In this document: one piece after another, positions 1-13,984 of the stretch
Numbering within the stretch: position 1 is the first letter of the stretch
Layout: each line of letters opens with the position of its first letter
Source of the DNA: Candidatus Sordicultor aquaticus
GTDB taxonomy: Bacteria > Atribacterota > Atribacteria > Atribacterales > Caldatribacteriaceae
Reading direction: 5' to 3'
DNA length: 13,984 bases
NCBI GenBank assembly: GCA_018056825.1
Contig: JAGPEW010000005.1
Coordinates: 1 to 13,984, forward strand
The notes under the pieces: model-generated
What the model saw: only the letters and a program-made list of their open reading frames with translations
Databases searched by the model: none
What the model was told of the DNA's origin: nothing
Translations under genes and position numbers: made by a program

Positions 1-346
1 TTCTATTCCAGATAAAAAAAACCGGGGCTTTAATCTCCTCTAATAATTCCTGTATTCTTTGGTAAAGAGGAATTAATTGCTTATTCTTTACTTTAAATTG
101 TCCATTTAGTTGTTTAACTATTAATTGGCTATCACAATAAAATTCAACTAGATCAGCTGGCAGATTCTTAATTTCTTCCAAGCCTCTAATAACTGCCTGA
201 TATTCAGCAATATTGTTTGTTCCGGTGCCCATAATCTCATTAATCTTTTTCCATAATTCACCATCTCGGTAAATAACTACCCCAATAGCCATATTACCTG
301 GATTAGGAATGCAAGAGCCATCTGCTCGTACTAATATTTTGGTCAT
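1..346 (-). CDS. rnhA: Ribonuclease HI-like protein. Start codon at 344-346; the C-terminus runs off the window at position 1.
   Basis: Reverse-complement translation gives MTKILVRADGSCIPNPGNMAIGVVIY...TNNIAEYQAVIRGLEE. This matches the RNase H type-1 signature (DGSC..NPG..G.G, TNN.AEY.A...L). Confidence 0.75.
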   Translation of the reverse strand, partial: MTKILVRADGSCIPNPGNMAIGVVIYRDGELWKKINEIMGTGTNNIAEYQAVIRGLEEIKNLPADLVEFYCDSQLIVKQLNGQFKVKNKQLIPLYQRIQELLEEIKAPVFFIWNR

Positions 347-360
347 AAAATCCCTCTTTT

Positions 361-837
361 TTAAGAACGATAAACAGAATTAAGTTTTTCTTTTAGAAAT
401 GACCTTAAATATGCTACTTCATCAATAAAATGAACTTTACCTTCTTCCTGGTATGGTTTAAGCCAGTTACCAGCATCAAATCTAAATAATATTACTTCCT
501 TACCATAGTTTAAGGCCAGGGCAATTTCAGAAATAGTTCCAGCCCTACCCGGTAAAGCTACAATTATATCGCTACTTAAGATATTAATTACATTTCTAGC
601 TATCCCCATACCAGTAACTATAGGAATATCTATATACTGTGACGCCCAATGAGGTTCATCAGTTGGTAAAATACCTATGGTCATGCCACCATAATCTTTA
701 GCCCCTCTTGCTGAAGCTTCCATGATACCGGAGGCTCGACCTCCATTTAACAGAATCCACCCTTCCTGGGCAATCATGGCTCCAATTTGATAGGCATATT
801 CTTCATCTTCTGGATTTATAAATTGAGCACCACCCAT
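361..837 (-). CDS. LOG / TIGR00725-family Rossmann-fold protein (SLOG, lysine-decarboxylase-like nucleotide-binding).
   Basis: The 158-aa ORF contains GGRASGIMEASARGAKDYGGMTIGILP and PGRAGTISEIALAL, which are typical LOG/TIGR00725 motifs. Confidence 0.7.
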   Translation of the reverse strand: MGGAQFINPEDEEYAYQIGAMIAQEGWILLNGGRASGIMEASARGAKDYGGMTIGILPTDEPHWASQYIDIPIVTGMGIARNVINILSSDIIVALPGRAGTISEIALALNYGKEVILFRFDAGNWLKPYQEEGKVHFIDEVAYLRSFLKEKLNSVYRS

Positions 838-1310
838 AACCCCAATAATTATTTTTTTAATGGAACATCCCCCTCCTTTTTTAAAATAATAAATTTTTTA
901 CTATTTTTACTTTTTATTTTATTATATACTATACTATAATTATGTCATTTAGATAATACAAGATTTTGGTAGGTATTTTCAGGAATTAACTTGCCAATGA
1001 GTTAATAAAACTTGTCCTCGTGAAAAGGGTGAAAGATATACTTACCTCAAGAAATAAATTAAAGAAAAAGAAGAAACCTTCTCTATAGATAACTAGATCA
1101 GAAGGCAAGCTAAAATTCCAGTACCTAAAGCTATTAGTCTTTAAATTAACGATAATGGTAGGTCAGCAGGTTTTTTAGGAGATTTTCCAGTTCCTTGATT
1201 AGCAATTAAGAAAAGAGAGAACAATGGGACACTTACTAACTGTGGTAAAAGAAGTAAATACCTCTTGACTATTTTAGGTAAGGTAATACCGCCTACCGAA
1301 AATATCCTTG

Positions 1311-1343
1311 ATAACTAAAACTAAAGCAAAACCCCTCTATTTA
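1311..1343 (-). terminator. Possible oligo-T (archaeal-type or weak intrinsic) terminator after the zinc-ribbon gene.
   Basis: On the minus strand, immediately after the TAA stop at 1344-1346, the sequence reads GAGGGGTTTTGCTTTAGTTTTAGTTAT. There are three T-runs but no strong hairpin. Confidence 0.2.
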
Positions 1344-1583
1344 TTATCTTTTAAAAATTGAACCATCTTGGAGGCCTCGTCTTGCCGGTTTTACTCCTAT
1401 CTTCTCCGCTTTTGCCCCACACTTAGGACAAAATTTATAGTTTTGCCAAAATCTCCAGATGAAGCCACAGTGGGAACAGGCTATAGTCAGCGGTTCACCA
1501 CACTCTCGGCAATAATCGTCCCCACTACTGGCTATGGTTGCTTTACATTTAGGGCATTGAAATGCCCCGCTTTTTCCCTCCAT
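1344..1583 (-). CDS. Small double zinc-ribbon protein.
   Basis: 79 aa with two Cys4 ribbons: CPKC...CREC and CSHC...CPKC. It lies 75 bp downstream of the GvpO-like gene on the same strand. Confidence 0.65.
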   Translation of the reverse strand: MEGKSGAFQCPKCKATIASSGDDYCRECGEPLTIACSHCGFIWRFWQNYKFCPKCGAKAEKIGVKPARRGLQDGSIFKR

Positions 1584-1658
1584 TTTCCTCTTCCTTTCTT
1601 TTTTATACCTTTGTATTTCAAATATTATTTTGTTAGCCTTTCTTTATCCGTCTTCCCT

Positions 1659-1916
1659 TTATCCTTCTTCTCCAGTGTCACTGCGTTTACGCAAGCCCTT
1701 TCTTTCGTAGCTAATGAGCTCGCCATCTTCATTTAAAATAACCTCATAATTTCCTAAGAGATCCATAGCATCAGGAATAGATTTTTTTTCCACCATTTCA
1801 ATAGTAACATGCCAACCCTTTTCATCTTTAAATACTCCCGTAACTCCTGAGGGTTTTAGTTTAGAAAGTTCCATTAATTCTTTTACTGCACGTTCAATTG
1901 CCTCGTTTGCCTTCAT
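1659..1916 (-). CDS. gvpO: GvpO-like gas-vesicle protein.
   Basis: The 85-aa ORF contains GVTGVFKDEKGWHVTIEMVEKKSIPDAMDLLGNYEVILNEDGELISYERKG. This fits the GvpO pattern (DDGW.V.V.VVE...PD..D..G.YEV.LD.DGEL..Y.R). A GGGGGAG Shine-Dalgarno sits about 10 nt upstream. Confidence 0.6.
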   Translation of the reverse strand: MKANEAIERAVKELMELSKLKPSGVTGVFKDEKGWHVTIEMVEKKSIPDAMDLLGNYEVILNEDGELISYERKGLRKRSDTGEEG

Positions 1917-1968
1917 TCGGGTACCGCTCCCCCCTTCTTTTTTGGTTGGAAATTCTAATTATGTTTGA

Positions 1969-2553
1969 TTATGCTTTTATAGCTTTAATTTGTAATATAC
2001 CATTTTTATAGCTTAAATATAACTCCTGTTTAACCGGGTAGGGTAAATTTACCTCTTTATAATATTCTCGCAAGTTACCCTGAGCAGAGATAGTGAGGAC
2101 ATTACCTTTTACCTCAGTTTTAATATCTTGCTCGGCTACCCCCGGTAATTCAGCAATTATCTTTAGGTAATCCCCTTCATCGAAGATATCTATCATTACC
2201 TCTTTTTGCTGTTTTAAAGCTGAGTTTTTCGTCTTTGAAGAAGGTCTAGGATTCCCCACCGTAGTTCGAGGAGGAATAATTGTCCTTCTCCCTTCCTTGG
2301 AGTCTATTTTTTTTAAAGGAGTTACTTTTAACTGTCGGTCTACCTCTTTATTAATCACCCTTAGTCTTTCCTTAAAGGCTTCTGATTTTTCTAATTCTTT
2401 GGTAATATCTCCCAAGCCTGGAATAAACTTCCCCAGTCCGCGGACGACACTACCCGCTACTCCTTCTGCTTCCTCTTCTTTGTCTTTGGCTTCCAACTTT
2501 TTAAATTTCTCTTCTAGTTCTTTTAGCTTTTCTTTCTGGTCTTGATCTTCCAT
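1969..2553 (-). CDS. gvpH: GvpH-like protein with a C-terminal Hsp20/alpha-crystallin domain.
   Basis: The C-terminus reads IDIFDEGDYLKIIAELPGVAEQDIK...SYKNGILQIK, an alpha-crystallin-like beta-sandwich. The N-terminal half is K/E-rich. It is paralogous to the ORFs at 10400-10939 and 4180-4677. Confidence 0.6.
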   Translation of the reverse strand: MEDQDQKEKLKELEEKFKKLEAKDKEEEAEGVAGSVVRGLGKFIPGLGDITKELEKSEAFKERLRVINKEVDRQLKVTPLKKIDSKEGRRTIIPPRTTVGNPRPSSKTKNSALKQQKEVMIDIFDEGDYLKIIAELPGVAEQDIKTEVKGNVLTISAQGNLREYYKEVNLPYPVKQELYLSYKNGILQIKAIKA

Positions 2554-2578
2554 TTTATCCCTCCCCTAGGAAGTTTAA

Positions 2579-3835
2579 TTATTTACCTTTACTTCCTTTA
2601 CTTTCTTCTGCCGAGGTAGTAGGTTTATCCACAAAGCTATAAGGGGGCCAGGGCCCTGAGAAATGAACGGATAGCCCTTCCATATTATTAATTATTTCCA
2701 GCTCATTTCCCAACTCCTCAACCTTCTCTTTAGGCACCAAACAAGATAGATTCATCATCATTACCTTGTTCTTATCCACCTTCTTGGTCTTTTCCACCTT
2801 AATTTCTTCCACACATTTTTTTATTCTTCCATAAAATTCCTCAAAATATTTATCCGCCAGCTTATCCATCTCTTGTTTTGCGATATTCTCCAGCTTTTGC
2901 TTATACATATAAGCCATTCCTGGAGATTTGGAGGCCATTTCCTCTTTTATTTTTCTAATCTCCTCACTTTGTTTTGAAATTTGTTCACTTATTACTTGAG
3001 GATCGTAGGAGATCTGTATTCCATATTCCTCTTTTCCTTTAATCTTCTTTATAATTGTCTGATAACTTTCGTAATCTTCTTTTAGCCAATCCTTTACTAC
3101 CTTGGTGGAATCAGCATTATCTTTAGGCTGAATTATGGTATCAAAGCCCAGCGGAAGGATGGTATCAAATCTCTCTTTGGCTACATCGAGGACTCTTTGA
3201 TGGCTCTTTACCCACTCCTTTACCTTCTCATTATCCTCGGAGGCATAGGGCTCCAGAGGACAGTTATGAACAATAGCACATATACCTTTATAAGGGATAG
3301 TATAAACTTCACTACCCTCTATCCCTATTTTCCCTAAGCTTATTGTTTCTCCCCTATTGGCTATACCATAAAGGTATCTCCCTTCAGCTCCCCTGGAAAT
3401 TACCGGCTCTGCTTCCCTCAATTTAGCTGAACTAACTGTTTTCCTCTCTTTACTTTCACTTTTTACTGACTCGGCAGAGGGAGAAGTTTTTTTCTCAGAT
3501 TGAACCGCTGGTTCTTCTTTCTCTTTAATCTCACTTTTGTCTAACTCTTCGGGGGAGGTGAGTTTTTGGAGTTCTTCCAGAGACTTCTCTAAATTTAAAA
3601 CTTTAGCCTCTATTTTTTCTAATCTTCGAGTCAAAGAAGATTGGTCTTCTTTTTGTTCGGCTTCCTTCTTAATCTCTCCCCTTTGTAAGGCAGCTATTAA
3701 GGTCATCAAAGCGTGAAGCTCTGCCTCATCAGGTTCCTGGTTCATTACCGCCAGCATCTTTTTAATATTTAACTCATTTATCTCTTCCCCCATACTATTT
3801 AACGCTAAAGCTAAAGCTATATAGGTACATTCCAT
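2579..3835 (-). CDS. gvpL: GvpF/L-family protein with a long N-terminal extension (P1/P2-stalk-like domain plus charged linker).
   Basis: The C-terminal ~265 aa read RYLYGIANRGE...ILPLGFDTII...HFSGPWPPYSFV, which are GvpF/L hallmarks. The N-terminal ~57 aa read MECTYIALALALNSMGEEINELNIKKMLAVMNQEPDEAELHALM. A ~95-aa E/K/S-rich linker follows. Confidence 0.8.
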   Translation of the reverse strand: MECTYIALALALNSMGEEINELNIKKMLAVMNQEPDEAELHALMTLIAALQRGEIKKEAEQKEDQSSLTRRLEKIEAKVLNLEKSLEELQKLTSPEELDKSEIKEKEEPAVQSEKKTSPSAESVKSESKERKTVSSAKLREAEPVISRGAEGRYLYGIANRGETISLGKIGIEGSEVYTIPYKGICAIVHNCPLEPYASEDNEKVKEWVKSHQRVLDVAKERFDTILPLGFDTIIQPKDNADSTKVVKDWLKEDYESYQTIIKKIKGKEEYGIQISYDPQVISEQISKQSEEIRKIKEEMASKSPGMAYMYKQKLENIAKQEMDKLADKYFEEFYGRIKKCVEEIKVEKTKKVDKNKVMMMNLSCLVPKEKVEELGNELEIINNMEGLSVHFSGPWPPYSFVDKPTTSAEESKGSKGK

Positions 3836-3866
3836 TTGTACAACCCCCGTCTTCGTTAAAGTCTCC

Positions 3867-4193
3867 TCAAATACCTTGCTCCTCAGCTTCCTCTTTCCAT
3901 CTCTCCGGATTTACTATCCTATCTACTACATCATCTACTATCTCATCCAAACCATCCCTTACTGCTTGCACCGAATCGGTAATCCCTTGTTCCTCTTTTA
4001 TCTCTTCAATGGCTATATCTAAATCCATTAAAGCTTCTCCCAATCTTTCCACTTCCTCTTCAGTTAAAACTCCGCTTTCCATTCTTTTAAAACCCTGAAT
4101 CCTCAAAGCATCTCTAATTATTTCCACTAAAGCCATTACCAGACCTAATAAACCGTGTTTCAGATTATCTTCATCAACATCAAGGGTAGACAT
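3867..4193 (-). CDS. gvpK: GvpK-like gas-vesicle protein.
   Basis: 108 aa containing LLGLVMALVEIIRDALRIQGFKRMESGVLTEEEVERLGEALMDLDIAIEEI. This fits the GvpK consensus (LV.LV..VVELLR....RQA.RR.E.G.L...E.ERLG..LM.LE). Confidence 0.65.
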   Translation of the reverse strand: MSTLDVDEDNLKHGLLGLVMALVEIIRDALRIQGFKRMESGVLTEEEVERLGEALMDLDIAIEEIKEEQGITDSVQAVRDGLDEIVDDVVDRIVNPERWKEEAEEQGI

Positions 4194-4677
4194 CTTTTTT
4201 CTCCTTCTTTAAGACAATTTCCAAAATACCATTTTTATAAGATTTCTTCACTATCCTTAGAGGCTGGGATAGTTTAATACTGCCCAGGTCAGCCAAAATC
4301 ACTAAACTATCCTCCTCCTCAAAGAGGTCTACTCCTCCTTTTCTGATAACCGGGATATCCTCAGTTAGCCACCAGGAGAAGAGGATCTTTTCTCCACTCA
4401 GAGGATCGATCTTCGCCTCCTCAAACTTTACCAGGGGTCGGCCTAAGATCTTCAGGGAGGTAGGATTTATCACCTCTTTTAAGCGGCTTAATACTTCATT
4501 ATGGTTTTTTGCCCCTATTAAGTTACTCAATTCTTGGATATTAGCATATCTATTCCTATAGAGAAAGATCAATATATCTCTGCTCTTTTTGTCTAAAACC
4601 TCGGCTAATTTATTTATACCCTCTTCTTTTTCTTTATCATCTATTCCTTTTCTCTCTTTATCTTTTTTCTCTTTCAT
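4180..4677 (-). CDS. Fusion of a winged-helix (wHTH) domain and a degenerate Hsp20/GvpH-like domain.
   Basis: The middle reads SRDILIFLYRNRYANIQELSNLIGAKNHNEVLSRLKEVI, which is wHTH-like. The C-terminus reads VDLFEEEDSLVILADLGSIK...SYKNGILEIVLKK, matching the C-termini of the two other Hsp20-like ORFs. Its first 14 nt overlap the gvpK start. Its stop overlaps the start of the 4674-5075 ORF (ATGA). Confidence 0.55.
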   Translation of the reverse strand: MKEKKDKERKGIDDKEKEEGINKLAEVLDKKSRDILIFLYRNRYANIQELSNLIGAKNHNEVLSRLKEVINPTSLKILGRPLVKFEEAKIDPLSGEKILFSWWLTEDIPVIRKGGVDLFEEEDSLVILADLGSIKLSQPLRIVKKSYKNGILEIVLKKEKKDVYP

Positions 4678-5075
4678 TCTTTATATCCACACCTATAGCA
4701 ACCATTTTTCTCAAACTGTTCGGTTACTAACTTGGTCCCACATTTTGGGCATTTCTGGTAATATCCCCTCTTTTTATCAATTTCCTCCAACCCGACGGAA
4801 AGACCAGAACTTTTTTTGGCCTTAGCTAACTCAATATCCTCTTCGGTCCCTTTCCAACCACAGACAAAGCATCCCTTTTCTATTAAGTCCTTTTTTATCA
4901 GCTTTTTGCCACATTGAGGACAAAAGGCATAATACTCACTTTTTTCCAATTTTTTCTTTTCTTCTTCTTGAGCCTCTTTTACATAATCTAATACTTTATC
5001 ACCAACTCCCAGAGTGGGATCGATCCCCAAAAATCCTAAATCACTAAATCTCCCCTTCTCTTTTTTTTCACTCAT
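4674..5075 (-). CDS. Double zinc-ribbon protein.
   Basis: 133 aa with two ribbons, CPQCGKK...GCFVCGW and CPKCGTK...GCYRCG. The signature matches the ribbon tails of the GvpA-like ORFs. GGAGAAGCG precedes the ATG. Confidence 0.65.
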   Translation of the reverse strand: MSEKKEKGRFSDLGFLGIDPTLGVGDKVLDYVKEAQEEEKKKLEKSEYYAFCPQCGKKLIKKDLIEKGCFVCGWKGTEEDIELAKAKKSSGLSVGLEEIDKKRGYYQKCPKCGTKLVTEQFEKNGCYRCGYKE

Positions 5076-5153
5076 CGCTTCTCCTTTCTTTGGAGATCCT
5101 TTATCTCCTGCTCAATTACTTCAATCTCTCGCTGGCAATATTCGAAATACCAT

Positions 5154-6245
5154 TTAGCATACTTTATTCATTTTTCTCTTTACTCTCGGGCTTACCCACC
5201 CACAGTAAATACATCCTCTCTCCAAAAGTTCTTTAACCGGGCTCTCTTTTCCACAATGAGGGCAGGTCTCCCTTTCCCCTTCTTCCCCTTCCTTACTTTT
5301 AGATAAGAGCTGCTCCCATTCCTGCATTGCCTTTTTATTCCCTGAAAAATACTCTTCTCTCCCTTCGTGTCTTACCACCAGTTCTTCTTCTACCTTTAAT
5401 ATCCCGCCACCTTCTTTGGCCTTCTCTATTCTTACCCCTTTTATTTCTTTTAGCTCTACCTCTAAGGCAATACTTCCATCAAAGTCATACCACCAGAGGA
5501 GTCTTTGGTTAGTAAGATAAAGATAGCCAGCTTTCCAGGTCTTACTCTTGGTCCCACCAGGGGCAGGAAGCTCCATTAAGTACCACATCTTCTCCTTGCG
5601 CACTAATTCCTCATTTTCCACTAAGAATTTTGAGGCATTATCGTCTAATACTGGTGCCGGTATCTCTTCAAATGGAAGTCCCTTCTCTTTCATTTTCTCC
5701 TCTATAGCCTTTTTTACCGTAGAAGCATCGGTAGGGTGAAGTTTTTCTATTCCCCCACTTTTAAGGAAGAGATAAAGATAGTCTGTCTTTTTTTTGGCGA
5801 TATTCTCCTTCCTTTCCATAGCATAGCCTTTAATATCTTCATATCTTGTCTCAAAAAGTATCTCGGAAGGCTCTTTTCTATACAAGAAGACCCTTTGATT
5901 AGTAACATAAATATGTCCTGGTCTCCAATTATGCCATATCCCCTTAGAATGCCACTCTGAACCAAACATCTTGATGATAACTTCTTCACCTTCTCGCAAT
6001 AAATTATCCTTCCCCTTTCGCCTTATTTCATCTCGGGCCGCCATCCTTTGTGCTTCATCCCAATCTTTCCACATTCCATAATCTAACATAGTCTGCATCC
6101 CAGCCAAAGCAGTCTTTAATTTAATCCCCAACAGAGGAATCCCCGCTATATGAATAATCAGATCGGTATCCAACATTATACCTTTATCTAGAATCCGGTC
6201 TAAGAGGTCTACTAAGGTAGTTTCTGTATTACGAGTCGGTTCCAT
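5154..6245 (-). CDS. GvpA/J/M-like domain fused to two bacterial-PH/GRAM-like domains and a C-terminal zinc ribbon.
   Basis: The N-terminus reads [48 protein letters not shown], a GvpA-family core. Two repeats follow, [16 protein letters not shown]... and [18 protein letters not shown]..., each with the G.LY.TNQRL bPH/GRAM hallmark. The C-terminus is CPHCGKES...GCIYCGW. Confidence 0.75.
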   Translation of the reverse strand: [363 protein letters not shown]

Positions 6246-6249
6246 TTAC

Positions 6250-6630
6250 TTAATTTTCCTCCAAGGGCAGGGGCGAAATTAATTTTTTTTGGGCAGCTTT
6301 GGCCTTCGCACTAATCCATCCACACCAGGGGCAACCTTCATTCATCAACTCTTCAGCAGAAACCCGCTTACCACATTGGGGACACTCTTCCTTAGCTACC
6401 TTAGCCTCTTGCCAGGCAGCAGTTTCGTAATTTGTGCCACTGGGAAATTCCAGACCATATTTAGCCGCGGTCTCAAAAGAGGCCAGGGCTGCCCTTACCT
6501 TTACCCCTAAGAGCTCCACTCCCGCTACCGATACGGTAATATCTGCATTGATAACCAATCCCTTATCTAAGATACGGTCAATAACATCCACCAAAGTAGA
6601 AGAATCATCCCGCGAAGCTTCTAAAGCCAT
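6250..6630 (-). CDS. GvpA/J/M-like protein with a C-terminal zinc ribbon.
   Basis: The N-terminus reads [50 protein letters not shown]. Compare the GvpA consensus [45 protein letters not shown]. The C-terminus is [23 protein letters not shown]. It lies 4 bp from the preceding gene. Confidence 0.8.
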   Translation of the reverse strand: [126 protein letters not shown]

Positions 6631-6633
6631 CTT

Positions 6634-6870
6634 TTATTCCTCCTTTTTTCTAATAATCTTTAACCTTTCCACCAAATCTGCTTCCAACTGAGCGTAATCT
6701 GCTTCACTTATCTTACCTTCATCTAAGAGTAATTGAAGTTCCTTAAGCCTTTTCTTTACCCCCTCCTCGGTTACCAATCGCTCTTTATCTACTTCATTTA
6801 CAATCCCTTCCAGGACTTGCTTCCCTAATTGTAAGGGGGTCGATAATAAACTACGAATAATAAAAGCCAT
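6634..6870 (-). CDS. gvpG: GvpG-like gas-vesicle protein.
   Basis: 78 aa with a hydrophobic N-terminus (MAFIIRSLLSTPLQLG) and the GvpG-like C-terminus KELQLLLDEGKISEADYAQLEADLVERLKIIR. Confidence 0.6.
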   Translation of the reverse strand: MAFIIRSLLSTPLQLGKQVLEGIVNEVDKERLVTEEGVKKRLKELQLLLDEGKISEADYAQLEADLVERLKIIRKKEE

Positions 6871-6884
6871 AGTCTATCCTCCCT

Positions 6885-7628
6885 TTAGGTCCCTTTTAGT
6901 TTTATACTAACAAAATTATAAGGTGGAACAGGACCAACATATTTAAACTTTAATTTATCTTCATATTTTTGAGCTAACTCATTTACCCTTTGGTCGAAAT
7001 TTTTTTCTTTATCTTTATCTACTAAAAAAGAAGAATTAAGGAGCATTTCAATACTAAGAGGTTTATTAAGACGACTGTCAAAGGCTATCTCCTTAAGAGA
7101 GTTATAAATTCTTTGGCCATACTTTCTTTCCCATTCAGTAACCGTGGACTCCACCAATTTACCTACCTTAAGCTGGGTTTCTTGAGCCTCCTTTGCCGAG
7201 GAAGAAGCAATTTTTTTTCTTAACTCCTGAAAGTTCTTACCCCTACTTTCAATTTCTTTAATAACTGCCTCCCTTTCCCAAAAAACTTTTACTCCTACCT
7301 CTACTTTGCCCTGGAGTTTTTTCATTTCTTTTTTTATTTCGGGATAATTCAATTCGAGGAGCTCAATTATTTTCTCTTCATTTTCCGCGACCGTTCCAAA
7401 ACTCATAGGGAGAAGGAGGTATTGTCTCATAATCTCTTCCAGAACCCGAGTATGAGCTAAAATATTCGCTCGCGTAGGATCATATTCTTTAACTTCAGCC
7501 TCGCTTACTACTGCCGCTAAATCCTGATAATTGATCGTGTATACTTTGTTTTTTTCTATCCCCAAAAAATTAAACTCTTTTCTCTCTGGTTCCTCTATAA
7601 AACCATAAATATATCTACCTATTGGCAT
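6885..7628 (-). CDS. gvpF: GvpF/L-family protein (paralog 2).
   Basis: RYIYGFIEE...DLAAVVSE...LLPMSFGTV...VGVKVFWE...YVGPVPPYNFVSI. Confidence 0.8.
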   Translation of the reverse strand: MPIGRYIYGFIEEPERKEFNFLGIEKNKVYTINYQDLAAVVSEAEVKEYDPTRANILAHTRVLEEIMRQYLLLPMSFGTVAENEEKIIELLELNYPEIKKEMKKLQGKVEVGVKVFWEREAVIKEIESRGKNFQELRKKIASSSAKEAQETQLKVGKLVESTVTEWERKYGQRIYNSLKEIAFDSRLNKPLSIEMLLNSSFLVDKDKEKNFDQRVNELAQKYEDKLKFKYVGPVPPYNFVSIKLKGT

Positions 7629-7648
7629 TTATTCCTCCCCTTATAGCT

Positions 7649-9796
7649 TTATTCTAAACGGGTCTTTAAGGTCTCAATAGCCTCTGCAAAATGTTTCCTG
7701 GAAATTTTAAGGGAAGCACACTCACTTTTCCCTTCTTTTCCCTCCGTCTTCTTTTTAATAAATTCCCTGATCGCTGCCATAGAGGCTTCCCGGCAGATAG
7801 CTTCTATATCCGCCCCGCTTAAACCTTCTGTTTCTTCGGCTAATCTAGCAGGGCTTACTTCTTCCAGCGGTTTCTTCTTCAGGTGAACCTGAAAAATCTT
7901 TTCTCGGCTCTTTTTATCGGGGAGGGGTAAATCTAAAATCACGTCAAATCTCCCCGCTCTCAGGATAGAAGGGTCTATCAAATCCTTTCTATTAGTAGCG
8001 GCTAAGACTACTACTCCCTTCAGCTCCTCAATCCCATCGAGTTCAGTCAAAAATTGGCTAATTACCCTTTCGGTTACCTGAGAATCACCACTCATCCCCC
8101 GCTGGGGGACTAAAGAATCAATCTCATCTAAAAACAAAATAGTAGGAGCCGCTTGCTTGGCTTTAAGAAATACTTCTCTAACCCCCTTTTCTGATTCTCC
8201 GATATATTTGGACATAAGCTCTGGTCCCTTCACCGCTATAAAATTTACTTCACTTTCATTAGCTAAGGCTTTGGCTATTAAAGTCTTTCCACACCCTGGA
8301 GGTCCAGATAATAGAATCCCCTTAGGCGGCCTGGTATGGGCATAGTCAAATAAATCAGGATATTTTAAGGGCCACTCTACTGCCTCGATGAGGGTTTGTT
8401 TAATCTCCTCCAGTCCGCCTACATCCTCCCATTTTACATTAGGAACCTCCACAAAAACTTCCCTGATGGCTGAAGGCTCTACCTCTTTTAAAGCCTCTCT
8501 AAAATTTTCCATAGTTACCTCTAATTCCAAAAGTAACTTATAAGGAACTTCCTCTAATTCAAAATTAATATTGGGTAAGATGCTTCGCAAGGCGTTCATC
8601 GCTGCTTCTCGGCATAAAGCCTCTAAATCAGCCCCTACAAAACCATGAGTAATCTGAGCTATCCTCTCTAAATCTACATCTTTAGCTAAAGGCATTCCCC
8701 GGGTATGAATATGAAGAATTTCTAAGCGAGCCTTTTGGTCGGGGACCCGGATAGAAATTTCCCGATCAAACCTTCCTGGTCGGCGGAGAGCAGGGTCAAG
8801 AACATTAGGAATATTGGTAGCTCCAATGACTATCACTTCTCCTCGAGATTCTAATCCATCCATCAAAGCTAATAGTTGTGCCACCACTCTTTTTTCCACC
8901 TGCTTTTCTCCCCCCATTTCTTCCCGCTTGGGGGCAATAGCATCAATCTCGTCGATAAAGATTATAGCTGGGGCATTGGCTTCCGCTTCCTTAAATACAT
9001 TTCTTAAACGAGCTTCACTTTCTCCATAAAACTTTCCCATAATCTCGGGTCCACTTATATGGCTAAAATAAGCCTCTGTTTCCTGAGCCACCGCCCGAGC
9101 CATCAAAGTCTTTCCACATCCTGGAGGCCCATAGAGTAAAACCCCTTTAGGGGGTTCAATGCCCAATCTCTCAAAAATTTGGGGATATTTTAAAGGTAGC
9201 TCAATCATCTCTCTAACTCTCTGTATTTCCCGGTCCAACCCGCCAATATCCTCATAAGATATCCTCAATCTTTTCCCTTTTGCCTCTTTCTCCCCTTTTA
9301 ACTCAATAACCGTCCCGCTATGAATCAAAACTACTCCCTGGGGAATAGTAGAAACTACCATAAAGTCAAAACTGCGCGCCCCAAAGAGATTAGCTCTAAT
9401 CCTGTCCCCCGCGACAAGGGGTAGACCTTCTAACAGACTGCCTAAATATTTAGTATCCTCACCACCCCGCATCGATCTCATTAAGGCTAGAGGAGAGAGG
9501 ACTATTTTATCAGCTAAGCGGTATTCAGTCTTTTGAATGCTTACTTTTTCATCTAATCCAGCCTGAGCATTTTCTCTTAATAAGCCATCCATCTGAATAA
9601 TGGCTTTCCCTCTATCTTCGGGGTAGGCTGGCATCACTTTAGCTACCGTCCTTCTTTTGCCATAAACCTCTACTATATCCCCTATTTCCACACCTATTTT
9701 TTTAAAATCGGCGGGGTCTATCCTAACTATTGCCCTGCCTACATCTTTGGGTTTGGCTTCGGATATCTTTAGAGTTAATTCGGTTTCTTTAGTCAT
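7649..9796 (-). CDS. Cdc48/VAT/p97-like double-ring AAA+ ATPase (N-domain + D1 + D2).
   Basis: 715 aa. The N-terminal double-psi-barrel-like segment reads [35 protein letters not shown]. There are two Walker A motifs ([18 protein letters not shown] and [19 protein letters not shown]) and two Walker B motifs ([12 protein letters not shown] and [12 protein letters not shown]). SRH-like arginines are present. Confidence 0.9.
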
Positions 9797-9813
9797 ACTT
9801 TTTTTATTCTCCG

Positions 9814-10386
9814 CTATTTTTTATTATAAATTAAGTAGCTAATCTTAATATCCCGGGATAAATACTTATCTACCCGGTGTTCACTTCCTATAAATAAAAT
9901 TCCAGTCTCTCCTTCTCTTAAGGTCTTATTTATTCTCTGGGCGATATAATTATCTCTTCTTATGAGTAATTGCTTACCTCCTTTTTTTTGTTCCTTTTTA
10001 TCCGAAGAGGTGGCTATATCTTTAATATAGTTATACTCCTCAAGGAGTAGATCTTTGCTCTCTGTCCCTTCCAATTTAGCCCCTTTATTAATTAATTCTA
10101 AGATTATCTTATAATTTATGCTCCCTCTTTCGGCTAACTTCTGGACTATTTCTAACTCTTTACCACAAAGAGGCAATCCATCCTGGTATATTCTCACCTT
10201 CTCATAATTCAATTGTAGGCTTTCAATCTTATCCTTTATCCACTGCCAGAGCTCATTTACTAATTTAAGATGTTCTTCCCATTTTTCTTCCCCAAATTTT
10301 AAGACATACTCTTCCCTTAAATGAGTAGCCACCAACCCCATTTCTAGCTCCGTGTGAATGATGGGAATATAAATTAATCTCCTCAA
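9814..10386 (-). CDS. Hypothetical protein (cluster orphan, 190 aa).
   Basis: Intact ORF 17 bp from the Cdc48-like gene and 13 bp from the Hsp20-like gene. No motif recognised. K/E/I-rich. Confidence 0.5.
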
Positions 10387-10399
10387 TTTTTCTCCTGAC

Positions 10400-10939
10400 T
10401 CAAGCCTTCTCCAGTTTGATCTCTAATATCCCATTTTTGTAAGAGGGCTCCATGCTCTCTTTCTTTACCTTAGAAGGAAGCAATATTTCTTTAGCATATT
10501 TTCTATCCTTATTTTCGGCAGCTAATTTAAGAATATCTTCTTCCAGATTAATTTTAATATTCTCCTCAGCAATTCCCGGTAGTTCCGCAATTACTAAAAT
10601 ATGCTCCTTTTCATCGAATACATCGACTATTGGTTCCCTGACTTCCTCTATTACTGGACCTTTAGGTGTTTCTTTGATATTACCAAAAGTCTCGATTATA
10701 GGTTTATCCCCTACCAGAGTCCTTATGCTAAAACCATAAACCCCTTTAGCCTTTTCCGGTAACCCCTTAATCTCGCCAACTTTTTTAAATTCCCCGCCTT
10801 CTTTACTCACCTTATCTACTAAGTTAATCAAATCACCAATTCCTTTAAATATTCCTCCTAATCTCACTTTCCCCTTACTAAAATCAAATTCTATACCTTC
10901 TTTTTCTTGCTTATCCTCTTTTTCTGTCATTTTTCTCAC
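10400..10939 (-). CDS. gvpH: GvpH-like Hsp20/alpha-crystallin-domain protein (paralog 2).
   Basis: The C-terminus reads VDVFDEKEHILVIAELPGIAEENIK...SYKNGILEIKL. The N-terminal LGGIFKGIGDLINL parallels LGKFIPGLGDITKEL of the 1969-2553 ORF. Confidence 0.6.
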   Translation of the reverse strand: MRKMTEKEDKQEKEGIEFDFSKGKVRLGGIFKGIGDLINLVDKVSKEGGEFKKVGEIKGLPEKAKGVYGFSIRTLVGDKPIIETFGNIKETPKGPVIEEVREPIVDVFDEKEHILVIAELPGIAEENIKINLEEDILKLAAENKDRKYAKEILLPSKVKKESMEPSYKNGILEIKLEKA

Positions 10940-11023
10940 CCCCTCGCATGATGCCTTTTACCTTTTATCTGTAATACCCCTTTATTTACTTTCTTTATAT
11001 TTATGGTGGACTATCTATTCATT

Positions 11024-11794
11024 TTATTTTAAACTCAAATTAACAAAACTATATGGTGGTGTTGGCCCGATATATTTAAACCTTATCCTTTCCCCATACT
11101 GTTTATCTAATTCGCTTATCTGCTGGTCAAACTCTTTTTCCCGAGTCCTATCTACTAAAAAAACTGCATTTATCAGCATCTCATCACCAGAAGTATTATT
11201 AAGATGAAAATCATAAGAAATTCTTTTTAAGCTATTTACTATCTTTTGACCCTCTTGTTCCCTTTTTTCCTCTAAAGCCTTCTTAACCATTTTACCCAAT
11301 TTTACTTTCTCTTTATAATTTTCCTGGTCATTATCCTTCTCCTGGCCTGACCCTTTAGCTATTTTTTCTCTATAAGATTTTATTTTCTCATCTTCCTCCG
11401 CGATCTCTTGAAAAATAAACTTCATCTCTTGCCAGTAAGCCTTTACTCCTAACTCTATCTTATTATCCAGATCCCTTAATAAACCTTTAAGTTCTAAATA
11501 TCTCCTTCTTAAAAGACTGCGCACCTCTTCGGCACTACTTGCCACCGTGCAAAATCTCATCGGAAGAACAGTATAATCTCTCATTACCTCTTCCACTACC
11601 TTTTCATGAGCAATTAAATTCTCTCGACTTATTACATATTTATCCATAGGAAAGTTGCTAATTACGGCGCTAAGGTCCTCATAACCAATAGTGGATACAA
11701 TATCTCCCCGCCCACCAATGCCCAAGGGGCCAAAATTTCTTCCCTCGTTAGTCCCAATAATGCAGTAAATATATTTACCCTCCTCTATCATCAA
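11024..11794 (-). CDS. gvpF: GvpF/L-family protein (paralog 3).
   Basis: KYIYCIIG...DLSAVIS...VLPMRFCTV...ELGVKAYWQ...YIGPTPPYSFVNL. This is the strongest GvpF-like match of the three. Confidence 0.85.
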   Translation of the reverse strand: MMIEEGKYIYCIIGTNEGRNFGPLGIGGRGDIVSTIGYEDLSAVISNFPMDKYVISRENLIAHEKVVEEVMRDYTVLPMRFCTVASSAEEVRSLLRRRYLELKGLLRDLDNKIELGVKAYWQEMKFIFQEIAEEDEKIKSYREKIAKGSGQEKDNDQENYKEKVKLGKMVKKALEEKREQEGQKIVNSLKRISYDFHLNNTSGDEMLINAVFLVDRTREKEFDQQISELDKQYGERIRFKYIGPTPPYSFVNLSLK

Positions 11795-12102
11795 ATCTTC
11801 TCCCTTCGCTGCCTTATTTCCTCCTCTAAGGCTCGAATATAAATAGGGGATAATTTTCTTCCTTTTATTTTAGCCCATTCTTGAGCCATTATTTTACGGG
11901 TAAGGACTCCTAAAGAAGCTACGTTTATCCTCTTTGGTTCCTTCCTCTTCCCTCTAAGCCTTTCCCTTCCTTCTTCTAACCATTTTTCTTCTTCCTTTTC
12001 CTTATCTCCTATTTTTCCAGCCTGATATTCTTTTAAATCTAGATAGGTTATCTCTAAAAAGGAATCTTCTTTTTTCATAACAGGATAGAATTTACCTCCC
12101 AA
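11791..12102 (-). CDS. Hypothetical small basic protein (103 aa, cluster orphan).
   Basis: The ORF lies between gvpN and the gvpF paralog. Its stop overlaps the gvpF start (ATGA). It is K/R/E-rich with no recognised motif. Confidence 0.45.
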   Translation of the reverse strand: MGGKFYPVMKKEDSFLEITYLDLKEYQAGKIGDKEKEEEKWLEEGRERLRGKRKEPKRINVASLGVLTRKIMAQEWAKIKGRKLSPIYIRALEEEIRQRREKI

Positions 12103-12124
12103 ATTAACAAAGCATTGGCCTTAA

Positions 12125-13042
12125 TTAGCAATATTTATTGATGAGAGCCTTTACTATATTTTTTACTTTAGTTTGACTAAGACTACTCCCTAAGCGGCTA
12201 CTCTCCGAAGCTAAAATATCCTGACAAATTTCTCTAAAAATTTTATTCTTAGCACTTACTGCGCCACCTAAAATTCCCAAACTTTTAGCGATCATGATAC
12301 AACCCCGAATAGTGGGTTTAAATTCACATTCTTCATAAGTGCGGAGTTCCCTAACGATATCTACAATTTTTTCTGCCTCAGCATAAGATAATTCAGATTT
12401 AGCTTGAGTAATAGCAATTTCAGTCTCTCGGTCAAAGTAATCTAAATCTATAGTAATCATCCTATCCCGCAAGGCATCCTGACTTCTATGAACCCCAGCA
12501 TATTCTTCGGGATTGCTGGTAAAAATGGCTACAAAGTTAGGATGAACTTTTAAATAATTTTCCTGTCCCCGCGCTACTGGTAAATCCATCATCTTTTCTT
12601 GTAAAATAGAAAGAAGGATATTATTGGCTTCAGGACGAGAACGGGTAAATTCATCATAGATAAGGGTAAAGCCATACTCTACGGCTACAGTCAAACGGTT
12701 ATCTACCCAACTCCTCTGTACATCTTCCTCCGCTTTCATCACCGAATGAATAAAATTATCTACTACTCTCCTGGTCCGATAACCGTGCTCTCCCCCCACT
12801 AAATCAGAGGTAGTAAATTCGTCATCTCCATGAATCATAATTACTGGTCGATTTATTAGATGGGCTATATGTAGGGCTAGAGTGGTCTTTCCGGTTCCCG
12901 TTGGTCCCCTAAAATGGACCGGAAAGCCTGCTCTAATATAGCCTAAGGTTCGCGTCGTTACCTCTTTGGTAAACTTTGTCTCCACAAAATTAGGCAGGGC
13001 GCGAGCTTTTAATACAGTTGCTATTTCGGCTGCCATAACCAT
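12125..13042 (-). CDS. gvpN: GvpN, a CbbQ/NirQ/MoxR-type single-domain AAA+ ATPase.
   Basis: 305 aa with Walker A FRGPTGTGKTTLALHIA and Walker B FTLIYDEFTRS. The overall length and pattern are typical of GvpN. Confidence 0.85.
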   Translation of the reverse strand: MVMAAEIATVLKARALPNFVETKFTKEVTTRTLGYIRAGFPVHFRGPTGTGKTTLALHIAHLINRPVIMIHGDDEFTTSDLVGGEHGYRTRRVVDNFIHSVMKAEEDVQRSWVDNRLTVAVEYGFTLIYDEFTRSRPEANNILLSILQEKMMDLPVARGQENYLKVHPNFVAIFTSNPEEYAGVHRSQDALRDRMITIDLDYFDRETEIAITQAKSELSYAEAEKIVDIVRELRTYEECEFKPTIRGCIMIAKSLGILGGAVSAKNKIFREICQDILASESSRLGSSLSQTKVKNIVKALINKYC

Positions 13043-13057
13043 AAATCACCTCACCGT

Positions 13058-13453
13058 TTAATATTCAATATCCACTTCTTTAAAATTGGAAAGCTTAGAA
13101 CCTTTTGTAGCTATTGGAGGGGGGTCTGCTCTTCTCTCGCGCTCCTTCTGAAGTTTGCGTCTTAATTCCATAATTTTTCGGTTTTTATTCACTATCATAG
13201 CTAATTTCCTTCGGCTAGCCAGAAGTCTCTCCCTGTTTCTCTGCATAGCCAAATCCTGTTTAGTAAACCTTTGTCTTTCTCTTTCTAAAGCCTTAGCCAA
13301 GTCTTCTTCATCTACCAAAGAGTACATTTCTTTTAATTCTTCCTCGGTTTTAGATAAAGAATTAGTAGTTTTAATTTTTTGTTCTTCTCTATTCTCCCTA
13401 CTGGTTTTGATATCTCGAAAGGTCTTAATGTTTCTTAAACTTTCATTTTTCAC
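13058..13453 (-). CDS. Hypothetical R/K/E-rich coiled-coil protein in the GvpC-like position. Predicted GTG start.
   Basis: 131 aa, for example RERQRFTKQDLAMQRNRERLLASRRKLAMIVNKNRKIMELRRKLQKERERR. The start codon is GTG (cac at 13451-13453), preceded by the Shine-Dalgarno AGAGGTGG. It lies directly upstream of gvpN. Confidence 0.5.
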   Translation of the reverse strand: MKNESLRNIKTFRDIKTSRENREEQKIKTTNSLSKTEEELKEMYSLVDEEDLAKALERERQRFTKQDLAMQRNRERLLASRRKLAMIVNKNRKIMELRRKLQKERERRADPPPIATKGSKLSNFKEVDIEY

Positions 13454-13500
13454 CGTTAACCACCTCTATTATTTTTTCGCCAATATTGGTAAAATATCTT

Positions 13501-13522
13501 CTCTCCCCTTTACTCGGGAGAG
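13501..13522 (-). promoter_or_regulatory. GC-rich hairpin (7-bp stem, 8-nt loop) in the 128-bp spacer upstream of the cluster.
   Basis: ctctccc(13501-13507)-ctttactc-gggagag(13516-13522) is a perfect inverted repeat. On the minus-strand transcript it is followed by AAGATATTTTACC. It could be a weak terminator or attenuator between the regulator gene and the gvp operon. Confidence 0.3.
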
Positions 13523-13581
13523 TCCTGGAATCCTTCCGGATATTATGCCTATAAATATTTAACGACTAAGCCAATTTTTGT

Positions 13582-13950
13582 CTAAAGAGGGTAATACAAA
13601 TTATCTTCTTTCCTGATCTTGTTTTCTTCTACCAACTCTTTAGTTATGGTTATATACCATCTCCAATCTTTACCTATTTCTGCACCAATTTCCACAAGCT
13701 TTATCCCCTCAGGATGAGATTTTATTAAATTTAATACCTGCTCTTTCTCTTTCTCGGAGGTTTCCTCCCCCATCTTCTCCACTTTTTCTAGAACTTCTTC
13801 TTTTGTTTTTTTACCTTCAGAAACTGTAGAAACCGGCTTTACCCCTCTTCTCTTTTCTTGCAGACTAGAGGTCAACTCTTGCCAGGAAGCAGACATCTCC
13901 TTTAGATCAGCCCTTATCTCCTCTTGAACTTTATGAAAATCACTTAACAT
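13582..13950 (-). CDS. Putative winged-helix DNA-binding protein. It may be 5'-truncated by the window, since the frame stays open to 13984.
   Basis: The C-terminus reads EQVLNLIKSHPEGIKLVEIGAEIGKDWRWYITITKELVEENKI, which is wHTH-like. There is no in-frame stop between the first ATG (13950) and the window end. Confidence 0.45.
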   Translation of the reverse strand: MLSDFHKVQEEIRADLKEMSASWQELTSSLQEKRRGVKPVSTVSEGKKTKEEVLEKVEKMGEETSEKEKEQVLNLIKSHPEGIKLVEIGAEIGKDWRWYITITKELVEENKIRKEDNLYYPL

Positions 13951-13984
13951 ACTACTTACTTCACTTTTTATCCCCTGATTATAG

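Follow-up and report, generated by a model that had tools for sequence, protein, structure and literature searches.

The gas vesicle gene (gvp) cluster of Methanosarcina barkeri has the order gvpAAA-NOFG-JHKLM (Pfeifer 2022 review, PMC9501494). Other described clusters include those of Bacillus megaterium (gvpAPQBRNFGLSKJTU) and Serratia sp. ATCC 39006 (gvpA1CNVF1GWA2KXA3Y and gvrA-gvpHZF2F3-gvrB-gvrC), as well as the haloarchaeal p-vac cluster, in which the accessory protein GvpH is dispensable and keeps GvpM from aggregating, and the small GvpI protein is basic (pI 10.8). Among anaerobes, gas vesicles have been observed by transmission electron microscopy (TEM) in sporulating cells of Desulfosporosinus cupriresistens, and the gvp clusters of its sister species D. 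fructosivorans are stated to be identical (PMC12739157). Methanothrix thermoacetophila also forms gas vesicles and expresses gvp clusters (PMC10470525).

Here, we analysed a window of 13,984 nucleotides from Candidatus Sordicultor aquaticus (Atribacterota). All open reading frames (ORFs) between positions 13950 and 1344 are located on the minus strand, and 19 co-directional genes were identified across 1344-13984 (Table 1). Intergenic spacing within this operon is -14 to 128 nt, and the first large gap (506 nt) appears after the last zinc-ribbon gene. The initial annotation had described an operon of about 18 genes at 1344-13453; its co-directional packing was retained, but its start was revised, as the gene at 13582-13984 also belongs to the operon. 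This gene runs off the contig end and aligns to a 237-aa ORF of the related locus L086 (5806-6519). Its product had no Pfam match above cut-off, and in L038, L041, L051, L067, L074 and L079 its homologs immediately follow a short ORF of the GvpA family.

Table 1. Genes of the operon, listed in the direction of transcription.
Feature	Position	Strand	Evidence or remark
~237-aa helical protein, 3' part (C-terminal ~133 aa), winged-helix-like C-terminus	13582..13984	-	frame open to base 13984
131-aa basic protein, pI 10.0	13058..13453	-	conserved just upstream of gvpN
GvpN, AAA+ ATPase (MoxR/AAA_5 type)	12125..13042	-	TIGR02640 355.5 bits vs 266.8 cut-off; PF07728 E=6.7e-20
103-aa basic protein, pI 9.7	11791..12102	-	
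GvpF paralog 1	11024..11794	-	PF06386 (GvpL_GvpF) 229.8 bits
Hsp20a (g05), full alpha-crystallin domain	10400..10939	-	NF041800 149.1 vs 140; PF00011 E=1.5e-8
Gvp-linked 190-aa protein (g06), EreA/ChaN/Tiki/TraB-like fold	9814..10386	-	
Cdc48/VAT-type double-ring AAA+ unfoldase (N domain + D1 + D2)	7649..9796	-	TIGR01243 974.7 vs 802.65
GvpF paralog 2 (g08)	6885..7628	-	PF06386 239.1 bits
GvpG	6634..6870	-	PF05120 41.7 vs cut-off 30.6
GvpJ-like minor shell protein (g10) + C-terminal zinc ribbon (CPxCG...GCxxCGW)	6250..6630	-	PF00741 (Gas_vesicle) 61.8 vs 25
GvpM-like minor shell protein (g11) + tandem PH-like domains + C-terminal zinc ribbon	5154..6245	-	PF00741 47.5 vs 25
133-aa protein with two gvp-type zinc ribbons (g12)	4674..5075	-	eight Cys, four CxxC pairs
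165-aa protein (g13): possible winged-helix N-terminal half + degenerate Hsp20 alpha-crystallin C-terminus	4180..4677	-	
GvpK	3867..4193	-	PF05121 65.5 vs cut-off 25
GvpL with P1-like N-terminal domain + ~90-residue charged linker	2579..3835	-	PF06386 222.1 bits, residues 152-403
Hsp20b (g16), second small heat-shock paralog	1969..2553	-	PF00011 20.0, just under 20.8 cut-off; NF041800 83.8 bits
GvpO	1659..1916	-	PF05800 73.4 vs cut-off 25
79-aa double zinc-ribbon (DZR) protein, last operon gene	1344..1583	-	PF12773 38.0 vs cut-off 27.3

Profile searches detected every core gvp family except gvpA above curated cut-offs. The GvpF/L, GvpN and GvpA-like domains, on which the initial proposal of a gas-vesicle-like operon with the gvp core set depended, were all assigned by family models (GvpN, three GvpF/L proteins, GvpG, GvpK, GvpO and two GvpA-like minors), and the genes are conserved together in related genomes, both in three collinear contigs at 93-94% identity and in a wider set of loci. 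GvpN contains a Walker A (GPTGTGKT) and a Walker B (LIYDEF) motif, and the two GvpF proteins are paralogous (E=6e-60).

No major gvpA is present in the window. However, three independent Atribacterota contigs that differ in sample and source (NCBI GCA_028716105.1, JGI 3300006094 and JGI 3300013886) align end-to-end to the whole window with 93.3-93.9% DNA identity, and in these relatives a canonical 67-aa gvpA lies directly upstream and heads the same operon. Because such close relatives carry gvpA upstream, we infer a gvpA for the operon of the window as well. The upstream region of the relatives also encodes two helical proteins, a PAS-HisKA kinase, a sigma-54 activator and a response regulator. 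The latter three were found in L086, L089, L091 and L092, where they parallel the Serratia regulators gvrA, gvrB and gvrC; GvrA is an NtrC-type sigma-54 activator. A sigma-54 promoter (TGGCAC-N5-TTGC, zero mismatches) was identified in L086 at 3990-4004. Judging from the genes of these 93-94%-identical relatives, the histidine kinase and sigma-54 activator most likely act on a sigma-54 promoter before the small response-regulator gene and gvpA.

The same contigs bear on the idea that bacterial and archaeal gvp fragments were joined artificially in the window during assembly or binning. Such a suspicion could arise from the closest homologs, which are in Atribacterota (L075, 46-83% identity) for g00-g09 and in Methanophagales (L006) for g10, g11, g12 and g13 (93, 61, 64 and 54%, respectively). 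It has already been refuted by the alignment, in which three contigs of different origin follow the window collinearly over its full length at 93-94% identity, and we give it practically no credence; moreover, identical proteins occur on short contigs in two further datasets, and the sigma-54 activators encoded in the flanks are bacterial. It is most likely (probability of approximately 0.85) that the window comprises the promoter-distal bulk of a genuine Atribacterota gvp operon, cut inside the second gene after gvpA.

Although the initial annotation compared the gene order with Bacillus- and Serratia-type clusters, this likeness is loose, and the closest published arrangement is that of M. 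barkeri, the comparison being one of gene order. In both, leading or multiple gvpA genes are followed by N, O, F and G and then by J, an H-like gene, K, L and M, and both lack gvpC, gvpD, gvpE and gvpI. The window differs by the addition of Cdc48, the 190-aa ChaN/Tiki-like protein, two basic small proteins and zinc-ribbon proteins, by a second GvpF and by the position of GvpO at the operon end. The B. megaterium and Serratia clusters share N, F, G, K, L and two GvpA-like minors with the window, but their order is different and they contain no Cdc48, PH/Zn/P1 fusions or ChaN/Tiki-like protein; conversely, no homologs of GvpP/Q/R/T/U or V/W/X/Y/Z were detected in the window. D. fructosivorans (L018) shares GvpM-PH-Zn (43% identity), P1-NTD-GvpL, a g13-type protein, GvpK, GvpJ and Cdc48. 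Its order is J-g13-K-L-M, whereas that of the window is J-M-2Zn-g13-K-L, and the 21 kb analysed yielded neither a g06 homolog nor a double-ribbon protein.

Both GvpA-family proteins of the window resemble minor components. The best NCBIfam match of the GvpJ-like protein is haloarchaeal GvpJ (98.8 bits, below the cut-off of 125), with only 60 bits for GvpA, and that of the GvpM-like protein is haloarchaeal GvpM (91.2 bits, cut-off 109). The domain assignments of the initial annotation held up almost throughout, and its PH-domain fusion and zinc-ribbon proteins were both recovered. The PH domains of the GvpM-like protein matched PF11605 (28.6 vs cut-off 24.1), and in its AlphaFold2 model they form two domains, each of 7 strands plus helix, whose best Foldseek/PDB matches are the tandem-PH proteins BBS5, Spt16M, Rtt106 and centaurin. 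A common zinc ribbon is found in g10, g11 and g12: the four ribbon cysteines of g11 (C328, C331, C345 and C348) are invariant in 20 homologs, and g12, with homologs in 28 of 81 loci, carries two ribbons that both match the g10 and g11 ribbons (E=1.7e-10 and 1.1e-8). In L012, L068, L077 and L081, homologs of the DZR protein are likewise encoded at the terminal position.

The P-stalk-like fusion is also real as a domain. Residues 5-55 of GvpL match the N-terminal domain of Pyrococcus horikoshii aP1 (3a1y_A, E=1.2e-6), and a family HMM matches the aP1 fragment (E=2.6e-14), which points to homology with the dimerisation domain of the archaeal ribosomal stalk protein P1. The score against the GvpL family model NF045778 was 182.6 bits (cut-off 200), and P1-like GvpL was seen in 17 further loci.

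These accessory parts recur in many gvp clusters and are not peculiar to the window. Matches to the GvpM-PH-Zn family numbered 615 in the databases and were distributed in 274 GTDB species genomes. Among the 31 loci that span at least 18 kb, which were used for counts of GvpK, GvpL, g13 and Cdc48, GvpK was present in all 31 and GvpL in 30. Thus, the earlier statement that such components were never associated with gas vesicles holds for the searchable literature, in which we found no paper describing them and in which PMC12739157 does not mention Cdc48, PH or P1 domains, but not for genomes. Methanothrix loci have the order gvpA x2-J(Zn)-M(PH)-2Zn-g13-K-L; the link to visible vesicles is at genus level here, with Mthe_0071, listed as M. 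thermoacetophila gvpM, unconfirmed as a PH fusion. D. fructosivorans combines GvpM-PH, P1-GvpL and Cdc48.

One alternative raised initially was a Gvp-derived protein nanocompartment with a different function. Such a compartment would not serve to hold gas; its shell would consist of the elaborated GvpJ/M-like proteins, with cargo recruited through PH and zinc-ribbon domains. The lack of a major gvpA in the window, the large extra domains on both GvpA-family proteins and the sediment or subsurface habitat of many anaerobic carriers, for which a need for flotation is not obvious, would fit this model, and no report of gas vesicles seen in Atribacterota was found. On the other hand, the 67-aa gvpA heads the same operon in the 93-94%-identical relatives, one to four short gvpA genes are present in many related loci, the J-like and M-like proteins match minor rather than major shell paralogs, and ordinary gas vesicles are visible by TEM in organisms with this cluster type (PMC12739157). 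We consider such a compartment very improbable and, with both Desulfosporosinus and Methanothrix favouring the other initial suggestion of a strongly elaborated gas-vesicle system, read the cluster as a real gas-vesicle system of a widespread, uncharacterised "anaerobe type".

If the gas-vesicle reading is correct, established work on haloarchaea, Bacillus and cyanobacteria suggests that GvpA would build the ribbed shell. The GvpJ-like and GvpM-like minors would form a nucleation complex with GvpF, GvpL, GvpG, GvpK and GvpO, and GvpN would drive vesicle growth. The zinc ribbons, tandem PH and P1-like dimerisation domains may serve as protein-protein handles on the cytoplasmic face of this complex.

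The Cdc48-like ATPase noticed initially is a full-length CDC48 (CDC48_N, CDC48_2, two AAA and two AAA_lid_3 domains). As in archaeal Cdc48/VAT, it has the N-D1-D2 architecture, intact ATPase motifs (both Walker A, GPPGCGKT; both Walker B, DEID) and aromatic pore loops in D1 and D2 (KFYG and KYIG). It differs in that its gene sits in a bacterial gvp operon and its C-terminus (...TRLE) lacks the HbYX motif for 20S proteasome docking; its partner, if any, may be the ChaN/Tiki-like protein, probably a hydrolase, rather than the proteasome. Three H-like Hsp20 paralogs had been proposed. Two are full Hsp20 proteins and paralogous to each other (E=1e-21; hhalign 99.9%), of which Hsp20a may have a GvpH-like role, but the third (g13) is degenerate, with hhalign probabilities of 98.7% and 98.9% against the Hsp20a and Hsp20b families, an internal deletion of ~30 residues and a weak HTH_24 match in its N-terminal half (E=0.025). 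Homologs of g13 occur in 62 of 81 loci, including 30 of the 31 long ones.

Cdc48 is located within 10 kb of the GvpM-PH fusion in 21 of the 31 long loci. Almost all of the 36 gvp-linked full-length Cdc48 genes are co-directional with gvp genes; Hsp20 is directly upstream in at least 15 and GvpF/L directly downstream in 18. Clostridial clusters have Cdc48 without g06, and no Cdc48 was found within 10 kb in Methanotrichaceae and Methanophagales loci, implying that not every such cluster needs a Cdc48 copy of its own. Based on this linkage and on the roles of these families elsewhere, Hsp20, the ChaN/Tiki-like hydrolase and Cdc48 may constitute a dedicated holdase-unfoldase(-hydrolase) system, which would either hold the strongly hydrophobic proteins of the GvpA family in a state fit for assembly or pull out, for recycling, shell protein that has assembled wrongly or collapsed. 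The small heat-shock gene directly upstream of the unfoldase gene would suit a holdase-to-unfoldase handover, as in the bacterial sHsp-ClpB disaggregation pair. Alternatively, these three genes could form a general stress-proteostasis island without a gas-vesicle-specific role, as Cdc48 and Hsp20 belong to families with general roles in protein quality control and archaeal loci of this type have no linked Cdc48. This appears unlikely: the linkage is kept across many phyla with the genes in fixed positions, either as N-Hsp20-Cdc48-F-G or immediately following GvpM-PH, the genes are co-directional within the operon with gaps of 13-20 nt, and all examined contexts of the 190-aa family were gvp clusters, even for homologs only 48-49% identical.

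The three Hsp20-type and two small basic proteins of the window occupy positions comparable to those of haloarchaeal GvpH and GvpI, a likeness of protein type and position. In relatives, the gene truncated at the contig end is the second after gvpA, the usual position of gvpC; no gvpC homolog was detected, and the two helical proteins after gvpA show weak internal-repeat signals. For the two basic proteins, family searches gave no match and no homology to anything named was detectable. Homologs of the 131-aa protein precede gvpN in L012, L013, L068, L075, L077, L079 and L081. The 103-aa protein has a single homolog locus (Atribacterota L075) among 85 loci, and its counterpart in L086, L089 and L090 is a 95-aa ORF.

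All substantial ORFs of the window lie on the minus strand, and 19 genes, numbered g00-g18 in transcription order, run from 13950 down to 1344 with intergenic gaps of -14 to 128 nt; the first long gap, of 506 nt, follows g18. Genes were assigned by Pfam and NCBIfam profile scans of the window ORFs, which bore out the list of parts drawn up in the initial annotation, with GvpF/L, GvpN and PF00741 domains all found above cut-off. The GvpF/L profile (PF06386) matched three times, with 222-239 bits against a cut-off of 23.6, and g15 was closest to the GvpL model (182.6 bits, under its cut-off of 200). Two GvpA-related minor proteins, g10 and g11, matched PF00741 above cut-off, and their best NCBIfam models were haloarchaeal GvpJ for g10 (98.8 bits, below the haloarchaea-specific cut-off of 125) and haloarchaeal GvpM for g11 (91.2 bits, below the haloarchaea-specific cut-off of 109). 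No family was detected for g01 and g03 in the Pfam and NCBIfam scans. An Rfam scan of the window returned no RNA family, and consensus scans of the window for promoters and terminators gave 25 and 13 matches versus 30.6 and 12.8 expected from shuffled sequence, that is, chance level.

Genes of the window in transcription order (scores in bits; a second value is the cut-off)
Gene	Assignment	Position	Strand	Profile score or feature
g00	without domain	13582-13950+	minus	
g01	without domain	13058-13453	minus	basic, pI 10.0
g02	GvpN	12125-13042	minus	TIGR02640 equivalog, 355.5 vs 266.8
g03	without domain	11791-12102	minus	pI 9.7
g04	GvpF/L	11024-11794	minus	PF06386, 229.8
g05	Hsp20	10400-10939	minus	NF041800, 149.1 vs 140; PF00011, 35.1 vs 20.8
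g06	without domain in Pfam/NCBIfam scans	9814-10386	minus	
g07	Cdc48	7649-9796	minus	TIGR01243, 974.7 vs 802.65
g08	GvpF/L	6885-7628	minus	PF06386, 239.1
g09	GvpG	6634-6870	minus	PF05120, 41.7 vs 30.6
g10	GvpJ-like, CxxC...CxxC tail	6250-6630	minus	PF00741, 61.8
g11	GvpM-like, PH/GLUE/GRAM matches, CxxC...CxxC tail	5154-6245	minus	PF00741, 47.5
g12	two zinc ribbons	4674-5075	minus	eight Cys
g13	weak Hsp20	4180-4677	minus	
g14	GvpK	3867-4193	minus	PF05121, 65.5 vs 25
g15	GvpL domain (residues 152-403) with N-terminal extension	2579-3835	minus	222.1
g16	Hsp20-like	1969-2553	minus	PF00011, 20.0 vs 20.8
g17	GvpO	1659-1916	minus	73.4 vs 25
g18	double zinc ribbon (DZR)	1344-1583	minus	38.0 vs 27.3

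A gene for GvpA, the major shell protein of about 65-75 aa with PF00741 as its only domain, was not found within the window, whose PF00741 proteins are 126 aa (J-like) and 363 aa (M-like) long. The window makes up the whole of a 13,984-bp NCBI contig whose label is Candidatus Atribacteria. A protein search with g06, the 190-aa protein beside Cdc48, retrieved 93-94% identical proteins on longer Atribacterota contigs, and the reverse complement of the window aligned end-to-end with L086 (6114-20174) at 93.9% nucleotide identity. The window also aligned end-to-end with L089 (93.4%), and with L090 at 93.3% over reverse-complement positions 1-13059, up to the end of the L090 contig. Because these three contigs, which come from three different samples, all align with the window, its gene arrangement is real, and the same collinearity rules out a chimeric assembly. 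Upstream of the aligned part, the relatives carry a PAS-HisKA sensor kinase, a sigma-54-dependent response regulator and a 120-aa response regulator, followed by a 67-aa GvpA, a 264-aa helical protein, a 237-aa helical protein and the homolog of g01. Since the first base of the window (in reverse complement) falls inside the 237-aa gene and the g00 frame is open to the contig end, g00 is the C-terminal half of the 237-aa protein. Six more related loci have a short GvpA-family ORF as the immediate upstream neighbour of their g00 homolog. Given these loci and the relatives, and a contig that breaks off within the second gene downstream of gvpA, the lack of gvpA in the window is a truncation and not a property of the system; the lineage itself has GvpA, as L086, L089 and L090 show.

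Outside the window, in L086, the stretch that separates the activator gene from the genes for the response regulator and GvpA contains a sigma-54 -24/-12 consensus without mismatch (TGGCACATTTTTTGC, 3990-4004). In Atribacterota, in an Omnitrophica MAG and on a 1.16-Mb contig, gvpA is preceded by genes for a histidine kinase, a sigma-54 activator and single-domain response regulators (one or two), a set that recalls gvrA, gvrB and gvrC of Serratia; such regulators were recorded in L086 and also in L089, L091 and L092. A few kb upstream of the gvp regulators, the Omnitrophica MAG contig (L092 985-2499) also encodes a CBASS-like pair, a CD-NTase and a Cap15 effector, which is probably an unrelated neighbour. 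The helical proteins encoded after gvpA gave only weak ApoLp-III-like matches in Pfam. When they were checked for GvpC-like repeats, the internal repeats of the 237-aa protein were slightly above shuffles and those of the 264-aa protein moderate, with offsets of 40-65 residues versus 33; that they are GvpC-like repeat proteins is a guess.

An archaeal Hsp20 model, Cdc48, a P1 domain and the best matches of the GvpM-PH protein could point to a mis-binned archaeal contig. This was ruled out by the 93-94% identity of the whole window to three Atribacterota contigs that have genes for sigma-54 activators upstream, and also by g00-g09, which are 46-83% identical to another Atribacterota locus. That locus, L075, is the closest to the window, with a near-identical gene order and 46-83% identity for g00-g10. 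The identities form a mosaic between window positions 2579-6630 and 6634-13984: g00-g09 are closest to L075; GvpJ-Zn, GvpM-PH, the double-ribbon protein and g13 are closest to the Methanophagales locus L006 (93, 61, 64 and 54%, respectively); and GvpK is about equally near to L006 and to the Methanothrix locus L003. The order J-M-2Zn-g13-K-L is archaeal, and the other Atribacterota (L075, L081) have J-...-K-L-M. Together, the mosaic and the archaeal gene order suggest that a sub-module may have been exchanged between archaea and bacteria.

To follow the cluster type beyond Atribacterota, we used g11, the GvpM-PH-Zn fusion, which had 615 relatives in a large protein collection, with source labels that include Methanophagales, Methanothrix, Coprothermobacterota, Actinomycetota and Clostridium. 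In an alignment of 20 of these relatives, the GvpA-like core, both PH units and the four ribbon cysteines were invariant. When each GTDB species was scanned through one genome, 274 species had a g11 relative; 80 loci were kept, and six-frame ORFs of all loci were searched with the window proteins. Among the 31 loci of at least 18 kb, GvpK and the GvpJ-type protein were each present in 31, GvpL and the g13 family each in 30, full-length Cdc48 in 21 and an Hsp20 in 20, so that the gvp genes and the extra genes are kept together, as the initial annotation had proposed to check by synteny. The g06 family was found in 18 and the double-ribbon protein in 28 of all 81 loci. Nearly all of the 36 full-length Cdc48 genes are co-directional with gvp genes, with an Hsp20 directly upstream in at least 15 and a GvpF/L directly downstream in 18. 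Clostridial clusters often contain a second Cdc48 directly after GvpM-PH; in L005/L015, L017, L037 and L046, one of two full-length copies stands at N-Hsp20-Cdc48-F-G and the other directly after GvpM-PH. Distant g06 homologs (48-49% identical) in the Omnitrophica MAG and on the 1.16-Mb contig lie inside gvp clusters, between the response-regulator genes and gvpA. In addition, a GvpF/L paralog at L091 19928-20624 and another at L092 17385-18416 carry a fused DnaJ (J) domain (PF06386 and PF00226), which is another chaperone link inside gas-vesicle clusters.

The extra genes are thus conserved within gvp clusters across phyla, and the parts of the window that look non-canonical are a conserved feature of a widespread cluster type. 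The explanation that the proteostasis genes are mere passengers in the operon is disfavoured, because they occupy fixed positions across phyla and the g06 family sat in gvp clusters wherever its context was examined.

Several of these proteins have unusual domains. g07 contains CDC48_N (96.5 bits), CDC48_2 (44.1 bits), two AAA and two AAA_lid_3 domains, with Walker A as well as Walker B motifs, and its D1 and D2 pore loops (KFYG and KYIG, respectively) are aromatic. Archaeal Cdc48 docks to the 20S proteasome by a C-terminal HbYX motif with a penultimate Tyr; this motif is absent from the C-terminus of g07 (...ETLKTRLE), which has no penultimate Tyr. These features fit an active unfoldase that does not dock to the 20S proteasome. 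The three Hsp20 paralogs reported initially hold, one of them in degenerate form. The alpha-crystallin domain is complete in two of the three (g05 and g16), that of g16 being recognized through its paralogy to g05 (E=1e-21; hhalign 99.9%) although its PF00011 score is just below the cut-off. In g13, only the first and last alpha-crystallin segments are present, with ~30 residues missing between them (profile-profile probability 98.7-98.9%).

Residues 5-55 of g15 matched the N-terminal dimerisation domain of Pyrococcus aP1 (3a1y_A) with E=1.2e-6. A protein search with g15 residues 1-192, which span the P1-like domain, the linker and the start of GvpL, returned matches to the GvpL start only, hence a local HMM was built from 12 GvpL N-termini; it matched the aP1 fragment with 52.5 bits (E=2.6e-14) and also matched four Chloroflexi-type loci. 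The P1-like domain heads GvpL in Clostridia-type loci, such as those of Desulfosporosinus, Clostridium sp. ZS2-4, Lachnotalea, Anaerobacterium, Marinisporobacter and Dethiobacter (GvpL ORFs of L005/L015, L016-L019, L021, L022, L026, L030, L033, L037 and L046), and was not detected by this HMM on GvpL of Methanotrichaceae or Methanophagales. Ribosomal stalk protein P1 is specific to archaea and eukaryotes. In g15, the P1-like domain is followed by a charged linker and the GvpL domain, with no P1 factor-binding tail, and the full P1 family model TIGR03685 gave 16.5 bits versus a cut-off of 100. The g15 N-terminus is accordingly a borrowed domain and not a ribosomal protein, and it would most simply serve as a dimerisation module.

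The AlphaFold2 model of g11 had a mean pLDDT of 75.7 (mostly 80-95 in the PH region) and contained, at residues 89-187 and 214-319, two copies of a seven-stranded beta-sandwich with a C-terminal helix. Its top PDB matches in Foldseek (E 2e-9 to 1e-6) were tandem-PH proteins, including BBS5, FACT Spt16M/Pob3, Rtt106 and centaurin, and PF11605 matched with 28.6 versus 24.1. Three adjacent proteins together contain four zinc ribbons of the form CPxCG-x12-14-GCxxCG(W/Y), one each in g10 and g11 and two in g12; the DZR ribbon of g18 is of a different type. g06 shares the EreA/ChaN/Tiki/TraB-like superfamily fold and is a probable hydrolase; its score against the TraB/PrgY/GumN profile (PF01963), 16.2 bits, lies below the cut-off of 26.8. 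Its conserved residues (H11, E77/E109, R144-D145 and H170) would suit a candidate His/Glu/Arg active site.

Clusters of this type occur in organisms with visible gas vesicles. Desulfosporosinus cupriresistens forms gas vesicles seen by TEM in sporulating cells, and the gvp clusters of D. fructosivorans were stated to be identical to those of D. cupriresistens (PMC12739157). The D. fructosivorans locus (L018) encodes the GvpM-PH fusion, the P1-like GvpL, a g13-type protein, GvpJ, GvpK and Cdc48, and Desulfosporosinus is the closest organism with documented vesicles. Methanothrix loci have two gvpA genes, GvpJ-Zn, GvpM-PH, the double-ribbon protein, g13, GvpK and GvpL, and in Methanothrix thermoacetophila, which produces gas vesicles, the two gvp clusters are under transcriptional regulation (PMC10470525). 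Its annotated gvpM, Mthe_0071, is a candidate for the PH fusion. By analogy, both organisms lend indirect support to vesicle production by the window cluster. The closest published arrangement is gvpAAA-NOFG-JHKLM of Methanosarcina barkeri.

The initial annotation had left the choice between an elaborated gas-vesicle system and a Gvp-derived nanocompartment with a different function. The latter is disfavoured because the relatives have a canonical gvpA and carriers of the same cluster type show visible vesicles; the former stands. The core genes belong to gvp families, and the relatives with which the window is collinear possess both gvpA and a sigma-54 promoter. The reading best supported by these sequences is a genuine gas-vesicle operon, of what we call the "anaerobe type". 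According to work on haloarchaea, Bacillus and cyanobacteria (PMC9501494), GvpA would form the shell, GvpJ and GvpM would act in nucleation together with GvpF, GvpL, GvpG, GvpK and GvpO, with GvpL as the hub, GvpN would enlarge the vesicle and GvpH-like proteins would prevent aggregation of GvpM. On the basis of linkage, Hsp20, g06 and Cdc48 may constitute a holdase-unfoldase(-hydrolase) module for hydrophobic GvpA-family proteins that acts before assembly or in recycling, and the ribbon, PH and P1-like domains may be interaction handles.

In a bolder version, which we regard as unlikely, Hsp20, the ChaN/Tiki-like hydrolase and Cdc48 would be a dedicated ATP-driven machine that extracts GvpA-family subunits from shells or mis-assembled aggregates and then processes or degrades them, with the zinc-ribbon and PH domains of the minor shell proteins as docking sites, so that many anaerobic bacteria would have active vesicle turnover or quality control. 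Gas vesicles are generally held to be extremely stable and to be lost only by collapse or dilution. A built-in means of remodelling or disassembly, if true, would introduce a new principle and give engineered acoustic reporters a useful switch.

Research on gas vesicles concerns their role as buoyancy organelles and their use as genetically encoded reporters for ultrasound and MRI, and the parts generally accepted for them were defined in a small number of aerobic or phototrophic models. The genomes analyzed here contain a second cluster type of very wide phylogenetic range, present in no fewer than 274 species, including Clostridia, Desulfobacterota, Bacteroidota, Chloroflexota, Atribacterota, Methanotrichaceae and ANME-1 archaea. 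Its conserved extras are an sHsp-paired Cdc48 unfoldase, a probable hydrolase family, tandem-PH and cluster-specific zinc-ribbon minor shell proteins, and a GvpL with a borrowed dimerisation domain of the archaeal/eukaryotic ribosomal stalk protein. A 2022 review of Gvp proteins (PMC9501494) names no Cdc48, PH, P1-like or ChaN/Tiki-like component, and our search of the gas-vesicle literature, in which subscription journals were mostly outside scope, found no paper on the accessory Cdc48, PH, zinc-ribbon, P1-like or ChaN/Tiki-like genes. Since public genomes already contain many clusters of this type under the annotation "gas vesicle protein", the organelle itself is ordinary, and it is the conserved accessory layer that is uncharacterised and merits experiments; the finding is a lead for such experiments and no new kind of organelle. 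Should these components aid or remodel assembly, they could account for the failure of many mined clusters in heterologous hosts and could offer handles for the control of vesicle formation and removal.

Some minor features of the window were also noted. A GC-rich hairpin followed by a T-rich tail (13501-13522, minus strand; local fold z=-2.2) is the sole terminator-like element on the coding strand between g00 and g01; it was dropped as a candidate, as it is not kept in the 94%-identical relatives, in which this intergenic region is divergent. After the 506-nt gap, a SLOG/TIGR00725 (LOG-like) gene lies at 361-837 (minus strand), a position that it also occupies in L086 and L089. Just upstream of it, at 921-948 (minus strand), is the window's best sigma-70-like match (ATGACA-16-TATAAT, 11/12), so the gene probably has its own promoter. 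At 2-346 (minus strand), the contig end interrupts a gene of which the 5'-terminal 115 codons remain; its full version, in L086 and L089, encodes a 550-aa RNase H-like/2-hydroxyacid dehydrogenase fusion.

Follow-up and report, generated by a model that had tools for sequence, protein, structure and literature searches.

The protein encoded on the minus strand at 2579–3835 of the window, which is the whole stretch of 13,984 nucleotides analyzed in this study (contig JAGPEW010000005.1), combined a gas-vesicle GvpL/GvpF core with an N-terminal head that is a genuine homolog of the N-terminal dimerization domain of archaeal P1 (aL12), a ribosomal stalk protein. On balance, we lean toward regarding this protein as a bacterial GvpL scaffold in which an exapted archaeal P1 N-terminal domain would serve as a dimeric hub with flexible tethers. 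According to the list of open reading frames (ORFs), the ORF was complete and its 418 amino acid residues were arranged as P1 head, coiled coil, disordered tether and GvpL core. Residues 1–152 corresponded to coordinates 3380–3835, where the N-terminal peptide quoted in the earlier sequence-only reading was found. The ATG codon at 3835–3833 was preceded, 8 nt upstream, by a GGGGG run resembling a Shine-Dalgarno sequence (3844–3848, minus strand). More than 100 homologs also possessed the same M-E start, in agreement with the start of the 418-residue ORF. No record with exactly the sequence of the window protein was found.

The head (residues 1–57; 3665–3835, minus strand) consisted of helices at residues 3–14, 21–30, and 37–51/56. 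When residues 1–67 were compared with all PDB sequences by phmmer, the only significant match was 3a1y_A, the P1 N-terminal domain of Pyrococcus horikoshii (E = 5.2e-7). This alignment was ungapped over 51 residues, of which 20 were identical as counted from the printed alignment (39%). The NCBIfam model of archaeal P1, TIGR03685 (ribo_P1_arch), matched the head with an E-value of 1.1e-6 and also matched all 38 homologous heads tested. A profile built from these 38 heads matched 3a1y_A with an E-value of 2.9e-16, and hhalign, run on 33 bona fide P1 sequences of archaea, gave 99.0% and an E-value of 6.3e-18 over 46 columns. Moreover, when 1.84 billion representatives were searched exhaustively, the GvpL fusions came first and were followed by archaeal P1 proteins of ~100 residues with GLxALFG tails, and hundreds of true P1 proteins were retrieved at whole-library E-values of ≤1e-7. 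The head of a close relative, P0001, aligned with P1 from residue 1 without any gap. The AlphaFold (AF2) model of the head had pLDDT values of 83–94, and the first Foldseek match of this model was again 3a1y_A (probability 1.0, TMt 0.73), followed by human P1/P2. The P1/P2 domains held ranks 1–3 among the structural neighbors and made up seven of the top 16, with E-values that were weak for so small a domain (0.048). The proposed check by structure prediction thus gave P1/P2 N-terminal domains as the top matches and not a generic coiled coil.

The weak Foldseek E-values, together with the Pfam results, might be taken to suggest that the resemblance to P1 is a matter of chance or composition and that the head is no more than a generic helical or coiled-coil segment rich in alanine and leucine. 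The Pfam family PF00428 (Ribosomal_60s; cut-off 28.1) did not match the window protein, and the sequence-only reading had named exactly this outcome as one that would speak against its proposal. PF00428 matched 16 of the 38 relatives weakly (best E = 0.002), and everything that the Pfam scan returned for the head and linker of the window protein was noise under the threshold (ACC_epsilon, CRISPR_Cse2, and UPF0154, for example). The lack of a PF00428 match was not treated as a refutation, because four more sensitive and independent tests, which were phmmer, the family profile, TIGR03685 on 38 heads and hhalign, were all significant. Together with the exhaustive search, the structural ranks and the gap-free alignment of P0001, these tests refuted a chance or compositional resemblance, which is left with next to no probability.

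The homology was confined to helices 1–3, or approximately residues 1–50, as the profile and hhalign matches ended at residues ~47–51. The proposal of a residue-by-residue alignment with P1/aL12 over the first ~57 residues therefore held for the homology itself and for these three helices, but not for all 57 residues. The strongest conservation in the head, by consensus and by hhalign, was found in helices 1 and 2. In the profile and hhalign alignments, no alignable counterpart of P1 helix 4 was found. In the human P1-P2 dimer, the interface is formed by helices 1, 2, and 4 (PMC3794596). Because helix 4 is not alignable, the interface of the head may differ from that of P1. In addition, the helix 1 of the window protein contained an insertion of two residues, AL, compared with nearly all relatives and with P1 (codons 7–12, GCTTTA GCTTTA GCGTTA encoding ALALAL; 3800–3817, minus strand). 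A sequencing error in the window alone was ruled out, since the insertion was also present in the close relative L036; it is thus a real lineage polymorphism, which could perturb packing.

A short charged spacer, EAEQKEDQ (residues 58–65; 3641–3664, minus strand), followed the head. Model confidence was low in this region, with pLDDT values below 50 at residues 54–65 in the full model and at residues 56–58 in the head model. Next to the spacer was an amphipathic heptad helix that is predicted to form a coiled coil (residues 66–93; 3557–3640, minus strand). In the AF2 model of the head, this helix spanned residues 65–93 with a pLDDT of ~85, while the pTM of the head-plus-helix model was only 0.49. 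The residues at its heptad a/d positions were L, L, I, V, L, L, L, and T, of which 88% were strongly hydrophobic, compared with 10% elsewhere. The helix was conserved among the relatives as DPRIIKFLTSEL...QLE.LL.EL, and each of the three head subtypes was directly followed by an amphipathic helix. The E/K/S/P-rich tether came next (residues 94–151; 3383–3556, minus strand). It contained 24% E+D, 21% K+R, 22% S+T, and 7% P, was predicted to be disordered with pLDDT values of 26–39, and varied in length and sequence among the homologs, in whose alignment no column of the tether was conserved. The 94-residue segment from 58 to 151 as a whole contained 24% E/D, 20% K/R, and 19% S/T. The sequence-only reading had described a flexible, E/K/S-rich linker of ~95 residues; its composition and the disorder of residues 94–151 agreed with this description, but residues ~66–93 were a conserved heptad helix.

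The GvpL/GvpF core (residues 152–403; 2627–3382, minus strand) matched the full length of PF06386 (profile positions 1–245 of 245) with an E-value of 1.5e-65 and 222.1 bits, against a cut-off of 23.6, in line with the suggestion that the protein is a GvpF/L homolog. The best-matching model was NF045778 (GvpL), at 182.6 bits and under its equivalog cut-off of 200. By these sequence comparisons, the protein is GvpL-like without being certified as a GvpL equivalog. The pLDDT values of the core were mostly 85–96, except for one 10-residue block at 73, and Foldseek placed it with GvpF 6l5d_B (E = 2.6e-15, TMt 0.80) and 4qsg (E = 2.3e-13); the core thus has the two-lobed alpha/beta fold of GvpF type. 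The C-terminal tail, KPTTSAEESKGSKGK, was short and disordered (residues 404–418 plus the stop codon; 2579–2626, minus strand), with pLDDT values below 50 at residues 406–418. The GLxALFG motif of stalk proteins was absent from the 418 residues, whose C-terminus consisted of the GvpL core and this tail, while the bona fide P1 sequences in the comparison alignment had an invariant L..F at their C-terminal end. The TIGR03685 scores were 16.5 bits for the full protein and 28.9 bits for the head alone, against a cut-off of 100. P1/P2 proteins are ~100–115 residues long; the window protein, with 418 residues, had a domain of 250 residues after its flexible segment. Without the GLxALFG tail, under the curated cut-offs and in a bacterial host in which P0 is not expected, this protein is not a stalk protein. 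In Halobacterium, GvpL is a protein of 32 kDa and a platform that touches all other accessory Gvps (PMC7688916). GvpL of B. megaterium acts together with GvpS/K/J, and nucleation by accessory Gvps is the least understood step of gas-vesicle assembly (PMC11445434). That GvpL binds the other accessory Gvps and is needed to form gas vesicles is known only from experiments in these two organisms.

The GvpL gene was part of a gvp cluster at 1344–13950, all of which was on the minus strand, as revealed by Pfam scans and synteny with 15 genome loci. The products of the cluster were, in order, a Zn-ribbon protein, GvpO, an Hsp20-like protein, the headed GvpL, GvpK, a possible Hsp20-like protein, a Zn-ribbon protein, a GvpA/J-like protein with PH-like domains, a GvpA/J-like protein with a Zn-ribbon, GvpG, GvpF, a CDC48-type AAA+ protein, an unknown protein, Hsp20, GvpF, an unknown protein, GvpN, and two unknown proteins. 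The Pfam matches in the window were GvpO, GvpK, GvpG, two Gas_vesicle, two GvpF, and the AAA_5 of GvpN type. The two GvpF paralogs, with 247 and 256 residues, possessed the core only. No gene co-occurring exclusively with headed GvpL was found in the 15 genome loci, and locus L002 had the same cluster content with a GvpL lacking the head. The lack of an exclusive partner gene and the identical cluster of L002 without the head argue for a self-contained function of the head. Similarly, neither stand-alone P1 heads nor P0-like proteins were found in 78 loci, where heads occurred only at the N-termini of GvpL.

The left end of the window served as an anchor for the host. Positions 1–922 (minus strand) contained a fragment of an RNase H-like gene (1–~350) and a SLOG-cluster4 gene (361–837) of an Atribacterota chromosome and were 92.6% identical in DNA, over 923 bp, to the Atribacterota contig L081. 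The SLOG protein was 94% identical to P0270, a protein of this contig that is assigned by NCBI to 'Atribacteria bacterium 34_128'. In a 136-kb relative, the orthologous region encodes the NAD-dependent LigA, GatCAB, and Pol III alpha. Thus, the host is a bacterium, most likely a member of the Atribacterota. The synteny with L078/L081 stopped at ~922–937, and this assignment hangs on one junction in a metagenomic contig, with a slight chance of a chimeric assembly. The named headed homologs were from metagenome-assembled genomes (MAGs) of Dehalococcoidia/Chloroflexota, one with YajC, Fur, and Dtd in its flank. The two archaeal gvp loci retrieved, from Methanophagales and Methanomicrobia, had another N-terminal module and no P1 head. 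The sequence-only reading had taken the head as an argument for an archaeal host. An archaeal host was ruled out by the DNA identity, the SLOG match and the bacterial genes of the orthologous region, and the proposal was also contradicted by the bacterial headed relatives and the headless archaeal gvp loci.

Head, helix and tether were present in approximately 112 of the 120 best homologs. Although the identities among the heads fell to 25–40%, this architecture persisted, and residues Y5, L10, A11, L12, N23, I24, L28, E37, L40, and L50 of the head were invariant or nearly so. In a neighbor-joining tree of the GvpL core, which was not bootstrapped, all headed GvpLs fell into one clade; their sister clade had a different helical N-terminal module followed by an acidic linker, and the outer clades had no N-terminal module. 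Judged from this topology, the head may have been acquired once. By pairwise identity, the head subtypes were as distant from one another as from archaeal P1, so a single acquisition rests solely on this core tree. The probable source of the head is an archaeon, from which it would have reached the ancestor of one GvpL clade by horizontal transfer. It was lost several times within the headed clade and is thus dispensable in some backgrounds. These repeated losses, the headless orthologs in otherwise identical clusters and the function of GvpLs of model organisms without a head could also be explained if the head were a passive appendage without a role in oligomerization, such as a tag for solubility, a handle for degradation or regulation, or a relic of evolution. 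We regard this as decidedly unlikely: core residues were near-invariant among such divergent heads, the helix and tether were conserved with them, and the analogous helical module and acidic linker at the same place in the sister clade point to selection for a tethered N-terminal module. The modular distribution of the head is consistent with an accessory oligomerization or tethering module.

For the favored dimeric hub, we propose the following on analogy with known stalk proteins. The head would homodimerize as P1/P2 do, and the heptad helix (residues 66–93) would prolong the head dimer as a parallel coiled coil. The disordered tether of ~58 residues would then let two GvpL cores move freely around the dimeric hub. 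In this arrangement, which resembles the ribosomal stalk with its dimeric N-terminal domain, flexible hinge and C-terminal catching module, the core would be the catching module that binds small accessory proteins (GvpG/J/K/M-like), replacing the peptide for translation GTPases. The outcome would be a bivalent platform around which components of the nucleation complex become locally concentrated. Dimerization, bivalency and their functional consequence are all proposed by analogy.

A P1-type dimer also clamps an amphipathic 'spine' helix, and every P1 dimer of archaea is bound to a spine helix of P0 (PMC3794596). The head could therefore be a helix-binding module, instead of or in addition to a simple dimerizer. 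The clamped helix would be residues 66–93 in cis or trans, or one that belongs to a different Gvp, for example GvpG, giving rise to higher-order, stalk-like arrays of GvpL cores. The conserved amphipathic helix next to the head in three of three subtypes is in favor of this alternative, as is GvpG, a small helical protein encoded in the cluster at 6634–6870, since no pair of Gvps interacts more strongly in Halobacterium than GvpL and GvpG (PMC7688916). However, neither a P0-like protein nor an exclusive partner was found in the headed clusters, and the textbook a/d heptad of helix 66–93 is explained more simply as a coiled coil. We thus consider helix binding fairly unlikely. Quite unlikely is the bolder version, in which head dimers would grip either helix 66–93 of neighboring molecules or a helix that belongs to GvpG or a different Gvp, to make their own multivalent analog of P0(P1)n that nucleates or caps the growing vesicle; its extreme form would dock on the translation machinery and capture the hydrophobic shell proteins as they are translated. 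If it exists, such an array would, for the first time, place a P-stalk-type assembly away from the ribosome and in Bacteria.

Since the P1 domain is known only for attaching to the ribosome through P0, the head might also dock GvpL on the base of the ribosomal stalk and thereby capture hydrophobic proteins of GvpA/J/M type co-translationally; the discussion in PMC11445434 raises the suggestion that GvpF binds GvpA early, perhaps co-translationally. This is very improbable, as the host and all named relatives are bacterial, helix 4 is not conserved, and the retrieved archaeal gvp loci, where P0 exists, lack the head. To our knowledge, the bacterial counterparts are uL10/bL12, and P0 spine helices are absent from bacteria.

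The P1/P2 N-terminal domain is regarded as a distinguishing mark of the ribosomes of archaea and eukaryotes. Its wide, non-ribosomal occurrence in Bacteria (Chloroflexota and Atribacterota) makes this a clear case in which a part of the ribosome was exapted and, probably, transferred between domains. The sequence-only reading had called the fusion unexpected, and indeed nothing relevant that links GvpL to P1, Dehalococcoidia, Atribacter, or an N-terminal extension was found in the searchable literature. As far as could be found, this reuse of a P1 part outside the ribosome on GvpL is apparently undescribed. A GvpL with its own dimerizing hub and tether leads to a concrete prediction on the seeding complex: in stoichiometry and geometry, it would be a bivalent GvpL platform. 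The unrelated but analogous module of the sister clade suggests that tethered oligomerization of GvpL is a general, unnoticed feature of environmental gvp clusters. The head and coiled coil are also compact, would be orthogonal in bacteria and could aid the engineering of gas vesicles as acoustic reporters.

Similar to aP1 of P. horikoshii, whose P0-(P1)2 complex is 3A1Y, the window protein begins at residue 1 with a head of homologous helices 1–3 and has the same order of helical N-terminal domain, flexible charged hinge and C-terminal interaction module. Different from aP1, it ends in a 250-residue core without the factor-binding GLxALFG tail, has an extra coiled-coil helix after a head whose helix 4 is not alignable, and is encoded in a bacterial gas-vesicle operon where no P0 is expected. 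With GvpL of Halobacterium salinarum and Bacillus megaterium and the cyanobacterial GvpF (4QSG, 6L5D), it shares the core fold, PF06386, and the gvpK/gvpG/gvpJ-like neighbors; presumably, it also serves the small accessory Gvps as a scaffold or chaperone, as they do. It differs from them by the added N-terminal module of 151 residues, as the solved GvpF chains of 237–244 residues have the core only. The design is analogous to that of bL12 (L7/L12), in which an N-terminal dimerization domain, a flexible hinge and a working domain act as multivalent 'fishing lines'. However, bL12 is ribosomal, its N-terminal fold is unrelated to P1, and no sequence similarity between the head and bL12 was found. 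The GvpLs with the alternative module (L005, L007, L008, L009, L012, L040, and L052, including those of Methanophagales and Methanomicrobia MAGs) occupy the same cluster position, belong to the sister clade and likewise have ~60 helical residues and then an acidic linker of low complexity ahead of the core. Their module (...IREIVRAEL.P.LR.AIRD.ISE...) is unrelated to P1 and matched no Pfam family. Finally, the exhaustive search also identified other non-ribosomal fusions, in which PF00428 occurred with Pkinase or a Zn ribbon: P0145 and P0241 had tandem heads and a Ser/Thr kinase, and P0134 had heads and a zinc ribbon. Similar to the window protein, these three proteins, whose hosts are probably archaeal, carry the P1 N-terminal domain at the N-terminus, joined to an effector domain that is not ribosomal; they differ from it in their effectors, in the lack of any link to gas vesicles and in their heads, which are nearer to canonical P1 and pass or approach the Pfam threshold.

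The span 3380-3835 corresponds to codons 1-152 of a minus-strand open reading frame (2579-3835) that encodes a polypeptide of 418 amino acid residues, with a GGGGG run located 8 nt upstream of its ATG (3835-3833). The start codon is sound, as more than 100 homologs begin at the same Met-Glu. Residues 152-403 matched the Pfam model GvpL_GvpF end to end (E = 1.5e-65), while the best NCBIfam model was GvpL, whose score of 182.6 bits just missed the equivalog cut-off of 200. The full-length AlphaFold model additionally matched crystal structures of GvpF in a Foldseek search. By model, fold and genomic context, the protein is a member of the GvpL/GvpF family.

Only the N-terminal domain of this GvpL (residues 1-57, the head) is homologous to a ribosomal stalk protein. 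When residues 1-67 were compared with all PDB sequences by phmmer, the single significant match was 3A1Y chain A, the N-terminal domain of Pyrococcus horikoshii P1 (E = 5.2e-7; 51 residues without gaps, 20 identical by hand count). TIGR03685, the NCBIfam model of archaeal P1, matched residues 4-55 (E = 1.1e-6) as well as all 38 of the non-redundant homologous heads (best E = 9.7e-11), and the profile of these heads matched 3A1Y_A over profile positions 1-51 (E = 2.9e-16). Exhaustive scanning of 1.84 billion representatives with the head profile (HMMER) returned 554 proteins, in which the GvpL fusions were followed by proteins of ~100-110 residues starting with MEY[IV]YAALLLH..GK. Among the 150 matches listed, at least 33 (full-length, 95-120 residues) ended with the archaeal stalk motif GL.ALFG, and hhalign of the head profile against 33 bona fide P1 proteins gave 99.0% probability (E = 6.3e-18, 46 columns). 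The predicted structure of the head is helical (helices 3-14, 21-30 and 37-51; pLDDT 83-94). Its top three Foldseek matches in the PDB were 3A1Y_A (probability 1.0, TM 0.73 on the target, 38% identity), a human P1 chain and a human P2 chain, and the top 16 also contained P2, wheat and yeast stalk chains. Pfam Ribosomal_60s, the model by which the sequence-only reading had proposed to check the likeness, did not match the window sequence and matched 16 of 38 relatives weakly (best E = 0.002). Nevertheless, the alignment with the archaeal P1 N-terminal domain proposed in that reading is borne out by phmmer, TIGR03685, the head profile, hhalign and the structure search, which all agree. The resemblance is real and chance similarity is excluded; the homology is limited to helices 1-3, and P1 helix 4 cannot be aligned. 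The whole protein was rejected as a ribosomal stalk protein: it lacks the C-terminal factor-binding tail, scores far under the curated cut-offs and is of the wrong size, and no P0, the stalk base protein that binds P1, is expected.

The segment following the head had been described as a flexible linker of ~95 residues rich in E, K and S. Its composition agrees (residues 58-151: 24% E/D, 20% K/R, 19% S/T), but predicted disorder is limited to residues 94-151 (pLDDT 26-39), which differ in length and sequence among homologs. Residues 65-93 form a helix in AlphaFold models, with a near-perfect heptad: L, L, I, V, L, L, L and T occupy the a/d sites, of which 88% are strongly hydrophobic vs 10% of the remaining positions. 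The helix is kept across the family (consensus DPRIIKFLTSEL...QLE.LL.EL). Thus, the order is P1-like head, short spacer, coiled coil, tether of ~58 residues and GvpL core. By analogy with P1 dimers, which bind P0, the head might act as a clamp on helix 66-93 or on a helix of another Gvp.

Head, helix and tether were found in about 112 of the 120 best homologs (E ≤ 1e-109). The heads fall into three subtypes: the MEC/YTYIALALNSMGEEINE type of the window, the MNYLYIALALREAG type and the abundant MENIFYA.LALHIAGKPINKEN type. The identities between subtypes were 30-39%, and those between subtypes and archaeal P1 were 32-34% (maximum 41-52%). L10 and L12 were invariant, and Y5, A11, N23, I24, L28, E37, L40 and L50 were at least 90% conserved. 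In the window, codons 7-12 (3800-3817, minus strand) read GCTTTA GCTTTA GCGTTA (ALALAL), a tandem duplication of 6 bp by which helix 1 gains two residues relative to archaeal P1 and the headed homologs P0001 and P0002, whose sequences align gap-free to one another from residue 1. As a close relative (L036) has the same duplication, it is a natural polymorphism.

In a neighbor-joining tree built without bootstrapping from the core domains of 53 non-redundant loci, a single clade held all headed proteins. Its sister clade included both archaeal MAG loci (Methanophagales L012 and Methanomicrobia L007). GvpLs of the sister clade (L005, L007, L008, L009, L012, L040 and L052) carry an unrelated helical N-module of ~60 residues (...IREIVRAEL.P.LR.AIRD.ISE...) followed by an acidic linker. 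This module had no Pfam match and is possibly a second type of tethered head on GvpL, one not described so far. The outer clades had no N-terminal extension. Within the headed clade, the head was lost at loci L002, L035, L037 and L045. Since L002 retains identical cluster content without the head, no gene tracking its presence was found; the head could also be a passive appendage. In one subclade, a gene for a ParA/MinD-like ATPase (ANPKGGVGKTTT Walker motif) lies between gvpK and a head-less gvpL, precisely at the position of the P1 head in headed relatives (L041 1604-1885, L046 9124-9978, L048 707-1450, L050 2440-2856 and L070 9491-10333); it appears fragmented in some of these loci. At L056, head plus linker (141-635) and GvpL core (521-1240) are in two overlapping reading frames, owing to a frameshift or assembly error or else to natural splitting of the gene; calls of this kind may be the source of short "head-less" entries in the databases (P0077 and P0092, for example). 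Two different headed GvpL genes occur on two contigs (L001 and L003) of one MAG, Dehalococcoidia SPRUCE 558, where head heterodimers or two gvp clusters are possible.

Right of ~1340, the whole window is a single gas-vesicle cluster on the minus strand, encoding GvpO, GvpK, GvpG, a GvpN-type AAA+ protein (12125-13042), Hsp20-like proteins, two GvpA/J-like proteins and two further GvpF/L paralogs without extensions. It also encodes a CDC48/p97-type double AAA+ ATPase of 715 residues (7649-9796), whose conserved counterparts in related clusters of bacteria are 59-74% identical. A 363-residue protein (5154-6245, minus strand) begins with a Gas_vesicle domain of GvpA/J type (E = 2e-12), continues with two PH/GRAM-like domains matching Vps36, GRAM and bPH_3, and ends with a CxxC...CxxC zinc ribbon; this architecture is unusual among GvpA-family proteins and is conserved at 40-61% identity in related clusters. 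Zinc ribbons recur at 6250-6630, 4674-5075 and 1344-1583 (all minus strand): the 126-residue GvpA/J-like protein ends with a CPxC...CPWC ribbon, and two small proteins are mainly double zinc ribbons. No canonical short (~70 residues) GvpA gene was found in the window (noted at 13582-13984). As L077, a related locus, has its short gvpA (1129-1335) farthest upstream in the cluster, the window probably stops short of gvpA.

The archaeal host suggested by the sequence-only reading is contradicted by the flanking DNA and the relatives. The only non-gvp gene encodes a SLOG-cluster4 protein (361-837) that shares 94% identity with an "Atribacteria bacterium 34_128" protein; all its other named matches are from Atribacterota. 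Positions 1-922, including the neighboring RNase H-like gene, are 92.6% identical in DNA sequence to the contig carrying that protein (L081); synteny ends at ~922-937. Positions 1032-1269 match a UPF0236-transposase region of a 136-kb relative (L078) at 73-85% identity. In L078, NAD-dependent LigA, GatCAB and Pol III alpha adjoin the SLOG gene, and no gvp cluster is beside it. The window cluster, which adjoins Atribacterota chromosomal DNA (1-1343), thus resembles an island within a chromosome of Atribacterota, and the synteny break and transposase-like stretch suggest insertion by a mobile element. The GC content was 35-42%. Named headed relatives come from MAGs of Dehalococcoidia/Chloroflexi and from one "Clostridia" MAG, and YajC, Fur and Dtd adjoin the gvp cluster on one 148-kb contig. 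L077, with the same bacterial markers and presumably from a Chloroflexota genome, carries another archaeal-type gene, encoding a flagellin (PF01917; 20627-21214), ~9 kb from its gvp cluster.

Our literature search found no paper linking GvpL with P1 or the stalk and no description of GvpL extensions in Atribacterota or Dehalococcoidia. Annotation pipelines have already brushed against the likeness, as the JGI automatic annotation labels the homolog P0088 "ribosomal protein L12E/L44/L45/RPP1/RPP2". The exhaustive search also returned non-ribosomal proteins of other architectures, namely tandem P1 heads fused to a Ser/Thr protein kinase domain (P0145, 419 residues; P0241, 430 residues) and P1 heads fused to a zinc ribbon (P0134, 203 residues), which could be ribosome-tethered enzymes if their hosts are archaeal.

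For the GvpL head, a role as a ribosome tether is an unlikely alternative. To our knowledge, bacteria have no P0, and hence no P0 competes for the head. Because of this, the head could be an orthogonal dimeriser in a bacterium, and the absence of P0 is a possible reason for the fusion occurring in bacterial loci but not in the retrieved archaeal ones.

Head and coiled coil would form a dimeric hub. The P1/P2 dimer interface consists of helices 1, 2 and 4, with helix 3 outside (PMC3794596), and helices 1 and 2 are the best conserved between GvpL heads and P1. GvpL of Halobacterium is a platform that touches all other accessory Gvps (PMC7688916), and GvpL of B. megaterium works with GvpS, GvpK and GvpJ in a proposed seeding step (PMC11445434). 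On the basis of the P1/P2 dimer helices, the conservation of helices 1 and 2 and the platform role of GvpL, we propose that the dimeric hub carries two GvpL cores on flexible tethers, a bivalent scaffold resembling the ribosomal stalk, in which the P1/P2 tails extend ~125 Å from the dimer (PMC3794596).

Follow-up and report, generated by a model that had tools for sequence, protein, structure and literature searches.

Ribbon proteins encoded in the gas-vesicle gene cluster

The stretch of DNA analysed here (13,984 nt; hereafter, the window) carries a gas-vesicle (gvp) gene cluster in which a GvpJ-like protein of 126 aa (p126), a GvpM-like protein of 363 aa (p363) and a small protein of 133 aa (p133) share a short cysteine motif (Table 1). 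In a six-frame scan of the window, the expression CP.CG.{11}GC..CG[WYF] has exactly four in-frame sites, all on the minus strand: one on p126, one on p363 and two in p133, the arrangement given in the original prediction. The strict motif did not occur in 300 triplet-block shuffles, and the looser skeleton C..C-x13-C..C occurred with a mean of 0.003 per shuffle. In the form CPxCG-x11-GCxxCG[W/Y], the spacer between the two CxxC pairs always measures 13 residues, and the four cysteines of these pairs are invariant. AlphaFold2 (AF2) models place the first knuckle in a beta-hairpin and the second after a short helix, and Foldseek returned no significant structural match. Together with the fixed spacer, a conserved helix of the form x-V-x-x-x-E-L-L-x-x-G and a CG[WY] ending are the hallmarks of what appears to be a small four-cysteine zinc-ribbon domain, seemingly undescribed in the gas-vesicle papers searched. 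Literature searches retrieved no paper pairing gas vesicles with zinc ribbons, only a remark on the GvpC zinc finger for GvpJ with zinc, only irrelevant papers for Atribacter with gas vesicles, and nothing on cluster genes for gas vesicles with Cdc48.

Table 1. Ribbon-related features of the window, in order of position.
Feature	Coordinates	Strand	Description and basis
79-aa generic double zinc ribbon (DZR)	1344..1583	-	Downstream of gvpO; PF12773 38.0 bits (cut-off 27.3)
p165, 165 aa	4180..4677	-	N-terminal domain unknown, C-terminal part truncated alpha-crystallin (sHsp/GvpH-like); Hsp20 model of NCBIfam at 21.2 bits, E 1.7e-4
p133, stand-alone tandem-ribbon protein, 133 aa	4674..5075	-	47 homologues, all 85-172 aa
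p133 ribbon 2, aa 109-131	4683..4751	-	Ends CGY; CPKCGTKLVTEQFEKNGCYRCGY; regex scan, alignment
p133 ribbon 1, aa 52-74	4854..4922	-	Basic subtype; CPQCGKKLIKKDLIEKGCFVCGW; regex scan, alignment
p133 N-terminal linear motif, aa 16-31	4983..5030	-	LG-IDPTLGVGDKVLDY; predicted disordered or helix-start
p363, GvpM-like protein, 363 aa	5154..6245	-	GvpA-fold aa 10-48, tandem PH-like ~aa 89-187 and 214-319, C-terminal ribbon
M-type ribbon of p363, aa 328-350	5196..5264	-	Regex scan; AF2 pLDDT ~83-86
p126, GvpJ-like protein, 126 aa	6250..6630	-	GvpA-fold aa 12-50, conserved linker, C-terminal ribbon
J-type ribbon of p126, aa 83-105	6316..6384	-	Regex scan, homologue alignment

Both GvpA-family proteins are readily recognised by PF00741 (Gas_vesicle), p126 at 61.8 bits and p363 at 47.5 bits against a gathering cut-off of 25 bits, and a six-frame scan found no further PF00741 match in the window. 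Among NCBIfam models p126 is best matched by NF046090 (halo_gas_GvpJ; 98.8 bits, compared with 59.9 for GvpM and 45-60 for GvpA), and p363 by NF046091 (halo_gas_GvpM; 91.2 bits, spanning positions 1-67 of the 67-position profile, compared with 38.5 for GvpJ and 33-34 for GvpA). As these scores fall short of the respective curated, haloarchaeal cut-offs of 125 and 109 bits, the proteins are named 'GvpJ-like' and 'GvpM-like'. The motifs RAA[IL]A and [EK]YGL mark GvpJ and GvpM (PMC8716928); p126 contains RAALA and KYGL, and p363 a GvpM-style variant of the subgroup motif. In p363 (AF2 mean pLDDT 81) there are additional Pfam matches to Vps36, GRAM and bPH domains, and Foldseek relates its model to the double-PH proteins BBS5, Rtt106 and FACT (E 6e-9 to 1e-6). 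The J-type ribbon shows no variation at CPxC...CPWCGW among 20 aligned sequences with identities down to 54%, and is present at 73-94% identity in 120/120 listed GvpJ homologues. The M-type ribbon, with the consensus CPxCG-x11-GCxxCGW[VMI]S[P], occurs in 103/120 listed GvpM homologues, the 17 without it including one from Desulfotomaculum.

The N-terminal motif of p133 is invariant or nearly so in the alignment (L16, G17, D19, P20, T21, L22, G23, G25, D26, K27, V28 and D30), and the AF2 model (mean pLDDT 63) reaches ~80 in the ribbons and falls below 50 for aa 1-27. A search of this model against the PDB with Foldseek found nothing at E<=0.001. Equivalence of the N-terminal motif to the GvpG N-terminus was considered and rejected as too weak (hhalign of p133 23-39 with GvpG 14-31: probability 11%, P 0.0027; controls GvpK 0.11, GvpO 0.64). 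Genes for stand-alone ribbon proteins adjoin gvpJ or gvpJ-gvpM in 24/24 loci, on its downstream side in orthologous gvp clusters, and are followed by an ACD-type (sHsp-like) gene in 19 of 23. In the window that position is taken by p165, which is similar to the ACD part of a ribbon-ACD fusion protein, P0427 (BLASTP E 2e-4); P0427 itself sits between gvpJ and gvpK, where the window has p133 and p165. The likely functional partner of p133 is p165.

Relatedness of the ribbons

Membership of the proposed ribbon family was assessed as location in a gvp cluster and as a CPxC-x13-CxxCG[WYF] pattern with conserved spacer, scoring above cysteine-skeleton decoys on profiles built from other ribbon classes. 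The four window ribbons attain 15-48 bits on such profiles, compared with decoy maxima of 13.5-16.2 bits, and at the level of sequence are specifically related to each other. In p133, ribbon 1 reaches 32.5 bits against a profile of GvpJ ribbons only; ribbon 2 is the weakest of the four, with 16.5-20.6 bits on J-only or M-only profiles, just over the decoy maximum, and 25.7 bits on the ribbon 1 profile. The contention that one module recurs on several proteins of the cluster, GvpA-family members among them, is thus upheld, and the ribbons resemble one another beyond the level of generic ribbons. The original prediction had further counted a 'related' double ribbon in the 79-aa open reading frame, and hence four proteins. 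This frame encodes a member of the generic Pfam DZR family with interleaved knuckles and a spacing unlike that of the four ribbons; as a candidate fifth ribbon it scores <=13 bits on all ribbon profiles, within the decoy range and through half-knuckles only. It is therefore not of the ribbon flavour, and the module count becomes three proteins.

Ribbons of the J, M, R1 and R2 classes are no more similar within a locus than expected (p 0.34-0.97; permutation over 12-29 loci), and there is therefore no co-evolution signal for ribbon-ribbon pairing. In an isolated case, L011, the GvpJ and a ribbon-sHsp protein have identical GCPICGWISPLK tails.

Association with gas-vesicle gene clusters

Ribbon genes lie inside gvp clusters in the window, in loci L002, L005, L007-L012 and L095, and in 80 GTDB loci; the ribbons are accordingly present in orthologous clusters. 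The latter are the 80 best loci among 564 species-level stretches that encode a GvpJ relative. All 80 have the GvpJ-tail ribbon, and they represent methanogens, ANME-1, Chloroflexota, Atribacterota, Desulfobacterota, Bacteroidota, Planctomycetota and others. The original prediction had suggested a lineage-specific system, which does not accord with a GvpJ ribbon found in many bacterial and archaeal phyla at 70-92% identity. The gene position of the 79-aa DZR is also conserved (L002, L005, L009 and L010). As the fetched loci were all chosen for having a J ribbon, the presence of Cdc48, p165 or DZR genes in them cannot pick out the partner of the ribbon.

When 1.84e9 representative proteins were searched exhaustively by profile, 161 matched at E<=1e-3, of which 149 were classified: 57 GvpA-domain or GvpM-PH proteins, 63 small proteins bearing one, two or three ribbons, 3 ribbon-sHsp fusions, 1 ribbon-GvpG fusion and 19 instances of generic CPxCG noise. 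The ribbon is near-exclusively tied to gas-vesicle gene clusters. Among the ribbon-sHsp fusions, Hsp20 is confirmed by Pfam in P0436 and weakly supported in P0406; GvpG is among the precomputed Pfam matches of the remaining fusion, P0341. By eye, P0386 resembles a fourth ribbon-sHsp fusion, with no Pfam match.

A candidate docking module in vesicle nucleation

Domain fusions and gene adjacency together make a protein-interaction role the best-supported reading of the ribbon. We go further in proposing a docking tag dedicated to gas-vesicle biogenesis, which acts in the nucleation complex; metal binding, docking and partner alike we infer, and we give the proposal about an even chance of being correct. 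The fold would start with a knuckle on a beta-hairpin, continue in a short helix and close with another knuckle, and would probably be stabilised by a metal ion held by the four cysteines. On GvpJ and GvpM, GvpA paralogues and presumed seeds of the vesicle, it would extend beyond the GvpA-fold domain on the C-terminal side, presumably facing the cytoplasm, and stand in for the unstructured, hydrophilic C-terminal tails with which Halobacterium GvpJ and GvpM contact GvpG, GvpH and GvpL, and in the case of GvpM also GvpF. Stand-alone proteins, composed of an N-terminal peptide and one to three ribbons, may be multivalent adaptors which share the docking surface, and during nucleation might bridge or regulate contacts among the J/M seed, the sHsp-like chaperone and, as a further possibility, GvpG or GvpL. 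The partners of the Halobacterium tails overlap with the proteins that are fused to, or encoded beside, the ribbon.

Several observations speak against docking. Confidence in the p133 model is moderate, permutation shows no pairing between ribbon classes, and the M ribbon and the stand-alone adaptor are dispensable in some lineages, given the GvpM homologues without a ribbon and the many clusters without a stand-alone protein. Furthermore, the residues under strong conservation (Cys, Pro, Gly, Trp and Leu-Leu) may all be structural, leaving no obvious conserved binding surface. Conservation is highest at the positions from which the mini-fold would be built, which would also suit a ribbon that only renders aggregation-prone GvpJ and GvpM tails compact and soluble, the stand-alone copies being degenerate duplicates without specific function, as would loss of the M ribbon in some lineages. 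However, the stand-alone family keeps its N-terminal motif, its class-specific ribbon subtypes and a fixed gene position across phyla, and independent fusions to sHsp-like and GvpG proteins are unexpected for a mere solubility cap, such that we consider this account very unlikely.

The architecture of the stand-alone proteins, in which arrays of 1, 2 or 3 ribbons are joined by linkers of roughly 25-35 aa, would fit a periodic lattice, and raises the prospect that ribbons bind GvpA on its outer face, as a functional analogue of GvpC. The first GvpA subunits might then be caught by the ribbons of GvpJ and GvpM, and multi-ribbon proteins might staple neighbouring GvpA subunits or ribs together and make the wall stiffer. 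A shared ligand, for instance GvpA, would account for the presence of one module on J, M, sHsp-like and GvpG proteins, and no GvpC-annotated gene appears in the inspected Pfam annotations and gene tables of the window and related loci, which were not searched specifically for GvpC. Against this, a wall stiffener is expected to be general, yet 56/80 GTDB loci, some of them truncated, are without a stand-alone ribbon protein, and adjacency to gvpJ and the sHsp-like gene points to an early nucleation set and not to gvpA. Lattice binding is an unlikely, though not negligible, alternative to docking within the nucleation complex.

The named ribbon-bearing taxa, as is generally known of these groups, are largely from anoxic habitats: methanogens, ANME-1, Dehalococcoidia, Atribacterota, sulfate reducers, anammox bacteria and brine-pool or subsurface MAGs. 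This is consistent with a four-cysteine site (Zn, or Fe as in rubredoxin) that might tie nucleation to reducing conditions or metal supply, so that vesicles would form only under anoxia. CPxCG is also the rubredoxin knuckle, p126 has a weak rubrerythrin-like match in NCBIfam (18.9 bits versus a cut-off of 32), and the GvpJ of the model haloarchaeon is without cysteine (PMC8716928). However, the distribution could equally have arisen if a single type of cluster spread horizontally among anaerobes, the cluster has no redox partner genes, and sequence cannot tell Zn from Fe; we hold a metal or redox switch, taken by itself, to be highly improbable.

If docking and metal sensing are combined, the ribbon might mark an unrecognised, pan-anaerobe variant of nucleation, in which the four-cysteine site of the seed would be read by the adaptors and the sHsp-like partner and act as a metal- or redox-gated start switch. 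We regard this combination as decidedly unlikely, but if true it would provide the first defined molecular handle on the nucleation step of gas vesicles. 

How gas vesicles are nucleated is an acknowledged open question, for which GvpJ, GvpM and GvpS are the suspected seed or tip proteins (bioRxiv 10.1101/2022.05.08.489936; PMC11445434). Four cysteines in a 23-residue core are a defined target for mutation and would offer experimenters a means to dissect nucleation contacts, or to tag and localise the seed by cryo-ET, and ribbon loci include families of cultured gas-vacuolate methanogens (Methanothrix). The same handle might allow control of vesicle number in engineered acoustic-reporter clusters.

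Comparison with ribbon families and with known gas-vesicle proteins

Pfam DZR (PF12773), generic zinc-ribbon families and PF24441 (DUF7560) likewise have four cysteines in two CxxC knuckles, but lack the fixed spacer, helix and CG[WY] signature. DUF7560 is the Pfam model that matches most relatives (30/149 at E<1e-3, best E 1.3e-10), and the multi-ribbon relative P0288 passes its cut-off (38.1 bits versus 27). The window ribbon proteins are all below threshold for Pfam ribbon models: p133 reaches 21.4 bits for DZR (cut-off 27.3) and 19.6 bits for DUF7560 (cut-off 27), and p126 and p363 are without any ribbon match. Against PDB sequences, the ribbon profile matched nothing but C2H2 fingers, Nop10, rubredoxin and L33, each through a CPxCGK half-knuckle.

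The closest structural analogue is the N-terminal zinc ribbon of AccD (PF17848), which has a similar hairpin-helix-knuckle layout in a context unrelated to gas vesicles. It provides the best local superposition on one ribbon (rmsd 1.2-1.7 A over 31-33 residues, 29-31% identity), at Foldseek E values of 1.5-3.4 that are not significant; for structure 2f9i_B the figures are 1.5 A, 32 residues, 31% and E 1.5. PF17848 matches 15/149 ribbon relatives and none of the window proteins, and the spacer of the E. coli AccD ribbon is about 15 residues, as opposed to 13 in the gas-vesicle ribbon. For E. coli, nucleic-acid binding by the zinc-ribbon domain of AccD has been reported, and ribbons that bind DNA or mRNA could in principle couple translation of gvp mRNA to assembly, or autoregulate the operon. 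The strongly basic ribbon 1 of the stand-alone family (mean core charge +3.4) would suit such a role, as would automated annotations of ribbon proteins as RNA-binding Zn-ribbon or ribosomal proteins. These names, however, stem from generic Zn-ribbon COG matches, and no Pfam family of nucleic-acid-binding ribbons is matched at threshold; the J-type core is slightly acidic (-0.9), and the fusions are to shell-family, chaperone-like and GvpG proteins, with none to known regulators. Nucleic-acid binding is very unlikely. Recognition of the family corrects the widespread mis-annotation of its members as ribosomal or RNA-binding Zn-ribbon proteins.

For docking, a functional precedent exists in Halobacterium GvpC, the C-terminal domain of which contains a zinc-finger motif of another kind and associates with itself as well as with GvpH, F, I, L, N and O (PMC9372576). 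There, a small motif for metal binding, carried by a surface protein of the vesicle, serves as an interaction hub, although the likeness is one of analogy only: the GvpC motif is CxxC...HxxxH (MVQCRVCGEYYQAITEPHLQTH) and lies on GvpC, whereas the window ribbon is on GvpJ and GvpM. The ribbon profile had no match among the pNRC100 Gvp proteins, GvpC included, and homology to the GvpC zinc finger was rejected on that basis.

Haloarchaeal GvpJ and GvpM, which are minor GvpA paralogues, have the same kind of N-terminal GvpA-fold domain as p126 and p363, and the neighbours G-J...K-L-M are shared. In Halobacterium, split-GFP assays showed that GvpJ's C-terminal half binds GvpG, GvpH and GvpL, and that the C-terminal 25 aa of GvpM bind GvpF, GvpH and GvpL (PMC8716928). 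The Halobacterium tails measure 50 aa in GvpJ, where the tail is acidic and cysteine-free, and 20 aa in GvpM, whereas their counterparts in the window end in a four-cysteine ribbon; p363, unlike Halobacterium GvpM, also has two PH-like domains. Where the GvpJ and GvpM tails of the model systems are disordered and poorly conserved, the proteins described here instead carry a compact and almost invariant domain.

Results

The window holds four matches to CP.CG-x11-GC..CG[WYF], each in frame in a called ORF: once on the tail of each of two GvpA-family proteins, p126 (J ribbon) and p363 (M ribbon), and twice in the stand-alone protein p133 (R1 and R2), with a 13-residue spacer between the CxxC pairs in all four. 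As 300 triplet-block shuffles yielded loose skeletons at 0.003 per sequence and the strict motif never, the recurrence on which the original prediction was based is real. Besides the cysteines, Pro follows Cys1, Gly usually follows Cys2, Gly-[Trp/Tyr] follows Cys4, and a spacer of the form [KR]-x-[VAL]-x-x-x-[ED]-L-[LMI]-x-x-G is common to the classes. A profile of GvpJ-tail ribbons taken from other genomes scored 38.7 bits on the M ribbon, 32.5 on R1 and 16.5 on R2, against a maximum of 13.5 (mean 0.3) on 2,000 random sequences with the CxxC-x13-CxxC skeleton kept, and at most 7 on DZR proteins and on DnaJ-type CxxCxGxG proteins encoded in the same clusters; M-only, R1-only and R2-only profiles likewise gave 15-48 bits on the other ribbon classes. 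Together with the lack of any Pfam ribbon model at threshold in p126, p363 or p133, these scores indicate that the ribbons resemble each other beyond generic ribbons. Similarity between the J, M, R1 and R2 classes was not in excess within loci, which argues that they are, on sequence grounds, old paralogues, each conserved separately, rather than recently homogenised copies. An isolated case was seen in L011 (7181-7935), where the gvpJ and ribbon-sHsp fusion ORFs overlap and both ribbons end in the identical GCPICGWISPLK.

The double ribbon of the 79-aa ORF, taken at first for a related fifth one, proved to be of a different kind, passing the Pfam DZR model (38.0 bits, cut-off 27.3) and scoring at most 13 bits, over a half-knuckle only, on profiles of the four-ribbon flavour. 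This DZR protein, whose gene lies directly downstream of gvpO, is kept in related clusters (L002 twice, L005, L009 and L010), and phmmer finds it in 18 of 36 large loci.

ORFs, ribbons and domains of the window in order of transcription
Feature	Position	Strand	Remark
ORF	13582-13950	-	no convincing family match; one of first two transcribed
ORF	13058-13453	-	no convincing family match; one of first two transcribed
GvpN	12125-13042	-
103-aa ORF	11791-12102	-	no convincing family match
GvpF/L	11024-11794	-
Hsp20, first	10400-10939	-
190-aa ORF	9814-10386	-	no convincing family match
Cdc48-type double-AAA ATPase	7649-9796	-	CDC48_N + CDC48_2
GvpF	6885-7628	-
GvpG	6634-6870	-
p126	6250-6630	-	GvpA family, 126 aa
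J ribbon	6316-6384	-	p126, motif match
p363	5154-6245	-	GvpA family, 363 aa
PH-like domains	5289-5981	-	p363, aa 89-319
M ribbon	5196-5264	-	p363, motif match
p133	4674-5075	-	Cys-rich, 133 aa
N-terminal motif	4983-5030	-	p133, aa 16-31
R1	4854-4922	-	p133, motif match
R2	4683-4751	-	p133, motif match
p165	4180-4677	-	165 aa
GvpK	3867-4193	-
GvpL	2579-3835	-
Hsp20, second	1969-2553	-
GvpO	1659-1916	-
DZR protein	1344-1583	-	79 aa, directly downstream of gvpO
SLOG-family gene	361-837	-	last transcribed

The window is a complete 13,984-bp contig from a MAG labelled Candidatus Atribacteria. All its sizeable ORFs belong to one gvp cluster on the minus strand, with which the strongly and uniformly negative plus-strand GC skew (-0.15 to -0.49), and a negative AT skew, are consistent. 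A short canonical gvpA is absent from the window, where a six-frame scan with a GvpA-domain profile matched the p126 and p363 ORFs only; as a 68-70-aa gvpA lies upstream of gvpN in related loci, the missing gene probably sits just past the contig end (13984). The Cdc48-type ATPase recurs regularly in clusters of this type (28 of 36 large related loci), and none of the papers found treats it as a gas-vesicle gene. Among ORFs of unassigned family, the 190-, 122- and 131-aa proteins have counterparts in 11-17 of 36 related loci, and the 103-aa protein in only one. The related Atribacterota-type clusters L002, L005, L007, L011 and L012 are much larger than that of the window, and their tandem ArsA-type ATPases, Hsp70, GvpF-DnaJ fusion, DnaJ-type CxxCxGxG repeat proteins and Volactin-family protein amount to a chaperone-rich gas-vesicle locus.

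Judged by its sequence, p126 is GvpJ-like: halo_gas_GvpJ is its best NCBIfam match (98.8 bits; GvpM 59.9, GvpA about 52-60), and it contains the GvpJ/GvpM motifs RAALA and KYGL (PMC8716928). By the same measure p363 is GvpM-like, with 91.2 bits across the full halo_gas_GvpM profile, both best scores lying under haloarchaea-specific cut-offs. The AF2 model of p363 (mean pLDDT 81) has four parts, namely a GvpA-like alpha-beta-beta-alpha unit (whose low confidence would be expected of a lattice protein modelled as a monomer), two PH-like domains predicted with confidence, and the ribbon (pLDDT about 83-86). Foldseek searches with this model returned tandem-PH matches to BBS5, Rtt106 and FACT Spt16/Pob3. 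The combination of GvpM with two PH-like domains is widespread, in homologues of about 360-370 aa from many phyla, and no description of it was found in the literature.

The 47 homologues of p133, all of 85-172 aa, have both ribbons and an invariant N-terminal motif LG..DPTLGVGDKVLDH, which bears a weak likeness to the GvpG N-terminus (hhalign probability 11%, P 0.0027); distant stand-alone ribbon proteins instead begin M-V-F-DP-I-S...IL. In an AF2 model of moderate confidence (mean pLDDT 63), the N-terminal 27 residues of p133 are disordered, and both ribbons (about 80) form a hairpin-knuckle-short helix-knuckle. Contrary to an absence of ribbons from orthologous clusters, p133 directly follows the GvpJ-like gene in the gvp clusters of three other Atribacterota-type contigs, whose GvpJ-like and GvpM-like proteins carry ribbons of identical spacing.

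Nor are the ribbons lineage-specific, as had been suggested. Among 3,977 homologues of p126, with source names including Chloroflexota, Desulfotomaculum and Halobacteriota, the ribbon is present in 120 of 120 matches listed (73-94% identity); among 615 of p363, CPxCG-x11-GCxxCGW[VMI]S[P] ends 103 of 120 matches listed, sources including Methanophagales, Methanothrix soehngenii, Methanotrichaceae, Coprothermobacterota, Actinomycetota and the isolate Clostridium sp. ZS2-4. In a GTDB scan of one genome per species, 564 stretches encode p126 relatives, of which the best 80 matched across the ribbon at 70-92% identity and include archaea (Methanophagales, Methanoregula, Methanomicrobiaceae, Methanotrichaceae) and bacteria (Dehalococcoidia, Anaerolineales, Actinomycetota (Hakubella), Atribacterota, Nitrospirota, Desulfobacterota, Bacteroidota, Ignavibacteria, Planctomycetota (Scalindua), Omnitrophota, Zixibacteria, Acidobacteria and Bacillota). 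The gvp context is confirmed by synteny in clusters of an archaeon and of one MAG each from Desulfotomaculum and Chloroflexota.

In these best 80 of 564 loci, all with the J ribbon by selection, GvpM with PH region and ribbon occurs in 29, and 15 GvpA-domain ORFs have the PH region without the ribbon. A stand-alone gene with two ribbons (19/80) or one (5/80) adjoins gvpJ or a gvpJ-gvpM pair in every case (24/24), and the next recognisable gene is of alpha-crystallin type in 19 of 23 (10 p165-like, 9 Hsp20b-like), frequently overlapping. The C-terminal match of p165 to Hsp20 is weak (21.2 bits); it aligns with the crystallin part of P0427, a ribbon-sHsp fusion (E 2e-4, with an internal deletion of roughly 27 residues). 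In p165 an N-terminal domain without family match is joined to a truncated alpha-crystallin C-terminal part, and its orthologues (149-188 aa) likewise precede gvpK in clusters of archaea, Chloroflexota and Desulfotomaculum. The window order gvpJ-gvpM-ribbon-p165-gvpK (4674-6630) is that of Methanophagales/Methanotrichaceae loci (L014, L085, L088), whereas other Atribacterota loci (L002, L005, L007) have gvpJ-ribbon-...-gvpK-gvpL-gvpM, which suggests either that the cluster was transferred between domains or that the contig is mis-binned; p126 is 92% identical to a Methanophagales GvpJ.

A 32-column profile of all four ribbon classes, scored on 1.84 billion representative proteins, gave 161 matches at E<=0.001, of which 149 were classified: 57 with a GvpA domain and/or GvpM-type PH region, 20 small proteins with tandem ribbons (three in one of them), 43 short single-ribbon proteins or fragments, three with the ribbon fused N-terminal to an alpha-crystallin (sHsp/GvpH-like) domain, one ribbon-GvpG fusion (P0341, per precomputed Pfam hits), six other ribbon-bearing proteins, and, ranked lowest, 19 generic CPxCG repeats that lack the 13-residue spacing. 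Pfam confirmed Hsp20 in P0436 and, more weakly, P0406; P0386, without Pfam match, is by eye a fourth candidate fusion. P0427 lies between gvpJ and gvpK, the slot of p133 and p165 in the window; P0289, a more divergent tandem-ribbon protein, also directly follows gvpJ; and L095 (1-1962) encodes six ribbons over three consecutive genes (GvpJ one, a 123-aa protein two, a 191-aa protein three), followed by Hsp20. By these match classes and gene contexts, the ribbon is essentially confined to gas-vesicle proteins, the noise tail aside. The L095 191-aa protein has an extra N-terminal domain of roughly 60 aa, also present in P0298, P0388 and P0397. In P0331 (154 aa), a TIR domain (PF13676, 78.6 bits) precedes an M-type ribbon tail, which may be a real fusion or a chimeric or frameshifted gene call.

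Discussion

The gvp cluster as a system and the Cys4 ribbon as a fold class are already known. Full-text searches found no link between gas vesicles and zinc ribbons, and zinc arose in the gas-vesicle literature searched only in a remark on GvpC; databases name the ribbon proteins "gas vesicle protein", or give them spurious Zn-ribbon COG names (ribosomal protein L37AE, S27AE, HypA, topoisomerase Zn-finger, DUF1610). Among solved structures there was no full-ribbon sequence match and no significant fold match; locally, the N-terminal zinc ribbon of AccD superposes best (rmsd about 1.5 A over 32 residues, E 1.5). The literature searched appears to contain no description of a widely conserved ribbon family dedicated to seed proteins, with putative stand-alone adaptor paralogues, and the breadth and conservation of this family would surprise a specialist.

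As the ribbon is found on GvpJ and GvpM tails, fused to sHsp-like (GvpH-type) or GvpG domains, or on its own in one, two or three copies, the simplest reading, whose chances we judge to be even, is that it docks partners in a nucleation complex, candidates being the sHsp-like protein, GvpL/F, GvpG, GvpA or another ribbon; the stand-alone one- to three-ribbon proteins, encoded between gvpJ and an sHsp-like gene, would then act as multivalent adaptors. Rival readings hold that the ribbon binds the lattice as GvpC does, binds nucleic acid, serves as a metal or redox switch, or forms a passive cap. On these bear both the core charge, basic in R1 ribbons (+3.4) and slightly acidic in J ribbons (-0.9), and the named carriers among the best 80 GTDB loci, mostly from groups known from anoxic habitats. 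Docking, as a function, is a proposal; the finding nonetheless makes the question of gas-vesicle nucleation more tractable.

The cultured gas-vacuolate methanogen Methanothrix thermoacetophila expresses gvpG-"gvpA"-gvpM-gvpK-gvpLF, a cluster resembling that of the window in gene order (PMC10470525). A role in nucleation or at the tip has been proposed for GvpJ, GvpM and GvpS (bioRxiv 10.1101/2022.05.08.489936; PMC11445434), and GvpM binds GvpF, GvpH and GvpL through its last 25 residues (PMC8716928). In the present cluster type, the GvpJ and GvpM tails end in one conserved ribbon. By analogy, a functional precedent exists in Halobacterium GvpC, whose C-terminal domain bears a zinc-finger motif and associates both with itself and with GvpH, F, I, L, N and O (PMC9372576). 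That motif, CxxC...HxxxH, is without homology to the ribbon.

Follow-up and report, generated by a model that had tools for sequence, protein, structure and literature searches.

GvpJ and GvpM/GvpS are essential homologues of the gas-vesicle protein GvpA; GvpJ and GvpS are absent from the cylinder wall and present in purified bicones (PMC10903477). In B. megaterium, the contact between GvpA2 and GvpL needs GvpJ, GvpS and GvpK, and these proteins have been proposed as the vesicle seed (PMC11445434). The hydrophilic C-terminal half of Halobacterium GvpJ (aa 47-114) interacts with GvpG, GvpH, GvpL and GvpM fragments, and 56 of 66 GvpJ substitutions abolish vesicles (PMC8716928). The need for GvpJ in vesicle formation and its location at the seed or cone tip are known for Halobacterium and B. 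megaterium only. The largest gap in the understanding of gas-vesicle assembly concerns nucleation. Hydrophobicity and low abundance make the seed proteins GvpJ, GvpM, GvpK and GvpL difficult to work with. The protein described here, hereafter the target, bears on this seed step.

The target resembles GvpJ of Halobacterium salinarum (pNRC100) in its core (63% identical over aa 13-69), in a YGLEFPxGT motif after helix 2, in its clade and in its gene position after gvpG and before gvpK-gvpL. The tail of Halobacterium GvpJ (aa ~70-114), however, is acidic and cysteine-free and has no ribbon, whereas the tail of the target holds a conserved Cys4 ribbon. GvpJ of Anabaena flos-aquae also has an atypical C-terminus, consisting of six 21-aa repeats (PMC10903477); this repeat array differs from the ribbon of the target but is an earlier example of a C-terminal extension of GvpJ that is peculiar to one lineage. 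The shell protein GvpA (PDB 8gbs from Anabaena and 7r1c from B. megaterium) shares the alpha-beta-beta-alpha core with the target (E 3e-12 against 8gbs) but is only 67-76 aa long without an extra domain, forms a clade of its own and has its own gene in the sister contigs described below. The sole other Cys-rich metal motif that we found mentioned for gas-vesicle proteins is the C-terminal 'zinc-finger motif' of haloarchaeal GvpC (PMC9501494); GvpC is an unrelated outer-surface stiffener, and no homology of its motif to the target ribbon is claimed. Searches of the open-access literature found neither a zinc ribbon nor a zinc finger described for GvpJ or GvpM.

The window, that is, the whole 13,984-bp stretch of DNA that was analyzed, is a complete MAG contig and consists of one gvp cluster on the minus strand. 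Read along this strand, the cluster begins with a gene cut by the contig end, followed by genes for a 131-aa protein, GvpN, a 103-aa protein, a GvpF/L protein, an Hsp20-like protein, a 190-aa protein, a CDC48-type double AAA+ ATPase, a second GvpF/L protein, GvpG and the target. Downstream of the target are genes for a 363-aa GvpM-like fusion, a 133-aa protein with two ribbons, a 165-aa Hsp20-like protein, GvpK, a 418-aa GvpL, another Hsp20-like protein, GvpO, a 79-aa double zinc ribbon and a SLOG-family protein. Four of the window proteins (103, 131, 165 and 190 aa) gave no significant Pfam signal. Over all gvp proteins, the closest genomes belong to Atribacterota (GvpN 81% and CDC48 83% identical). 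The coordinates of the main features are collected in Table 1.

Table 1. Coordinates of the target gene, its predicted domains and selected neighbours in the 13,984-bp window
Feature	Position	Strand	Remarks
gvpL/F-family gene	2579..3835	-	418 aa
gvpK	3867..4193	-	
Tandem-ribbon protein	4674..5075	-	133 aa; two predicted ribbon copies at nt 4860-4922 and 4689-4751
GvpM-like fusion	5154..6245	-	363 aa; GvpM-like core aa 1-67; PH-like domains aa 89-187 and 214-319; predicted ribbon aa 325-354
Ribbon of the GvpM-like fusion	5202-5264	-	tail-HMM E 1.5e-13
gvpJ-type gene (target)	6250..6630	-	126 aa; GvpA-like core, linker, predicted Cys4 zinc ribbon, variable basic tail
Predicted zinc-ribbon module of the target	6307..6393	-	aa 80-108
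CPQC-x13-CPWC motif of the target	6322-6384	-	aa 83-103, with C83, C86, C100 and C103; motif region aa 83-105
Gas_vesicle core of the target	6481..6597	-	aa 12-50; Pfam PF00741
gvpG	6634..6870	-	directly upstream of the target
Shine-Dalgarno sequence of the target (GGAGG)	6639..6643	-	within the 3' end of gvpG
CDC48-type double AAA+ ATPase	7649..9796	-	within the gvp cluster
gvpN	12125..13042	-	TIGR02640, 355 bits
3' part of a gene cut by the contig end	13582..13984	-	homologous to the 235-aa protein of the sister contigs

The target (NCBI MBP9014951.1) is recorded as 'gas vesicle protein' of Candidatus Atribacteria bacterium. Its gene has an ATG start with a Shine-Dalgarno sequence 8 nt upstream. 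The stop codon of gvpG lies 3 nt from this start, which suggests translational coupling, and the stop codon of the target lies 4 nt from the start of the next gene. The Pfam model PF00741 matches the target along its full 39 profile positions with 61.8 bits (cut-off 25; E 6.7e-17). Identity to canonical GvpA of the cluster's own type equals 49% over 59 aa, in agreement with the estimate of about one half made by eye in the earlier note. In comparison with sister contigs of 94% identity to the window, the target gene shows 16 nucleotide differences, seven of them in the tail. All 16 are synonymous third-position changes, and thus the gene is real and under strong purifying selection; in the same comparison the neighbouring 363-aa gene shows 22 amino-acid changes.

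The GvpJ profile scored highest on the target among the NCBIfam gas-vesicle models (98.8 bits for NF046090 vs 59.9 for GvpM and 60.1 and 51.6 for GvpA). This score is below the curated cut-off of 125, but NF046090 is a haloarchaea-specific 'exception' model, so the missed cut-off reflects lineage rather than subfamily. When the target was compared with the Halobacterium plasmids by tblastn, it landed on the annotated gvpJ with the core identity given above. A simple distance (neighbour-joining) tree of the core domain, built without support values and with an Anabaena GvpA reference whose last three core residues are provisional, contains clades A, J and M and places the target in the J clade beside Halobacterium GvpJ and the 363-aa neighbour beside Halobacterium GvpM. 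The gene order in the window is F-G-J-M'...K-L as compared with F-G-H-I-J-K-L-M on pNRC100, and it recurs in many loci. With its 126 aa, an extra domain and a best score to the GvpJ profile, the target also departs from GvpA proteins, which have 67-76 aa, no additional domain and their best score to a GvpA profile. The agreement of the profiles, the best Halobacterium match, the tree and the gene order supports the placement of the target in the GvpJ subfamily and not as the shell protein GvpA. The earlier note had put it in the position of a GvpJ/S/M minor component, and these comparisons narrow that position to GvpJ.

The probable location of gvpA itself was indicated by relatives of the contig. 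A tblastn search with canonical GvpA hit the window only at the target and at the N-terminus of the 363-aa neighbour, hence the window has no gvpA, and the ORF list likewise contains no gvpA of 67-76 aa. A protein identical to the 126-aa target is encoded on 16 other contigs, four of which (L001, L002, L004 and L005) are the longer, collinear sister contigs mentioned above. All four have a canonical 67-aa gvpA ~1.35 kb past the position matching base 13984. Along these contigs, genes for a sigma-54 response regulator and a single-domain response regulator are followed by those for the 67-aa GvpA, a 264-aa coiled-coil protein and a 235-aa protein and then by the genes of the window. As the last ORF of the window corresponds to the C-terminal part of the 235-aa protein, gvpA is placed ~1.35 kb beyond base 13984; this placement is supported by 94%-identical relatives rather than by the contig itself, and over its last 400 nt the window is only 82% identical to the sister contigs. 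Exact look-ups with two other window proteins did not extend the contig: the 131-aa protein was present only on a 1.3-kb contig, and the 363-aa protein returned a 2.7-kb fragment (L007) alone. Canonical gvpA genes (67-72 aa) are also found upstream of ribbon-bearing gvpJ in many other loci, including at least 17 of the 30 other loci with full flanks (at least 8 kb on both sides). The earlier note had observed that the window holds no canonical gvpA, which is correct, and had left two possibilities, a gene of about 70 aa just upstream of base 13984 or no gvpA at all; the sister contigs favour the former and speak against the latter.

The tail of the target contains two CxxC knuckles at the ribbon spacing of 13 residues (CPQC-x13-CPWC) with all cysteines conserved, and is therefore a predicted Cys4 zinc ribbon. 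The four cysteines are invariant in all of the best 80 genome loci and in all of the best 120 protein clusters, as well as in 69 aligned sequences. Further invariant residues are K88, L95, W102, G104 and W105 in the ribbon and W73 in the linker. Across 81 sequences, the mean pairwise identity is 88% in the core (aa 12-59), 71% in both the linker and the ribbon, and 27% in the extreme tail. The invariant cysteines, the much higher identity of the ribbon compared with the extreme tail and the exclusively synonymous changes in the sister contigs led us to count the ribbon as functional. Because ~21 variable lysine-rich residues follow it at the C-terminus, the ribbon is not the end of the protein; the Cys4 motif had been recognized in the earlier note but was taken there for the end of the tail. 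We are highly confident that the target is a GvpJ orthologue bearing a genuine conserved Cys4 domain. The bound metal is a prediction, and Zn and Fe look alike at the level of sequence.

No Pfam zinc-ribbon family matched the tail at E <= 0.01. NCBIfam gave two weak matches below their own cut-offs (E 9e-4, rubrerythrin-like, and E 4e-3), and sequence matches in PDB were marginal (E 0.2-0.7). Generic Cys4 ribbons and rubredoxin-like knuckles, such as eL43, the C-terminal domain of rubrerythrin and the CPCC domain 8ey3, also have two CPxCG motifs ~13 residues apart; however, the similarity is marginal, and the module forms a family of its own, confined to gas-vesicle clusters. The AF2 model of the target, computed from the 69-sequence alignment, is poor overall (mean pLDDT 53.8) and reaches ~73 over the ribbon, where it predicts short strands at residues 80-82 and 89-91 and a helix at 92-97. 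The homologous ribbon of the 363-aa neighbour was modelled alike with pLDDT of 76-86.

The same module occurs on two further proteins of the cluster, the GvpM-like fusion and the tandem-ribbon protein. An HMM of the target tail (aa 79-110), run against 6,558 ORFs from the loci, matched only three classes of proteins: ribbon-bearing GvpJ (90), GvpM-type proteins with PH-like domains and a ribbon (39) and tandem-ribbon proteins (29). A phmmer search of 1.84 billion representative proteins with the tail alone gave 62 matches at E <= 1e-3; nearly all of them belong to the same three classes and a few are unrelated multi-CxxC repeat proteins. The restriction to three classes in both searches indicates that the ribbon module is essentially specific to gas-vesicle clusters. 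Across loci, the ribbon on GvpJ is constant, while the ribbon on GvpM and the tandem-ribbon protein as a whole are optional. Binding of the ribbons to each other was thus rejected as a general model. The N-terminus of the tandem-ribbon protein gave no significant GvpG-like or other Pfam signal.

What is new here is a conserved, gvp-specific Cys4 module common to three proteins and not a new kind of system; the sequences themselves are already public as 'gas vesicle protein'. No Pfam or NCBIfam model covers the ribbon module, and the GvpJ tail, the GvpM proteins with tandem PH-like domains and a ribbon, and the tandem-ribbon proteins are all without a family model. Proteins of these classes currently carry the labels 'gas vesicle protein' or 'hypothetical' or the misleading name 'ribosomal protein L37AE'. 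For instance, the 133-aa protein of the window is hypothetical protein KBH15_00395 in NCBI.

The zinc-ribbon form is the standard GvpJ of a very large family and not a peculiarity of this window. A protein-cluster search (5.8 billion) returned 3,977 matches, the best 120 of which are all 116-133 aa long and 73-94% identical to the target. A scan of genomes with one genome per species detected at least 343 loci, and the ribbon GvpJ spans at least 15 phyla of Bacteria and Archaea. Among the best 80 of these at least 343 loci, the bacterial hosts are Atribacterota, Dehalococcoidia and other Chloroflexota, Desulfobacterota, Nitrospirota, Omnitrophota, Bacteroidales, Bacillota, Actinomycetota, Verrucomicrobiota and Zixibacteria, and the archaeal hosts are Methanophagales, Methanosarcinales, Methanotrichaceae, Methanomicrobia, Methanoregula and Thermoplasmata. 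Every locus contains a single gene of the J type, with the ribbon, and a single gene of the M type, so that these clusters use the ribbon form as their GvpJ and not as an extra paralogue. Full-length ribbon forms, 62-65% identical, are also present on plasmids of Natronococcus occultus, Natrinema zhouii and a Streptomyces strain. These aerobic hosts led us to reject the view of the ribbon as a feature of anaerobes only. In the Halobacterium, Anabaena and B. megaterium models, a feature is thus missing that the clusters of hundreds of species, mostly anaerobes, have as standard; its prevalence is relevant to the mining of clusters for acoustic reporter genes.

The composition of the loci points to the possible partners of the ribbon. 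Genes for GvpK, GvpL and a GvpM-type protein accompany the ribbon-bearing gvpJ in all 30 full-flank loci. On the Streptomyces and Natronococcus plasmids, the ribbon gvpJ is found in a bare J-M-K-L cluster with no gvpA, gvpN, gvpF or gvpG annotated within 12 kb. A CDC48 homologue was found in 23 of the 30 full-flank loci; the other seven have none within 10 kb, and none is annotated within 12 kb of the Streptomyces and Natronococcus mini-clusters. Strict coupling of the ribbon to CDC48 as a general rule was rejected on these grounds.

On balance, we slightly favour an explanation in which the target is a GvpJ orthologue whose ribbon serves as a docking surface. GvpJ would act as a minor GvpA-related protein that helps to seed the vesicle and stays in its conical tips. 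The GvpA-type lattice would take up its hydrophobic core (aa 12-59) at the seed or tip, and the conserved linker (YGLEFPSGT...W73) would connect this core with a small Cys4 ribbon that binds a metal and lies ~20 residues past helix 2. By analogy with the structure of the GvpA wall, the ribbon would lie on the outer, cytoplasmic face. Its rigid surface would most probably engage GvpL, GvpK or GvpM, and possibly GvpG or the Hsp20-like GvpH proteins, thus standing in for the unstructured acidic C-terminal half of Halobacterium GvpJ. We suggest these partners from the constant presence of GvpK, GvpL and GvpM in the full-flank loci, from the bare J-M-K-L plasmid clusters and from the Halobacterium and B. 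megaterium studies cited above. The specific proposal that the ribbon is the outward-facing docking domain of a GvpJ-GvpM-GvpK-GvpL nucleation complex is more tentative, and we hold it at somewhat less than even. A folded, conserved and predicted metal-binding domain on GvpJ would offer a handle for pull-downs, labelling and cryo-ET of seeds and tips, and cysteine mutants or tail deletions would provide a clean genetic test of the ribbon.

Several other roles of the ribbon were weighed against docking. It may act as a steric cap without any partner, its bulk barring GvpJ from the cylindrical lattice and confining it to the cone tip or seed, or keeping it soluble before assembly. The distribution of GvpJ/S between bicones and cylinder (PMC10903477) would fit such a role, and the variation of tails by lineage (acidic in Halobacterium, repeats in Anabaena) suggests that bulk may outweigh sequence. 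However, surface residues with no structural function (W73, Q85, K88, W102 and S107) are invariant across phyla, and the module is reused on two other proteins; both features indicate a specific interface and not just bulk, which makes a cap unlikely. A little less likely still is recognition of the ribbon by the N-domain of the CDC48 unfoldase, for which it would be a handle in extracting, disaggregating or delivering GvpJ, GvpM and the tandem-ribbon protein. The aggregation-prone nature of GvpA-family proteins (PMC11445434) and the CDC48 homologues in the window and in most full-flank loci are consistent with this idea, but the seven loci and the mini-clusters in which CDC48 is missing at the distances given above argue against it.

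Two further alternatives appear far less probable. Binding of nucleic acids by the ribbon, for example in autoregulation of gvp mRNA, is very unlikely. It is hinted at by automatic JGI names ('RNA-binding Zn-ribbon', 'ribosomal protein L37AE/L43A' and 'topoisomerase Zn-ribbon'), by the lysine-rich stretch after the ribbon and by marginal PDB matches to eL43, but these matches are at chance level (E 0.25-0.7), the basic stretch is the least conserved part of the protein, and the module is confined to structural GvpJ and GvpM fusions and one other cluster protein. The least probable reading of all is that the target itself is the main shell protein of a lineage without gvpA: the absence of gvpA from the window would agree with it, but the sister contigs encode both the identical 126-aa protein and a 67-aa gvpA, most other full-flank loci also have gvpA upstream, and the target groups with GvpJ. 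Doubtful, though less so than these two, is a redox or metal switch, in which O2, oxidants or metal limitation would oxidize the Cys4 site (Zn or Fe) or strip it of its metal, so that nucleation is blocked and buoyancy is tied to the chemocline. We give a similarly low probability to the underlying notion that the Cys4 module is a reactive metal-thiolate switch on the seed complex and not a passive fold. If true, anaerobes would halt the formation of new vesicles on floating into oxidizing water, a post-translational control of buoyancy residing in the vesicle nucleus. Most hosts are strict anaerobes, the CPxCG...CPxCG pattern is rubredoxin-like and accompanied by the weak rubrerythrin-like NCBIfam match, and up to four ribbon modules occur on three adjacent seed-side proteins, all of which would suit a switch. 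On the other hand, the ribbon is conserved in the aerobic Streptomyces, Natronococcus and Natrinema.

The GvpJ-type protein with a C-terminal Cys4 zinc ribbon (GvpJ-ZnR) is similar between this bacterial contig and archaeal MAGs. We compared the window with loci from eight archaeal MAGs (L011, L017, L043, L052, L054, L062, L068 and L086), and found 72-92% identity in GvpJ-ZnR, reaching 92% in Methanophagales, a conservation equal to that of GvpA itself. In contrast, the adjacent GvpM fusion is merely 53-61% identical in the same comparison. At the level of sequence, this difference suggests that GvpJ-ZnR is under extreme constraint, has been transferred across domains, or both, although mis-binning of single MAGs may also lie behind the similarity.

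The 363-aa GvpM fusion next to GvpJ-ZnR has a core resembling GvpM, a pair of PH-like domains and the gvp-specific Cys4 ribbon. Its AF2 model has a pLDDT of 83, with the PH domains above 90, and the top PDB fold matches of this predicted structure are tandem-PH proteins, including BBS5, centaurin, FACT Spt16/Pob3, Rtt106 and CheF. We found no description of this family, which includes 615 protein clusters, among them representatives from Methanothrix soehngenii and Clostridium sp. ZS2-4.

Coordinates of features in the window, a sister contig (L001) and two plasmid loci (L092, L093)
Feature	Locus	Position	Strand
79-aa double zinc ribbon (Pfam DZR, Zn_ribbon_3), directly after gvpO	window	1344-1583	-
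Hsp20/alpha-crystallin-like protein	window	1969-2553	-
Hsp20/alpha-crystallin-like protein	window	4180-4677	-
133-aa 'hypothetical protein', two gvp-specific ribbons	window	4674-5075	-
363-aa GvpM-tandem-PH-ribbon fusion	window	5154-6245	-
CDC48-type double AAA+ ATPase, within gvp cluster	window	7649-9796	-
190-aa unknown protein, next to CDC48	window	9814-10386	-
Hsp20/alpha-crystallin-like protein	window	10400-10939	-
Last ORF, C-terminal part of 235-aa protein	window	13582-13984	-
Sigma-54-dependent and single-domain response regulators, immediately upstream of gvpA	L001	1-952	
264-aa and 235-aa proteins, between gvpA and gvpN	L001	1491-3018	
Stand-alone gvp mini-cluster, Natronococcus occultus plasmid 2	L092	12001-14568	
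Stand-alone gvp mini-cluster, Streptomyces sp. SGAir0924 plasmid	L093	12001-14594	

Both plasmid mini-clusters consist of GvpJ-ZnR, a GvpM-type gene, GvpK and GvpL, and the annotation shows no gvpA, gvpN, gvpF or gvpG in the 12 kb around either of them. Their M-type genes are labeled 'GvpJ' by NCBI; the Streptomyces copy carries the tandem PH domains. In the cultured gas-vacuolate methanogen Methanothrix thermoacetophila, Mthe_0069-0073 are listed as gvpG, 'gvpA' (Mthe_0070), gvpM, gvpK and gvpL (PMC10470525, Table 2). This gene order is the same as in the window, and Mthe_0070 may therefore be a mis-named GvpJ-ZnR.

The gvp-specific ribbon also occurs in the 133-aa tandem-ribbon protein, found in about one third of the 30 loci with at least 8 kb on both sides of GvpJ-ZnR. 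Among its relatives, the ribbon is present two or three times and an FDP/LGxDPxLG motif is conserved at the N-terminus. The 79-aa double zinc ribbon is of another type; homologues were found in 12 of these 30 loci, adjoining gvpO in most of them.

The CDC48-type ATPase of the window is accompanied by one of the Hsp20-like genes and the gene for the 190-aa unknown protein. CDC48 is present in 23 of the 30 loci, and no discussion of it in gvp clusters was found in the open-access literature. The three Hsp20-like proteins of the window are probably GvpH analogues; in the 165-aa one, the N-terminus gives a weak signal for a winged helix.

At the upstream end, the sister contigs, which are longer than the window, encode a highly charged, coiled-coil 264-aa protein together with the 235-aa protein. 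No family match was found for either, and both could be regulators or outer-surface proteins resembling GvpC. The two response regulators upstream of gvpA are candidate regulators of the gvp cluster.

Follow-up and report, generated by a model that had tools for sequence, protein, structure and literature searches.

A Cdc48/VAT-type double-ring AAA+ ATPase gene is conserved in a widespread class of gas-vesicle gene clusters

Introduction

Why should a gene for a Cdc48-type unfoldase lie among the genes for gas-vesicle (Gvp) proteins? The question is raised by a stretch of DNA, here called the window, that is an entire 13,984-bp contig of a Candidatus Atribacteria MAG and ends upstream of GvpN. 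GvpN is the sole AAA+ ATPase among the Gvp proteins listed in the portion of PMC9501494 cited here, and the original prediction assumed that gvp clusters normally carry no other. We found that this premise holds for the model clusters described in that portion but fails for a large environmental class of clusters, in which Cdc48 is the rule. In the literature searched, the coverage of which was limited and leaves absence unproven, we found no description of Cdc48 in a gvp cluster.

Results

A full-length Cdc48/VAT-type gene in the gvp operon

The Cdc48 reading frame opens with an ATG, and a ribosome-binding site (RBS), GGAG, lies about 13 nt upstream of it. Between aa 8 and 712 of its 715 residues, the product scores 974.7 bits against NCBIfam TIGR01243 ('CDC48 family AAA ATPase'; curated cut-off 802.65). 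Pfam places CDC48_N, CDC48_2, two AAA domains (E 7e-92) and two AAA_lid_3 domains on the protein. The double-psi barrel CDC48_N (PF02359) covers aa 8-91 (E 1e-27, 96.5 bits against a cut-off of 35.1) and the beta-clam CDC48_2 (PF02933) covers aa 112-172 (44.1 bits, cut-off 22.4). Among solved structures, the VAT unfoldase of Thermoplasma acidophilum (5g4f, 776 bits) comes closest. Judged by these matches, the gene encodes a full-length N-D1-D2 double-ring AAA+ protein of the VAT/Cdc48 type, just as had been predicted for this position inside the gvp cluster. A hexameric double ring and ATP-dependent unfoldase activity are predicted from the full-length, high-scoring VAT alignment alone. The gene and its parts are:

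7649..9796, minus strand: Cdc48/VAT-family double-ring AAA+ ATPase, 715 aa (TIGR01243, Pfam, 5g4f)
9281..9775, minus strand: N domain, aa 8-172, double-psi barrel and beta-clam, predicted substrate/adaptor binding (PF02359, PF02933)
8558..9142, minus strand: D1 AAA cassette and lid, aa 219-413 (Pfam boundaries, motifs from the 81-ortholog alignment)
7727..8317, minus strand: D2 AAA cassette and lid, aa ~494-690 (approximate boundaries, from the VAT alignment)

In the D1 ring, Walker A (GPPGCGKT) spans residues 223-230, the Walker B DE pair occupies 282-283 and the arginine fingers lie in RRPGRFDRE (338-346). The D2 counterparts are at 498-505 (Walker A), 557-558 (Walker B DE) and 613-618 (arginine finger region). 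Among 81 gvp-linked orthologs, the Walker A lysine, the Walker B Asp-Glu and the arginine fingers are invariant in both rings, which at the level of sequence motifs are thus catalytically intact. The pore loops are equally constant. The D1 loop, K-F-Y-G at aa 255-258, reads K-[F/Y/W]-Y-G in 81/81 orthologs, and the D2 loop, K-Y-I-G at aa 530-533, reads [Y/W/F]-[V/I/L]-G in 81/81. The aromatic pair of the D1 loop has YY as its counterpart in VAT (5g4f alignment), and the p97 D1 pore loop is non-aromatic at that position. Conservation is lowest in the N domain, where mean column identity is 0.66 across the 81 orthologs. A search of 85 ortholog C-termini for a proteasome-docking HbYX motif revealed no conserved hydrophobic residue with a penultimate Tyr; the window protein itself ends in ...LKTRLE.

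The gvp genes of the window all lie on the minus strand and are tightly packed with short gaps. The accessory set of GvpN, GvpF/L, GvpG, GvpJ/M, GvpK and GvpO is complete in this one operon, with Cdc48 standing between GvpN/GvpF and GvpF/G/J. In operon order, the other genes are:

12125..13042, minus strand: GvpN, MoxR/CbbQ-type AAA+ (TIGR02640, 355.5 bits, cut-off 266.8)
11024..11794, minus strand: GvpF/L paralog, upstream of Hsp20 (PF06386, E 7e-68)
10400..10939, minus strand: Hsp20/alpha-crystallin small heat-shock protein (PF00011, E 1.5e-8; NF041800, 149 bits, cut-off 140)
9814..10386, minus strand: 190-aa conserved gvp-cluster protein ('u190'), direct upstream neighbour of Cdc48
6885..7628, minus strand: GvpF/L paralog with a strong RBS, 20 nt downstream of Cdc48 (PF06386, E 1e-70)
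6634..6870, minus strand: GvpG (profile match)
6250..6630, minus strand: GvpA-family protein, GvpJ-like (J/M-like), with a Zn ribbon (profile match)
5154..6245, minus strand: GvpA-family protein, GvpM-like, with two PH/GRAM-like domains and a Zn ribbon (profile match)
4674-5075, minus strand: double Zn-ribbon protein
4180..4677, minus strand: Hsp20-like protein
3867..4193, minus strand: GvpK
2579..3835, minus strand: GvpF/L (GvpL)
1969..2553, minus strand: Hsp20-like protein
1659..1916, minus strand: GvpO
1344-1583, minus strand: double zinc ribbon protein

The operon remainder (1344..6870) has the identical gene order in a 97%-identical relative (L001). The window contains no gvpA gene; a 67-aa GvpA occupies the matching upstream site in L001 and in most related loci. 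The original prediction had placed Cdc48 within 20 bp of a GvpF/L paralog on one side and an Hsp20 on the other. The 20-nt gap to the downstream GvpF/L agrees with this, but the upstream neighbour, 17 nt away, is the 190-aa reading frame, and Hsp20 stands one gene further, 13 nt past that frame. Scans of the window for promoters, terminators and sigma-54 sites (TGGCAC-N5-TTGCW) gave nothing above chance, so the operon structure rests on the short gaps and the RBSs. Such spacing, at 13-20 nt, fits co-transcription. Profile searches detected no DNA-binding regulator family in any window ORF.

The 190-aa protein has no family annotation. By fold it is a putative member of the ChaN/TraB/Tiki/erythromycin-esterase superfamily, with invariant His/Glu/Arg/His residues, and it may be a hydrolase, a partner of Cdc48 or a regulator. 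Its gene is remote from Cdc48 in many clusters, where it stands either at one end or upstream of gvpA with response regulators on both sides.

Conservation of Cdc48 across gvp clusters

Whether Cdc48 is conserved within gvp clusters or is a housekeeping copy was addressed by examining the loci of its relatives. Homologs of 72-97% identity located by exact-sequence look-up were all in gvp clusters (6/6). Core gvp genes were found at 78 of 82 non-redundant loci from the closest genomic relatives in more than 15 bacterial phyla, and Cdc48 was present at 20 of 22 gvpA-anchored metagenome loci that extend 8 kb or more past gvpA on the downstream side; both scans were anchored on close relatives and do not represent all gvp clusters. 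The four exceptions among the 82 are contig-end cases or have no flank sequence. The loci closest to the window gene are from Atribacterota. This, together with the origin of the contig in a Candidatus Atribacteria MAG, ruled out an archaeal host, which a low GC content and the 'archaeal Hsp20' match had suggested. A typical order is GvpN-(GvpF)-Hsp20-(ArsA or 190-aa gene)-Cdc48-GvpF, and GvpF/L is the next gene downstream of Cdc48 at 68/82 loci. The core arrangement of Hsp20, Cdc48 and GvpF recurs at 20 of the 22 gvpA-anchored loci. One MAG has two Cdc48 copies, both of them gvp-linked (L033, L049). The contrary case named beforehand, a housekeeping Cdc48 of variable position, was not seen, as the same position is kept at those 78 loci; the gene is instead cluster-dedicated. 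These comparisons establish Cdc48, as a matter of sequence and gene order, as an integral and conserved gene of one widespread gas-vesicle cluster class.

The hosts are mostly anaerobes of sediment, groundwater or deep water. When a Desulfobacteraceae ortholog (L053) was used as query in search of a cultured host, only MAG or metagenome proteins were among the matches listed. A tblastn search of PLSDB plasmids gave matches of less than 60% identity throughout, none of the gvp-linked type.

We then asked whether the gvp-linked sequences form a lineage of their own. In a neighbour-joining (NJ) tree, the 81 sequences of at least 65% identity excluded all 150 representatives of a library clustered at 50% identity, which alone is too coarse for delimiting the clade. 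For a core of 94 sequences (the 81 plus 13 from metagenomes, at ~64% or more), all 91 representatives of full length fell outside in 16 of 25 NJ bootstraps. After six divergent gvp-linked members (56-60% identity) were added, P0292, P0306 and P0263 fell inside, and P0292 and P0306 are not gvp-linked. The closest out-of-clade relatives (P0292, P0306 and P0405) all lack gvp linkage, and the nearest non-cluster relatives are separate or degenerate lineages. Taken together, the trees give the gvp-linked clade moderate support. A boundary at 65% identity was ruled out by the gvpA-anchored scan, which recovered gvp-linked copies down to about 54-60%; membership is therefore not definable by identity alone. 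In mirror-tree comparisons, divergence of Cdc48 correlated best with that of Hsp20 (r 0.68), against 0.60 for GvpF, 0.51 for GvpN and 0.11 for GvpA.

Chaperone partners of Cdc48

At 61/82 loci, the first matched gene met upstream of Cdc48 is Hsp20, and a small heat-shock protein (sHsp) gene accompanies Cdc48 nearly everywhere. A gap of more than 400 nt separates the two at 29 listed loci. Several of these gaps are filled by the 190-aa gene, and about 20 hold an ORF of 283-337 aa. All six gap ORFs tested matched ArsA_ATPase (E 1e-74 to 1e-90), so that a single-domain ArsA/Get3-type ATPase lies between Hsp20 and Cdc48 in many phyla. The window itself differs from these clusters in having no ArsA. 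In L002, L093 and L094, a GvpF-DnaJ (J-domain) fusion follows Cdc48.

ArsA and Hsp20 in gvp clusters were noted earlier and proposed to energise biogenesis (Castillo and Saier 2010, PMC2963123, in the part cited here). Both there and here, an extra non-Gvp ATPase appears to be recruited with Hsp20. However, the ArsA of that paper is a two-domain protein of about 640 aa, and the one between Hsp20 and Cdc48 has a single domain. Cdc48 is not mentioned in the same part of the paper, where 'AAA' denotes GvpN and its superfamily. A need for chaperones is in keeping with the report that GvpA, GvpJ and GvpM form inclusion bodies without them and that monomeric GvpA is bound by GvpF (PMC9501494, same portion).

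Discussion

Our results leave little doubt that Cdc48 is a dedicated gvp component. In the same operon, GvpN is also an AAA+ ATPase and presumably powers a step in vesicle biogenesis. In contrast to Cdc48, it has a single ring of the MoxR/CbbQ type (AAA_5) and lacks both an N domain and threading pore loops. By sequence, Cdc48 is an additional double-ring unfoldase, unrelated to GvpN and no paralog of it.

What might such an unfoldase do in the cluster? Its context favours a role in chaperoning or quality control rather than disassembly because of its sHsp partner, the frequent ArsA/Get3, the J-domain-GvpF fusions and the lack of a proteasome-docking tail. We give about even chances to a more specific model, in which sHsp and Cdc48 form a holdase/unfoldase module that keeps GvpA/J/M-type subunits in, or returns them to, an assembly-competent state. 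The sHsp, with ArsA where present, would capture these aggregation-prone, very hydrophobic subunits. The N domains of the Cdc48 hexamer would bind them, directly or via sHsp or the 190-aa neighbour, and the VAT-like aromatic pore loops would thread them through the D1/D2 pore. Subunits stuck in off-pathway aggregates or in wrongly built shell intermediates would in this way be pulled out and released unfolded, and re-capture by GvpF/L-type chaperones would lead to correct insertion. As a cluster-specific quality-control unit, the module would work while vesicles are being made, independently of the 20S proteasome. The identity of the substrates is putative, being read from the gene neighbourhood. 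To our knowledge, the model clusters of Halobacterium, Anabaena, B. megaterium and Serratia build vesicles without any Cdc48, and Cdc48 is therefore not intrinsically required for GvpA assembly.

Known systems resemble parts of this module. In the sHsp-ClpB/Hsp104 bi-chaperone, a holdase takes up aggregation-prone clients, and a double-ring AAA+ motor then pulls them out by threading. By analogy, the proposed module would follow the same logic, and it would likewise parallel the archaeal heat-shock pair of Hsp20 and Cdc48. Cdc48, however, is a classic AAA and not a Clp/Hsp100 protein, it has no DnaK-binding M-domain, and the module would be client-specific and organelle-linked rather than general. 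With VAT and archaeal Cdc48, the window protein (best PDB match 5g4f) shares the N-D1-D2 architecture and two catalytically complete rings, and the aromatic D1 pore-loop pair, shared with VAT, fits an autonomous threading unfoldase. Unlike them, it is encoded by a bacterial gene inside a gas-vesicle operon, has no conserved HbYX-type motif, and has as its putative substrates the shell proteins of an organelle instead of the general clients of a proteasome. The missing C-terminal HbYX-like 20S docking motif likewise sets it apart from the proteasome-coupled archaeal Cdc48 and actinobacterial Cpa type.

An alternative is a segregase role, in which Cdc48 would pull GvpA out of mature or pressure-collapsed shells, so that the cell could lower its buoyancy or regain the protein tied up in collapsed vesicles, which do not reinflate. 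Removing subunits from stable assemblies is a classic activity of Cdc48/p97 proteins, and the threading machinery is intact here, both rings having aromatic pore loops of the VAT kind. Hydrostatic collapse would be plausible for hosts that live mostly in sediment, groundwater or deep water, and the cited portion of PMC9501494 mentions no enzyme for gas-vesicle removal. Yet the gene lies within a biosynthetic operon, 13-20 nt from assembly genes, and would thus be made while vesicles form. It shows no promoter signal of its own, and the genes that consistently accompany it encode chaperones of the holdase type (sHsp, ArsA, J-domain fusions) rather than proteases. Co-transcription with assembly genes is nevertheless equally compatible with the recycling of collapsed vesicles. 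All in all, we consider extraction from finished shells unlikely. It is similarly doubtful that Hsp20 and Cdc48, perhaps together with the 190-aa protein of putative ChaN/TraB fold, constitute the first dedicated ATP-driven machine for dismantling gas vesicles, by which GvpA would be drawn out of shells, whether intact or collapsed, to be used again or destroyed.

The putative hydrolase-superfamily fold of the 190-aa protein could mean that unfolding feeds degradation and not refolding. Cdc48 would then unfold Gvp or mis-assembled proteins and pass them to the ChaN/TraB/Tiki-fold protein as peptidase, the two working as a proteasome-independent pair. We find this distinctly improbable: the 190-aa gene is distant from Cdc48 in many clusters, and the superfamily also includes esterases and a haem-binding protein, so that peptidase activity is not implied.

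A regulatory unfoldase that sets the level of a response regulator or sigma-54 activator has a precedent in haloarchaea. There, the NTP-binding domain of GvpD is needed for loss of the activator GvpE (PMC9501494, same portion), a case in which an NTP-binding gvp-cluster protein causes loss of another cluster protein. Sigma-54-type two-component regulators flank related clusters, and genes for response regulators or sigma-54 activators are located immediately downstream of Cdc48 in L093 and L094 and ahead of the 190-aa gene in L045. However, GvpD is not of the Cdc48 family and its target is a transcription activator, whereas the conserved neighbours of Cdc48 are chaperones and GvpF (Hsp20 and GvpF rather than regulator genes), and the window operon is without any regulator. 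Such a function is very improbable.

Finally, a housekeeping or general-stress Hsp20-Cdc48 pair, in the cluster by chance or hitch-hiking, is strongly disfavoured and hardly credible, although on a Natrinema plasmid an Hsp20 gene adjoins a Cdc48 whose match overlaps no annotated gvp feature, given the position kept across phyla in both scans, the co-variation of Cdc48 divergence with cluster genes, the separate or degenerate state of its closest non-cluster relatives and the MAG with two gvp-linked copies. A general heat-shock pair of this kind does exist in archaea, where Hsp20 and Cdc48 form the co-regulated core of the Phr/HSR1 response (PMC5852551 and PMC9133787, in the parts cited). The window resembles it in combining an sHsp with Cdc48, and its Hsp20 passes the NCBIfam 'archaeal Hsp20' cut-off; it differs in that the pair is bacterial, stands among gvp genes and has no Phr/HSR1-type winged-helix regulator in the window.

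The chaperone-rich architecture may also have practical consequences. The 23.4-kb gvp cluster of Desulfobacterium vacuolatum DSM 3385 (FWXY01000008:1268-24724) was reportedly expressed in E. coli by Hurt et al., with formation of vesicles. Many cloned gvp clusters fail or prove toxic in this host (PMC10344784 and PMC12848028, in the parts cited), for which the Cdc48 module offers a possible reason. It could also supply helper genes for the engineering of acoustic reporters. If the dismantling reading were true, acoustic reporter vesicles could be given a genetically encoded 'eraser', and these bacteria, mostly anaerobes of deep habitats, would have an enzymatic means of lowering buoyancy.

For the family, the unfoldase with its dedicated sHsp, often joined by a Get3-like ATPase, represents a second, chaperone-rich architecture of gvp clusters in more than 15 bacterial phyla. 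The gvp-linked Cdc48 is one of few bacterial Cdc48s with an obvious set of candidate substrates. It bears on how the extremely hydrophobic GvpA shell is assembled without aggregation and on how cells remove their vesicles, and the Cdc48 module is a candidate for the missing proteostasis or turnover step.

Organization of the window operon

All ORFs of substantial size in the window lie on the minus strand. Along the direction of transcription, two unannotated ORFs are followed by GvpN, a 103-aa ORF, GvpF/L, Hsp20, a 190-aa ORF and Cdc48. After Cdc48 come GvpF/L, GvpG, a GvpJ-like protein, a GvpM-like fusion, a Zn-ribbon protein, an Hsp20-like protein and GvpK, and the series ends with GvpL, a further Hsp20-like protein, GvpO, a double zinc ribbon and a SLOG-family gene. 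The original prediction was right to place Cdc48 in the gvp cluster and wrong about its immediate upstream neighbour, which is the 190-aa ORF and not Hsp20. Intergenic gaps around Cdc48 are 13, 17 and 20 nt, with a Shine-Dalgarno sequence at each. Scans of the window for consensus promoters, terminators and sigma-54 sites returned nothing above chance. The features discussed are:

361..837 (-), SLOG cluster-4 gene (LOG/lysine-decarboxylase-like) at the distal operon end
1969..2553 (-), Hsp20/alpha-crystallin-like paralog
4180..4677 (-), Hsp20/alpha-crystallin-like paralog
4674..5075 (-), 133-aa zinc-ribbon protein
5154..6245 (-), 363-aa fusion protein with a GvpM/GvpA-family domain at the N-terminus, two PH/GRAM-like domains and a zinc ribbon at the C-terminus
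6250..6630 (-), GvpJ-like protein
7649..9796 (-), Cdc48
9814..10386 (-), 190-aa ORF
10400..10939 (-), Hsp20
13582..13950, 122-aa ORF, probably what remains of the 3' portion of a longer, truncated gene

The window comprises a whole contig of 13,984 bp; this contig stops within the upstream part of the gvp cluster (13582..13984), and gvpA and the first accessory genes, which occupy L001:3960-5914 in a relative with 97% identity, are missing. The SLOG gene is shared with this relative and is not found in other related loci. A 23-residue zinc ribbon, CPxCG-x12-GCxxCG[WY], forms the common end of the GvpJ-like protein and the 363-aa fusion, and two copies of it make up part of the 133-aa protein; a role as a common handle or interaction tag is possible. 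The PH/GRAM-like domains of the fusion give weak Vps36/GRAM/bPH matches, and its architecture is unusual for the GvpA family.

Conservation of Cdc48 within gvp clusters

The genomic loci nearest to the window Cdc48 are from Atribacterota (83-85% identity). By exact-sequence look-up, all six homologs retrieved (97, 83, 76, 75, 72 and 72% identity) sit within gvp clusters with the local order GvpN-(GvpF)-Hsp20-Cdc48-GvpF-GvpG-GvpJ; their hosts are Atribacteria-like, Aerophobetes, Chloroflexi and Dehalococcoidales, and one lies on an 872-kb contig. A GTDB scan with one genome per species gave a best 80 Cdc48 loci at 65-85% identity, from Atribacterota, Aerophobetes, Dehalococcoidia, Acetothermia, Clostridia, Latescibacterota, Nitrospirota, Brocadiaceae/Scalindua, Acidobacteriota, Cloacimonetes, Desulfobacterota, Aminicenantes, Omnitrophota, Planctomycetota, Bacteroidota, Actinomycetota, Sumerlaeota and Marinimicrobia. 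When non-redundant Cdc48 loci were searched by tblastn with the window Gvp proteins, core gvp genes were found in 78 of 82. Of the other four, two are short contigs (2.4 and 3.8 kb), one has a Cdc48 that begins 428 nt from the end of its contig, and one, from Scalindua, has just 1.5 kb of downstream sequence. The nearest matched gene is Hsp20 on the upstream side in 61/82 loci and GvpF/L on the downstream side in 68/82. Metagenome contigs were also scanned independently with GvpA; of the 22 loci that continue for 8 kb or more past gvpA on the downstream side, 20 have a Cdc48 homolog (54-85% identity) in the cluster. By both counts Cdc48 is conserved inside gvp clusters, and the single, positionally variable housekeeping copy named in the original prediction as the refuting scenario is not the pattern observed. 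One MAG has two copies (L033 and L049), both gvp-linked. Three near relatives outside the group, namely the library representatives P0292, P0306 and the P0245/P0405 cluster (Dadabacteria/Thermodesulfobacteriota), are surrounded by unrelated genes.

At one locus on a 1.16-Mb contig (L093:15911-18107), Cdc48 is divided between two ORFs, one of 171 aa for the N domain and one of 532 aa for D1-D2. A frameshift, pseudogene formation or an assembly error could account for this, or the gene may truly be split.

Phylogeny and co-inheritance

A neighbour-joining tree of 81 gvp-linked sequences and the 150 best representatives from a library of 1.84 billion proteins places all 81 in one clade on a short stem, with no representative inside. 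After addition of 19 gvpA-anchored sequences, 16 of 25 bootstrap replicates kept each of the 91 full-length representatives outside a 94-sequence core (the 81 plus 13 from metagenomes with ~64% or higher identity). Inclusion of six gvp-linked but divergent members (56-60% identity) usually draws P0292 and P0306 into the group, and sometimes P0263 too. Neither P0292 nor P0306 is gvp-linked; P0306 has degenerate pore loops on sequence inspection, and the Pfam record of P0292 contains a single AAA cassette. There is moderate support for one gvp-associated Cdc48 lineage with a few putative escaped, decaying copies. Pairwise Cdc48 distances correlate with those for Hsp20 (r 0.68), GvpF (0.60) and GvpN (0.51) and hardly with those for the ultra-conserved GvpA (0.11), values that are consistent with co-inheritance of a module and into which species phylogeny and paralog mis-assignment also feed.

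Cdc48 is predicted to be an active unfoldase

The 715-aa product possesses CDC48_N, CDC48_2, two AAA cassettes and two AAA+ lids (Pfam), and it matches TIGR01243 ('CDC48 family AAA ATPase') at 974.7 bits against a cut-off of 802.65. Its top solved-structure match is the archaeal unfoldase VAT (5g4f, 776 bits), followed by eukaryotic p97/Cdc48 structures at ~610-650 bits. An alignment of 81 orthologs reveals that all residues required to bind and hydrolyse ATP and to sense adjacent subunits are invariant in both rings, that the D1 pore loop consistently has two adjacent aromatics, [F/Y/W]-Y, and that the D2 pore loop is [Y/W/F]-[V/I/L]. At the D1 position VAT aligns with YY; p97 has a non-aromatic loop. 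Given the invariant ATPase residues and conserved pore loops, Cdc48 should be an autonomous threading unfoldase rather than a degenerate scaffold. No conserved HbYX-type tail was found among 85 ortholog C-termini, a 20S proteasome is not known from most phyla bearing gvp-linked Cdc48, and docking onto one is not expected. By every testable criterion, the protein itself is an ordinary Cdc48-family member.

Chaperone-type partners

Hsp20 is the constant partner of Cdc48 across gvp clusters. The window operon has three Hsp20-like paralogs, and only that at 10400..10939 passes family cut-offs, scoring above the NCBIfam 'archaeal Hsp20' equivalog cut-off; the other two are divergent. The gap between Hsp20 and Cdc48 exceeds 400 nt in 29 loci. 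Several such gaps hold the 190-aa gene, and about 20 are filled by an ORF of 283-337 aa (Nitrospirota, Cloacimonetes, Latescibacter, Sumerlaeota, Omnitrophota, Bacteroidota, Planctomycetota and some Desulfobacterota). All six of these ORFs that were examined encode an ArsA/Get3-type ATPase (PF02374, E 1e-74 to 1e-90):

L036:8913-9926
L041:1629-2597
L047:9063-9998
L061:9000-9944
L073:8893-9861
L076:5204-6139

The single-domain ArsA (311-337 aa) between Hsp20 and Cdc48, present in about 20 loci from many phyla, makes a probable Hsp20-ArsA-Cdc48 chaperone triad; no ArsA/Get3-type ATPase is present in the window. ArsA homologs and Hsp20 in gvp clusters have been proposed to energise biogenesis (Castillo & Saier, PMC2963123, with no mention of Cdc48). 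Directly downstream of Cdc48, GvpF/L is fused to a DnaJ J-domain at L002:12187-13224, L094:17385-18416 and L093:19928-20624, which implies that Hsp70 is recruited to the same step. In one Dehalococcoidia cluster, a 23S-rRNA-intervening-sequence/bAvd-like four-helix-bundle gene lies between Hsp20 and Cdc48 (L015:9514-9975).

Possible functions of the cluster Cdc48

We favour a role for Hsp20-Cdc48 as a cluster-specific holdase/unfoldase quality-control module, whose clients would be GvpA-family subunits during their synthesis. Besides the Hsp20 partner, ArsA and the GvpF-DnaJ fusions, this reading draws on an archaeal parallel and on the aggregation of shell proteins. Hsp20 and Cdc48 are core targets of the archaeal Phr/HSR1 heat-shock regulators, and archaeal hsp20 shares an operon with hsr1 (PMC5852551 and PMC9133787). 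When chaperones are missing, GvpA, GvpJ and GvpM end up in inclusion bodies; GvpF associates with the GvpA monomer (PMC9501494). Heterologous gvp clusters are described as failing frequently (PMC10344784) or as causing proteotoxic stress (PMC12848028). Cdc48 might instead actively take apart vesicles, mature or collapsed, or recycle them. This would match Cdc48 enzymology; it is a poorer match to the operon position and the chaperone-type partners, and we consider it doubtful.

The 190-aa neighbour bears on another alternative. Its family has about 490 homologs, the named ones among 120 listed all being 'hypothetical', and its gene is present in at least 49 Cdc48-gvp loci. Its fold is probably that of the ChaN/TraB/Tiki/erythromycin-esterase (Ere) superfamily, in agreement with sub-threshold PF01963 matches that recur in three members; H11, E77, R144 and H170 are invariant. 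The gene adjoins Cdc48 in Atribacterota, Aerophobetes and several other lineages, lies at the far cluster end in Dehalococcoidia, and in L093 and L094 stands between single-domain response regulators upstream of gvpA. Its product may partner the unfoldase as a hydrolase, serve as an adaptor or belong to the regulatory circuit; that it forms a degradative pair with Cdc48 is improbable.

Clusters of this class are flanked by histidine kinase, NtrC-type sigma-54 activator and single-domain response regulator genes (L001:293-3855, L093:6918-11545, L094:6959-11278, L002:367-1644, L008:657-1886), two of these flanks also containing an rpoN-like gene (Sigma54_DBD). Such flanks point to control through sigma-54; the scan of the window, which does not reach into the gvpA-proximal region, detected no sigma-54 promoter. 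On an Omnitrophota contig (L094:985-2499), a CBASS-type defence pair of CD-NTase and Cap15-like genes lies immediately upstream of the gvp regulatory genes and is probably an unrelated neighbour. Turnover of regulators by Cdc48 in the manner of GvpD/GvpE, hinted at only by the occasional regulator neighbours, seems slightly less probable again than a degradative pair. Chance placement of a general stress pair in the gvp cluster is essentially excluded by the conservation data.

No description of Cdc48 inside a gvp cluster was found in the literature searched, the coverage of which is incomplete, and an earlier mention elsewhere is possible. The apparent novelty lies in the system: a large class of gvp clusters with a dedicated Cdc48 unfoldase and small heat-shock protein besides GvpN, often with an ArsA/Get3 ATPase, and with a conserved protein of probable ChaN/TraB fold.
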